Assembly: GCF_036321535.1 (NCBI RefSeq)
Contig: NC_087472.1
Location: 16,120,001-16,184,000 of the forward strand
Length of the DNA stretch: 64,000 nt
Reading direction: 5' to 3'
Origin: Camelus dromedarius
Taxonomy: Eukaryota
Position 1 is the stretch's first letter, and every line of letters begins with the position of its first letter. Position numbers and translations under genes: made by a program. Below, in pieces: positions 1-64,000 of the stretch. Under the pieces are notes generated by a model. The model had not been told where the DNA came from. It saw only the letters and a list, made by a program, of their open reading frames with translations, and did not search any database.

Positions 1-407
1 TTTAGAGCCTCTTTGTGCTTGGTAAGATTAGGTGCCATCTCAACCAACTTGGGTTGCCATGGCTCCAGACTGGTTGTAGCGCATGGTGTATTCCTCCCAT
101 CGACCCAGCGTTTCCTGCTAGTTGGAGCTTACAGATAAGTACGGCCAAACTGAAACATCAAGCTAGAACAAGGACAAGAAGACAGAAATCTGTTTATGTT
201 GTATGTACAATATACATATGCAAATATGAATTCTCTGGTGATTCTGTCTCAGTGAAATGTATCTTAGTGCTAGTTAGTTTCAGAAAGGAAAAGATTTACT
301 GCCAGTAGAGTCAGATCTAATAAGAAAAAAATCTTTGATATTTCTTTCTAATGATGCTATAGATTACATGAGCCATATGATAATTTTTTCGAGAGGTGAA
401 TGTTAAG

Positions 408-552
408 AGAAAGAGCACTGGATGAGATGCCAGGAGATTGAGCTGATCTCCAATCTAGTTTTGATATTGACTAGCAGGTGGCTCCTTTGCCAAGCCCCCC
501 AACCCCTCTGGACTTGTTTCTTCATGTGTCAAATAAGGGTGTTGAGCTAGAC
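408..552 (+). mobile_element. Degenerate MIR-family SINE
   Basis: Resembles the MIR core by eye (agagcactgg...gccaagcccc...cctctggacttgtttcttcatgtgtcaaataaggg). Boundaries approximate. Confidence 0.4.
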
Positions 553-3499
553 TGACTCTAATGCTTCTTTGCAACATTAAGACTTTCTGCTCTATTCCAA
601 AAAGAAGTAGGTATTAACAGGCCAGCTAGTGACATGTACCATATATTGCCAGAAAGCAGAAAGCAGGCAGAGGACCTTATCTCAGAGGACAGCACTGGAA
701 CCTGTTTCCTCCTGTTTTTTCCCCCTTTCTCTCCCAGCAACTCATTCCCATTTATGTATTTGATTTTAGCTCAATCATGGACGTGCCAATCTTAGATCCA
801 ATTGCCTAAACAACCGTTGTATGGAGGCTTTTTCGTGTTTCGCAGCTCTTCCCTATTTCCCGGCTAATAACACAGCTATGGGAGCTCTTATCCTGGTACA
901 ACTGAAAGTCTTACTCCCACTTTCCACTTGAAGGCTGATTAGGTGGCTGCCTGGGATACCAGGAGCTGGCTGTTTGTGGCTTTGCAACCTGTTCGCAAGT
1001 GTTGTTTCATTTCCAGCACCGCTTTACTGAAGCAAGTGAAGAAAGGGAAAGTGTGTATGTTCACGGAAAACCAAACCACCCGCAGATCTTTCTGAGCAAG
1101 AACTTATGTGATGCTCCTTCTCTAGAAGCGGGAAGCATAGTAACTACCTCTCTCAAAGATGATTGATAAAACTGGAAACGTCCAGTCAAGAGAAGAACTG
1201 AATAGTGTTTTTGACCATTATTAATGATTGAGATGAGGACTGTGCAGACATACCGAAGAGAATAGAGAAAATACTAGATACATAATACATCCTGTATTAT
1301 GATCAGAGCTGCACATACATTTTATAGTTTGAGTTCACTCAGCTGTGATCTTTTCAAAGCAGAGGCTGAATGGATTATCAGAGGGTACTAAAACAGTATT
1401 TTGTACATAGTAAATGGCATTCCAGTTGTTCTTGAAAGAAAGCCAGTCCTCCAGGGGCAGGCTGCTCCAGGCTGGGTTGGGGGGCTCAGTGTTGATTCCT
1501 GAGATGAGGCACTGAGGTGCATCTGCTGTATGTGTAGAGATGAGAATAAGCCCATTGGTGCTGCCTCGGCCAGAAACCCACATGTGACGCCAGGCCCATA
1601 GATGTTGCATCCATGATAAATATATGAAGGGACCTGTCCAAGGTACAGAATTCAGATAATTAAAATCTGGGATTGATAGCCAAATCAGTGCCATAGGAAT
1701 CCACTTGATCTGTGGATGGAGTGGCATGTTTTATAGGCACCTGGCTGGTTCAGGCATCTATTAGAAAATATTTGTCAAATTGCTTTGACTGAAGGTAAAT
1801 GGAGAAGTGTGTCTGGTTGTGTTAAAATTGTGCATTTGGGGGCATTTTTGCAATCATCAGAATATTTGTTAAGGGCTTACCAGCTTCCTCCCTTCATGGA
1901 GAGATGGGAGGGGCTGGGGGATACATATGGAAGCACTGGAGTTAGGAAGAAACATCCTCCCTCCTAACCGTGGAGAAGGAGAGGAAAGAAAAAAAATTCC
2001 AATGCTTCCTTAAAATAAATTGGCCATGTCTCTTTCAATTCAGAGTGTTTGGCATGTTCAATAAAGCACTTCAGAGTAGTAGAATAATTGGGATTTATGG
2101 GAAAAGGGGCAATGGAGGAGAAGATGATAAGAACGTAAGAATTTAAGTTTCAAAAACGTCCAAGGGCAAGAAATAGAAGGTGATGGCCAGGGACTGGAGA
2201 GAGGTCGAAGATACTTTCAAAGACTGGTAAAATGCTCTGATTGCCTTCAACATCAGAAATGGCTCAGCTTCTAAAATAACAAACTTGCTGGGTTACGGAG
2301 AGCAGAGACTGGCAGTTCATGGGCTCTAGCTGCTTGCAGCCATCCTTTATTAGGTAGCGTGAAATAAATTTCAGCACTGCCAGAAAATGGAAAACTACTG
2401 TGCAGTTAAGATTGAGGCAAATCTATATCTAAAGTTACCAGAAAATGTTTAAGGAATAGCAAAGGAAAAAAGGAAGTCATAGAACAGCCAGTATAGTCTG
2501 ATACCATTTTAATAAAAAACCATTAAATGTGTAGAAAATAGTCTGGAAAGAATACAGCAAAGTAATACAGAAGTCATTTCTGGGAGGCTTTTAATTTCTA
2601 CTTTCTCCATTTTGTGATAACGTGGTTTTGTATAAGTATTGTGAAATCATGTTAGTATATTTGGAAATCTTTTGGGCTATATTGAAGATCCTGAATATTT
2701 GAAAGTATTGAAAAATTCCAAACTTTGCAAAAATTTTAAAATATTGAAGACAAGCTATAAAACAGTTTTTACAATCTGGTCTAAGTAAAGAATCACTTTG
2801 TGGGAGGGAATATAAATTATAAATTGTAAAGTGTTCAAATATAATACATTTCTCAACTTTGGATATATGTCCCTGATGATCTCAATTTATACGTGGAGAC
2901 ATTTATATCGGTCACTTTGATTTAAATTGAAGGCTTTACTTTTTACCTGAAGTTTTTCCTATTCTCTGTGGTGAGAGTTTGCAGCAGCATGAAATGTAAA
3001 ATTTGGGAAGTTGGCATACACTATTTACTCCATGTAAAGAATTTGGGCACCATGCATACAACCTGCAATGAAGTTTATCGAAAGATGTTAGAAAATTGTC
3101 ATTCATTTTTTGTGCTTCCTTATTTCATTTTTTTTTTTGGCAAGGAAGAGGATATTAACATGGTTCCTAGAATTTATGCTACTGAGGGATATAGAAATCT
3201 CTAGATCTTGGGCTCTTATTCTAGAATGATATACAATACATGCAGTTGTTTGTATTTGTGAATTTTTCTGGGTTGAAGTTCTGAAAATGTATATCTGGCT
3301 GTCAAGGAATACAAGACCCAAAGCTCTGTTTGCCTCTTAAATGTAAGCAGAGATCCTACATCTAAAGTGGGCAGTGTGCTTGTTACAGTGCTGTGTGTTG
3401 GTCCTCTGTTTACTTGGATGTTCCTTCTTGGAGGAGGTAATTTTCTTCTTTGTCAGACCCACTGTGTGGTTGGGCTGCCAGTGGGGGGCACCCTGATAT

Positions 3500-4800
3500 C
3501 TCTGCACCCCTAAGCCAATTCAGGGTTCCTGTGTCAGTAGTTAAATAGAAAGAATTATAAGTGGGATCCCCATGATTTTGATATGCAATTTGTTGTTTCC
3601 AGCCACTCTTATCTACTGATCAACTACTTGAGTTTTACCTCAAGCCCTGCTTTGGCTGATGAGATGACTTTGGGGTGATCTCATGGGTGACTACTGGACA
3701 GGAATTGTTGTATTTGTTCATTTTATTGGCTTACGAACTAATTCAAACATCACTGAAGCCCTTAGTGGACCGTAGGATGACTTCAGTGGGGGTAATTTGA
3801 TCGCTTCCCTTGCACGTGACCTATACAGGTGTGTGTGACATATACCGGCAAGTTGAATGATCGCCTTTAGATGACTGACTCTGGATTTGGGTTTGTGCTC
3901 TCAGCCCATTGTGCTTACTCCAATGTCACAGTATAAGAATTGCTGACTGCTACCAGGCAGGCCACCTAATATTTTGGATTTGGGTTGGGTTTCTGAGCTT
4001 CTCTTGCTATTTCTTCACATTCATATTCATTTTGTGTCAACTTACTGCTTCTTATTAACTGGAAATGTTGATAGGACTTGTACTGCTTCAGCCAACTTGA
4101 CCAAAGGCTAGCCGTGGTCTGATGCCAGTGAGAGTCATTGATTTGCTCAATCACCCCATCAGTGAGATGCAGCAGCTTTACGGGATGCTGGAAATGCTCA
4201 CTGTAGACCCCACCCTAGTCTCAGCCCGGGGACTACGGGCTGTGCGGTCAGGCCGCAGAGCTACAGGATGTCAGGAACCAGGCACCTGTGCTTCTCCTCT
4301 AGGATCCAGAATAGATGGATTTGGGAACATGGGGTTAGAGGTAAGAATTAAATCTCCCATGATTCCAGATGAATGGTCCCCCTCCAATGTTTTTAGATTA
4401 TACAACTCAAGGGGAAGAATGTTTCACTGGTGGAGATGGGAAGTGCCATTTACAGCTTCTCCATAATTGTTTAGCCTTGATTCCTCAGTTTCTCTGTAAT
4501 ATTTTGTGTTGGTGGTGTTTAAGGTTAATCTTTAGTTCACAGCTTTCTGAATCTTAAAGAATCACAGCAGTTCTACAGAAGCCATGAACTTCCCCCTAAA
4601 GACTTCAACTCAGAGTGGTCCCATGACACCAGTCCTTGGGGTGCTGTGCCTTTGGATTTGGCTTTGGTTTGGACACGGGGTTGTTTTCATTGTTTCTAAT
4701 GTATACACCTGTGCTTGTACAAACAATCTTGGGATTTTTACATATGGGGAGATGTCAAAGTATGTATGTACTGAATCTGCATCCTACATGGTGGAAGGCA
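3500..4800 (+). mobile_element. Ancient ERVL-class internal (integrase) relic
   Basis: gactgactctggatttgggtttgtg (~3870-3900) translates DSGFGF, resembling the ERVL integrase motif (I)DTYSGYGFAF. Surrounding frames are broken by stops. Extent is poorly defined. Confidence 0.35.
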
Positions 4801-5129
4801 GTGTTTCAGGCTGATCAGTCTCTCAGGCAGGTCCTTTTTCTCTGAGATCTTCCCGCAGCCTTCTGTATTCTGTGTCACTGAGTCCTTGGCCGTAGCTACC
4901 TTGTTTGATTATTTGTCAGCTTCCCCTAGTTGAACCAATCTCAGCGTTTGTCCTGTTAATTTTGGAATTTGGAACTAGACCACAAGACTGAATGATAGCC
5001 TGCTAAGTCTCATTAACGCTCTTTTATCACAGAGAGCACTATTTAGCAGACCTACTGTTGAGTTCTCCTGAGCTACCCTTGGTTCTGTGCCTGTGAAGCA
5101 TGTTTGTTGCTTTGTGGGTTTTTTTGTAT

Positions 5130-6290
5130 TTTATAAAATACTTCTGTTTCCCCAGTGATTTGTTGTTGTGGTGGTTGTAAAGCTCTCCTTGTAGATTTTT
5201 ATTATTCACAATGAATACAAGTGTGATCAAGGAAGCTTGAGGTCTGCCAAGTACATCATCCAATGTTCCAGGCCAGAGCGCTGAGTTATATAAACCAATG
5301 CATTGAGGACAGAGATTTGGTGGCACAGTGTGGGGTCTCCAGGCCAGGACTGAAGTTATCTCCTTTATTAAAGTTAAAAAAGTTAGTAGGTTATCTAATA
5401 TCTTCCTATGAGAAGTGGTCCTTTTGATCACTTCATGGAGGCCACAAATAAACATTTGGGGATTGTGGGGTGGAAAGGGCAATTTCTGCCCGCTCTAGGG
5501 GAATGGCAGACCTACAGAGCACAGCAGGACATCAGTCCAGAATTCATGAGAACATGACCTGGCAGCAAGGGGCACACAGTTAACATCTGGTCAAGCCTGT
5601 GGTCAAATGTCGGTCCCTTGAGTCTGCAGTGTTTATTGTTACACTGCACTACCACATTTCATAAAGTCATAGTAGGGGCAGAATCCAAGTGAAAGGTTAT
5701 TTTTGGCATTGTTTGTTCCTAAAAATTCAATACTCTTTCTACTACTTGTATAAAATTTCCAGTTAACTAAAATTGCATGTTCTCTGTACAGCTTACCGTG
5801 GTTTAAATGTTCATCAAATACCTTATCCTTGTGGTCATGAAAAGGAGAGCAAGACTGTGGTGGTGTGTTCTGACCGAAGATGTGCCCGCTGGGTGAGTGG
5901 GCTCGGGTCTCTCCCTGGGATCTCATGAAGCTGTTGGGCTGCAGGTGTCAGGAACTCAGATCTTGCCACCCAGCCTAGAGGGCCTCCTGCCTGAGGGCTC
6001 CCCCCGCATCTGGAGGTCAGAGAAGCCCTCCTGCTCTCCCGCTGCAGCTGGCATTGACTTCTTTCTGTCACTAGTACTACCCACTCCCTTGTTAAAGAAC
6101 CAGATGCCCTTCAGGCTCTGAGCTCCTTGCACTCAGCTATGCAGATCCATGCCGACAGCCAGGTGAGATTTGGGGGTTACCCCTCACGTGTACTCTTAAC
6201 GTAGGAGCAGCAAGTATTAAGTAACTAATCAGCGGGTAGGCTGTGTGTTTTCCATGAGAACTGGGAGTTTGGGCTCTGGGGAAGTCCTGA
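5130..6290 (+). repeat. Segmental duplication, copy A (paralog of ~20840-22170)
   Basis: Colinear direct matches to copy B: 5190-5227 vs 20898-20934; 5332-5430 vs 21052-21150; 5849-6026 vs 21678-21855 (173/178 identical); ggtgagatttggggg vs ggtgacatttggggg downstream. Confidence 0.85.
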
Positions 6291-7750
6291 GGGCTGTGTG
6301 AGTAATTTCTTCCATTTTTTGAGGGCTTTGGATGGGCCAGGCTGTGTGTATCCCTCTCATAACCATTGTTGTGGGGATAAATGTGCTGATGAAAGGAAGT
6401 GTGTTTCAAGCACTGGACACTCTGACACTCAGAGTTAGGGATCTTGGTGCACAGGCACGTGGATGGAGCTGTATCCATGATGCCCAGCCCACGTGTGCAC
6501 ATAGAGAGCTTCGTTATTCCAGTGGTCAAGGGTCTAAGGCTCAGGCCTCTCCACACACCTCAGGGGGTCCCTTCCCCCTTCTGCTCTCTCCCTTTTCCTT
6601 GAAAGTGGCATCAACTTGGAGATGAGCTGGCAGGACTCAGGCAGCCTGTAGGAAGGAGGGACGGCCAGGGGCCCGCCCACTCTGAGGTCCTTTTCTGCTT
6701 TTTTCTCTGATTCCTTCCCCAACCCCAGGGAGGCCAAGACCTGAAAGGCATGGAGCTCCTTTCTGCCAAGACTTTGGGAGAGACTGATGATCACCCCCTG
6801 ACGTTCCCGATGGTCCTCCAGGCACTGCAGGGATGTTGGTGAGGCCCCGAGCAAGGGCAGACTCAGGCTGGGAGGGCTGTGCTTGTCCAGGAAGCCCCCA
6901 GGGCAAAAGTCTCCTCCAGACACAGGGAGACGGACAGCAGGGCTGGTCCTCTCTGCCTTCCTCCTTCCTTCCCATTCTTTTTCTCTGTCTATCTATCACT
7001 CTGTCTCTGTGTCCATCTGTCTGTTTCCCATGGACACAGAGTGTGCTTCAGGCCTGGTCTCCAGCCAGAGAGGCACAGACGTGAAGGTCTGGTCCCTACT
7101 GTGAGGGCTCTGAGTTTCTCTACTAATCCAGTCAAGTAGTCTGGGTCAGTGTTGGGCCACCATGGCTCTTCCAAATGAAGGTCTACTCTTGGTGACTGTC
7201 CCAAGTCCCAGAACAAGACCCAAGACCGTTCCCAGGCCCTGGCCCAGCCCTGTGGTGGGACAGCACGGAGCCCTCCTCATGAGGGGAAGGAGGAGGGGCA
7301 ACTCTGACACTAACCATCCACAGGTAGGCCGAACTGCACCGTCCTACGCCAGACTGCCCTCCCTCCAGGAAGCAGGCACCCGTCACAGGTTCCCAGGGAC
7401 ACCCTCACACTGACCGGCCGACAGATGGGCCAAGGTCTTGACCAGGCAGTCGACAGAGGAAAGTTACAGATGCCCAGTGAGCATTCCAGGTCATTTGCAT
7501 GCAATGTTCTTCAAACCCATTCAGACAAAGGAAACTACAACACTAGTTTTCCTGAGAAGATTTACAGTGAAGGCTGACAACTCTAATATTCAGAATACAG
7601 GAAAACAGGCACTTTGATTCCATTCATGAGTGGGTGAAGAATGGTAGAAGTCTTTGGTAGGAGGTTTGTAAATATTGTATAAATGAAGAATGGGAATGAC
7701 CCTTTTTGACATAATGCATTCACAATATTAAGCAAACGCTTTAGGAACCA

Positions 7751-7907
7751 GGGGTCGGGTACAGCTCAGTGGTGGGGTGCACGCTAGGCATGTGCTAGGC
7801 GTGCACAAGGTCTCGGGTTCAGTCCCTGGTCCCTCCACTACAAAAACAAAAGGTTTAAAAATAAGTTAATTTATTTATTAAATGAAATTTTAAAACCATT
7901 TGGAGTG

Positions 7908-7950
<43 letters not shown>

Positions 7951-7952
7951 AA
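7751..7952 (+). mobile_element. Camelid tRNA-derived SINE with (TAAA)11 tail
   Basis: tRNA-like head gggtacagctcagtggt...gggttcagtccc (A and B boxes), homologous to the copies at 42 and 44.7 kb, with an ~11-bp internal duplication. (TAAA)11 at 7908-7951. Confidence 0.85.
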
Positions 7953-8220
7953 CTATTTCTCTATTTTTGGGAAAAAAATTATGAAGTACATTTGCGAGGT
8001 ATTAGCTTTTCTCTAGTAGATCTTAAAATTTAAAGAGAGTTCTGAGCATCCCATTTTGATAAGGTCCTGAAGAAGTGGATGTTCTCTCAGATGTTTTTTA
8101 GGCAACTGACAAAAATAGCTTTGCATTTCAGGCTGAGATCTCTGTCTACACTCTGAGTGCGGAGACAGCATGTAGCTCACCAGATAAGAGTTGGGTGTGT
8201 GAGGCCAATTTGCTAGCATT

Positions 8221-8378
8221 TGAATCCTGGCTTTGGTACCACCTAGCCACACGGCTTCAGAAAACGTACAGAATGTCTCTGAATCTCTCTTTCCTCATCT
8301 GTAAAACAGGGGCAGCAGTATCTACCTTCAAAGGGTCTGACGAGGATTAAATGAGTTAATATTCGCAAAACACTTCCA
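8221..8378 (+). mobile_element. MIR SINE
   Basis: MIR core tttcctcatctgtaaaacagggg...gaggattaaatgagttaata. Confidence 0.8.
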
Positions 8379-9049
8379 CTGGGATCTGAAATACACTGAA
8401 CTGTGGGTTCAGCTTTATTATTATGACCATGACCTTGGGAGAATCACTTTATCACACTCAGCGAACACCTCCTTGAGCGCGGGGTCTTGGCCCTGCATTG
8501 TTGTGCGGAACATTTGCTGTCACTCACTGAACTCCTGCTCAGTGCTAGGTGTCTGGCTCTGCCCTGTTCACTGTTGACTCTGCTCCTACAACAGGCCTGC
8601 CAGGGGTTTCCCAGGAGTCTCGTTTCACACACTTGCTTAAGGGCATAAGGCTGAGAAGTGGGGGAATGTAGATTTTAACTCCAAAGGCCACGTTCTTTGC
8701 AGTTGATTATTCACAGTACAGGAATGGGAAAAGGAAGACAATGAAAGGTTATCTAAGGCTTGTGTAATGCTTTTGTGCTGCTGAAACAGAGATTTAGTTG
8801 AACGAAGGTTCGCTAGAGCTTTCTACCAGGTCTGTCTTGTGGGCAGCGGTTCCTGGAGACCCCAAACTTAATGCGGGCTGCAGCTGGGAGGTAGTCTGTT
8901 CTCACCGATACAGCTCTAAGTTCTGGTGTGGCACTCTTCAGGATTTGAGATCAGTTAGGGAACAAGAAGCGTATGACACATCAGACTTTTCTTCCCAATT
9001 CCTCCTGCTGCGACTATCACTTAACTGAATTTTGTTCCAATGGATTACA

Positions 9050-9248
9050 TTTTTTGATTTTTAAAATATGTTTTTATTGAAGTATAGTCAGTTTACCATG
9101 TTGTGTCAATGTCTGGGGTATAGCACAATACTTCAGTCATATAGGAACATACATATATTCGTTTTCATATTTTCTTTCACCATAAGTTACTACAAGATAT
9201 TGGATGCAGTTCCGTACGCTACACAGTATAAACTTGTTGTTTGTCTGT
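9050..9248 (-). mobile_element. L1 3'-end fragment (camelid/artiodactyl type)
   Basis: T-rich tail followed by attgaagtatagtcagtttaccatgttgtgtcaat..., homologous to the other L1 3' ends in the window. Confidence 0.8.
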
Positions 9249-10049
9249 TGCAATAAATTATATCTATTCTTGTCACAACTCTCAGATTTTTAAAGGGTAG
9301 TAAAAATAGTTACAAGTTTCTGGAAGACATTTCAACAATGAATATCAAAGTATTAGAATTGTCTAACACTTTTTGTCCCAGAGGATCCACTTCCAGAAGT
9401 TTGTACTGTGGATGGAAAACATGCCCCAGCATGCTGACCGTGCCAGGAACACACTTCACGGGGAAGCAAGTTCAGCAACGAGTCTGTGGCCCTGAAATTC
9501 ACCAGTCTCCCCGTGGGCCCAGCACTGAAAGCAGCTGGCATGATGCTCTAGAAGGATACGGGAGGAGAGGGACCAAGAGTGGGTTCTGAGGGCCACTGGG
9601 AGGCAAGGAGACAGGAAGTGCTAAGGAGATGAGAATATATGGAGGAGGGGACAGAGCCAGAGGTCTGTTACTGGGTCCTGACTCTACAGCCAGTGGTGAA
9701 TTGTCTAGTGAGGTCTTTGGACTGTTGATGCATTAGGAACTTTCCTTCTTCTGACCAGAATGACATCTCTGAGCAAACAGGTAAATGAGCCACAGAGATG
9801 CCTTCAGATGTAGAAGGGGCAGGTGATGAGACCACCGGCACCAGGGTTCCGTAATCATCCTGGCACTGCAGAGACACAAAGAATCAAGCCATGACCTGCT
9901 GCATCTTACCTTCTGTACCCCGGACTCCTTCCTTCCGTCTCCCTTCTTGCTGTCGATCGGTAAGCACGCCCGCAAACTCTGAGCCTTCCTTGGGGTTCTG
10001 CTGGCCCTCTTCTCAGCCCATTCTGTATCCTGTATCAGGAGATCCCAGC

Positions 10050-10480
10050 CACTGCAGGACTCCCACATCAAACCTCCTGCAAGGACACCCAGCTCTGGGT
10101 CTCTTCTTCTCTCACTTTCAGACCTCATTTTCACTGAACTACTATTCATCTTTATTTCCAATCTTATCGACACCTCAGACTTCTGGCAACGTGCACTGTT
10201 CATCTTTCCTTCTTTCTCCCCCCAAGCTGTTCTGCCCTTGTGTCTCTTCTCACTTGATGGCACCACCATCCAAACAGGCAATGGCACCATCAAACTTGCA
10301 GTAGCCCCTGACTCTCTGAGCGCCCGTTCTTCACCTAGCGGCCACTGCACGTACGCTCCTTGCCACCTCACCCATGTTTTTCACTCAGTCTTCGGAGCTC
10401 CAGCATTCATTACCACCCTCCTGGATTCCAGCAACACCTTCTTATGACTAAATAGCCTCCCTTTCCCTGATGACCCTCTG
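10050..10480 (+). mobile_element. L2 fragment
   Basis: ctcacttgatggcaccaccatcca resembles L2 consensus ctcagtaaatggcaccaccatcca. Boundaries approximate. Confidence 0.4.
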
Positions 10481-12224
10481 CTCTGTTCTGCTCCGCACAC
10501 TGACACCCAAATGATAGGCCTGAAAAGCGCATGGCATGTCTGAAGTCTACCAACCCAGGGTTCCTTGCTTTGGGCCTCGTGTCCCCTCATCTTTGGCCAC
10601 TTACATCGTCACCTCTCTTCTCCAGTCAAGTCAGAGTATGCATTCTCCCGATTCGGCCACAGCCGTGATCTTGAACACTTCCGCTCCTGTGCTCTTCCCG
10701 ATCCTTTAAACCGCCTCCTCTCTCCCCGGGGGGGGGGGGGGCGGGGGCCACAGCAGCTCTCCTGAGACCCGCATTTCAGCCTGCTGCATGCTTTCCTGAC
10801 AGACTGGCCTGGGGTAGTCAACCAAATCTTCAGGACCGCTTGCCAGTTCCTCTGTCAGAGCATCGCCCTCACTGTGCTTTCTGGCAAAACCAGTGAGTGG
10901 ACAGGAGAGTTTACGGAATCCGCAAGGGGAAGTATTTCTGGGGAATCTCCCAGTGAAAAGTACTATTTCAGGATCTCCTTGTGTGCTTATTGAATCTTCG
11001 TATGTGTTGTGCTGTATACTGAGCTAGGTTGCACCAGGAAAAAATAAACTAGTCAGCTGATGAATTGGAAACTAGCGGCAAACGTTTGAGAATGAGACAT
11101 AGACCCAAATAAGTTGTGCAAGACTTCATCCATCCATGAGCAGAGATGTTAGCATAGAGGACAGTAACAAAGTGTGGAATAAAGAATTGGCAAACTGGAC
11201 AATGTGTTGTAAGACGTGGATTATGTGATATGAATGGTCAGCAGGAAAGGAATTCGAGAAAGCAAATTAGTGTCAACTGGGACAGCATGGGGACGTCTCC
11301 AGAAAGGAGGTGACATTTGACCAGACGGACGCATGATGATAATAAGATGTCAGACTTGACTTGAAAGCTTCGTGTGTGCCAGTCCCTAGTGTAAATCCTT
11401 TGCAGTAACTCACTGAGCGTCACGGCAGCCTGGTGACATGGTTCTTACTGGTATCCTCACTCTGCTGATAGGAAACGGAGACACAGAAAGCAATGAAGGA
11501 TATTCAGCTGGTGAGAGGAATAGCTGTGATACGGACCAAGCAGCACACCTCAAGCCCTACGCTTAACCGCTATCCACAGTGCACGGTAGGTAAGGGGTAA
11601 GTGATTATTTTCTGCAGACAGGCCATGGTTGTGGAATGAAGTATGGATGAGTCCAGAATGAGCTGTGACCACTGATCGAGGAGACACTGGTGATCCAAGG
11701 CAGGACCCGTGTGATGTTGGTCATCGTATGCCGGGTATTAAGAGGGTTGAGCACGTATCCATCTGCTGAGGCCAGTCAGAGGGACAAGCTTCAAGGACCT
11801 GGCACATCCTGGGACAGGATTCACATCAAAAGCCCCAGTTTTCCTTCTCTCCCCTCCCCATAGGGACTAAGTTGCCTGATGCGCCACTTCACTGATTGCT
11901 GGACCAGGCCTGCAACAACTCTCCTGCCCTCTGGATCCTCGTCAGAGTCTTATCCCACAACCGCAGCTCTGGAAGAGCTCACCCAGGAGCTATCTCGGAA
12001 CTTGCAAATGAGCAGCCAGACTCTAATGGAGAAGACACCCGTCTGGGCCAATGGCTGTGTCCTTAGCACTGCCCAATGTCTGGCTGCCTGTTTCCACTAT
12101 GTTAGTTTCCTCACCCATAGGTTGGAACTACTTTTAATTTATTTGATTTTGCTCTTTCTTCCAAGTTCTGTTTGAAGACTATGACGCTATCTCTCACAGC
12201 TGCGGCTGACTGTGATGTTTCCCG

Positions 12225-12787
12225 CGTATTAGTCAGAGGTATTCAAACAAATAGAGCCAATAAGAGATGTTTTCTATATACATATGTGTGTGTGAGTGTG
12301 TATATGTATATACACACACATATACATAGACACATACATATATACATATAAAGGAGATTTATCCTGAGGAAATTGGTTCATAGATTTATGGAGGCTACGT
12401 GCCACGATCTCCTGTCTGCAAGCGGTAACGTCAAGAAAGCCAGAGGGGTAATGCAGTCCAAGTCTGAAGGCCTGAGAACCAGGGGCGCCGATGGGGTGAC
12501 TCCCAGTCCGAGAGCAGGAGAGGATGAGGAGAAATGTTCCACCTCAAGCAGTGACACAGGCGGAAAGGGGCCAAATCTTCCTTCCTCTCTCTCTTGTTCT
12601 GTTCAGGCCCTCAGTGGGTTGGATGATGCCTGCCCACCCACACTGGGGAAGGCCCTCTACTTTACTGAGTCACCAATGCAAATGCTAATCTCATCCAGAA
12701 ACAGGCTCACAGATACAACCAGAAATAATGTTTAATCTGGGCATCCCATGACCAGTCAAGTTGACACACAAAAAAACAACCATCACG
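12225..12787 (-). mobile_element. MLT2-family (ERVL) solo LTR
   Basis: Near full-length match to the reverse of MLT2B (gtattagtc...tccaagtctgaaggcctgagaaccagggg...cagtcaagttgacacac...aaccatcac), with the typical internal TA/CA microsatellite. Confidence 0.85.
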
Positions 12788-13859
12788 GTGGGCAGGGCAA
12801 TGTCATGGACTACTGCGTGACCATGTGCACACAACGACGCCTCACAACCCGCCCCCCCACCCCCACATATGACCTTTCCCGTGGGCAGGACAGTGCTGGC
12901 ATTTGATCATCCTTCCGACGAGCCCTGGGCACTGTGACTGTGCAGGCCAACTGACATGACCCGGTAGCTGTGTGGTCTACCCACCTCAGTGGAGTGGAGA
13001 TGAGTTAAGCACCCAAGGTAGTCAGCCCTAGGGGAGTGGCAGCTTCCTGTCTGCAAGATTCACCAATGGAAGGCAGCTGCAGAAATCTCTCAGCAGACGG
13101 CCTCCTGGAAAGAAGGGGCTTCATCTCACTTTGCATGATCATGGAGCTTAGGGACCTTTGCTGCAGAGACATGAAGTCCCCGTATCTTTCTTCTATAGCA
13201 ACAGGAGGAATAACTCTTTTTGGGCTAGGAGTGGGAAAGAGCCAGAGAACTGATTATGCCTGGGTCTTGAAGGGAGGGCAAGAGTTCCACAGACAGAAAG
13301 GTGGGAAACGATATAAAAATCCTGAAAAAGGTGGCTGGCAGTTCTTTGGATCCATCGCTAGGACCAATCCTGGGAGGCTGCCATGCATTACTTTGTCCTC
13401 GGTATTCCCTGACATCCCCCAAGTGTCTGCAACCTGAACTGACTTGCCAAAATTCCAAGTACAAACCTTGGGTCCTTCACACACTGCCCAGCCCTGTACT
13501 ATCCGATCCCAGAGCTCGCACGATTCCCCTGCATCTCTGCCCTGATGTTTCTTCATGTCCGTATCTAATAGTGAAGAACTCACACTTACCTGTCAGGGTG
13601 GAAAGGGTAGAGCATGGAAGGTTTCCTGGAGGAGGAGACCATTGATCTAGGGCTGGGTAAAGTGGATAAGCAAGATTTCCAAAGTCTGAGATGACAGGAA
13701 ACAAAGGAAAAGATACGTGCCAAGGCTTCAGAAGTAGAGCCAGGCGTTGAAGGATGGACACAGATGTAGAAAGAGAACAGTATGAGCAATGATTTCAGTG
13801 CTTTGGCTGGGCCTTGAGAAATGGGCACTTTGCAGCAGACCACCTGGGGCAATGGACAA

Positions 13860-14530
13860 CCTCGCCGTCAATCATTGCAGGCCCACCAATGACGATGTCG
13901 GGGGCGGGGCCGTAGGACGTCCACGACGCCTTACCACGTAACCGCGCTCGCGACCCTGGATTGTACAGCGCGGCTTCCGTGGACCGTTCCTCCGCGTGAT
14001 GAGGGGACATGGCGGCTCCCTTTCCAGTGACCTCAAAAGTGTAAGTTTCATTGATTTCACTTCGTAGTGGGCTGTCCGCCGTGTGATTCGGAGAGAATCG
14101 GGTAGCTGGTGTGTCCGGGTACACTTTGACAGACGTGCGTCCCGGGCTCCTGGGCGGTTGGCGGAGAAGGCCTCCTGGCCGCGTTCGGCCGCAGTGCTGG
14201 GCTTTCTGTGCCAACGTGGTGAAACGTTCAGAACGTGTTCTCTGTTTAAACGCGGGTCTTGGACCGCCCCCTCCCCCAGGTCGTGGGCTTAACGCTTTGC
14301 GGTGTTTGCGGCGTAAAGGGTGGAGAGGGCTGGCGCGGCTGGCCGGGTCGGGGTGGGTGTGGGTCCGGCCCAGCGCGGTGGCCGTTGGGCGCCGCGAGCC
14401 GCTTTTGCCTTTCGCTGTCCGGGGTCGTTGGCTGGATGGCGTCGCCGGGGATTTGTTTGCGTCTTGGTCTTGGCCGTTTTCGCGAGATTGCTTACCAGTG
14501 ACAGGCTGCCTTTGAGCGCGGTTTTGTGTT
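13860..14530 (+). promoter_or_regulatory. Orphan CpG island with promoter motifs and candidate first exon
   Basis: CpG-dense. CCAAT 13886-13890; GGGGCGGGGC 13901-13910; ETS CTTCCG 13974-13979; YY1-type ATGGCGGC 14009-14016; donor GTAAGT 14041-14046; near-BANP motif TTTCGCGAGA 14478-14487. Confidence 0.7.
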
Positions 14531-15199
14531 TCATTTAACCACACGGCTTTAAGGTTAATAACATCTGTTGATTAAATTTCGGAATGGTCGTCTTCATGTG
14601 TTGCCTGAAAAAGAAAAAAATGATGAGAATTTCAACGTGAAAATGAGTAAACAGGTGGCCTGGTCCTTAATCCTGTTCCTCGGTTCCCTGCGGGTGCTGC
14701 GGTTACAGACACGTTGACTTTGTTACAATGTCAGCTTTCAGAATAACGTGATCTTGACAGTTTCCCATCAAAGTTTGGATCTGACTTTTTGTTGTGGTTG
14801 GAAACTCTTGCAGCGGCAGGCAGCAGCAAGGTGGCCTGGATGGGACTGTGGGAAATAGACTTCCAGGCTGTGGACACTCAGCGGCTCAGATACGTCTTCC
14901 CCTAGAATGGCAACATGGATCGGAAGGTAATTTAAAGCATTTCTATCTATGAAAAAGGGTAAAGATGGGACCTGTGGACCACATGGGTGGTGGGAAATGG
15001 TGGCCTGCCAGAGCACGCCCACAGCTGCAGGGTGGACATTTAGCTGGGAGGGATCCTGGAAACACAGGATACAATGAAAGTAATGCAAAGGTCAGTCCTC
15101 CTTCAGATGTTCACCCTGCCATGCGTTCTTGGCCATGTCTTTGCTTGCAGACTTGGCTGGGACCGCACATCCTGTTTGATCCACAGTCTGCAGTATCTG

Positions 15200-15352
15200 A
15201 GTCTAAAAGTTTCATAGCTCTTTCTCACTATCTTCTTTGAGCTTCAGTTTCCTGTTTCGCACAGCAGGATTCATACCATGGTGTCATGGATGTTGTGAGA
15301 ATCAAGTGTGATGACCTCGGTTAAGGGCTTAGCCCACAGGTGGTGCTCAAGG
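15200..15352 (+). mobile_element. MIR SINE
   Basis: gagcttcagtttcctg...gttgtgagaatcaagtgtgatg...agggcttagc matches the MIR 3' half. Confidence 0.55.
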
Positions 15353-16201
15353 AATCCCGACCCCATTTCCGGAGTCCACATATTGGAGCCGAACACGCTG
15401 GTGTTTGGTTCAACTCTCCTTCTTACCACTGCTTCCCACTCTTGTCCAAGCTCTTTAGCCTTTGGCATCTTATCATTGAAATGGTTGTTCCCTTTCTCAG
15501 GGCCAGCAGGCTACCTTAGAAGTTACTCAAGGATCTCCTCGGAAAGCACACCTCTTTAATCCAACTGTGAAGCAACAGGGACGCCCAGGACGCCAGGCTT
15601 TTCCTTCCTCTCAGCAACGTTCTGCTCTGATCAACCTCTCGACACCTTACGTGGAGGCGGCTGTGGCTCAACACCTGCATCTGTGAGGACTTTGTAGCGC
15701 GTGAACCCTTGCAGGCAGAGGGTGCCTGTAGCCTGGCAGTGCCAGAAAGGTCTTCACTTCTTTCCTTTTCTGTATAAATCACTTCTTTTCTGTGTGGTGT
15801 TGAATTTATCGAATTCCAGTGAAGACATTTGGTCATTCGAAGGGGCGCTTGTAGCAGGGGGTGGGCGTTAAACAGAAACACGCACTGTTCTGAAGTGTTC
15901 TCAAAGAGGCTCGTAACCCTCAGGCTCAGCAGCTAACTCTGGTTCCTCTACTTCCTCTGCTTGCCTATTGGTACCAGTTTCAGCCAGAACCTGGCATCAT
16001 AGAAGCTGAAGTTCAGCCACCCGAGTTCAAAGTGCACGTCTGTTTATTGAGGAGAAGTGAGAGTGCCTAGCCTCTTCCCAGCACATGGGCATCTCCTGCT
16101 CTTTTGGTTTATCCCTGTAATGGGTTAAATTACTTTAAATCCTTGGAAGATGGGGGTCATGGTTCATTTCTCACTCAGTGAAAAATGAAACAGATACTGT
16201 T

Positions 16202-16797
16202 TTTTTTCCTGCCTCAGGTTTATTTGTACAAACAGCACAGGTAGACATGAGCCCCATGCAGACAGTAGCCCAGGGGTCACACTAGTCCTTCTGTCCTCAC
16301 ATCAATAGATGAAAGCCTCTACTCTGGAGCCTTTATGTGGGCCTGGGCACCTTTGGGAGACTGAGTCTGAGCCGGAGCTGCGGCTGTGGACTTGGTCTGA
16401 GCCTTGTCCTTGGCCTTTGGCCGACAGAGCCTGAGACCCTTGGCGATGCGGGCACGAGCACGTTTCCCGAGCTTGGGGTGAGCAATGCAGGCAAGTCAGC
16501 TGAGCTCGCGGCTGCTGCCCTGTGGGATCTTAGGCTTGACCTCCTTGGGCTTTCTGAGAGCCTTGACAGCTTCAGCACATGCACTCATGGCCTTGGCGTT
16601 GTTGGCCTGCATCTGCTTCAGGCCCTTCTTGTGCTTCTTGGCAAAGTGCATGTTCCTCAGGAACTTGGGGTCTACCCCCTTAAGAGATTTGTATTGTTGT
16701 GATCGGGGTTTTTTGATGCCGTTTCTGTGCCATTTTCGGGACTGGTTGTGTGTGGTGTGGTTCTTCGACTTGGCCATGCCTGTACCAGAGCCGGGGC
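16202..16797 (-). pseudogene. RPL29: RPL29 processed pseudogene (retrocopy)
   Basis: Intronless. ATG at 16777-16775 gives [24 protein letters not shown].... Premature TGA at codon 94 (16498-16496, CGA in the parent). The frame continues to the native TAG at 16321-16319. The 3'UTR has AATAAA (16224-16219) and a short poly-A. TSD tgaaacagatactgtt 16186-16201 / tgaaacatgtactgtt 16798-16813. Confidence 0.97.
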
Positions 16798-18299
16798 TGA
16801 AACATGTACTGTTCAGGAGAGGCTTTATCCTGACCCATGTTCCTTCACCAAGAGACATGACGGTGACCACATCTGGCTCATTTGCTAGTCAGAGCAGTTG
16901 TGAAACTTACCAGTAACCATGGCGCCTCCACTTCCTTCCACACAGATTTGTGCTGCCATCTGCAATCTTCCTGACTCTTCTCATCGGAGAGCCTAACTGA
17001 ATTTTTTTTATTTTCATTTTGTAGCACCTCTATTGTGGTGCGGTTCCTGTACAGTAAAGTGCACATATTTCACATGTACAATGTGATGGGTCTTGCAAGA
17101 TGTATCCACCAGAAATGAACTGTTTGGTGGGCGATTCTGCTGAGTACTAGCGCTGTAGGAAGTGGTCACAAGGCAGGGCATCCCTAACAGGCTTTTTCTG
17201 ATTGGTGGCAACCTCAGGAATTGGGACCCTTGAGGAGGGAGGAGGTGATACTACTGAGACTCAAGCTGGATGGAAGCTGGCTGCTTAGTTCTTTGCCCGG
17301 GAGCGCATTCCTAGGCCTGCCTTGTCCTGAGGCGTGTGCTCCATCAGCGTTTCCGCGCGTGTGGGAATGGTAATGTACTGTTGAGTTTTTAAGTGCGGTC
17401 TCCCCCGTCAGGCTCATGTTTGTCTTAACTATTCCTTCATGCCCCTTGTTTCTGTGGGTGACAGGAACAGAATGGGTAATAGTGGACACTCGAAGGCAAG
17501 GCCTTTTGAAATGAGATGTCTTCTATGTTGTGCTGATTCCCTGTTACATGCAGACAGTAGTTGACTTGCGACAGCAGCAGGCATTTTGAGAGGCTCGTTA
17601 GCCCACTGGAAATGATGATGTTGGTGGTGGTGGTAGCCATGATGGTGGCTGTGGCGGTGAGGGTGCTGATTAAAAAAAAAAGCCACAGCTGTCACTGGTA
17701 GAAAGCTGAATAGAATGGAGAACTGTCCTTAGTTCTTTTCATTGGTTTATTACCGAATCGTCTCAAAGCCTGTGGTTTAAGGACTGGTAGGGTCTCTGTT
17801 TCCCAGAGAACAGTCATGGTGTGCAGAATGGATTTTGCCTTGGTAACAGAGCCAGCAAAACTGTATAGGGGGCATCATAGCCAGGTTTAACGGGTCCTGT
17901 ATCTTGTGGTATTAATCACTAAGCTGAGAGAAGCCTTCTTACGTAACATTTTCTTGCATGAGAAACCAGCCATTACCCACACCTCCGTGTGCTCCCCCTT
18001 TCTGCTGAGCGTGGTTATCCCGAGGTCACACAGTGTGTTTTTGCAGTAGGAGCCATAAGTGGTCGTGATAATGTCATAAAAGTTGGGAGAATACATTTTG
18101 AATCAAATGGCTTTCATGGCTGAGTTGCCGGCCACCATGATTGTCGGTTCTTTTTGAGAGAAAATGACAGAGGGTAGAGGGCCAGACAAGGGCCGGAGCG
18201 TCCTGATCAGGAAAGATGGAATACCTAGAGGATAGGTCCTTCCTTCAGAGGCCTGCAGCCTGCAGGTGGGGAGAGGACCGGGGACAGCAGCACTGCAAA

Positions 18300-19945
18300 G
18301 AGCTGCTCGTAGAGATCGAGGGCAAGGGGCTGGGGTGTGAAAGTTATGAGAAGCATCGGCGTTCAAATAAGTGTCTTGTGCCCCTTCCGCATCCCTGGTA
18401 CTGCCTGGGACCGGCACAGCACGGGGACCAGGGTGTCAGTGCACGTGGCTGAGTGCGCCACGAGAAGGCACGGCCTTGTGGCAAAGAGGAGACTTTCGTG
18501 CTGGGGGGCTGCTCCTGATTTTCTAGCATCCCTGAGGCTTTTGGACTTTGCTGCTAGGGAAGTTCTTGTGCTTGTGCCTCATGCTGTGCCCTGCCTTAGG
18601 CTGGGGAAAGTGGCTCAGGAAAGGTGGGCCTTCGCCCTCCTACGCTGGGGCCTAGCATGGTCCTCCGAGGGAGTCTCCTGAGAGGCACCTGCTGACGCTG
18701 ATGTTGAACGTGGTGAATGATCCCACTTGGGCGAGCTGACCGCCCAGCGTCTCATGTTGTACTGAGCTGTGCTCCTCAGAGAGGCTAATGAGAGTGAGCT
18801 GCTGTTGCTGGTGTGTTCTGATACTCTGGCCAGACAGCTCTCCTGTCGACACTCCCGTGGCTCGGATGCCTTGTTGAAGTCCTGCCCAGGGCACACACCG
18901 GCCACGGCTGCGTGGGGGGCGTGGGACGTGTTGGGTCCGGGGGAAGAAGTTGGCCGTGGCCGGTTGTCGGGCCTCGGTGCTGATCCGAAGGAGCTGAACA
19001 GAACCAGACCCAGGCTGCAGGGCAGTGGCCAGTTGGGGATCCTTAAGATTTCCACTTGCATGTGTGTGGACACGGTTGGAGCTTGTCCGTGTTCGCTGTC
19101 TGCCCGCTTCCGCTGAGACACTCTGCACATGGGTTGGAAGACAGGCCCCGGGGGAGGGTCCCGTCAGTGGACAGTGCATGAAGCCGGGGCGTTGGGATCC
19201 TCGGGGACAGGTGCGGATGAGCCTGGATGTCCAGGGACCTCCCGGGTCAGGTGTCCGGGCTGGAGGAGGGAGCCCTCCTATGCTTCTTGCTGAAGAGGGC
19301 ACCCCCCCCCCCCAGGCCGTGGCTGTCCCGTCCCTGGTTTATGTGCTGAGAAGCATTGCTGCTTGGTGGTCTGGCCCCTCTGCCATTTTGGTCTCCCTGT
19401 TGGGGTAGCTGACCCTCCCTCAAGGGGACCTTGTCTGCACTGTCAAGGAAGAGGCAGTGCTCAGCAGCATTGAGAATTCGTGCATTGTGCGTGACACTGC
19501 GCTGCCGGAGGGGTGGCAGGGGATGGGGGTTGCACTTTGAGGAGGGAGGGGTGCTGTGATTTCCCCGTTTCGGGCTTTTGATGTCTCTCGATTAGTGAAA
19601 TCTGGGGCCGGCATGTAAGTGGCCCCCAGGGATCTGAGGAGGCTCTGCGGGTATGAGAGCGACCGTGGGGAGGACAAGGGGCTTTGGTGTGAAAGTTGTG
19701 GTGGGTGTTGGTGGAGTCAGGGATGTGTCTCCTGTCCCCTTACCCCGTTCCTCCCACTACCTCTGGGTGTCCCCGGCTGTGATGGAGAAGATAGCACGGC
19801 CCACTGATGGGTGTGCAGTGAGAAAATGTGGGCCTCTTGCAAAGGTGAGACATTAAAATTGGGAGCAGGTCCTTATGCGTCATTTTCCTAGTGACTCGTG
19901 GGCCTCTCCGCCAGGGGAAGGCTTTGCTGTGCGTGCCTCTCTCTG
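18300..19945 (+). repeat. Degenerate local direct duplication (~18300-18590 vs ~19655-19945)
   Basis: 18318-18345 vs 19670-19697 is 25/28 identical. Further colinear blocks at the same ~1.35-kb offset, e.g. 18481-18494 vs 19839-19852. Confidence 0.65.
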
Positions 19946-20839
19946 TGTGCTGTTTTATGTTGTTTATTGAATTTCCTACTGTTGCGTAATAACAGAATCT
20001 GAGGGAGCTCTGAGGAGGAACAGCCGTTGCTGAAACCCTCCTGAGACACTGTCTCCCGCACAGCCCCTCAGCGTTCCATCTTCCTTGATCTTCTCCTGCA
20101 GCTTTGTTGGCTCTTGGGCACTGGCTTTGATGGCCATCTCTCTCTCTGATTTTCAGGAGGGTGTAGCAGAGTTTCTGGCTTCAGCTGCTCAAGTTGTTCC
20201 CTGTTTACTTACCTCTCGCCCTGGACAGGCATCCTTTGCTGCCAGGTCCTTGAGGGAACATTCCTGGCTTGTAAAATTGGCAGGAGGCTTCTTTAGCTTT
20301 TCGAAAAGATTTGCATACATTGCAAAGAGGCAGAGAAAGAGCTGACAAGTTTTCCAAAGGAAACCCTCCCAGAAAAGGGAGGGATGAAAGCCTCCTCTCT
20401 TTTTCCGACAGGGATTAAGGAAACCTTGGTTTCTCCTCCTGCTCTGTGTTTGGGCTCCGCATCCTACCGTGACACACCAGGTCCCCTTGGCATCTGCCCC
20501 CTCCCCACAAGTGGGGCTTCCCGAGTCCTGGCCAGAGTCCGGCCTGTGCAGAGAACTTCTTTAAGTGGAAGTCGTGCCAATGGTACCTTGAGGAAAAGGG
20601 ACAAGTAGGAGCGAGTGTTCCCCCTCCGGCTTGCTTATGCGTTTGTCAATGTCTGTGCCCTGATGGCGAGTTCTCTGTGATCAGTCCGAGGGAGGAATAC
20701 AGCCACAAGCCTTGTTTTCCGATGGTTTCAGTCGATACACTGATGTGTCCAGTCTTGCCAGTTGGAACTGCACTCTTCCTCTCATGTCCTCCCTCTCCTG
20801 AGTGTCCTGGAGGAAATAAATCCTCCCACGTGGCTGAGG

Positions 20840-22170
20840 AATTTGTAGAACACTTCTGTTTCTCCAATAAAATGTGTGTGTTGGGAAACTTCCCACTCGT
20901 AGATTTTGTTATTCGCAGTGACTGCGAGCGTGATGGGTGAAGATGCGTCTCTGTGTGTGCCTGAAAGCATGTGCCGGGGCGGGGCTCTGAGCTCTGTGGT
21001 CTGGGGCATTGGTGGCAGGGGGTTGGTGGCAGGGGGTTGGTGGCAGGGGGCGGGGTCTCCAGGCCAAGGCTGAAGTTCTCCCCTTGCTAAGGTAAGAAAG
21101 GGAGTAGGAGATCTGGCACCTTCCTTTGCGAAGTGATCCTTTTGGCCACCAGGTGAGAAGCACAAGTACGTGCCTGGAGGCTGTGGGCGTGGGGGGCACC
21201 TCCTGGTCCTGCTCAGGGTGAGGCATAGGTGGGGTGGCCGGTATGCTTCTGCAGAACATCAGCCCCGAAGTCCTGAGGCGCGAACCTGGGAGCAGTGAGC
21301 ACACAACACCGTGAACTCCTGGTGCATTCTGCATCAGAACCCAAATCCCCTGAGTCTTAGGACTTCTTCACTGTGGCACACTCACTGCCTGTCTTTGAAT
21401 GGACAGAATCAAAAGGTAACTCAATAGTAGATCCTTTTTGCTGTCATTCATTGCTTAACCATATCAAAACTCTACCCACTCTCTGTAAAATTTCCAATAT
21501 TAAACTTACATTTCATCCGTATAGGTGAGCATGGATTAAACATTTTATCCGTCAGCCTTTTAGTTGGCCATTTGATGCTGGAATCCTCATGCCAGGAGAA
21601 CGTTAAGGTCCATTTTCATCTGCCTAATGACCCTTTGGCCTTGTGGTCATTAAAATCTTCTCCCTGGGGAAAAGGGGGCAAGACTGTGGTGGTGTGTTCT
21701 GGCCGAAGACGTGCCCGCTGGGTGAGTGGGCTCGGGTCTCTCCCTGGGATTTCATGAAGCTGTTGGGCTGCAGGTGTCAGGAACTCAGATCTTGCCACCC
21801 AGCCTAGAGGGCCTCCTGCCTGAGGGCTCCCCCCGCACGTGGAGGTCAGAGAAGCTCCCCTGGCCTCCTGTAACAGCTGGAATTGATTTATTTATATCAT
21901 CATTATCACCCGTTATGTGTTAAGGAGTGGGTCGCCCATTAGGCTGTGAGCCACTCCTACCCAGCTACACTTATGTATGTTCCCCTCTCCTAGCATAGTG
22001 TCCCCATGATGTGTGCCCCTCTCCCCAGAATTTCTGTTTTGGGTGGTGGGGCTTTTGTAAGGGACCGAGGGGTCAGGAGAGCAGATAGCCGGTGACATTT
22101 GGGGGTATTACTATTAACCCGACTCCATTTCAGAACACGTTTTCTTCTTGTAATGAGAGTCTGGCAGTGA
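20840..22170 (+). repeat. Segmental duplication, copy B (GC-shifted paralog of ~5130-6290)
   Basis: See copy A. The offset grows from ~15710 to 15829 because of insertions in B. Confidence 0.85.
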
Positions 22171-22369
22171 ATTTTGTCCCAGTTCCGGTACAGCTGGCAC
22201 TGCCCGTCTCCACTGGCCCCCGGAGGAGGGGGCGTGGTCAAGTGTGTGGTGTCTTCCCTTGGCCTGACTCGGTCTGAGCGAGTTCTGTGAGTTAAGGTAC
22301 CCACAGCCTGAGAGAGCCAGGGGCACACTGAGGCCAGGATTGCTGCTGCTAGGATCTCTATGCATTGCT

Positions 22370-22545
22370 TTTTATATTATTTTTCTTCCATTTTTATAAA
22401 CTGAAGTCTAGTCAGTTTACAATGTTGTGTCAATTTCAGGAGTACAGCATAATAGTTCAGTCGTACATATACATACATATATTCCTTTTCATGTTCTTTT
22501 TCATTATAGGTTGCTACCAGATATTGAATATAGTAGCCGATGCAC
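22370..22545 (-). mobile_element. L1 3'-end fragment
   Basis: aactgaagtctagtcagtttacaatgttgtgtcaatttcaggagtacagc... after a T-rich tail. Confidence 0.8.
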
Positions 22546-23427
22546 GTTAACTTGCACAGATCAGGGAGAAGTTTGCATCTTTGTTTTTCAGGAAAGCAAG
22601 GAATTTGGGAACTGGAGAAGTCTTTAGGAATATGAGTGACCTCAAGGGATAGAGTAATAATTGTTCCCATTTATTGAGATCTTTTCTGTGCCAGGTTTTG
22701 TACTGTTCACTATTTGTAGCATTTTACTTAATCATGACATCCCCTGTTGGTAGAAGACACCATCATCTCAAGTAATATAGTCTTTGAGCTTCCACAGCTA
22801 AGATGTGGATTCTGACCAGGAGTCAGTGTGTGCCTGACCCAGGCCCCATGCCCTGAACCACTAGTTTCTGCTGACTTTAAAACTAAGATGAAGGTTTCAG
22901 CAGGTAAGGAAGGCCTGAAGCTCTGGGTGATTTTAGAACTGAAGGCAATGAATGCCAGTGTAGCTGCTCTTCACCACGGAACTGGGCCATCTCCTTCAGC
23001 CCCTCGCCTCCCTACTATTTACAATGCTTGTGTGACACTACAGCACATAAAAAAACCATTAACTTATTTAACTCATTATGAGTTTTAAACTTTTAATTTC
23101 CTTCCAGTTAAAAAAATGTAAAGTACTATTTCAATAAATACTTTTTCAAATAGCCTTTTTCATAATTTTTAATTATCACCTTAAGATAAGGTCCTAGACA
23201 GTGGACCTTAGAGTAGGAACTTTGAAAAGATAGTTTATTCATATTGCTAAATTGCTTTCAGGAATAGTTGTATCAATTTATTTTCCCATCTGCAAGATAA
23301 AATGTTGTCTGTTCATTTTAATTACTGCATACATTGAGTAGATGCACAATAGATCATTTAAGCATTTCTCTAGTATTTCAATCCATTCTTGTTATAAATA
23401 AGGCTGCCATGAACATCTGTGGAGCAT

Positions 23428-23560
23428 GGCACTGGAGGCCCCAGACGTGGGTTGAATTCCTTTTTTACCTACTAGCTGTGTGTGACCTTGCACACCTGAG
23501 CCTTCATCTGGAAAATGTAGAAATAATGGTTGCCTCAAAAGGTTGTGATGAGAATGGACT
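23428..23560 (+). mobile_element. MIR SINE
   Basis: gcactggaggccccagac...tactagctgtgtgtgacctt...catctggaaaatg. Confidence 0.65.
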
Positions 23561-24329
23561 AATTATTAATTCAGTCGAAATGAATATGTCATTGCCCCTT
23601 GTCTGCATTTTGACTTTTTCATTTCCCCCATTTAATACAATTATTCGATCTATAATCTGTTTTGATTACATGATTTCTAAAGTTTTTTCACCTCTGAGGT
23701 TCTATAAGTTAAAACGGAAAAAGTTGCAGCAGTTACAGACAAAATCAACTTACTAACTTTTTCTTATTACGTTTGACTATCAGAATATGTTTAAGAGGAT
23801 TTGTTAAAAGGCAGAGTGCAGGTAAAATAAGTGGATTAAGTTCCTGTATTGTGTAAAATCATTTCATTTTCTTTTTTCTGCCCTACCTGGTAAGGAATAA
23901 AAAGTAATCAATGCATAAACTTCAAATATAACAATCTAAGTTGTCATTTACTAAAATTCCAATGTTTTTGTAAGATTTTCATCTATCTTGTCTTTAGCTC
24001 CTTTCTCCCAAATCTATGTAAATAGAATGCCAGTACTTTGAATAAATCCGCTAAATACGCACTCCCCACTGAAAGCCTAGGGAGAGTGCAACAGAAGCTT
24101 AGGAAGCGGGGAGCTGTCTCTTAACAAGACAGCTTTGGGAGCCCCAGAAAGCACCAGACCTGCTTCCACAGGGAGGCTGATCCCTTTTCTTGACCTCCTG
24201 TTAGAGGGCACCTCCTAGGGCCCTTTTGCCTCTGAACCCAAGGAAGCTTGTTTAACCCGATGTTTCCCAGGCCCTGCTGTGTGTGCATCCCCATCCCCCG
24301 GGGTGACTGTGTATGTGTGTGTGTTTGTG

Positions 24330-24430
24330 AAGATACAGATCCCCGGGCCCAACTGCCCAGATATTCATAAGTCGGGTAGGACCTGCAAATCAGCATTGCA
24401 ACAAGCTTTCTAGCTGATTCTGATACAACA
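24330..24430. mobile_element. MER5-type hAT-Charlie fragment
   Basis: cagatccccgggccc...ggacctgcaaatcagcattgcaacaagctttctagctgattctgat resembles MER5A. Confidence 0.5.
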
Positions 24431-24901
24431 GATCCACAGATCTGCACTTGTCAGCCACTGACAAATGACAAATTGTCCAGATGGGGAGAGTGAGGTCGAG
24501 AAAGACTGAATGGACTTGCTTAAGGTCACACAGTTGTGTTTCCAGGGAAGGTTAACACAACTTTGTTTCTCCCAATCTGATGGTGAATGAGGTAACTGCA
24601 TAATAGTCAAACCTGAAATGTGAAGGTGCAACCTGGCACAGCCTTCCAGGAGAGACAAAACGAGAGAAAGTTCTGGCATGGGGGGAGAAGGAAGAATCTA
24701 AACGTTTAACATTTCACTTCGGCACTACCTGAAAAAAATTTTTCAACTAACTTTGCTTCTTTGGATGGCTGGCCTAAATTTCATTTTGGTCAGCTTTCCC
24801 CACCCCACATTGAATTTCACACTTTTTTTATACTGTTATGGGGCAGAAAACCTTTTGACAGTAATTATCTGGCTTTACTCAGTATCAGTGGAATATTTAT
24901 T

Positions 24902-25170
24902 AAAACGATAGGATGACTGAATGCAATATAGTATCCTGAATGGGATCCTAGAATAGAAAAGAGACATTAGTGGAAAAAACTAGTTAAATTTGAATAAAGT
25001 CTGTAGTTTAGTGAATAGTAATTTACCAAGGTTAATTTCTTAGTTTTGACAAACGTACCATTGTTATGTAAGACGCTAACCTTAGGGGGAACTCGATGAT
25101 GAATATACAGGAACTCTACAACTTCTCTGTAAATATAAAGTTATTGCAAAATAAAATGTTTGTTTGAAAA
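24902..25170 (+). mobile_element. Old L1M (L1MC/MD-like) 3' end
   Basis: aatgcaatatagtatcctgaatgggatcctagaa...aataaagtctgtagtttag...gttttgacaaacgtaccattgttatgtaaga. Confidence 0.75.
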
Positions 25171-28100
25171 ATAGGCTTAGGTAAGAACCAACCAGAGCAG
25201 TCAATGAAGCAAAGACAAATTGCTAATCAGAGTGCTGATTCCCTCTCACACTGGGGGGAAATCCTTTTGGGAGATGACTGCTTGATTTGTGCGAGAATGT
25301 TACTTAGGAAAAAAAGCCTGTTATATCCCAGAAGATAACCTGGCTGAGATGGAGAGGAGAGTGTGCTTTTTAATTTCAGGAGAATCGAATGGTGGTTTCT
25401 TTCTTTAATAGCACATTCTGTTTGTGCAATTTTCATGGAGTTAATTGTTTTCCATTTAAGCAATCAACAAAAATTGGAATAATCTCATAATGGGGTTTAT
25501 ATACAGCAGGCTCACGTGGATACACAGCTTAAGCTGAAAGATAACTATGTTATTTATGTTTTCTGTAGCAGTAAATATAAAAATATAAGTAATATTTGGT
25601 AAGTTTAGTCGTCTGCATTGGGCTGCATTGGCCCTCCTGGAGGAGGTGTATGCACTCCACATGGAGGATGTGGGAGGTCTCAGACGTCTTCAAACCTCCT
25701 GTCCCCTTCCCATCTTCCTGCGACAGTGTCTGGACCATCCTCAGATTGTATTCCTTCATTCAATAAACATTGACTGAGTACATTAATGATAACAGCTAAA
25801 ACATAAGGAGTAATTATTATGGGCCAGGTGATTTACATGAATTCCTTTAATTCTCACAACAACCAAACGAGGCAAGAATGAGTTGTTATCTTTGATTCTG
25901 CAGACGGGGGTGGGGGGCTCAGGCTGTTTAGGAAACTTGTCCAAGGTCAGACGGGATGTACACGGTACAGCTGGCTTTTGAGCCTGGTTTTATTTGAATT
26001 TCTCACTTTGGACCATAATGCGAAAATGCCTAGCCCTACAGTGAACCATGCCACAGGAGCAGAGGGCAAGTGGCAAAGAAGGAGTTTGACCTGTATGCCG
26101 GTGGGAGTGGGGAGCCGGGGGCAGCGTGATTGGCTGGAGTCCTAGATTTGCGAGTCAGCCGCAGAGTGCTGGTCATCTAAGTCATGGGAGAAGAAGGCAT
26201 CTCTGAGGGAGAGGAGAGGACAGGCGAGGACCGCCTTGAATATGCCCCCACGTAGACGGCAGGAGATGGAGAAGGGGTTTGTTACAGAGTGAGCAGAGGC
26301 AGGAGAGGGAAATATTGGGGATACTAAGTGCAGAGGGAATTTCAAGAAGTCAACAAATGCTCTGAGAGGTCAGATGTGCTGGAGGATTAAGAAGCAGTGG
26401 CACTGAACAATGAAATGTTCATTCGTGTCATTTGAGTTCACGGCAGTACAATGGGGGAATCAGATCCATACCTAGAGGAGTAAGGAGTCAGGAGGCAGCG
26501 GGGGAGGAGAGGGAGCAAGGATAGGGTGCACGCCTCTGCAGTTTGGAGTGAGATATAAAGAGAGAGAAAGAACAGTGCCATTTTTAAGACTGAGACGCTC
26601 TGAAAGGTGGGGGATCTACTGTTGAGTGAGAGAGTGATTCCATGCAAGGAGGAGAAGGACCATTGATGCGGCCAGAGCCAGAGCAGGTGGCACACGGATG
26701 GATGGAGGTTGCCGTGGGTGGAGGAAAGAGCAGGCAGTGACTCCACTTGGGACTGGGAGCATTTGTGGCCAGGTCCTCCCTGAGAGAACGTTCCTTCCTC
26801 TTCCTGCTACATGCTCCCTTCTCTCTCCTGGTTTCTGCGTAAAACCAGGAGGCTCAGAATTGTCACTGAGGTCACCAGCTGGGGCAGCCTGAAGGCACTG
26901 TCCACCTAGAGGCTGGGCCTGTGGGTGGCGTCCAAAACAGATGTCTTCTTGGTCATCATGGAACTTATTTCAAATCAGAGGTGCGATTTCACCAAGGGCT
27001 TCTGCTTTTAGTCTTTCATCAACACCACAAAATTGCATTATCCCACTGATCATTAGATTACTTTCGCTAACATCATAATCACATTGCACACCCACATATA
27101 CATCACTATTCACTTAGGATAATCAGTTTTAATGACACTCGCTTCGGTTTCTTTCATAAATCATGTTCTTTTATGAGATAATGGAGGAGAAACATCTAAT
27201 TTTGATCTCAGACAAATGAAAAGTGAATGCATGTGTTTTTAAGTGTATTTTTTGTTGGTTTACCATGTCCATTATTTAAAGAGGAAAGAATATCTCCTGA
27301 CTTCTCTTTTAGAAATAAATGAGGCAAAAGTATAGTGGATTTTGAATACCAAAGCATTAGCTGTAATGCACTGCAAACAAATAATAAACACAGCTCCTCC
27401 TTAGTAGCTTTTGCACAAATCTCAATTGAATAGAAATCAATGGTTGTAAGCAGCATGTGTGATATCCTGCCAACGTGTTAAGGAGGAAAATCTTAACACC
27501 ACACCTTTACAGGAGCAAAATCAAACGCTGAGCCTGCCCTGTTGTCTGCAGAAAATAGAAGCGCAATTTCTTCCATCCAACAAACATATATTGAATTCCT
27601 AATATGCGCAAGGCAAAGTACAGAAATGGGTAAAACACATTTTCTGCGGTACCTGCAGAGAGTGCTTCAGAAGACAGCAGCCTTGTCCCACCCATTCCCC
27701 CTCCATCCATCTCTCCAAATGCACACCCAGAGATCCAAAAGTGCATGGATTTTACTTCCCTTACCCCATGCCCCTCCTCCGCTCCCTGGGGAAGGGACAG
27801 CTCTCAGAAGTTCCCTGTAGGATAGGACTAAGCCACCCTCCTTGATGGACCTGCCCTGAGATCCCACCCCTGTGACTTCCTGCCCTCCCTCCCATTCCAT
27901 CAGGAGGCACCAGATCCTTGCCTCAGGCTCTGCTTTAGGGGATCCTAGCTAAAGACAGGACTCAGAGGGAGAGGTTTTCTCCTCTGGAGGGAACAGAAGT
28001 CAGCCTGGGGTAGCAGTGTTCAAGGAGAACTGGATCCATCCTGCCTCAGGGATGATGGTGCTTAAAAAAACCAACCAAATAAAAAAGCTCACGTTTTCTG

Positions 28101-28238
28101 CTGTTGAGCTGATGGCATGTTCTAGTTGAGGGAGCAGACAGGGCATATGAGTTCATTCACTTGTTCGTGCTAGCTGCCAGGATAAAAGCAATGACAAGGC
28201 GAAATGGGAGCAATGAGGAGGCAGTATTATTTGGGGGG

Positions 28239-28258
28239 TGTGTGTGTGTGTGTGTGTG
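28239..28258. repeat. (TG)10 microsatellite
   Basis: Read directly from the sequence. Confidence 0.9.
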
Positions 28259-28467
28259 GAGTGGTGGGATTGGTCAGAGAGTCTCACAGAGATTGTGTGG
28301 TGGCGGTGTTTGAGCTAATCTGTCCTGATGAATCTGAATCCCCAGGGAGAGAAGAGGACCAGAGACGTCTTGCCAATCTTTCTCCGCATGTAAACCGTGC
28401 TCACTGCCCTACAGTTTATCTTTCTCCAAAATCAAGTCCAAATTCTTTGTGGCATAGGAAGCTCTTT

Positions 28468-28556
28468 AAAATACAGTCCTACAACAAGGCCCTACTGTGT
28501 AGCACTGGGGACTATATTCAATATCTTGTAATAACCTATAATGAAAAAGAAAAAAT
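28468..28556 (+). mobile_element. Short L1 3'-end fragment
   Basis: caacaaggccctactgtgtagcactggggactatattcaatatcttgtaataacctataatgaaaaag. Confidence 0.75.
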
Positions 28557-29187
28557 ACGGTCCCAGGCTGCCCAGGGAAGCCTTTTGGTTGCATACTCTT
28601 TGTCTCCCTGAGCTTCTCTTCGTATTTCGAGAACACCTTTTTTCCCAGTTCCTTCCCTTTGCGTGTGCTACTCCCGTCACCTATCATGCCCATCTCCCTG
28701 TCTTCAGCCTGGCAAGGTGACCCTCGTTGATCTAGGACCCAGAACAAGAGAACACCTTAGCAACAACCCACAGGGCTCTCCGGAGCCGCCGCCGCTTTCC
28801 CCGGTGCAGACACGCGCTGGGGAGCCCGGCAGGCAGGGAGCACGCTCGCTCTTCTGACTGACTTGATGGGCTGCGAGTCTGCTGCCCAGGTCTTCTCCAT
28901 GGAGAGATAACTCCAAAATCCACTCACTTCCGCCTATAGAAATATTGAACCCCTTCGGTTTCAGTCTTCCAACACTAACCACTGTGGGGAAACCAAGACC
29001 TTTGGGAGAATGGCATTTCTTCTGGGCTCATCTCAGGTAGGCAGGTTATAATTTTCTGTTAAGATTACCCCAAACCCAAGACCTACACTCTGTTGATCTC
29101 TTTATCCAAATTGCCTTTAGATAATTAAGAGAAAATTTGGCCCTCACTACAAAAAAACATTTAAAAAGCTATTACCTTTCCATCTTT

Positions 29188-30608
29188 TTTTTTAAACATT
29201 TTTTTATTGATTTATAATCATTTTACAATGTGTCAAAATCCAGTGTTCGGCACAATTTTTCAGTCATTCATGGACATATACACACTCATTGTCACATTTT
29301 TTTCTCTGTGAGTTATCATAACATTTTGTGTATATTTCCCTGTGCTATACAGTGTAATCTTGTTTATCTATTCTACAATTTTGAAATCCCAGTCTGTCCC
29401 TTCCCACCCTCCACCCCCCTGGTAACCACAAGTCTGTATTCTCTGTCTGTGAGTCTATTTCTGTCCTGTATTTATGCTTTGTTTTTGTTTGTTTGTTTGT
29501 TTTTGGTTTTGTTTTTTAGATTCCACATATGAGCGATCTCATATGGTATTTTTCTTTCTCTTTCTGGCTTACTTCACTTAGAATGNNNNNNNNNNNNNNN
29601 NNNNNNNNNNNNNNNNNNNNNNNNNNNNNNNNNNNNNNNNNNNNNNNNNNNNNNNNNNNNNNNNNNNNNNNNNNNNNNNNNNNNNNNNNNNNNNNNNNNN
29701 NNNNNNNNNNNNNNNNNNNNNNNNNNNNNNNNNNNNNNNNNNNNNNNNNNNNNNNNNNNNNNNNNNNNNNNNNNTCCTGAAGTAGATTTCCTTCTGGATA
29801 CAAGCCCAGGAGTGGGATTCCTGGGTCATATGGTAAGNNNNNNNNNNNNNNNNNNNNNNNNNNNNNNNNNNNNNNNNNNNNNNNNNNNNNNNNNNNNNNN
29901 NNNNNNNNNNNNNNNNNNNNNNNNNNNNNNNNNNNNNNNNNNNNNNNNNNNNNNNNNNNNNNNNNNNNNNNNNNNNNNNNNNNNNNNNNNNNNNNNNNNN
30001 NNNNNNNNNNNNNNNNNNNNNNNNNNNNNNNNNNNNNNNNNNNNNNNNNNNNNNNNNNNNNNNNNNNNNNNNNNNNNNNNNNNNNNNNNNNNNNNNNNNN
30101 NNNNNNNNNNNNNNCTTCTGCCCATTTTTGGATTGGGTTGTTTATTTTTTTCTTATTGAGTCGTATGAGCTGCTTATATATTCTGGAGATCAAGCCTTTG
30201 TCGGTTTCACTTGTAAAAATTTTCTCCCATTCCGTAGGTTTTCTTCTTGTTTTACTTCTGGTTTCCTTTGCTGTGCAGAAGCTTGTAAGTTTCATTAGGT
30301 CCCATTTGTTTATTCTTGCTTTTATTTCTTCTAGGAGAAAATTTCTGAGATGTATGTCAGATAATGTTTTGCCTATGTTTTCCTCTAGGAGGTTTATTGT
30401 ATCTTGTCTTATGTTTAAGTCTTTAATCCATTTTGAGATGATTTTTGTATATGGTGTAAGGGAGTGTTCTAGCTTCATTGTTTTACATGCTGCTGTCCAG
30501 TTTTCCTAACACCATTTGCTGAAGAGACTGTCTTTATTCCAATGTATATTCTTGCCTCCTTTGTCGAAGATGAGTTGACCAAAAGTTTGTGGGTTCATTT
30601 CTGGGCTC
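29188..30608 (-). mobile_element. 5'-truncated camelid L1 (ORF2 C-terminus and 3'UTR) with TSD
   Basis: ORF2 peptide [22 protein letters not shown]...[12 protein letters not shown]. Poly-T tail. TSD ttacctttccatcttt 29172-29187 / ttacttttccatcttt 30609-30624, with a TT/AAAG endonuclease site. Partly N-masked. Confidence 0.95.
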
Positions 30609-33577
30609 TTACTTTTCCATCTTTAATCTGGCCCATTAAGCCTTTCCTGAATGAATATAAACCTTTGGACTCAGGCCTGTTGCCCCATCCACTTCAGCTT
30701 TCATTCTCAGTGCCTCATTATGTCTTTCACAGCAGCATTATGTCTTTGCTGAAGCAGAATTACAGCAAAAGAAGTTAATTATTATGGAGTTGATATGATG
30801 CGCCTAGAAGAAGAAGGTTGGAATGAAGCCTTTTGAAGGAATATTATTCCCCATTGTAACAGGTTTTACTGCTATTAAGAATTAGTACACGATGTTTCCT
30901 ACAATNNNNNNNNNNNNNNNNNNNNNNNNNNNNNNNNNNNNNNNNNNNNNNNNNNNNNNNNNNNNNNNNNNNNNNNNNNNNNNNNNNNNNNNNNNNNNNN
31001 NNNNNNNNNNNNNNNNNNNNNNNNNNNNNNNNNNNNNNNNNNNNNNNNNNNNNNNNNNNNNNNNNNNNNNNNNNNNNNNNNNNNNCTATGAAACCATGGG
31101 AAGCCAAAGGACTTTCATTATCAGACAGAACTTGAAAATATGAATAAGACACCACTTCCCCAAGAACCACAAGATCAATATGTGATTGCAGCGGATGGAG
31201 CTGAACCATGCATTTGCTGCCTAATCTTGGCTTCAGATGAGTGCCAAATGGCAGTGAAGTAGGTCTTAAGTGACCAACAAGGGCTCAAATGGGTTGCTTA
31301 GTAAAAAACATGGCATTTTCAATTAAATGTCAAAGACAATTACATGGAAAACATCAGAGAGCTTCAGAAGTAAGACAGGAAGATTACATTTCACTAACCT
31401 CACACTCCATCACCAAACTTCCTGTCTTTTGGCTGAGAGAAACTTATTTGTTCCAGGAAAGCATGACATTCTGCATTCATGAAAAGGCCCAATAAAGTGT
31501 CACTTTCCAGATAATATGTGGGTGATTTAAGGTCATAGAAGTGTAAAATGGCAGGATTCTTCTGTTTTTGATCTCTCAGCCAGCATCTAGAACTCTATTG
31601 AAATTCTTGAACCTGGCCATCATTCTTATGGTAAAAATAAAATAAAATATCCCAACAATCTAGTTCCTTTACTGCAGAATAGACAAATCCTTTGGCATTT
31701 TCATTGGCTCTGTGTTTTCCCCTTTCCCCAGTCCCTCCAATCACCATTTAATGATGGGATGCCTGGGAGCTATAACAAATCCAGGCTGAAGTCTTCAGGC
31801 ATCATGTACATGACTGGGGTCTCCTGGTGATTTGGAGGACCCAGCTGTTTGCCCTCGGAACTCATTCCAGAAGTGCTGGACTAGACCCAGCATAATCTCT
31901 GTTCACAGATAGACCAGCGGAGGAAGCTGTTTGTCCACTACCCTCAGAGAAACCAAGAAGTGGGTTCTTCTTATGACCAGACCAAGACCAGTCAAGCCAA
32001 ACTTAAGAAGAAACACCAGCTTGTGTTTGGAGTTCCTCTACCCAACCTTTAGGAACCTCCATCTTTTCTCTTCTGTATCCTAGGCCCAGATACCCTGGAG
32101 AGCACCTTAAGGTGATAATGTATTGTGAAATTACTATTCTCTGGAGTTCAGCTATAGATTAAGAGAACCTTTTGAAAGGACATGTAAGCATTTTGACGTC
32201 ACTTGGAAATTTTGTGGAAGTTGGCCCCTTCAAGCAGTTTTGTGATTTCATGTAACTCATCTGTGCAGAGATGTCACTTTCTTTACCTCTCTATAACTGA
32301 TGCCAAACTGCTTGTGAGCCCCCATTTCCACTGATGGAGGAAATTGCTAAACCTTGCCCCTTTAAGATGACTCAGTATCTTCCGGTTTAAAACTTCATCT
32401 CTTTGCGGGTAATTAATTACTCATTTGCTTCTGCCTTTCAACTCAGTCCTTTCAAAGTTCACTATTAGGACTTTTCTCAACTCCCCAGAATTTTCTCCTG
32501 TACCCCTCCTCATCCTCCTCTTTCCCTCCCTCCTCCTCTTGAGGACGGTGCCATTTTGCAGGAAGCCACCCCCCTGTACACGTAAGTGCTTTACCATATC
32601 GGCTGCCAGAGCAGAGTGCATCATTGTGAGACCACTGTATCCTTCAGAAGTATGTGGGGAAATCATGTTAATTAAAATTTCTTTTCCTCCTGGGAAAAGA
32701 ATAACTTCAAGCTAAAGTATCAGAGAGTGGTTGACTGGACACTCTCATTATTCCAGGTAGCTGTAAGAAATAAAAAAAAAAAAAGTCTCTCACAAATGTG
32801 CTTTAATATGGGAAAGAGAGCAAAACCCAGCACACTGAATATTTCATGGATATCAGCCATAACTCCATGCGATTGCAGGGGAGTTGAGAAAAACATCATT
32901 TTTAATTATTTTTCATTTCATTGTAGGAAGCTTTGATCCAATTTATTTATAAATCTGGTGAAAAGCCTTGTACATCTAAGATGACAGCAGATTGAACAGT
33001 AAGGAAGGTAGCTGTATTTTTCCCATAAAGACAAGTTAAATTAACCCACAGGAATCTGTTATTTATGTGGTACAGTGTCTGACTTCACTATTCTGTAAAA
33101 TGTCTGCTCTTTGTAATCATATCTATTTTATGTTCCGTGGGGTTATTCAGAAAGTAAGTTAACAAACGTGACATTTTAAAAAGTTATTTAAGGAAACTGA
33201 TTTTTGTTTTTACAGGCCAACAGCAGATATTGAACTGATGCCTCATTGCCACCTTTTCACATAAGCACAGGAGAGGTCCAAACCTCCGTCATCAAATCCG
33301 GGAAGGAAGCTGCCCACACCACTGGAGGCTCTGCTTTTTTTTTCTAAAACATATTCCCTCTTTTCATAGATGCATTTTATCAACAAAAATTTAAAAGAAC
33401 AGAACAGTGAAACGGAAGAAAACAACTTCTGTCTACAAAATTCCACAGACTGCATGGATTTCTGGAGCAGGAATGTTTTTGCCTCCGCAAACCTGTGCGG
33501 TTATCTGGCAGGGGGTGGGGTTCAGTATTTAAAGAAGCAGCACATGAACTGAGGGTATAGAGAGATCACGCGTCTCC

Positions 33578-34095
33578 CCTTACCGAGTCCAAACTCGTAC
33601 TGTTCGCCGCATGGCAGGCCAATAAATCGGGAGAGGAGGTGTTGGGGCAAAGAATAACGACTTGATTCGGAAAGCCAGCAGACCGAGAAAGTGGGGAACT
33701 AATGTCCTGGAGAACCATCTTCCCCAAGTCAGAATTCAGGCTCCTTTTATACTAAAAGAGGAAGGGGTGTTGGTTGGTTGTTGCAAACTTCTTGGTGTCA
33801 GAACCCCTTGTTCTTGCATCTGTACACATAGGTCAGGTCACGATGTTCCTGTAAACCGCCAACAAGAAGAATGTTATTCTCTGTTCTGCAAATTTTCATC
33901 TCTGTATGAATGGAAGAGTGTTACACCCTCCAAGGGCAGAGCCTTGAGAATGGGCCATCCTATATATTTCAGGCTCTAGGCAACATTCTTTTACAAAAGG
34001 TGCAGAACCAGCACGACTGGGCATAAGAAACAGCACAGGGTTAGGGCTAAAGGAACAGATCTAATGTGGAGTCAGATTTGTTTTTCCCTATTATG
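33578..34095 (-). mobile_element. ERV1 solo LTR, MER41-like cetartiodactyl family
   Basis: ttaccgagtccaaactcgtactg...ggaaagccagcagaccgaga...gagtcagatttgtttttccctatta. TATA-like ttttata on the reverse strand near 33745. Family name assigned from memory of the consensus. Confidence 0.7.
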
Positions 34096-37000
34096 CCTTC
34101 TCTCAGGTGGGTGTCTCACCTGCCTGACCAAATATTGGACAAGGATCCCAATGACTGGGATCTTCACTGTCCATCAGAAAAGCAAAGACTTGAAACTGGC
34201 CTTCGGAACAACATCTTGCCTAGAACAGTGTTAAAATGTTGTTCTGAAAGCTCTGAAGCCTGAGCTGGGCCTGGACATCAGCGTGGGTGATGTTGACCAC
34301 CCAGACTTCAGGCTCGGAGTGTGCTGGGTGGATGCCCATCCCAGCTCTGTCACGAGCTGGCTGTGTGAACCTGGGCAAGTGATTTCACCTCAATTTTGTT
34401 ATTTACCAAATGGGGATAATATAAAAGTAACTTAATTTTTTGAGGCCACATTTAGGTAAGAAAAGCAAAGTCTTTGGCACTCAGGAATATCTCAGAATGT
34501 TAGCTAGTGGATGGAGGTAGAGACTAGCAGGGAACCTCAAATCTTACACATTGATCCTTAATAAACCCCAAAGGCTGTTTTGGGGTTATTTAGAACCAAC
34601 ACAAACACTAGTAGCTGTGAAGACAAGCCCAGGCCCCTTTCTGAGTGGGCGGTCCCAGCTCTGCACCCCCAAGAGGGTGAGAAAGCTGAATGGGCGAGTG
34701 GCCTTGCTCTCAGTGTCTCGGAGCACCTCAATTAATTGTGGACCTGGAGCCCGTGCACAGGCTTGGGCAGGAAGCCGAATGCCCCGTGAATTTGCCTGTA
34801 GGATTTGTGTTTGCTTTTCTCCGGAGAAGACCTGGATTTCATCCTATTTTCAAACCTAAGTTCTTTCATCCCCACAAAAGGTTGAGAAGGGCTGCTCTAG
34901 TCTCTTGAAGAATCATTTGCTTTGTACCTGGAGAGTTTATTTGGAGACCTAGGTACCTTCATCATTTCCTGCCTCCGGCCCCAGCGCTGTCTGTTCTAGA
35001 CCGACTCCCCCCATTCTGTTGGTTCTCTTGGCATCAACCTTGCTCCCATGTCCAATCTTCCTTTGCACAAACTTCTCTCCAAACAGCAGCATTTTATCCA
35101 ACCGCACTTACTCTGCTCCTGAGGCTCAGGGCAACTGCTCGCTGCTGCCCCTTCTTGTTTCAGTTGACAGGGACCTGGGAGTCTTCCTTTAAGGTGGGGA
35201 ATGACTTGGGCAATCTCCACTGGGAAAACAGTTGGCGGTGCCTGTGGGTCAAGCAGGCATTGTGGTGTTGGGGTGTTGGCTCGCCCCTGTGGGTCTGCAA
35301 TTACATGGCCTTATTTCTGGAACTTCAGAAAAGACCTTTGAAATAGAGGCCATTCTCCCACAGCTTGACGCCCAAGATTTTACACTCAGAGGACAATCCG
35401 CTTTAAGCAAAGATTCTGACCCGTGTGCAAATGCACGTGGAGCAAGGAGGATTCTCACCCACCTGCACTGGAGTGTGAATGAAGGACCTGAGAATGTGTT
35501 TGGGGAGGGAGAGAGAAGGGAAAAGAGGTGCTGAGCCCATAAGTAGGGGCAGTAGAGAAGTAGGCCCACAGGGGTGTGGGGTGGGGAGTGGAGGGGGGCA
35601 ACTGAACATCACCTTCCGCCTTTCCAATTTTTCCACAGGGTCCTTTTAGACCTGTGTTAGCCTTGGAAGTATGTTCTCATCATGAGCTCCCTCCTTTGTC
35701 TCTTCACTTTATCCCTGGCAACGAAGGGCAGGGGGAAGAACAAGGAACCTCTGATTAACATCCAGCTCTAGCTGCTTTGCTGAGAACAGAAGGGAGGGAG
35801 GGATGAATTCATGCTTATTGAGCACCTGCCATCTGTCAGTTACCAAGAACGTCCACATCACATCGGCACAGTTGTAGGAGAGGGCAGGGATACCTCCTCA
35901 CGGCCTGCTGGGAGAGAAGGGGAATTGAGTCCGAAGAGGTGAGTTAGAATCAGCCAAGAGGCTTAAAGCAAGTTCACTTAGCCATCCTTTCCTCTTCATT
36001 ACTATCTTCCTACGACAGATGTAGCAGCTGAGAATCAGGGCAAACAGTTCCCCCAGGATCCCGCAGCTAGTTTGTGGTAGAGCTGAGTTTGGGTTCTCTT
36101 CTGTCCAAGGGAAGTCCCATACCCTTCTTGTGCCAGCATGGCATGCAGAAGACACAAAAGGGGATGAATGGGGCGTGTCTGACTTTGCTTGGGTCTCTCT
36201 GTGGGTGGGTGTCAGGTGTTAAACTGCAGATACATAGATTTCCAGAAAAACTCAAGTAAGAGGGGGAACACAATGGGGTAGAGTGTTCCATTCTTCCTTG
36301 GCAGTTGCCAATATAGGGGGGAGAAAAGCAAAAGAAAAAAAATAAGGAAAGAAAAAGAAAGCAACCAAGGTAGCTGAAAGGCATACATTTTGGAGAGCTG
36401 AAAAGATACAAATGNNNNNNNNNNNNNNNNNNNNNNNNNNNNNNNNNNNNNNNNNNNNNNNNNNNNNNNNNNNNNNNNNNNNNNNNNNNNNNNNNNNNNN
36501 NNNNNNNNNNNNNNNNNNNNNNNNNNNNNNNNNNNNNNNNNNNNNNNNNNNNNNNNNNNNNNTCGGCTGCATAAAGAAGATTGAACACCAAATACCACAT
36601 TAATATGTTATTGGCATCTTTCTTTTTTCATATCTTACATGTTGATTGTAAAACCGTCCAGAGAGACTGATAGCTGTAATATATTACAGTTTCTCAACTT
36701 CAAATTAATTTCATAACAGCGCAGTACGGCCAGATAGTCTCTGCTCCAAGAAGTAACTCAAAGTAGGTAATATTCTTTTCTTTTGCTCTTCCGAAAACCC
36801 AGGTCTGGTTATTTTCTTTATTGGATAACCTATCTAGACTTTACTTCCTCATGATCCATTACCTGCTTCAGTAATTACTACTTTCTTTGAAATGTCCACT
36901 CCTCCAGCAGGTGGATTGACTGCCCCCCTTAAGTGCCCCCAGGGTGGGCTGCACAAAGCATAGTATGAACAGGGGAACTGTGTGTAAGCTGTGAAATCCA

Positions 37001-37336
37001 TGTCTCCGAAATTCCCGTCTCACATCCAGAGTGCCAGTGAGTCAATGGGCCCATGTAGACACACAGCCTAAGCCAACGCTCACATGAAGGAACAAGTCAA
37101 AGTGATGCCCAATGACTACAAGAGCAGGAATCCTTCTGTCTCCCAGCACAAGCTCCCCTATGTAAGAAGAGAAGGCAAGAGCACTCTGTTTTTTCTTCTC
37201 CGTCACTTGGTGGAAGCGTTTGTGAAGTAAGGGACCTGGCACCTTCTTCTCTCACCTATGAGTCACAGGATCCGTCTAGCTGCCACCATCAAAGGATCAA
37301 AAGTGGATTTCCTTCTTCCACCTCTTTCCTCTAGAG

Positions 37337-37564
37337 CTGTGCTGTCCAATATAGTAGCCACCAGCCACTTGTGGTCATTTAACTCACTTAAAATTAAGGT
37401 GAATAAGAATGACATTATTAAGTTGAATTAAAATTTAATTCCTCAGTCACACTAGCCTCATTTCAAGTGCTCAGAAACCACGAGTAGCTAGTGACTATGG
37501 TATTGGAGAGTGCAGATGAGGAGAATATTTCCACTGTTGCAGAAAGTTCTTTTTGACAGCTCTG
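37337..37564. mobile_element. MER3-type hAT-Charlie MITE
   Basis: Terminal inverted repeats ctgtgctgtccaata / ttttgacagctctg. 8-bp TSD ctctagag (37329-37336) / ctctagac (37565-37572) with central TA. Confidence 0.9.
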
Positions 37565-38012
37565 CTCTAGACCCTAACTGATTCTGATCTTGAAGGAAGA
37601 GCAGAATATTGGTTAGTTGTGGGGAGAAGGGAAGCTATTTCACGATGGAATTTGCAGGGACAAATGTTTATTGTTTGGGTGTGGTACAATGCTCTACAAA
37701 GAGGGCATCTTTAAACCTCTGGTTTTCTGCAGTGCTCTCAATTTTATAAGCATATCCAGAAAGAATGTAGGGTATTCTAAAAAGATTTCTACAACCATGT
37801 AAAGTGAAATTTTAAAATAAGGTACAAGAAAAGGGACAAAGTTGTTTCAATGACTGTTAATGCATAATTAAATATTTCCCCACATTTAAATTTAGAAAAT
37901 ACTTTTTTTAGGCAGTGACCTAATTGATTTAGAAAATATGATCACTATAACTGAAGAAATAATTTATTATAAATATTGATAATAATAACCTAAAGTTCAC
38001 ATCTTGCACTAA

Positions 38013-38240
38013 TATTTATTTGTTCATTTAACCAATATTTTCGAGCACCTGTTGTGTGTCAGGCACCCTTCTAGGCATTTGGGATCCATCAATAACCTAA
38101 CAAAGATCCCTGGCATGCAAAAGCTCATATCCTAGTGGGTGGAAATAGAAAGCAAACAATAAACATCATGAATTAGTAAATATATGGAATATTGGGGAGT
38201 AATAAATTCCATGAAAAAATAGAGCAAAGTAAGGGATATG
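38013..38240 (-). mobile_element. L2 3' end
   Basis: atttatttgttcatttaaccaatattttcgagcacctgttgtgtgtcaggcac.... Confidence 0.75.
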
Positions 38241-38536
38241 CCCAGTCCTTGGTGGTAAAGTTAGCGGTTTGGGCAGGCAGGGAGGTTGGACATGTTCTCT
38301 TGGATCCTTACAGAGGGTCAAATCCTTATTTTATAGGTGTACAAAATAAAGCCCAGATTGGCCACAATTCATTTATACATACACACTTATAACATGTGTT
38401 GGTAAGGATGTGGCAGGCAGGATACTCTCGTACAATACTCACGGCACTGTCCTACTGGAGGGCAATATGGCAGCATCTACCGCCATTGGTCATAGCAATT
38501 CCACTTCCGGATTTCTGTATCAGTCAAGATAGGCTG

Positions 38537-40348
38537 TTTTGTTTTTTTTTAATTGGAGTATAGTTGATTTACCTTGTTGTGTTAGTTTCTGATGTACAGC
38601 ATAGTGATTCAGTTATACATATATATGTTCTTTTCATATTCTTTTTCATTATAGATTATTACATGATACTGAATATAGTTCTCTGTGCTATACAGTAGAA
38701 ACTTGCTGTTTATCTATTTTATATTTAGTAGTTAGTATCTGCTAATCTCAAACTCTCACTAATCTCAAACTCTTATTAATTTATCCCTCCACCCTCCTCT
38801 TTCCCCTTTGGTAACCATAAGTTTGATTTCTATGTCTGTGAGTCTGTTTCTGTTTTGTAAATAAGTTAATTTGTCTTTTTTAAAGATTGCACATATAAGT
38901 AATAGCATATGGTAATTTTCTTTCTCTTTCTGGCTTACTTCACTTAGAATGACAATCTCCAAGTCCATCCATGTTGCTACAAATGGCATTATTTTATTCT
39001 TCTTTATAGCTTAGTAGTATTCCATTGTATAAATATACTATAGCTTCTTTATGCAATATGTACATGTGTCCATGTCTTTATGTGTCCATGTACATTTAGG
39101 TTGTTTTCATGTTTTGGCTGTTTTATATAGTGCTGTGATGAACATTGGGGTACATGTATCTTTTCAAATTAGAATTCCCTCTGGATATATGCCCAGAGTG
39201 GGATTGCTGGATCATAGAGTAACTCTATTTTTAGTTTTTTTGAGGAATCACCATACTGTTTTCCAAAACGACTGCACCAAACTACATTCCCACCAACAGT
39301 GTAGGAGGGTTCCCTTTTCTCCACACCCTCTCCAGCATTTATCATTTGTGGNNNNNNNNNNNNNNNNNNNNNNNNNNNNNNNNNNNNNNNNNNNNNNNNN
39401 NNNNNNNNNNNNNNNNNNNNNNNNNNNNNNNNNNNNNNNNNNNNNNNNNNNNNNNNNNNNNNNNNNNNNNNNNNNNNNNNNNNNNNNNNNNNNNNNTAGG
39501 TCTTCTGCCCATTTTTGGATTGGGCTGTTTGTTTTTTTGTTATTATGTTGTACGAGCTGTTTATGTATTCTTGACTTTAAACCTTTGTCAGTCACATCGT
39601 TTGCAAATATTTTCTCCAATTCCATAGGTTGTATTTTTGTTTTGCTTATCGTTTCCTTTGCTGTGCAAAAGCTTTTAAGTTTAATTAGGTCCCATTTGTT
39701 TATTTTGCTCTTATTTCTATTGCCTGGCTAGACTGCCCTAGGAGGATTTTGTTAAGATTTATGTCAGAGAATGTTTTGCCTGTGTTTTCTTCTAGGAGAT
39801 TTATAGTTTCATGTCTTATATTTAAGTCTTTAAGCCATTTTGAGTTTATTTTTGTGTGTGGTGTGAGGGAGTGTTCCAACTTCATTGATTTACACGTGGC
39901 TATGCAGTTTTCCCAACACCACTTGCTGAAGAGACTGTCTTTACTTCATTGTATGTTCTTGCCTCCTTTGTCAAAGATTAATTGACCATAAGTCTGCGGG
40001 TTTATTTCTGAGCTCTCTGGTTCTGTTCCATTGATCCATATGTCTGTTTTTGTACCAATACCATGCTGTCTTGATTACTGTAGCTTTGCAGTATTGTCTG
40101 AAGTCTGGGAGGGTTATTCCTCCAGCTTTGTTCTTTTTCTTTGGTATTGCTTTGGCAATTCTGGATCTTTTGTGATTCTATATAAATTTTAGGATTATTT
40201 GTTCTAGTTCTGTGAAAAATGCCCTGGGTAATTTGATAGGGATCACATTAAATGTGTAGATTGCTTTGTGTATTATGGCCATTTTAACAAAAGTAATTCT
40301 TCCAATCCAAGAGCATGGGGTATCTTTCCATTTCTTTAAGTCATCTTC
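38537..40348 (-). mobile_element. 5'-truncated L1 (ORF2 3' part and 3'UTR)
   Basis: ORF2 peptides [26 protein letters not shown] and KCWRGCGEKGTLLHCWWEC. Frameshifted, with a T-rich tail. Confidence 0.95.
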
Positions 40349-42010
40349 CAATGGTCTTATTGATTCTTAGGCTGGGATAAGTCACAGTATTATGATTCAT
40401 TCACTCATCTTAAACTCATCTTTAGGGAAGGGAAGCATCTGAGTCCCTAATGCTTCAGTGGTGACCTGAGATATTCCTCCGGTTACTTTCTTTCCCCTTA
40501 AGTGCTGAATCACACCTCTAGGCATGGGTGGGATGTCTGGGAGTGTCGGGCTGATATAGAAAGAAAGACGTAGTGTCCTAGACAGGATTGACTTGAACCT
40601 GATTTTGAATTCTCAAAATTCTCCAGGGTGGCTGGCTGTGTAGGGTAACTCAGTCTGCTCCTGGGGGCTTGGCTCAGCCTAGCGTCAGGCTGCAGGCTTT
40701 ATGATGTGGATTCCAGCTTGCTCTCAATGTGATCCCACTGTATAGACTATATTAATAACCTTGGTGCAAGCGCTGTAGACATGGAAAGTGAAATCCAATC
40801 CCTGCCCAGGAGATTCCAATCCTCAAGGCATAAGGGCCAAGCCATCCATCGAACTGCAAAAGACTTACAATGGAGGCAGCTGACTCAGGCCTGGACTTGA
40901 CTCGAAATTCACTGAATACCGGAGAGGAAGCCTGCTCTGCACAGCACTCAGGTTACAGAGATAAAAGAGCAGCCTGCAACTCTGACCAGAGCCTTTGTAG
41001 TGGACTTTTGAGAAGGAGGGGCAGGAAAAAGACCTGGTCAGAGCACTCTATTTCTTTGGCTTTTGGAGACTCCTTACGTTGTTTTACATGAAGAATGGTC
41101 TGTAAATATTCCTAAGAGGGGCCCTGCCTTGTCATTTCAGATCAGTTTCAGGGGTATTGGGTGGGGGCACAATTTAGCCTGAATCTCCTACTCTCTATTT
41201 TCTATCTAAATATTAGGCTACAAACTCTAGTGTATAATAAAGCACAAAGAAGGCTTCGAGAATGAAGTGACATCTTTATAGTGAATTGTTTATATCATAC
41301 TAATTCTCTGTCATTTGATGAAATCTGACTATATCAACTATCCAGTTTTTGATGAAATTAGTGATAAATAAAATATTTTTTCAGTTGATATCCAACACAA
41401 AACGTCTGTTTAGGATGTCATGGTGGAGCATCTAATGCAGATGATAAATCACATCGAGCCACGTTTCCAGTTGCAGCCAACAAAGAAAATAGCCTGTCCT
41501 GCATTCTGGGCTTGCATCATCCTGGCAAATTATTGTCGTTGTTGTCATTGTTGATAGTTTGCTACTGCCACAGCATCTTAGCATCTCAGCTGGCATAAGA
41601 TGTGTCCTTGATAAGAGAGCCAGAAACTGTTCATTTGGCAAGTCAGTATCTGGCTCTCTTCCAGAAGACTCTGGGACACCAAATGTCAGTTTCTGCTCTG
41701 ACTTGCTACCAAACCGCTGGCGCGATCTGGAACTACAAGCAACATTTAGGGTGAAATGTGGAGAGTCTTTTGTTTTACCTAAACTATGTCGGTCCTGCTC
41801 GCTTTTTTCCCTGTGAAAAGCAGCTTATTGGCTTGGTCTGAAAAATCAACTATTTGTTCTCTAATGGGGCTAGGGAAGTTGACTCAGATAGTACTGTCCT
41901 TATGTGGCCACATACTGCTCTCTTGATGAAAGACGCCACAACGTCACCCTCCTGGTGCCACAGATGGAGGGTGGGATTGTGGTTGAGGAAAGCTAGGATA
42001 CTCTTTTATA

Positions 42011-42185
42011 TGATTCTTTTCACTTATTTTTTCTTGATTTTTAAATTTTTATTTTATTTTTGTGTGTGTGGGGTAATTAGGTTTATTTGTTTGTCTGTTT
42101 ATGTATTTAATGGAGGTACTGGGGATTGAACCCAGGACCTCGTGCATGCTAAGCATGTGCTCTACCACTGAGCTATACCCTCCCC
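42011..42185 (-). mobile_element. Camelid tRNA-derived SINE
   Basis: Reverse reads ggggagggtatagctcagtggtagagcacatgcttagcatgcacgaggtcctgggttcaatccccagtacctcca...cctaattacccc. Flanking TSD-like taggatac. Confidence 0.95.
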
Positions 42186-43174
42186 ATTAGGATACATTTT
42201 ATACAACCTCATTGACAAGGAAAGGATTGGGTCACTGGCTCAACGAAAGGTGATCAAAACAGTTTCTATCAGCAAAAATTTATCTTTCTGGGACACAGAG
42301 CAAAAGGAGGGGAGAGTGGATTGATTTTTTTTCCAGGTCGCTCCGTTGTTTTCTAGGAAACCTCTGACCATTCCAGCCCACTATGGTGCATCCTCAGAGT
42401 TTTCCCTGCATTCGGGCCCTTGCCACAGACCAGTCAGACATCTGCTCTCCTTGGGTTCATATGTGTTGGCTGTATTTCCTTACATAAATGTTAAGTTCCC
42501 TGAGAACATGGACCAGTCTCTGTTGAAGATATTGGGGTACCCGATAGGATATAGTTAGTGGAAAGAAAACATTTTAAAACCACAAATTGTCAAGTAAGGG
42601 GGAAACGAGCATCTCTCGAGCACCTACTCTGTGCCAAATCCTTTGTGAGGTGCCCTGGCACCACCTCGTATTGGCATGTGTGCTTGGGTGGATTAAGGGA
42701 GCAGGTCGGCACTGCCCACAAGCTGTGTGCCCCTGACCAAGTTCCTTCAGCTCTCAGAGATGCCACTGCCTTATATATGCAGTGAGGATGATAACAGCCT
42801 CCTTCCTGAGTTGTTGTGAGGGTCCAGTCAATGTTTGTGAAAGTATGTGGTAAACTGAGAAGCCTTAGACCAAATATTCTTGTTACTGGGCACTATAGAG
42901 AAGTTTTATAAGTGAAGAAGCCGAGGTCCCGGCCTTCCAGAAGGTTATTGCTTACTAGAATGGACGAAATTGCTTATGACACTTTAAAAAAATAATAACA
43001 TCAGATAATGTGGGTAACGTCCCAAGGTTGTTAAATAAAATATTTTTATTTAACAAGGTTGTGGAAGTGCTGAGTTATCCAGTTAGCAGTGTCTCCATCT
43101 CTGCTTCTCTCTTTTCTAAAATTCAAGCTCTGGCCCCTACCCTCTACCTCCTTTAGTGCCCTCAGAGCATGTGT

Positions 43175-43202
43175 ACACACACACACACACACACACACAC
43201 AC
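43175..43202. repeat. (AC)14 microsatellite
   Basis: Read directly from the sequence. Confidence 0.9.
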
Positions 43203-44574
43203 CCACCATGATCTCTCTCTGCCCAGCTCTCCTGGCTAGGATAAGGACTATCTAAGTCTCTTGATGTTCCATTTGGGGATAGGCTGTCTCACACTCTTCA
43301 GTTCACACCCAGACACCCTGGAGCTGGCTGAGGCTCACTGGGGCATCAGAGTTGCTACAGGCTTTGAAGTTTGACAGATTTGGGTTCAAGCCCCAGCTCC
43401 AGCACTTCCTAGCCTTGTAGCTGGAGCTCTGAACCCCAGTTTCCTCACCTGTAAAATAAGTACAACAGAAGTAATTGCCTCATTGGGTTGCTGAGGTTGT
43501 CATGTGTTCAGCGAAGGGCTTGACATAATATAGGAGTTGAGTACAGGCGCTATTACTGGCAGAGGATGCTAAGCATTCTGGAGTCAACTGACAGGAGACA
43601 TCACCATGGCCAGATATCCCTGACCATTGTGCAGAGCCCTGGAGCTGGTATCCTTGATAACACATCGCCCTCCCTTCAACCACCCCCAGTTACAATTCTA
43701 ACCCTTCATTCAGTCCTACCAACTGCATTCTGTCTCTTCTCTTTGGGGATTTGAATATTGTCTTCAGCTTTGGCTAAATCTTTCATAAGATGGTACCCAC
43801 CGAGGCAACTCTCTTCAGTGAAGATTGATGTTCAATGTGTCTTTTACCAAGTTTATTTCCCCCTTTTGCTCTAATGTTGTAGCTTTCTGTATTCTCATGC
43901 CATTTAGTGAAAGGTGGATTTTGAAAATATGTACCTTTATTTTCTGGGTTTTGCTCTCAAGCCCAGGTAAGCCTAGTCTGGCTCTCTCTTACTAAAAATT
44001 AACTTTCACTTAGTCTGTGACATGTCTGATTTCTCTAAACTAATTTTCTCTTTTCCTGGGTTGTTCTTATAAAACATTCCCCTTCAAGCCTATTTAAGTG
44101 ATGAAGAAATCCTTTTCCTGGGAGCAACTTTGGCCTCGAGGCTGGCTTCCTCTGAATCCTTTGCATTGCTCTGAGATATAATTTTCAGCTTTTGTATTTT
44201 ATTATTCAAAACTAGGACTCTCAGGGAAACCGGTCAGGAGATAGACAATGGGCGTGCTCCTCTCTTGCAAAGACCCCAGAGTAGGAAAACAAGTGGGAGG
44301 AAGTGGGCCAGGCGAGGCCATTCTTGTTTTTGTTATTATCATTATTAAAACCTACCTAGGGCTTTTGTGTCAGCTGGAGGTCAGTTCTCAACACTTTTCC
44401 CCAGCCCTTCTGTTTTGACCTTACCTTCCAAGTCAGTAGAAGCTCAGACGGCTTATTGTCAAGTTTTTCTCTTACCCACGTGATCTAAGAAAGTTTGCTC
44501 TTAATATTTAAGTCCGTCTTTTGCTCTTCTGACTCAGCTACTAGCGGGAGAGTTATCTCTGATAGTGCATTTTT

Positions 44575-44715
44575 CTCTTTCTTTTTTTTCTTTTTGGTGG
44601 GGGTAATTAGGTTTGTTTGTTTGTTTGTTTATTTTCAGCAGAGGTGCTGGGGATTGAACCCAGGACCTTGTGCATGCTAACCCTGCACTCTACCACTTGA
44701 GCTATACCCTCCCCC
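44575..44715 (-). mobile_element. Camelid tRNA-derived SINE
   Basis: Same family as the 42-kb copy. TSD-like tagtgcattttt / tagtgtattttt. Confidence 0.93.
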
Positions 44716-47700
44716 TAGTAGTGTATTTTTGCCCACACGAAGCCTAGAGAGAGTGGTGTCCCTCCCCAGCTCTTCTCCGTAGCTGGCAGAGCTTAGATCA
44801 CAGAAAACTCCTGCTGGGATGGGCCTTCAGGGTCATCTAATGTGGTGCCTCGGTTTACCAAAGTGAGCAACTACATCTCAGAGACGTCAAGAGACTAGCC
44901 CAGGGTCACACAATGAGCTCGAGACAGAACTGAGACTCAAACATTGTTTTCTTGGCATCCCGTTTGGCCCTCTTTCTACTCTGCCACCATGAACTGGTGT
45001 TGCTGGCCCAGCTCTGGCTCATACAGGATGAATACAGAACTGGTTTTCAGTCTGACTTCTATGGTTTGACCAGCTAATTAACTTTTGAAGTGAGTGGAGT
45101 TGAAAATTACTGTCAGTAGTTTCGAATGGGGCTGGCCCTGTAAGTTCTCCACTGAGTTATAACTCTCATCTCTGCTCCATCTCAGCTCCCCAAGCCTCTC
45201 CTCCACCACTCTGTTACACATGTTGCTGGGTGTCTCACTGTGGGGTCATTCCTCCTCTTCTGTCGATGGCTCCTGCGAGGGGTCACGTGGACATGACGCA
45301 GGCTTCTGTATGATTAAATGGACGCAGAGGCATTCCTCCTCCAGGGAGGTGGAGCGGGAGGGTGAAAAAATACAGCAGGTAAAGAAACGGGATGGGGCCA
45401 AAGCCAGCCACCTGTCACTAAATACGCCAATGTCAATATTGTGGGAAACACAACAAAGAGCTGAAACCAAAGATATTCAGAGTCGAAAGGGAAGAGAAAT
45501 GAAGATTTACTCAAAGTCTGCTTTTCCAGGAACCAGACTGAGTGCTCCCCATAGATTATTTTAGCTAATTCGTGTAATAGCCTAGTGAGATTTTTTACAG
45601 CCCCATTTTCATGGATGAGAAAACTGAGGCTCCAAGAGGGTTCAGAGTCTTGATTAAATCCCAGAGCAATGTGCTCTCCAAACCTGTGCTCTTTTTTTTT
45701 TAATTAAAAGCTCATTTGAGATTGAATTGTTTACCCCTAAGCCAGCTTTTTGAAGGTACCTGGTCAGGCTATTTTACAAGAGTGGAGACTGAGGCCCAAA
45801 AAGGTGAAGTGACGGTCACAGGAGCAGAGTCCGGCCTGCGAGAAGTGGGGGCGTCACTGACGGGGAAATGGTAGGCATCCCCCAGCAGGAGAAGGGCAGT
45901 CACGGGCTGCATGTTCAGAGTCAGCCACGAACCACGTTCTTCTGCTGGTCTTGCCTCCGGAGCACGCCCTCGTTCAGCACACACATCACCCCTGCATCTT
46001 CCTCCTCTTTTAATTCCTTCAGCCCCAATTTTAAAGGCTAAACAAATAAAATTCAGTGCTTTGTGTGAGGCGGGGAAGAGACAACAGCTGAGAGCATATA
46101 ACACACCCAGCCTGTTTAGGATATTAAAGCTCGAATCTCAGAGCAGCGCTTTCATTAAGCACTGCTGCTCATTCAGTTTGGGGAGATGCATCAGAACAGC
46201 CACAGAGTGACACAATAGTTTGCATGCCTTCAATCTTTGTGACAAAAATCATCTATCATTGAGAGTATGAGCTTTTTGTTTTTATTTTTTAAATTAGTGA
46301 CAGCTGGAAAGAGCAGTGTGGCAAATGCTCAGGATAAGGGGAAAACATCTTTTCTTAGGGTTTTCCGCCCTGAATAAAGAGTGCCAGCACGTTCTTTGAT
46401 ATCAAGTTTTCACTGTCTCTGTTCCAATTTGAACAGGGACCCTGCTGTTACCCCTGTCACATAGGCTCAGAACAAGTTCAGGTGCTGATGGCCTGGTGGG
46501 TCCCAACCATGGGAGTGTCACAGAAAGCAGGGAGGACCAGGCTCTCCCCTGCAGCCAGGTGCTGAGGGTCTGGCAGCATGTTGGCCCTTGAGAAAGACAA
46601 GATAGCGCGTGGCTTACAACGTTAGAGTAGGGAAACGTCTTTTGAATCACAACGTCGACTTTCCCTTCTTACAAAGAGGGATGCTGAGCCCAAGACCAAC
46701 AGGCATCTTCCTCACAGTCATACAGGGTCTCATTAGTGGCTGTCAAGACAAGAACCCAGGTCTCTGGACTCTCAGGCCGGTGCTCTCTCAACCATCTCCT
46801 GCTGTTTTCCCAGACTCCAGCAACCAGATGCAAACTTCTGCTTAGTATGCAAGCCAGGCTGACCCGAATGCTCCCAGAATCGTCAACCTTTTGTGAGAAC
46901 CGTGGCAGGACAAGGTTCTGGAAAAATAATGAAAAGCACAGCACACTGTGGAGACAACCAGAAGCCCTGATCAGACTGCAGAGTCCTCCTCACCTTCCAA
47001 ATGCTGCATCCCAAATATATACACATGCAGCAACTCAGGTTACCCTAGGAGATCAGGAGACGCAAAGCCACAGACCTGACAATTCAGCCGGTTCACTTCC
47101 TCTTTTGTCCCCAGCCCCAATCTCCAAAATAGGTCTGATTTCTAGAGCCTCTGGATCTTTGTGATTCAGTTCCTGAGAGGAACCAGTTCCTGGAAGAGGG
47201 GCCCAGCCCAGAACTGCAAGAGGCCTTGGCATGTCCTGCCAAGGCCCAGGACTGGCCTCAGGACTACGTGGCTCCTGGGACACATGCAGGAAGAGTTCCC
47301 TCTTCTTAGCAGGGAGCCTCTCCACCCAAGGAAGAATCCCCCGAGACTTGTGGGCTCCCCTGCTCCCCACCAAAGACAGTTTTTCCACTTTTAGGAATCC
47401 TGATGTATGAAATACACCATGAGAGATTCATTTACTTGTTTTTCTTACAGCGTAAGAAGGGGGGAGGAAAGGCTTATAAATGCAAATATCCTCCAGTGAG
47501 CTGGTGTACGTACTCACACTAGATTGGTAGTGACCTATTCGATCTCAGAAACTGAACTTTACAGCTCCATCCTGTTCCTTCCTGTCGCAGAGCAAAACCA
47601 CCCATGTGACTGCCCCTCTCTTTGAGAGCCAGACTGTGAGTGTGTGCCTGTGTTTCTCTTCCTGACCTAAATGAATAAGTCCTGATTTTTCCCTGTTCTG

Positions 47701-49443
47701 GTTACCACTGTCCCATCCCCCTGCAAGGCAATTTCCATATTCCAATCCCACTAATCTCTCTTAGAGTAGGAACTCCAGAGTTGGTTGCTGGGGGCATGAA
47801 TGTGTGACCCACCGTTACAGAAGTGTTTTCCCAGGGACCCACTGAAGGTCATTATGATGGTGTAATGGCGGTGGGGAGGAGTGTCCTCAGATGGCACCAT
47901 GAGAGCCACCTACTGGACGTTGACTGGATGGCCCAAGTGAAGGGAGGGACTGCTGACCAGCTGAGCTCCTGAGCCACCCCCCTGGCTTCCCACATCCATG
48001 GCTCGCAGACATGTCCAAGAGGGGAGCTCTTGGGAATGCTAGGAGGTCTATACCTCGTAAGTTGCTGCATCTGGCTCCTTAGTACAAGTTCATCAGTCAG
48101 AGTCTCCCTCCCCAGGAGCCTCCCGACAGGTAAAATGCCTGAAATTCAGGGTTCTCAAGAACCCCTCATGCCTGCAGCCAGACAAAGGGTCTCTTACTGT
48201 CTCTGGTAGGTTCTAGGGCACATGGAAGTTCAACTAGGACTGGGGAAGTCTGGAGGGAGATAAGGGCAAGGGGCACAGCTGTGAAATCGCCGGAGAAGGG
48301 CCGCTGCCTTAATTGGCCCAAGACTCAGCCGGCACATCAGAGCTTAGAGCAGCAGGTAAACACAGCCTCACATTTGGAGTTGTCCAAAGGCCATCCTCAC
48401 AGTGATCCAGATGGTAAAAAAGGAGGAATTCATCCCACTTTACAGAAAACGAAACTGCTGTTTCAATGCACAGAGAGGACAGAAGAGGGATGGAGCAGAG
48501 CTCAGCGAGGGACGAAATGTTCTGAGGGAGACACTGGGAGGGACTTGATCCCACCCCAGGACTCAGCTCGCTGGCCCCCAAGCCCCCAACATTGCTGTTC
48601 TGAAACACTGCTGCCACCCCCTGCCCCTTACACAGCGATGGGACTGGACAGAGTGGGCACTCATTCACGGAAATACCAGCTGCCAATATACAGCGAGCTC
48701 CACCCAATCAATCGGATGGGAACAGTCTGAGTCCTAAGTCCTGAGGACCCTGTCCTAAAGGGACATTCCTTCTTTCTTTGCTAATTCCTGGCCCTGCAGC
48801 TGGAAAGAATCTTTCGGGCAATGGAGCTCGAGGATGGCCTGCACCTATTTATTAGGAGAGGGCTGTTAGGAAATGGATGGCTTCCTGGGTTCAAGCCCTG
48901 AGGCTCTGCTGTGTGACCTTGGGCACATCACTTCCCCTCTCTGGGCCCCAGTTTCCTGATCACATCACCTTGGGTTAAATGGCCCCAATCTAATGTAGTA
49001 TTTAGTCATGTACCTTTCCTTTAATAAACCTTATTTGAGTGAAGTCTTCCTGTAGGTACCGGGGATTGAGCAAGAAGAGAGAAGTGAGGGCCATTCTCTG
49101 TTCTAAAGAAGCTCATACGCCCATTCTGTAACGTTTTTTGGTCATGCTTTTCCTTCATGCTGACTTACCTTTTCAGAAAATGCCCCCGCTTCCGTTGGAG
49201 AATGGAAATTGGCAAGGAGAGAGGGAAAAGGTCCAATTTGCGCCTTTGCTATTTTAGGGGAGGTTGAAATTACAAGCCAAAGTGGAGTGATGCGCTCACT
49301 GGAGTGACCTCCGTTCCCCCAACACAGGAGACAACTCAGGTCCTCTGCTTGTGAAGTGGTTTGAGCTCTTAGGCGTGAGGCATTATTACATAAATTCAAG
49401 CTCGCTCCTGATCCTTAGTACCCTGAGTTGCCTGAAGGGGGGA

Positions 49444-49871
49444 ATGGCACTGCCTGCGTGTGCAGCCCGGGCGCTCGGGCCGCCGTTGCAACCGGAGCGA
49501 GGAGCGCCCGCCCGCACCACCTGTCCCCGCCGGCATTCCAGAGTAGAGGCCGAATTGGCAGCAAGCCGGCCCGGATCAGTCGCCGCCTCAGTCCGCGCGG
49601 GCCCTCCTAGGGGTGTGTCTCGCGGATTCAACTCCCAGACGCTCCTGGACGAGCCCCTAAAGGCTTCTTCCTCTCTGGCGGGAGCCGCGCGCGCCCCTCT
49701 CTTCGCGCTGCTGCCCCGAGGCCGCCGCAGGCGGATGCACGACTTCAGGAGACGCTGGGACCTGGGCTCCCTCTGCCGGGCCCTGCTCACCCGGGGCCTG
49801 GCCGCCCTGGGCCACTCGCTGAAGCACGTGCTCGGCGCTATCTTCTCCAAGATTTTCGGCCCCCTAGCCAG
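49444..49871 (+). CDS. HS6ST2: HS6ST2 first coding exon (long-isoform N-terminus)
   Basis: MALPACAARALGPPLQPERGAPARTTCPRRHSRVEAELAASRPGSVAASVRAGPPRGVS...RRRWDLGSLCRALLTRGLAALGHSLKHVLGAIFSKIFGPLA matches mammalian HS6ST2. Donor AG|GTACG at 49872. Candidate upstream acceptor ccttAG at 49417-49418. Confidence 0.97.
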
Positions 49872-50724
49872 GTACGTTTTAGGCGAAAGCGGGACTCGCG
49901 CTCCCAAGCCGGGGCGCGCGGGACCCGTGCGGGGAGGGAAGGCAGCCGCGCGGGGAGGAAAAGGCGCAAAGTTCCAGCTGGCCCGTGGCAGGCGGGCTCG
50001 GCGGGGGGGGGGGGGGCAGAGGCGCGCAGCGTTTGGCCACGCTGCGGCTCCCTCCGCGCGGTTCCGGGAGCACCGAGAGCGCAGCGTCGCCGCTGGCGAG
50101 CCGGGCTGCCAGCAGACTTCTTCCCTCAGGGGAACTCCGAACGCCCGGCTCCGAGCTCTGTCGAGGCAGCCCCCAAGGTGGGCAACCGGGTGCCGGCAAG
50201 AGGAGGGCTTCGGGGCGCACGGGGAGGGAGCCCGAGAGTCGGGCAGGCGAGGAGGCGGCTGCGTGCGCGCCGAGGGGACTGGGGGCAGACACGCCGGGGA
50301 CAGTCCGGTGGGCGAAGCAGGATGGGAATGGGAGCCACGGAGCCACCGAGAGTGGAACGAGACGCGCGGGGGCTCAGACCCGGGGCGTAAGCTGGGGAGT
50401 GGGGCAGCCAGGACAGGCGGGGTCCCACGGGTACGAAACCCCGCGAAGCGGCTCCGGAGAGCTCCAGCGCGGGGAGAGGGCAGGCGGCCAGCGGGAAGGA
50501 GTCGGGGGGAGGGGGGGGGTGTGTGCGGCAGAAGCCACAGCGCTGAGCCTGCCGGGAAGGAAGGAAGCGGAGAAGGGCGCCGCCGCCGCCGCGGTGGAGT
50601 ACTCGGTGCCGAGGGGAGGGGGAAAGGGGCGCAACGGCGGCGCCAGGGCGAGGGGGCGGTGCGGGCGCACGGCGAGCGCGGGCTGAGCTGCGGGATTGAC
50701 GTAAGGAGCTTGGGTTTCCCCCAG

Positions 50725-51243
50725 CGTCGGGAACATGGATGAGAAATCCAACAAGCTGCTGCTGGCTTTGGNNNNNNNNNNNNNNNNNNNNNNNNNNNNN
50801 NNNNNNNNNNNNNNNNNNNNNNNNNNNNNNNNNNNNNNNNNNNNNNNNNNNNNNNNNNNNNNNNNNNNNNNNNNNNNNNNNNNNNNNNNNNNNNNNNNNN
50901 NNNNNNNNNNNNNNNNNNNNNNNNNNNNNNNNNNNNNNNNNNNNNNNNNNNNNNNNNNNNNNNNNNNNNNNNNNNNNNNNNNNNNNNNNNNNNNNNNNNN
51001 NNNNNNNNNNNNNNNNNNNNNNNGCCGCCACCTGGTGCGCAACATCCAGCTGGAGCAACCGTGCGAATGCCGCGTGGGTCAGAAGAAATGCACTTGCCAC
51101 CGGCCGGGTAAGCGGGAGACCTGGCTCTTCTCCAGGTTCTCCACAGGCTGGAGCTGCGGACTGCACGCCGACTGGACCGAGCTCACCAGCTGCGTGCCCG
51201 CCGTGGTGGACGGCAAGCGCGACGCCAGGCTGAGACCGTCCAG
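50725..51243 (+). CDS. HS6ST2: HS6ST2 second coding exon (TM anchor and start of sulfotransferase domain; 50772-51023 masked)
   Basis: Acceptor tttcccccAG at 50723-50724. The splice restores GPLA-S-VGNMDEKSNKLLLAL. After the mask: RHLVRNIQLEQPCECRVGQKKCTCHRPGKRETWLFSRFSTGWSCGLHADWTELTSC...LRPS. Donor AG|GTAAGT at 51244. Exon lengths 428+519 put Gly at codon 306, as in human. Confidence 0.97.
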
Positions 51244-54200
51244 GTAAGTGCGCACCCGCGGCGGAGCAGGGCCCGGGAGCGCGGGAGCGGACGCGGGCCG
51301 GGCCGGGCGGAGGGCCAGGAGGCGCGGCGGCCGCTACCGGCACCCGGGGGGACACCTCGGCGCCCCTACAGTGGCGCCCCGGCTGGGCAGGCGCCAGGCG
51401 CCCTGGCGCGCGCGCTCCCGGTGCTGTGGCGGCCGCAGGAAGCTGTGGGTTCCGACCCGGGACGGCTCGACTGTCTGCCTGCCTGCAGGTTGGCCTGCTT
51501 GGCGGCTGGGAGTGCGCGCGGGGGAAGCGGCCGGGAGGCCCGGAACGAGCGCCCCCCGGCCGCCGCCGGGACAAGGTACCGCACGCAGGCTCCACACTGG
51601 AGCGCCGGAAAGAACCGCGCTCGGCGTGTAGCGTCCCCGAGACCCTCCAGCCCTCTCCTTTTCTCCGCGCTCAGGTTCCCAAGCCTCCATCGCTCTCTCT
51701 TCTTTCCCGCTCCCGCATTCTCCACCTTTCCTCCTTCCTCTCGCTTCCTCTGTTTGCCTTTCTCTCTTTCTCGTGCTCGCGATCTTGTCAGCTCCTGGCC
51801 GCTCGCTCTGCCTCCGTTTTCCTCTCACTTTGCTTCTCCTTTCTCTTTCACCTTTTGGTTTCTTTCTCTCCCTTCCTGACTTTTGTCGCCTTTTTCCTCC
51901 TTTCTCTCCACTGGCCCTGCTCTCCCTGGGAGAATGAGTATCTCTCTGCGGCTGTTTGTGGACACCCAGAGAGAACTCTCGATACCAGCTTGCACCCCTC
52001 ACTCCAGTTTGCTCCCGGGGCATCCGCGGCGCTTTGCGAGCGCGAGGGGGCACCCCGCGGGCCGAAAGGCGCTGCCCGGGATCCCAGTGGGTTTCTGTCT
52101 TGAGAAGCCGCTCCAGATTTACAAACTCTGGGCCCCGGAACAGGGCACCGCCAGCCCACTTGCTGGGAACCCAGAGCTGATGCGGAAAGAGCTGTTTTAT
52201 GAAGAGCCTTTATAGCCAGTTGCTTTTGAAGCTAGGGCATTTCCTCCCATCCAACTGCAGCGCCGGGCTGATGGAAGTCATGGAGCACCATAAAAGAGGA
52301 GGGGTAGGAAGGGCTCTTTGGGTTGCAGTTGCCCCAGTCAGGGCTCCCGTTTTGCCACTCTCCCTAAAACAAATCTGGGCTGCGGCAGGGAGTCCAGGGA
52401 ACGGACAGAGTGAGTCTGGTTGACATGGCCGTGCTCTCTGCCTTCCCGTGGAGGTGACCACAGGGGTCCTCGAGGCTGCTACTGTTGCAACAGCGTCTGC
52501 CTACTGGACAGGCTCCCAACTTCTTCCTCTGCCTTCCCAACCCCTCATGGTGAGGGGTTCTCTGTGCCCTGGAACATGGCGACGTCTTGTTGGTGCCTCT
52601 TGGAATGCAACAGCCAGTGCAGTTTCTTCTGTCCAGCTGCAGGCGAACAGGGCCCTCTGACTTTCTGGTCACCACTAAGATTTAGAGGAAACCTCATTCC
52701 CTACTCACTTTTCCATCCCTCAGTTTACAGTGTTCTTTTTGAATTCTGGAATCTGGGGAGAATCTGTTGAACTTTCATTTCCCTTCCAGCTTTAACCATT
52801 TGTTTGTTTTACCCCCATCTTAAGAGAACCTTGGCCCTAGGAAGGTTGCTGCCTCAATGCATTGTGAGAATTGTGTAAGGCATTGTCACCACAAGATGCT
52901 GGTATTTAAGAAGTTCCCAAACAAGTTGGCAATATTGAAAATAATCCCTCTAGCCGGTGGAGCCTGTAGGTGTAGGGAGGGGTGGTGATATAAAAAGCTC
53001 CTGAGGGTAAAAGTAGAATTCCACAGCTGTGACTGTGGCAGAGGAGTAAAAATGAGGTCTTGGCCACTATGGGATCCTAGCCTTGTCTGGAGTTCCACAG
53101 GGCACGTGTGCCTTTTAAAATCTTTTTGGACATATAGGGCAGGGTGTAACATGGTCTGTAGACACCCATTATTAATGTGGTCTGGATTATGTATTTGGTG
53201 GCCACTGTCCTCTGGTGGAATCTTTCGGAAATTTGCCATGAGATAACCAGGACCCCTCAAGGAGTGGGTTCAGCCTCTGGGACTGTCCCTAGCTAAAGCA
53301 AACTTATTTGAAATGAAACAAGATTTTCTTGGTCATCAAAAGGGTGATACCACAGTGCCATCTAGTCTAATCAAAGAAGAACCACTTTTTAAAGAGTCAG
53401 AGTGACTGGATCTTACAGTATTCACAAAAAAGAAATAAAATTTGCTAGAGAAACACATGGCTACCCCAGAGGCACCTTTTTTATTTCATTAATTCCTACC
53501 CACCTCCGGAAAGCTTCATCTTGAAGAGTAGTGCTAGCTTGAGGGTTCCAGAATTTCCCAGGATATTGACAAATCCCTGCTTACAGGACCAGTTCTGGGA
53601 ATTCTGATCATCTGTACTGTGAAAGCTATGGATACGTGTGTGACCACGAGAGAGCGAGTGTGTGGGTGTGTATGAGAGTGTGGGGGTGAGTGTATTGAAC
53701 ATTCAGAGCCAGAGGCAGCTGCGCCGGTGGTGATGCATGAGGGCGAAGAGCTGGTCTCAGGAGATGGGGAAGTCAGCCGTGGGGAGTTCCCGTGGAGAGC
53801 AGCCTTCCATGCCAGCTGCTGGGCTCCGGGCTCCGCCGGGCTGAGGGGAACAGCAGCTCTGTTTGTTTGGCCTGGGAGTTCCGACACCTGGGCCTTAGTT
53901 CCTGGCCAGCCATGAACCAGCTGTGCGACCTTGGACCAAAGCCTGCCCAAGCCTTGTACGTGTGGAGAGTGCCTTCCAGTTTCCTAGGGGCTGTCACATC
54001 CCTTATCTCTGGTATTTCTCTGTGAACTTGCACTCTCTGTAGGAAGAGGGCAGAGCGGCCCTCAGTCTCCCCATTTATCAGATGAGAGTGAGGCCTAAAG
54101 GGGTTGAAGGACTTTCTCAAGGTCACAGAGCTCTTGAGTGGCGCAGCAGAAATCTTCCCCCAGTCCTGGCTGATTCCACAGTCCTTGCTCAGTTGCGACT

Positions 54201-57039
54201 TGATGAACAAGGGTTTTTGTGAAAACACAGCGAGGTGTTTCATATGAGTCATTTACCACAAAGTGAACACTCTGAATGTTAAGTGGTGTTGTTATCACCG
54301 ACATCATCGCCATTTCCAGTCATTTTACACATGTGAATTGGGATGAGTGATTGGACTAGGGTGGCCACACCTCCTGGGAGAGAAGGATATTTCTCCCTCC
54401 CTGAGGCTTCATGCTGACAGGAGAAGGTCTCTTGGCCGGATGGCAGAGGGGCCTCTCATTGCCGTGTGGGAAATCGCTGCAGAGCTGAGCAGGCGGGGAG
54501 GATGCTAGGGGCCTAGTGAATGAACGTCACTAGGAGCCCTCAGCGGGGACAGGGGCCACCTTCTGACTCACAGCCATCCATCCACATTAGGTGGGGGCAT
54601 GAGAGGCCATCGTGGCTGCCAGCCAAGACCCGAATCCTGCTCCCAGGGCTACATTTGAGATGCTTCCCTGCCTCAGCGGAGGGTGAAGTGCTTGGGTGAT
54701 ATATAACTGCTGAGCGGAAACGGCTGCCGTCACGTTGCCTGGAGAGGACAAAGAGAGAGTGCTGGGCTGGCAAAAGGCACAAGTTGTTTATTAAGAGTAG
54801 TATTTCTTTAAAAAAAAACCCTAGAAATTGCATGTCATGCATCTGGCTGCCCATATGTTGTTTTGGGTCAGAGAAGGGTCCTGCTCATTCTGGAATTTCT
54901 AAGACCCTTTTTGAAAATGTAGCAAAACATTGTTGCTGACCAGTACTTAAAACTCCCAAATTCTGCAGGCTTCTCTCGGGCCAAATTCCCTCTGTTTGTA
55001 GCCAACTCTCGTGCAACATTGGGTGGGTGGGAGGAATTCAGAATCCAGCACAAAGAAACTGGCATGAGCCTCATTCTTCTTCCCCAGGTACCGGGAGGGG
55101 GCTGGGGGCAGGGGCAGATTAGGTTCTGTGACTCTTCAAGTCACAGAATCTCATCATCATATTCATGCTGCATCCCAGACTTTTAGCATCTGTCCATTTC
55201 CAGGCAGTCACACGGAAGTGTAATTAATTGTCATCTAAAATCCTCTAGGTTATCCTGACAGGAAAGGACTAAAAGGCATTTATATGGAGAATAGCTTTCT
55301 TTCTTTCTCTTTTTTGCTTTTGTCATTTTTAATACTTGCAATAAAGGCTTCCTTTTACTTCCTTTTCTTTTTAAAAAGGTGGCTCTATTTTGAAAGAACC
55401 ATGTCTTAGTAAGAACTCCACAGTGCACGTGCCTGCTCATGCCTCACGTGCGCATGCTCCCACTCCTTCCCCTCGGGATTGTGCCATGAAGCAGGATGAC
55501 AGGCTTGTGGTTCAGGGCGAGGAGGCAGCAAGTGAATGGACCAATACAGGCAGCAATGCTGTCCTTCTGGTCCCTCAGGCCGTAGGCCACTGGGCTCTCA
55601 CAGGGGTAGCTTCACTTAGCCAAGGATACTAAGAGGATACTGAGAGCCATTATACCCTCCCACATATTTCGCAGGAGAAGGGGAGAAACTCACCATAATA
55701 ACATTTGTAGAACCCCAGAGGTACTAGTTAGTATCTTTGCACAGTGGAAAACACGTTGCTGGAGTCCCAAGGAAGCTCAAAGTTCTCAAGGTAGTACAAA
55801 AAGGTATTCAGAATTAGATTTTCTTAATAGTAGTTTTAGATTAGTGCTGTTATGTGGCAATAAGAATGTTCCAGCTTGTCTTGTATAGATATCTATCGTC
55901 AACTTAAGTAACATGAAATGACATTAAAGAATAGTCATCTCTTCCATCTGTCATTCATTATACAAAATTTTGTGAAACTGCACATTATATTCCAGGGAAG
56001 ACACGTCATCTTTGCTCTCATAGAGCTTCCAGTAGAACAGGATAATTTGGCATTTTAGGTATTTAATAAAGAAGATGAATTTGTTTGAAAATGGCTTGAA
56101 TATCAATAATGTCTTTAAAATGTCATACCTTTACCAGTGTATATTTTAGAAAGAAAGAAAAGTCCATCTGTTTATGTAACAGTTTAGGTCTAATCAGCAA
56201 ACCTTGTGGAGTAAGTATTATGACTTCTGCTAGCAGCAGGGGGAGATTAGAGCCCAGACAAAGCCAAGAAAGCCAAGGTCACCATCTTCAGCCTCAAGTC
56301 CATTCAGATTAGATGGTAAAGCGCACAACTGTGGACTATTCTCAGGTTGGGGTGGGGAGGAACTTGTGATTTGGGGCAAGTCCATTCCCCTTGTAAAATG
56401 GGAGATTCATAAGATGCTTTCTAAGGCCCTTTCCTTTGTGAAGTATGAGGAACAGACCAGAAAAAGGAGAGATCTGTTCAGAGAGGCTTCTGAGAGTAGG
56501 TGGCTTGTATTTAGAAGAAAGGAGACATTGTGGGTGGGCGTGGCATCCTGAGACCAAGTCCCCTCACCTAGCCAGGACTGGCCAGACCCGAGAAGGTTCC
56601 TGCTTGGGGAAAGGTTAGGGACCCTCACTGTAGAGGTCCTGGAACGACAGTGAGGAAGTTGAACCCCAGTGAGGATGAGAAGCTCTTTCCCGGCAGGAAT
56701 GTAAAAACGTAAAAGTAAATGAAGGCTGGAGTCCAGTTAAAGATACCTCCGTGATTTCCAGTCTGCGATCAAGGTGGTACCCTTGACAAAATGGAGAGGT
56801 TGAGAAGCGGATGTAGTTTGGGCTGGGAGCTTACTAAGAGTTGTGACTGGTTTAAGTTGCCTGCACTTCTAGTGGGCAAGGCTTGTAAGGCAGTGAGAAC
56901 TGGGTCTCAGAGCAGGTGAGCGCTTAGTTGTGTATGTGGGAGTCTGTGAACCCAGTTAATCTGAATTCACAGTTGGCATTGTTATTTAAATGATAGCTGC
57001 CATTCACACATGGGACTCTGAGCCAAGGAAAAGGCTGTT

Positions 57040-57371
57040 TGAATAGAGGAAAAGATCAACAGTTATGATTACATAAAAATGAGAAATGTTCATCTGTCCA
57101 AAAATATCCAAAATGAAAAGGCATATGACAAACTGATGAAAATATGCACAACAAATAAAACAGACAAAAAGGCTGACATCCTTCCTGTATAAAGAACTCC
57201 TACGAATTGATCAGAAAAACAAAGGATATGGCCAGACAATTTGCAACATGGGGACGACAGAGCTAGTTTACAGACGTGGAAAAGCTGTGTAGTCTCACTG
57301 GTACTAAAGAAATGCAAATTTAAATAATTATATGTAGGAAAACCTTTTTGCTTCTCAAATTAACCCTGATT

Positions 57372-57426
<55 letters not shown>

Positions 57427-57640
57427 GCTCAGTATACATCACCACCACCATCCAGCAATAAAAGGTAGCAGTCAGTACTGAAGAGGGTGTGGTAAACCCC
57501 ATCATTCTCATACATTGTTGGTGGAAATGTAAAATCGAATGATTCTTTTGGAAATAAAATAGATAATTTAAACAGAGAACATTGAAAAGATTTATTTTTT
57601 TGACCCATGATTTCTTTTCCGGGATTTTACTGAAAAACAA
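57040..57640 (+). mobile_element. Old L1M ORF2 3' fragment
   Basis: gattacataaaaatgagaaatgtt...tataaagaactcctacgaatt...aaagaaatgcaaattt...tacattgttggtggaaatgtaaa. Confidence 0.7.
57372..57425. repeat. (AAC)18 microsatellite
   Basis: Read directly; it explains the poly-Leu ORF on the minus strand. Confidence 0.95.
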
Positions 57641-57660
57641 TCCTTTATATGTATTTTTCA

Positions 57661-57870
57661 CTTACTCGTTTATTTATTCACTTATTCGTAAATATTTACG
57701 GAATATCTCCTATCACTGTGCTATGTGCTGGAGGCACAGTGAAGAACCAGGTAGATGTGGTCCCTGCCTTCATGGAATGGGAAAGACAGACATAAAACAA
57801 ATAATTACTTACAATAGTGAGAAGTGCCATGGGGGACAAGTATAGGGTGATGTGAGCATGGTATCCTAGG
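57661..57870 (-). mobile_element. L2 3' end
   Basis: tttatttattcacttattcgtaaatatttacggaat...gtgctggaggcacagtgaaga...ggtccctgccttcatgg. Confidence 0.65.
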
Positions 57871-60129
57871 AGCTACCTGGAGTTATCTGTAAAAGTTATC
57901 CCCACATATAGGAGAATGGTTCAAGAAATCTCAGTACATCCACTGGAACAATTATTTCAAAACCATTTAAATGTCCTTTTTAGAGTTTGGAAAATTGGTA
58001 GTGATTTAATGCTAAGAGAAAAAGAGATAGACAGTGATGAACCCAGTGGACCCAGTATGATGGTATGACTACGATTATGAGAGCGAGACGGGCAAATCAT
58101 CTTTTAATCCTTCTCAAATCTAAGCATAAAAGACAAAGAATGGAAGAAAAACATCAAGATATCAATTAGTGATTTCTTTTCTTCCTCTGTTTCTCTAAAG
58201 GATTTTAATTTCCTCTATGAGTATGCACTACTTTTATAATAAAAGTAAATATTAATGGTTTTTAAAATGATGCTTTATTATGCCTGTGATAAATTACACC
58301 CATCTGCTTTTTGGTTCCTAAAGATGATGGCTGGTTATTTCATTAGCCTCTTGATATTCTGGGAGTCCCTAATGAGGAAAGCAGCCTCAGCTAAGTAAAC
58401 TCTCAGTCTGAAAGGCAGAGGTGGTAAGTCAGACATCGGCTGTTGATTTTGCTGATGATTGGCTGTTATCATATTCCAAGGAATCCATGGAGCTCTTATA
58501 CCAGAACACTATAGAGATATTTGAGTGGATTGCTATTGCTTGTTCTCTGTTTAAAAATTAAATGGAACAGGAAATTAGTAACGGTACACAGTTGGAAATA
58601 CAAGGCTTACTCTGCTTGGCCAGAGCCACCCAAGATAGCCTGGATTTTGAATGTTCATGATGTCAGAGCTAATGGTCTGGTTAAAAGAGTGAAGTTTGGG
58701 GTTTGAACAAGGGCTGTAGTTCTAAGCATCCATCACTGAGAGCTTAGATGAGTTTGTACATGTGTTGCCCTCATCTAGGAGAGAAGGGGAGTCCGTTCTG
58801 CTGGAGCATCATCCTCCTAGAGCAGTTTGACTTCACAAGAGCATCGCCGCCGGTTAACTGTAAATTCAGTGGAGTAGAACACTTCACTCCTTAGCTGCTC
58901 TGGATACCTGAGGGGCCACTAAGTACAATGAGGTTCAGAATCTTATTCTTGAAACTCTGCTGGAACTACATTCTAGGCACAAGTTATTTTGACAGTGTAA
59001 AGAATGTGCTTCACAGTTGGAAAGCTAATACCAACATTCTGTGACAAATAAGATGAGATATTTACTCACCGAGTTAGAAACAAAGGATATAGGTGGGAAT
59101 GTTCCCTCTTCCATCAAAGCATAATGAAGACTCCAATCAATGGTCTATGTCTTCTAATACAGTGCCACTGTAGGCTTAGAGAAGTATTTGTCTCAACTTT
59201 AGTCAAATATTTATTGGCAAAAGAGCTTTTCTAGTTTCTAGGTATTGGACTTTGCAGATTATTCAATTGGTTTTAGTACATCCCATTTCTTATTTCTGCC
59301 ATTTTGCCTCTAAGAACAGCGTGGAAGACTTTGACACATTTCAGAGCATTAAACTAAATAAATCTGTCTTGCACATTCCACTGTGCTTTTTCTGGAATAT
59401 TATAAATATTCAAATATAGGCACACATGCAAATTCAAAATAAAATTCAATACATGCATTTTTGGCATAAATTCCATATTTATAACTTAGCAATAGTTTTG
59501 AACTTGTTATCCTATGATATAAATGTATCAAATATGAGCTCATGGGAATTACCAATAAATATATTTTTTCTAATTAAACTGTGGGTTCTTTTTTAGTCAC
59601 AATTTAAGCTTCAGTTCTGGGACATATTATAAGAGAATAATTTGCACTTCATTTACTCTGAATTGTCAAGAATCGTGTTCTTTCCCGATATAAATGTCTG
59701 CAAAAAGGACTTCTTATTCAGTTTGATTGCTTTTTGAATTTTACTAGTAGAGATGCCCTAGTGAGCCTAAGAGAATTGGTTTGTTTCTTGTGAAGAGTTT
59801 AGTTCTAGTGAATCACTTCCATTCACTTTACTGAAGGAATACAGAGCAGTTGAAATGTGCAATACATTGATTTACATCAAATGAATTAGGCTTGTGTGCA
59901 CTGTTCCTTGCAGTAATTGACTTTTTTCCCATAACTGTACTAATAAAGACAAACCTTCAGTATAGTATCAGCTCAGATTCACTCATGGAGATCACTGAAT
60001 TTTTTGCTAACTTCCTACAAGAGAGTGAATGCAAGCAAAGAGTGTTCAGAAATTGACTAGAGTGGCCAGGTTACAGCCAGGAAACATGAAGGTACTTTTA
60101 AAAGGCTCTTTGATCTTGGCAGCCAACTC

Positions 60130-60690
60130 CTCAATTGTTACAGTAAATAGAAGTTGACTTAAACTCACCAGTTGAAAGACATAGATTATCACAATGGATG
60201 AAAATACAAAATCCAGCTATATGCTGTTGTATTTAAGAGACAAAACTAAAACATTAGGACCCAGGTAGAATTGGAATAGATATACTGTGTAAATACTAAC
60301 CAGGAAGCGATGTAGCTAAACTGACTAAGGCAAAACCTTTTGGGGGGACAAACAGGATCATTGATAAAATGTTCAGTTCTTCACATAACAATACTAAACC
60401 TGTATGCCTTTAATACAGTAGTTTTGAAATATAAAGCAAAAACTGACAGAGCAATAAGGAGAAATTGTAAAATCTACTAACCTCTTTCAGAAATTGATAG
60501 ATGAAATGTATAAAAATCAGTAAGGATACAGAGGATTTGAATGACATGGTTAACAAGCTCAGTGTAAGAGACGCACATCCAATTAGAATACATATTCTTC
60601 TCAAGCACATATGGAGCATTTTTGAAAATAGACCATATACTAAGCCATAAAGTTGGACTAGAAAAACTTCAGTGAATAAATATCTTACAG
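60130..60690 (+). mobile_element. Old L1 ORF2 endonuclease-region fragment
   Basis: aaaatccagctatatgctg...tataaagcaaaaactgacaga...aaaatcagtaaggatacagaggatttgaa...tcaagcacatatggagcattt...aaatagaccatatactaagccataaa. Confidence 0.8.
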
Positions 60691-61439
60691 ACCATTCTGT
60701 CTGACTGTGCAGTGCTTAGTCATTGGATATGACCAATCAGGAAGGATCAGGCCATATCTGAATTCATGAGAAGAAGCTTAGTAGGTTGATATATTTGGAA
60801 GTATTCTGACCACATCAAGCTTCTTAATTCACATGCAAGAGTGAAGAACTCCATGTTAGCATCTACATAATGTACATCAAAGATTCAACACCTAGCATGT
60901 AATATGTGTTTAAAAATTATGGCTGTAATTATTACTTACGTTTTGTTGTCATTACCCATGTGGGGAACCTTTGCAACTTAAGAGGACTATAAAAATCTTT
61001 GCATTTGGCAAATTATGTAGCAGTAATGGGAGAACTTGTCTTTTGTGAAAATAAAAATCTCCATTACATATAAAATACTCAGATACATTTCTCCAAGTTT
61101 CATTTGGGTGAACATTCATAAGGCCCTTTCCCACAAACATACAGATATCCAACAAGCCCACAAAAATATACCAAATCAAACTTCAGAAAGATCATATCTA
61201 AGCTATATATATGCACACACATACATACACAGTATTTCTAACCTCTACATTACACATGTTATCTGTACTGGAGTTTGCAAACCACAGGTCATATCTTGTC
61301 TCTATTTTTGTAGATAAAGTTTTATTGGGACACAACCAAAGAAAAAGTGAACAACTCCAAGACTTAGACAAAAAGAAGTGCTGTAAAGTGATGGTTTGAC
61401 CCGTGTTGCTTGGCCGGACTTTCTGTGAAGACGTATTAG

Positions 61440-61625
61440 TGTTTTGACGTACCTACCTATGCCAAGGGCATGACGTATATTTTTCTCATTTAATCCGCAA
61501 AACAACCCTCTGAGATAGATGTTTAAAAAACCCACTTAAAGATGAGAAAACAGAGAATTGGATGAGATAAATAATCTGCCCAAATTTACACAACCAATCA
61601 GTATTGGAGTTGGCATTTAAAACCA
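61440..61625 (-). mobile_element. MIR SINE
   Basis: tctcatttaatccgcaaaacaaccctctgagatag...aaagatgagaaaacagaga...atctgcccaaatttacaca. Confidence 0.7.
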
Positions 61626-61702
61626 ACTGGGCCACCTGGCCTGTCTGACATGTTTTAATGTCCACTGAATTCTCAGACAAATCTCCAAAAGCCTTTCCCT
61701 CT

Positions 61703-62390
61703 ATTTTATTTTTTATTTTTTAAATTGAAGTATAGCTGATTTACAATGTGTTAGTTCCTCGTGTTCAGGATAGTGATTTAGTTATACATATATATGTAGA
61801 TATATATTGTTTTTCATTACAGTTCATTGTAAGATATTGAATATAATTCCGTGTGCTATACAGTAGGACCTTGTTGTTTATCTATTTTATATATAGTGTG
61901 TAGCTGCTAGTCCTAGACTTGTAATTTATCTCTCCCCCTACTTTCCCCTTTGATAACCATAAATTTGTTTTCTTTATCTGTGAGTTTGTTTCTGTTTTGT
62001 AAATAAGTTCATTTGTATCATTTTTTTAGGTTCCACACATAAGTGATAACATATGATATTTGTCCTTCTCTGTCTGACTTANNNNNNNNNNNNNNNNNNN
62101 NNNNNNNNNNNNNNNNNNNNNNNNNNNNNNNNNNNNNNNNNNNNNNNNNNNNNNNNNNNNNNNNNNNNNNNNNNNNNNNNNNNNNNNNNNNNNNNNNNNN
62201 NNNNNNNNNNNNNNNNNNNNNNNNNNNNNNNNNNNNNNNNNNNNNNNNNNNNNNNNNNNNNNNNNNNNNNNNNGTGCATGCATCTTTTCAAATTAGAGTT
62301 TTCTCTGGATATATGACCGAGAATGGTATTGCTGGATCACATGGTAACTATTTTTAGTTTTTTAAGGACTTCCGTACTATCCTCCATAGT
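61703..62390 (-). mobile_element. L1 3'-end insertion with TSD
   Basis: aattgaagtatagctgatttacaatgtgttag.... TSD aaaagcctttccctc (from 61687) / aaaagcctttaccctc (from 62391). Partly masked. Confidence 0.9.
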
Positions 62391-64000
62391 AAAAGCCTTT
62401 ACCCTCCTTTTTGGCTCTATGCCTATGCAGGTTAAGTGGAATGGAGACCTGAAGTGACTGTCTGGAGATACCAGAATCCAACCTGTTAGCTGATTTTTTA
62501 AAAGCACCTTTTAAAAAGTTTAATAAAACTCACTCTTTAAAAGTGAATTATGCAGCTCTTCTCCTCTCTGAAACAAGGATTTAGATACACAAGATACTGC
62601 AAATGCTTTCAGCAATGTTTTACATGAAAGAATTATGTTTTAGGGGAAATAAAAATAGAAGTAATTATGGTAGAGGAAAAGAGTCAGGTTTTTTTGTTTG
62701 TTTGTTTTTTTCAGGTAGGGAAAGTGAAGACCGAAGACCTTGACTGTATTTTAATTTATGCCCCATGTGAACTCAAAATATGGCTCATACACTTCACAAG
62801 ATTTGTAAGAAGCCAAAGCATCTTATTCCTTCTGGAATTTTGGCAATTGCCTCTTTAGCAATGTCCGTTGCACTGCTCTGACCATGGCCTGTTTCTATAA
62901 ATGACGATTTTTTAAATTTTATTATTCTTTTTTCTGCACTTGGTCTGTGTAGACACAGCCTTTGGAGGTCGTGTGAATGAATTCAGCCAGGGCAGCTCAT
63001 AGAATCTTGGATTATGAGGAGCCAGTGAAATAAAGATACTTTCTCTCAAATTCAAGTGCGGGGTCCTAGAGAAAATGAATCCTGAAGCCTGCCCTTATCC
63101 CAGGAGCTCATCATGAAGATAATAAAAACGTATTTTATTCCGGAAATAACCAAGTGAGGGGAGCAAATTCCCGTAAAGGGGACTATTCTCTCTCCTTTGG
63201 AAGAGGCAACTTTAGAAAAGAGCCATTAAAGAGAGTGTGCAGATTAGCGTGGGTTTACCAGTCTGGCAGACTTGGTGGGGTCAGCAAAGAAATGAGGTCG
63301 AAGGCATGGAAGGATGGTAAAATGACTCCCAGTACAGAGGAGAGTTTGACCTCGGGATGATGGCCACCTCAGCAGATGCGTCATGACTGAGACTTTGCTA
63401 CGTAGAAGACTGAAAAACTGTTTAAGCCTATTTGTCATATATACTAGAGGCAAACATATTTATCATTTTTGTGATTGGTTTTGCTGAAAGTGGTATAGTA
63501 TGTTCTACCAGTGTCATAGGCCAACTAGAACTCATTAAAGCAGTGCTGAAGGGAGGCATACTGGGGTGAATGATGCGTAGTAGGCTGCTTATGAAGAATT
63601 ACTTCAATAAAAATTCTAATGAACACGTAGAAATGATTTTATGCATAAACACACTATAGGATTAACAAAGATAATTAGACTAAGATGAGAACAGGGAGCT
63701 GAAGAAAGGTATTTAAAAATATTTTGCATTATTGGACAAAATGGTCTGTGTCTATTTCTCCTTTTAGATAAGGATTCTTGCTTAGCATCTACGGTATTCT
63801 CAATTTGTTCCTTGTGACTTGGAAGCAAAGCAAGAGAAAAAAAGATAACACTTTAGCATTAGTATAGCATTTTACAATCTTCTGGCAGCTTTTGTATTTA
63901 TCGCCATATGGGTGTACATTAAATCTGCATCTTACTCTCATTTCTATGTTTATGAAGTTATAGAGATGTACACATGCGCACACAAAATAATTAAGCAAGT

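Follow-up and report, generated by a model that had tools for sequence, protein, structure and literature searches.

Why should 178 bp be almost the same in two copies of a repeat whose flanking sequences have long since diverged? The question is raised by a 64,000-nt stretch of the Camelus dromedarius genome (assembly GCF_036321535.1, contig NC_087472.1, positions 16,120,001 to 16,184,000 of the forward strand), which is called the window here and to which all positions refer. A preliminary description of this DNA had attributed the identity to non-allelic gene conversion between copies 15.8 kb apart, and had suggested that the exchange may keep two alternative first exons alike.

A near-identical core within a diverged duplication

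Both halves of the initial observation, a near-identical block and strongly diverged flanks, were borne out. Positions 5849-6026 and 21678-21855 were identical at 173 of 178 positions without a single indel; the five differences (copy A letter/copy B letter) were 5873 A/G, 5881 T/C, 5922 C/T, 6009 T/C and 6010 C/G. Outside this core, 525 of 878 aligned positions were identical (~60%), with several indels. Local BLAST revealed that the core belongs to a collinear duplication of ~1 kb, the two copies of which, A and B, lie 15.8 kb apart in direct orientation. The features concerned are as follows (the outgroup and contig L003 are described below).

5130-6139, plus strand: copy A of the ~1-kb duplicated unit, by local BLAST; the sequence to its right, up to 7480, is the right context of the single outgroup unit.
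20842-21967, plus strand: copy B of the duplicated unit, by local BLAST; it is preceded at 15957-20842 by the left context of the single outgroup unit.
5849-6026, plus strand: presumed converted core of copy A; 173/178 identical to that of B, with 9 of 9 informative sites joining A and B, a 17-nt gap in common with B and a GC content of 62%.
21678-21855, plus strand: presumed converted core of copy B; 178/178 identical in a second dromedary assembly and uninterrupted in contig L003.

The left edge of the core was sharp and adjoined indels, with copy B carrying ~90 extra bases directly left of it, and the right edge was graded. Accordingly, identity was ~60% in the left flank and fell from 80% to 55% along the right flank, and the extended high-identity match covered 242 nt at 89% identity (5841-6082 against 21670-21911).

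A trivial explanation for such a pattern would be that the assembler had copied one core onto the other. The two cores have 66 of about 1000 31-mers in common, which would favor such a collapse, as would the fact that another C. dromedarius assembly, GCA_000803125.3, disagrees with the window nearby. In that assembly (L002:10481-16223), window positions 15773-21037 (5.3 kb) are inverted and end at a 25-N gap, with the inversion breakpoint (21037/21052) inside copy B. Because the order found in the window was spanned across 21037/21052 by three independent contigs, this inversion is likely a scaffolding error. Moreover, both stretches, together with the junctions between core and flanks, were present in DNA runs of many independent studies: the fraction of sampled words recovered in runs from at least 8 studies was 0.92-0.96 for the copy-A stretch and 0.84-0.92 for the copy-B stretch. 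Window 21052-29585 was 99.88% identical to GCA_000803125.3, in which core B matched at 178 of 178 positions, all five diagnostic letters included. The five differences between A and B themselves also speak against collapse. An assembly artefact, which the preliminary description had allowed for, is thus scarcely credible.

Genealogy of the core and of its flanks

The history of the core was examined in a quartet composed of copies A and B from the dromedary window, a third camel copy, C (contigs L001 and L004), and an outgroup, O (contigs L006, L009 and L010). The camel contigs L001, L003 and L004 are Logan contigs from consecutive runs of 2025. When compared with window 19707-21305, they differed by about 0.8% substitutions and one indel. 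This divergence is ~10 times that between the two dromedary assemblies, which suggests that the contigs probably come from another camel taxon. Judging from the exact loss of an annotated intron and from their shares of 31-mers, they would be derived from RNA. The outgroup contigs were found by a profile-free ORF search, among host-derived contigs in metagenome assemblies. They were 99.7% alike, came from at least two sample sets and were 66-68% identical to the window. The outgroup is probably a ruminant, as suggested by the record label XIEF21-1, which probably denotes the ruminant gut metagenomes of Xie et al. 2021 (PMC8199421); the core was covered by this one outgroup lineage only. Pattern scans of metagenome contigs gave no match, though the second pattern recovered all of the fetched copies.

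In both C and O, the core was found at the homologous place in the unit. The outgroup core was 74-75% identical to those of A and B, the core of copy C was 79% identical to them, and C and O agreed with each other at 70%. The GC content of the core was 62-63% in A and B, compared with 50-53% in C and O. When sites informative for the quartet were counted by segment (copy A coordinates), the following numbers were obtained.

260 bp left of the core (5586-5848): 25 sites joining A with C and B with O; 6 joining A with O and B with C; 2 joining A with B and C with O.
Core (5849-6026): no site joining A with C and B with O; none joining A with O and B with C; 9 joining A with B and C with O.

The genealogy therefore switches at the core from ((A,C),(B,O)) to ((A,B),(C,O)), and the contrast between the left segment and the core was strong (Fisher p = 1.2e-7). 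At nine positions, A and B have a substitution in common against a letter on which C and O agree, and A and B also share a 17-nt gap at a place where C and O both carry sequence. Furthermore, when the order of sites was permuted in the manner of GENECONV, the high-identity fragment was never reached in 10,000 trials (P <= 1e-4). Under the genealogy of the flanks, the nine substitutions and the deletion would each have had to arise twice in identical form; one copying event explains all of them. Six of the nine substitutions were AT to GC and one was GC to AT, and this base bias, together with the GC content of the core, fits GC-biased conversion, although the numbers are small. We therefore consider ordinary gene conversion, with one copy overwritten by the other, to be the explanation of the patch common to A and B (probability about 0.85). 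On this point, the discordant genealogy and the shared derived states support the preliminary description.

Selection was considered as an alternative. A functional element in the core, such as an exon end or an enhancer, might have kept the two copies alike since the old duplication in the absence of any exchange. Consistent with this, core B is transcribed (see below), and the core is better conserved than its flanks across lineages, as identity between C and O was 70% in the core versus about 54% just left of it. However, purifying selection cannot yield a 17-nt deletion and nine substitutions in parallel in A and B, nor does it account for the switch in genealogy. The low identity of the core in copy C and in the outgroup likewise argues against deep conservation, a possibility that the preliminary description had itself raised. 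Taken without exchange, selection is a highly improbable explanation.

A young transposable element, or some other mobile piece, might also have been inserted independently into both copies. The sharp left edge beside indels is the one feature that would suggest such an origin. Against it, the core lies in place in copy C and in the outgroup at 70-79% identity and is therefore an old part of the unit. Within the 64-kb window, only two matches to the core were found, and the core matched no Rfam family at gathering score and no Pfam family; a search of 5200-6600 in the E-value mode of Rfam returned chance-level matches only. The probability of a double insertion is thus negligible. Nonetheless, the whole ~1-kb unit may be of old transposable-element origin, the test for such elements having covered the copies in the window, Pfam and Rfam.

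Gene conversion thus remains the preferred account. In terms of mechanism, a double-strand break in one copy, inside the camel lineage, would have been repaired by synthesis-dependent strand annealing, with the paralog 15.8 kb away as template and with no crossover. Such non-allelic conversion would have overwritten about 180-240 bp, leaving both copies with the same derived sequence, and the older divergence of the flanks (about 40%) would have been left untouched. Any further exchange would have to start in the core, because the flanks, at about 60% identity, no longer offer a substrate.

The age of the event can be approached from the 5 differences in 178 positions, or 2.8% (95% interval 0.9-6.6%), compared with the ~0.8% that separates the camel taxa in adjacent sequence. 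This comparison suggests that the last conversion event probably predates the split of the two camel taxa sampled; about half of the five differences lie at CpG sites, which would inflate the age estimate. In the flanks, A and B differ by about 40%, more than B and the outgroup do (about 33%). This would place the duplication no later than the split between camel and outgroup, unless copy A evolved faster. As for the direction of transfer, distances to C alone lean to A as donor, and a rough rescaling with O included fits B about equally well.

Transcription across copy B

The preliminary description had further placed in the core the end of a plus-strand exon with the donor TGG/GTGAGT. The hexamer GTGAGT was indeed present in both copies, starting at 5893 and at 21722. 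The features that bear on its use are listed here.

5893-5898, plus strand: GTGAGT, candidate donor in copy A; not conserved in C or in the outgroup, and no support was found for it.
21722-21727, plus strand: GTGAGT, candidate donor in copy B; read through by the apparently RNA-derived contig L003.
21510-21899, minus strand: exon of a spliced transcript that holds core B; L003 runs from 21899 to 21510 and then joins 21285; the upstream end given is that of L003, which may be chimeric.
21286-21509, minus strand: intron, AAT/GTAAGT ... CTCCCAG/GTTCGC; exactly missing from L003, with splice letters and with a spliced translation that matches protein P0002.
19707-21285, minus strand: downstream exon or transcribed stretch of the same transcript, as far as the contigs cover it; L001, L003 and L004 align from 21285/21325 to 19707/19747 at about 98%.

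The sole contig over the donor site, L003, read through it unspliced. The same contig skipped 224 nt (21286-21509) and continued from 21285 to 19747, and the skipped piece reads GTAAGT...CTCCCAG on the minus strand. The gene model Cadr_000002703, whose coding sequence begins at 21532, has the junction seen in L003; when 21532 to 21510 was joined to 21285, the translation was MLTYTDE-M-FAPQDFG, the start of dromedary protein P0002. This minus-strand intron is thus backed by two independent sources, L003 and the dromedary annotation. Core B (21678-21855) lies wholly within the upstream exon of this transcript and, in place of a pair of alternative first exons kept identical, the converted tract is found inside an exon on the opposite strand.

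In RNA runs labelled as reproductive system, the share of words recovered was 0.53-0.59 for the copy-B stretch and 0.14-0.16 for copy A. Contigs like L003 and L001 would give shares of 0.44-0.49 for copy B and 0.11 for copy A. The GTAAGT donor of the minus-strand intron was found only in copy B (copy A carries GC there, and the letters differ in C and O as well), which points to a young exon structure. The transcript is probably non-coding, because its ORFs match no Pfam family; the dromedary annotation, which was reached through an ORF within copy B's left half, labels the minus-strand product a hypothetical protein. Among the individual searches, P0001 and the 95-aa ORF of copy A gave no match in Pfam, and exact look-ups of two plus-strand ORFs gave none. 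ORFs over the core also gave no match in protein searches, at least partly owing to the length window that was searched.

For a plus-strand exon, it can be said that GTGAGT is a good consensus donor, that it occurs in both copies, and that copy A has an ATG 13 nt upstream of it. However, copy B has ACG in place of this ATG, and at the position of GTGAGT copy C reads GTCGGT and the outgroup GTG-GT. Moreover, 134 of the 178 nt of the tract would then be intron, L003 crosses the site unspliced, and the intron that L003 does lack is on the minus strand. It is therefore very unlikely that a plus-strand exon ends in the core and that conversion keeps two alternative first exons identical, although occasional use of the donor is conceivable.

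Arrangement of the unit and its genomic setting

Several structural observations were made on the related contigs. L003 is a mosaic: to the left of the core it resembles B, whereas the 51 nt to the right match copy A without a difference (L003:1-233 against 5845-6077). In these 51 nt, dromedary copy B keeps letters common with the outgroup, and L003 has the letters of A. Inside the core, L003 agrees with A at 5873 and 6009/6010 but with B at 5881 and 5922. Its core, the sole core sequence from the sister taxon, matches A at 175 of 178 positions and B at 174 of 178 and may blend both copies. The mosaic may reflect a longer or later conversion tract in the sister taxon, or A and B transcripts may have been fused during de Bruijn-graph assembly.

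L001 (1-1420) and L004 follow the left half of copy B at 98-100% identity as far as about 21300 and there pass into the diverged unit C, the right flank of which had no match in window 1-23800. This join may be a structural difference at one locus, with a longer intron in the sister taxon, or unit C may belong to a separate paralog. Under the one-locus reading, recombination between units would have removed the intervening piece from the dromedary.

In the outgroup (L006:92-8349; also L009 and L010), a single unit lies between the homologues of 15957-21630 and 5808-7480, and thus combines the left context of copy B with the right context of copy A. With the sequence left of copy B denoted L, that right of copy A denoted R and that between them M, the camel arrangement reads unit-R-M-L-unit and that of the outgroup L-unit-R, the former being a circular permutation of the latter. 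This would fit crossing over between two old copies in one of the lineages; a complex rearrangement in the other would fit as well. The outgroup unit also carries an insertion of ~630 bp between its left part and the core (L006:1866-2493, with a gene call at 1872-2159; also in L009, L011 and L012). This insertion, which was absent from all camel copies, has an ORF matching the Pfam family UPF0184 (PF03670) and resembles a processed copy of a gene for a small coiled-coil protein.

The camel non-crossover conversion, the crossover-type junction in the outgroup and the B-C join of the sister taxon at about 21300 would all fit a unit that acts as a recurrent recombination module, with the core as the place where exchanges resolve. 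We put this forward tentatively and regard it as rather unlikely. If it were true, a ~1-kb non-coding repeat would have repeatedly reshaped about 16 kb upstream of a sulfotransferase gene, the CpG island at 14 kb included, in different mammalian lineages.

The sulfotransferase gene lies on the plus strand, so that copies A and B are 28-44 kb upstream of it. An ORF from 50735, broken by a masked stretch, matched a solved heparan-sulfate 6-O-sulfotransferase (E = 3e-37), and 5' coding exons of such an enzyme were found at 49351-51247 on the plus strand, partly masked (50772-51023). We take the N-terminus of this protein (MDEKSNKLLLAL), together with an upstream ORF (MALPACA...), to be that of HS6ST2; the upstream ORF presumably corresponds to the long N-terminal extension of HS6ST2, which it resembles. 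The gene is thus probably HS6ST2. HS6ST2 is X-linked in other mammals, and the locus is probably on the X chromosome. If it is X-linked, the male germline would offer no homologue, intrachromosomal templates would be favored, and hemizygosity might have boosted the exchange between A and B.

Between copies A and B, the window contains a CpG island at 13501-14700, with GC up to 63% and a CpG observed/expected ratio of 0.74 to 1.04. The "14-kb CpG island" of the preliminary description therefore exists, but it sits at 13.5-14.7 kb and is not 14 kb long. It is far from the GC-rich 5' end of the sulfotransferase gene itself, at 49-52 kb. Elsewhere in the window, ~8-nt-period repeats were observed at 29573-31150 beside masked stretches, together with fragments of an L1-like ORF2 (ORF 29516-30478, minus strand). 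At gathering thresholds, the sole Rfam match in the whole window was a tRNA-Ala(AGC)-like sequence at 42111-42182 on the minus strand (55 bits). Similar sequences were present in the outgroup and in the window at 42046-42188 and 44572-44716, which makes a tRNA-derived SINE more probable than a gene.

Interlocus gene conversion between dispersed low-copy repeats is known in mammals from globin, opsin and sex-chromosome amplicon genes. The dromedary locus resembles these systems in having a near-identical tract of about 0.2 kb inside much older paralogs, a tract genealogy that disagrees with that of the flanks, derived states common to the copies, changes that may be GC-biased, and copies on one chromosome in direct orientation. 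Unlike the globin, opsin and amplicon cases, the sequence here is non-coding, lies far from a conserved gene body and is present in two copies in the window; its flanks are also unusually diverged (about 40%), with little homology left to start a new event. Alternative first exons homogenised by concerted evolution, as in clusters of variable first exons, offer a second comparison: here too a gene is preceded by two direct repeats, A and B, both of which have a consensus GT donor on the strand of that gene. In contrast to such exons, the transcript here runs on the opposite strand through the donor, which is conserved neither in C nor in the outgroup. A lineage-specific spliced lncRNA upstream of a gene is a further parallel: the transcript has two exons, canonical splice sites, no recognisable protein family in its ORFs and a donor found only in camel copy B, although the dromedary annotation does call the product a hypothetical protein.

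The process at this locus is an ordinary one that is now well documented there, and it has no bearing on a long-standing open question. What the locus offers is a small, clean case of interlocus gene conversion in non-coding DNA, in which polarised derived states shared by the two copies, an indel included, tell conversion from conservation. It also cautions against reading function into a block merely because paralogs conserve it. Finally, it corrects the annotation of this region: the tract lies in an exon of a camel-specific minus-strand transcript, and not in alternative first exons of the downstream gene.
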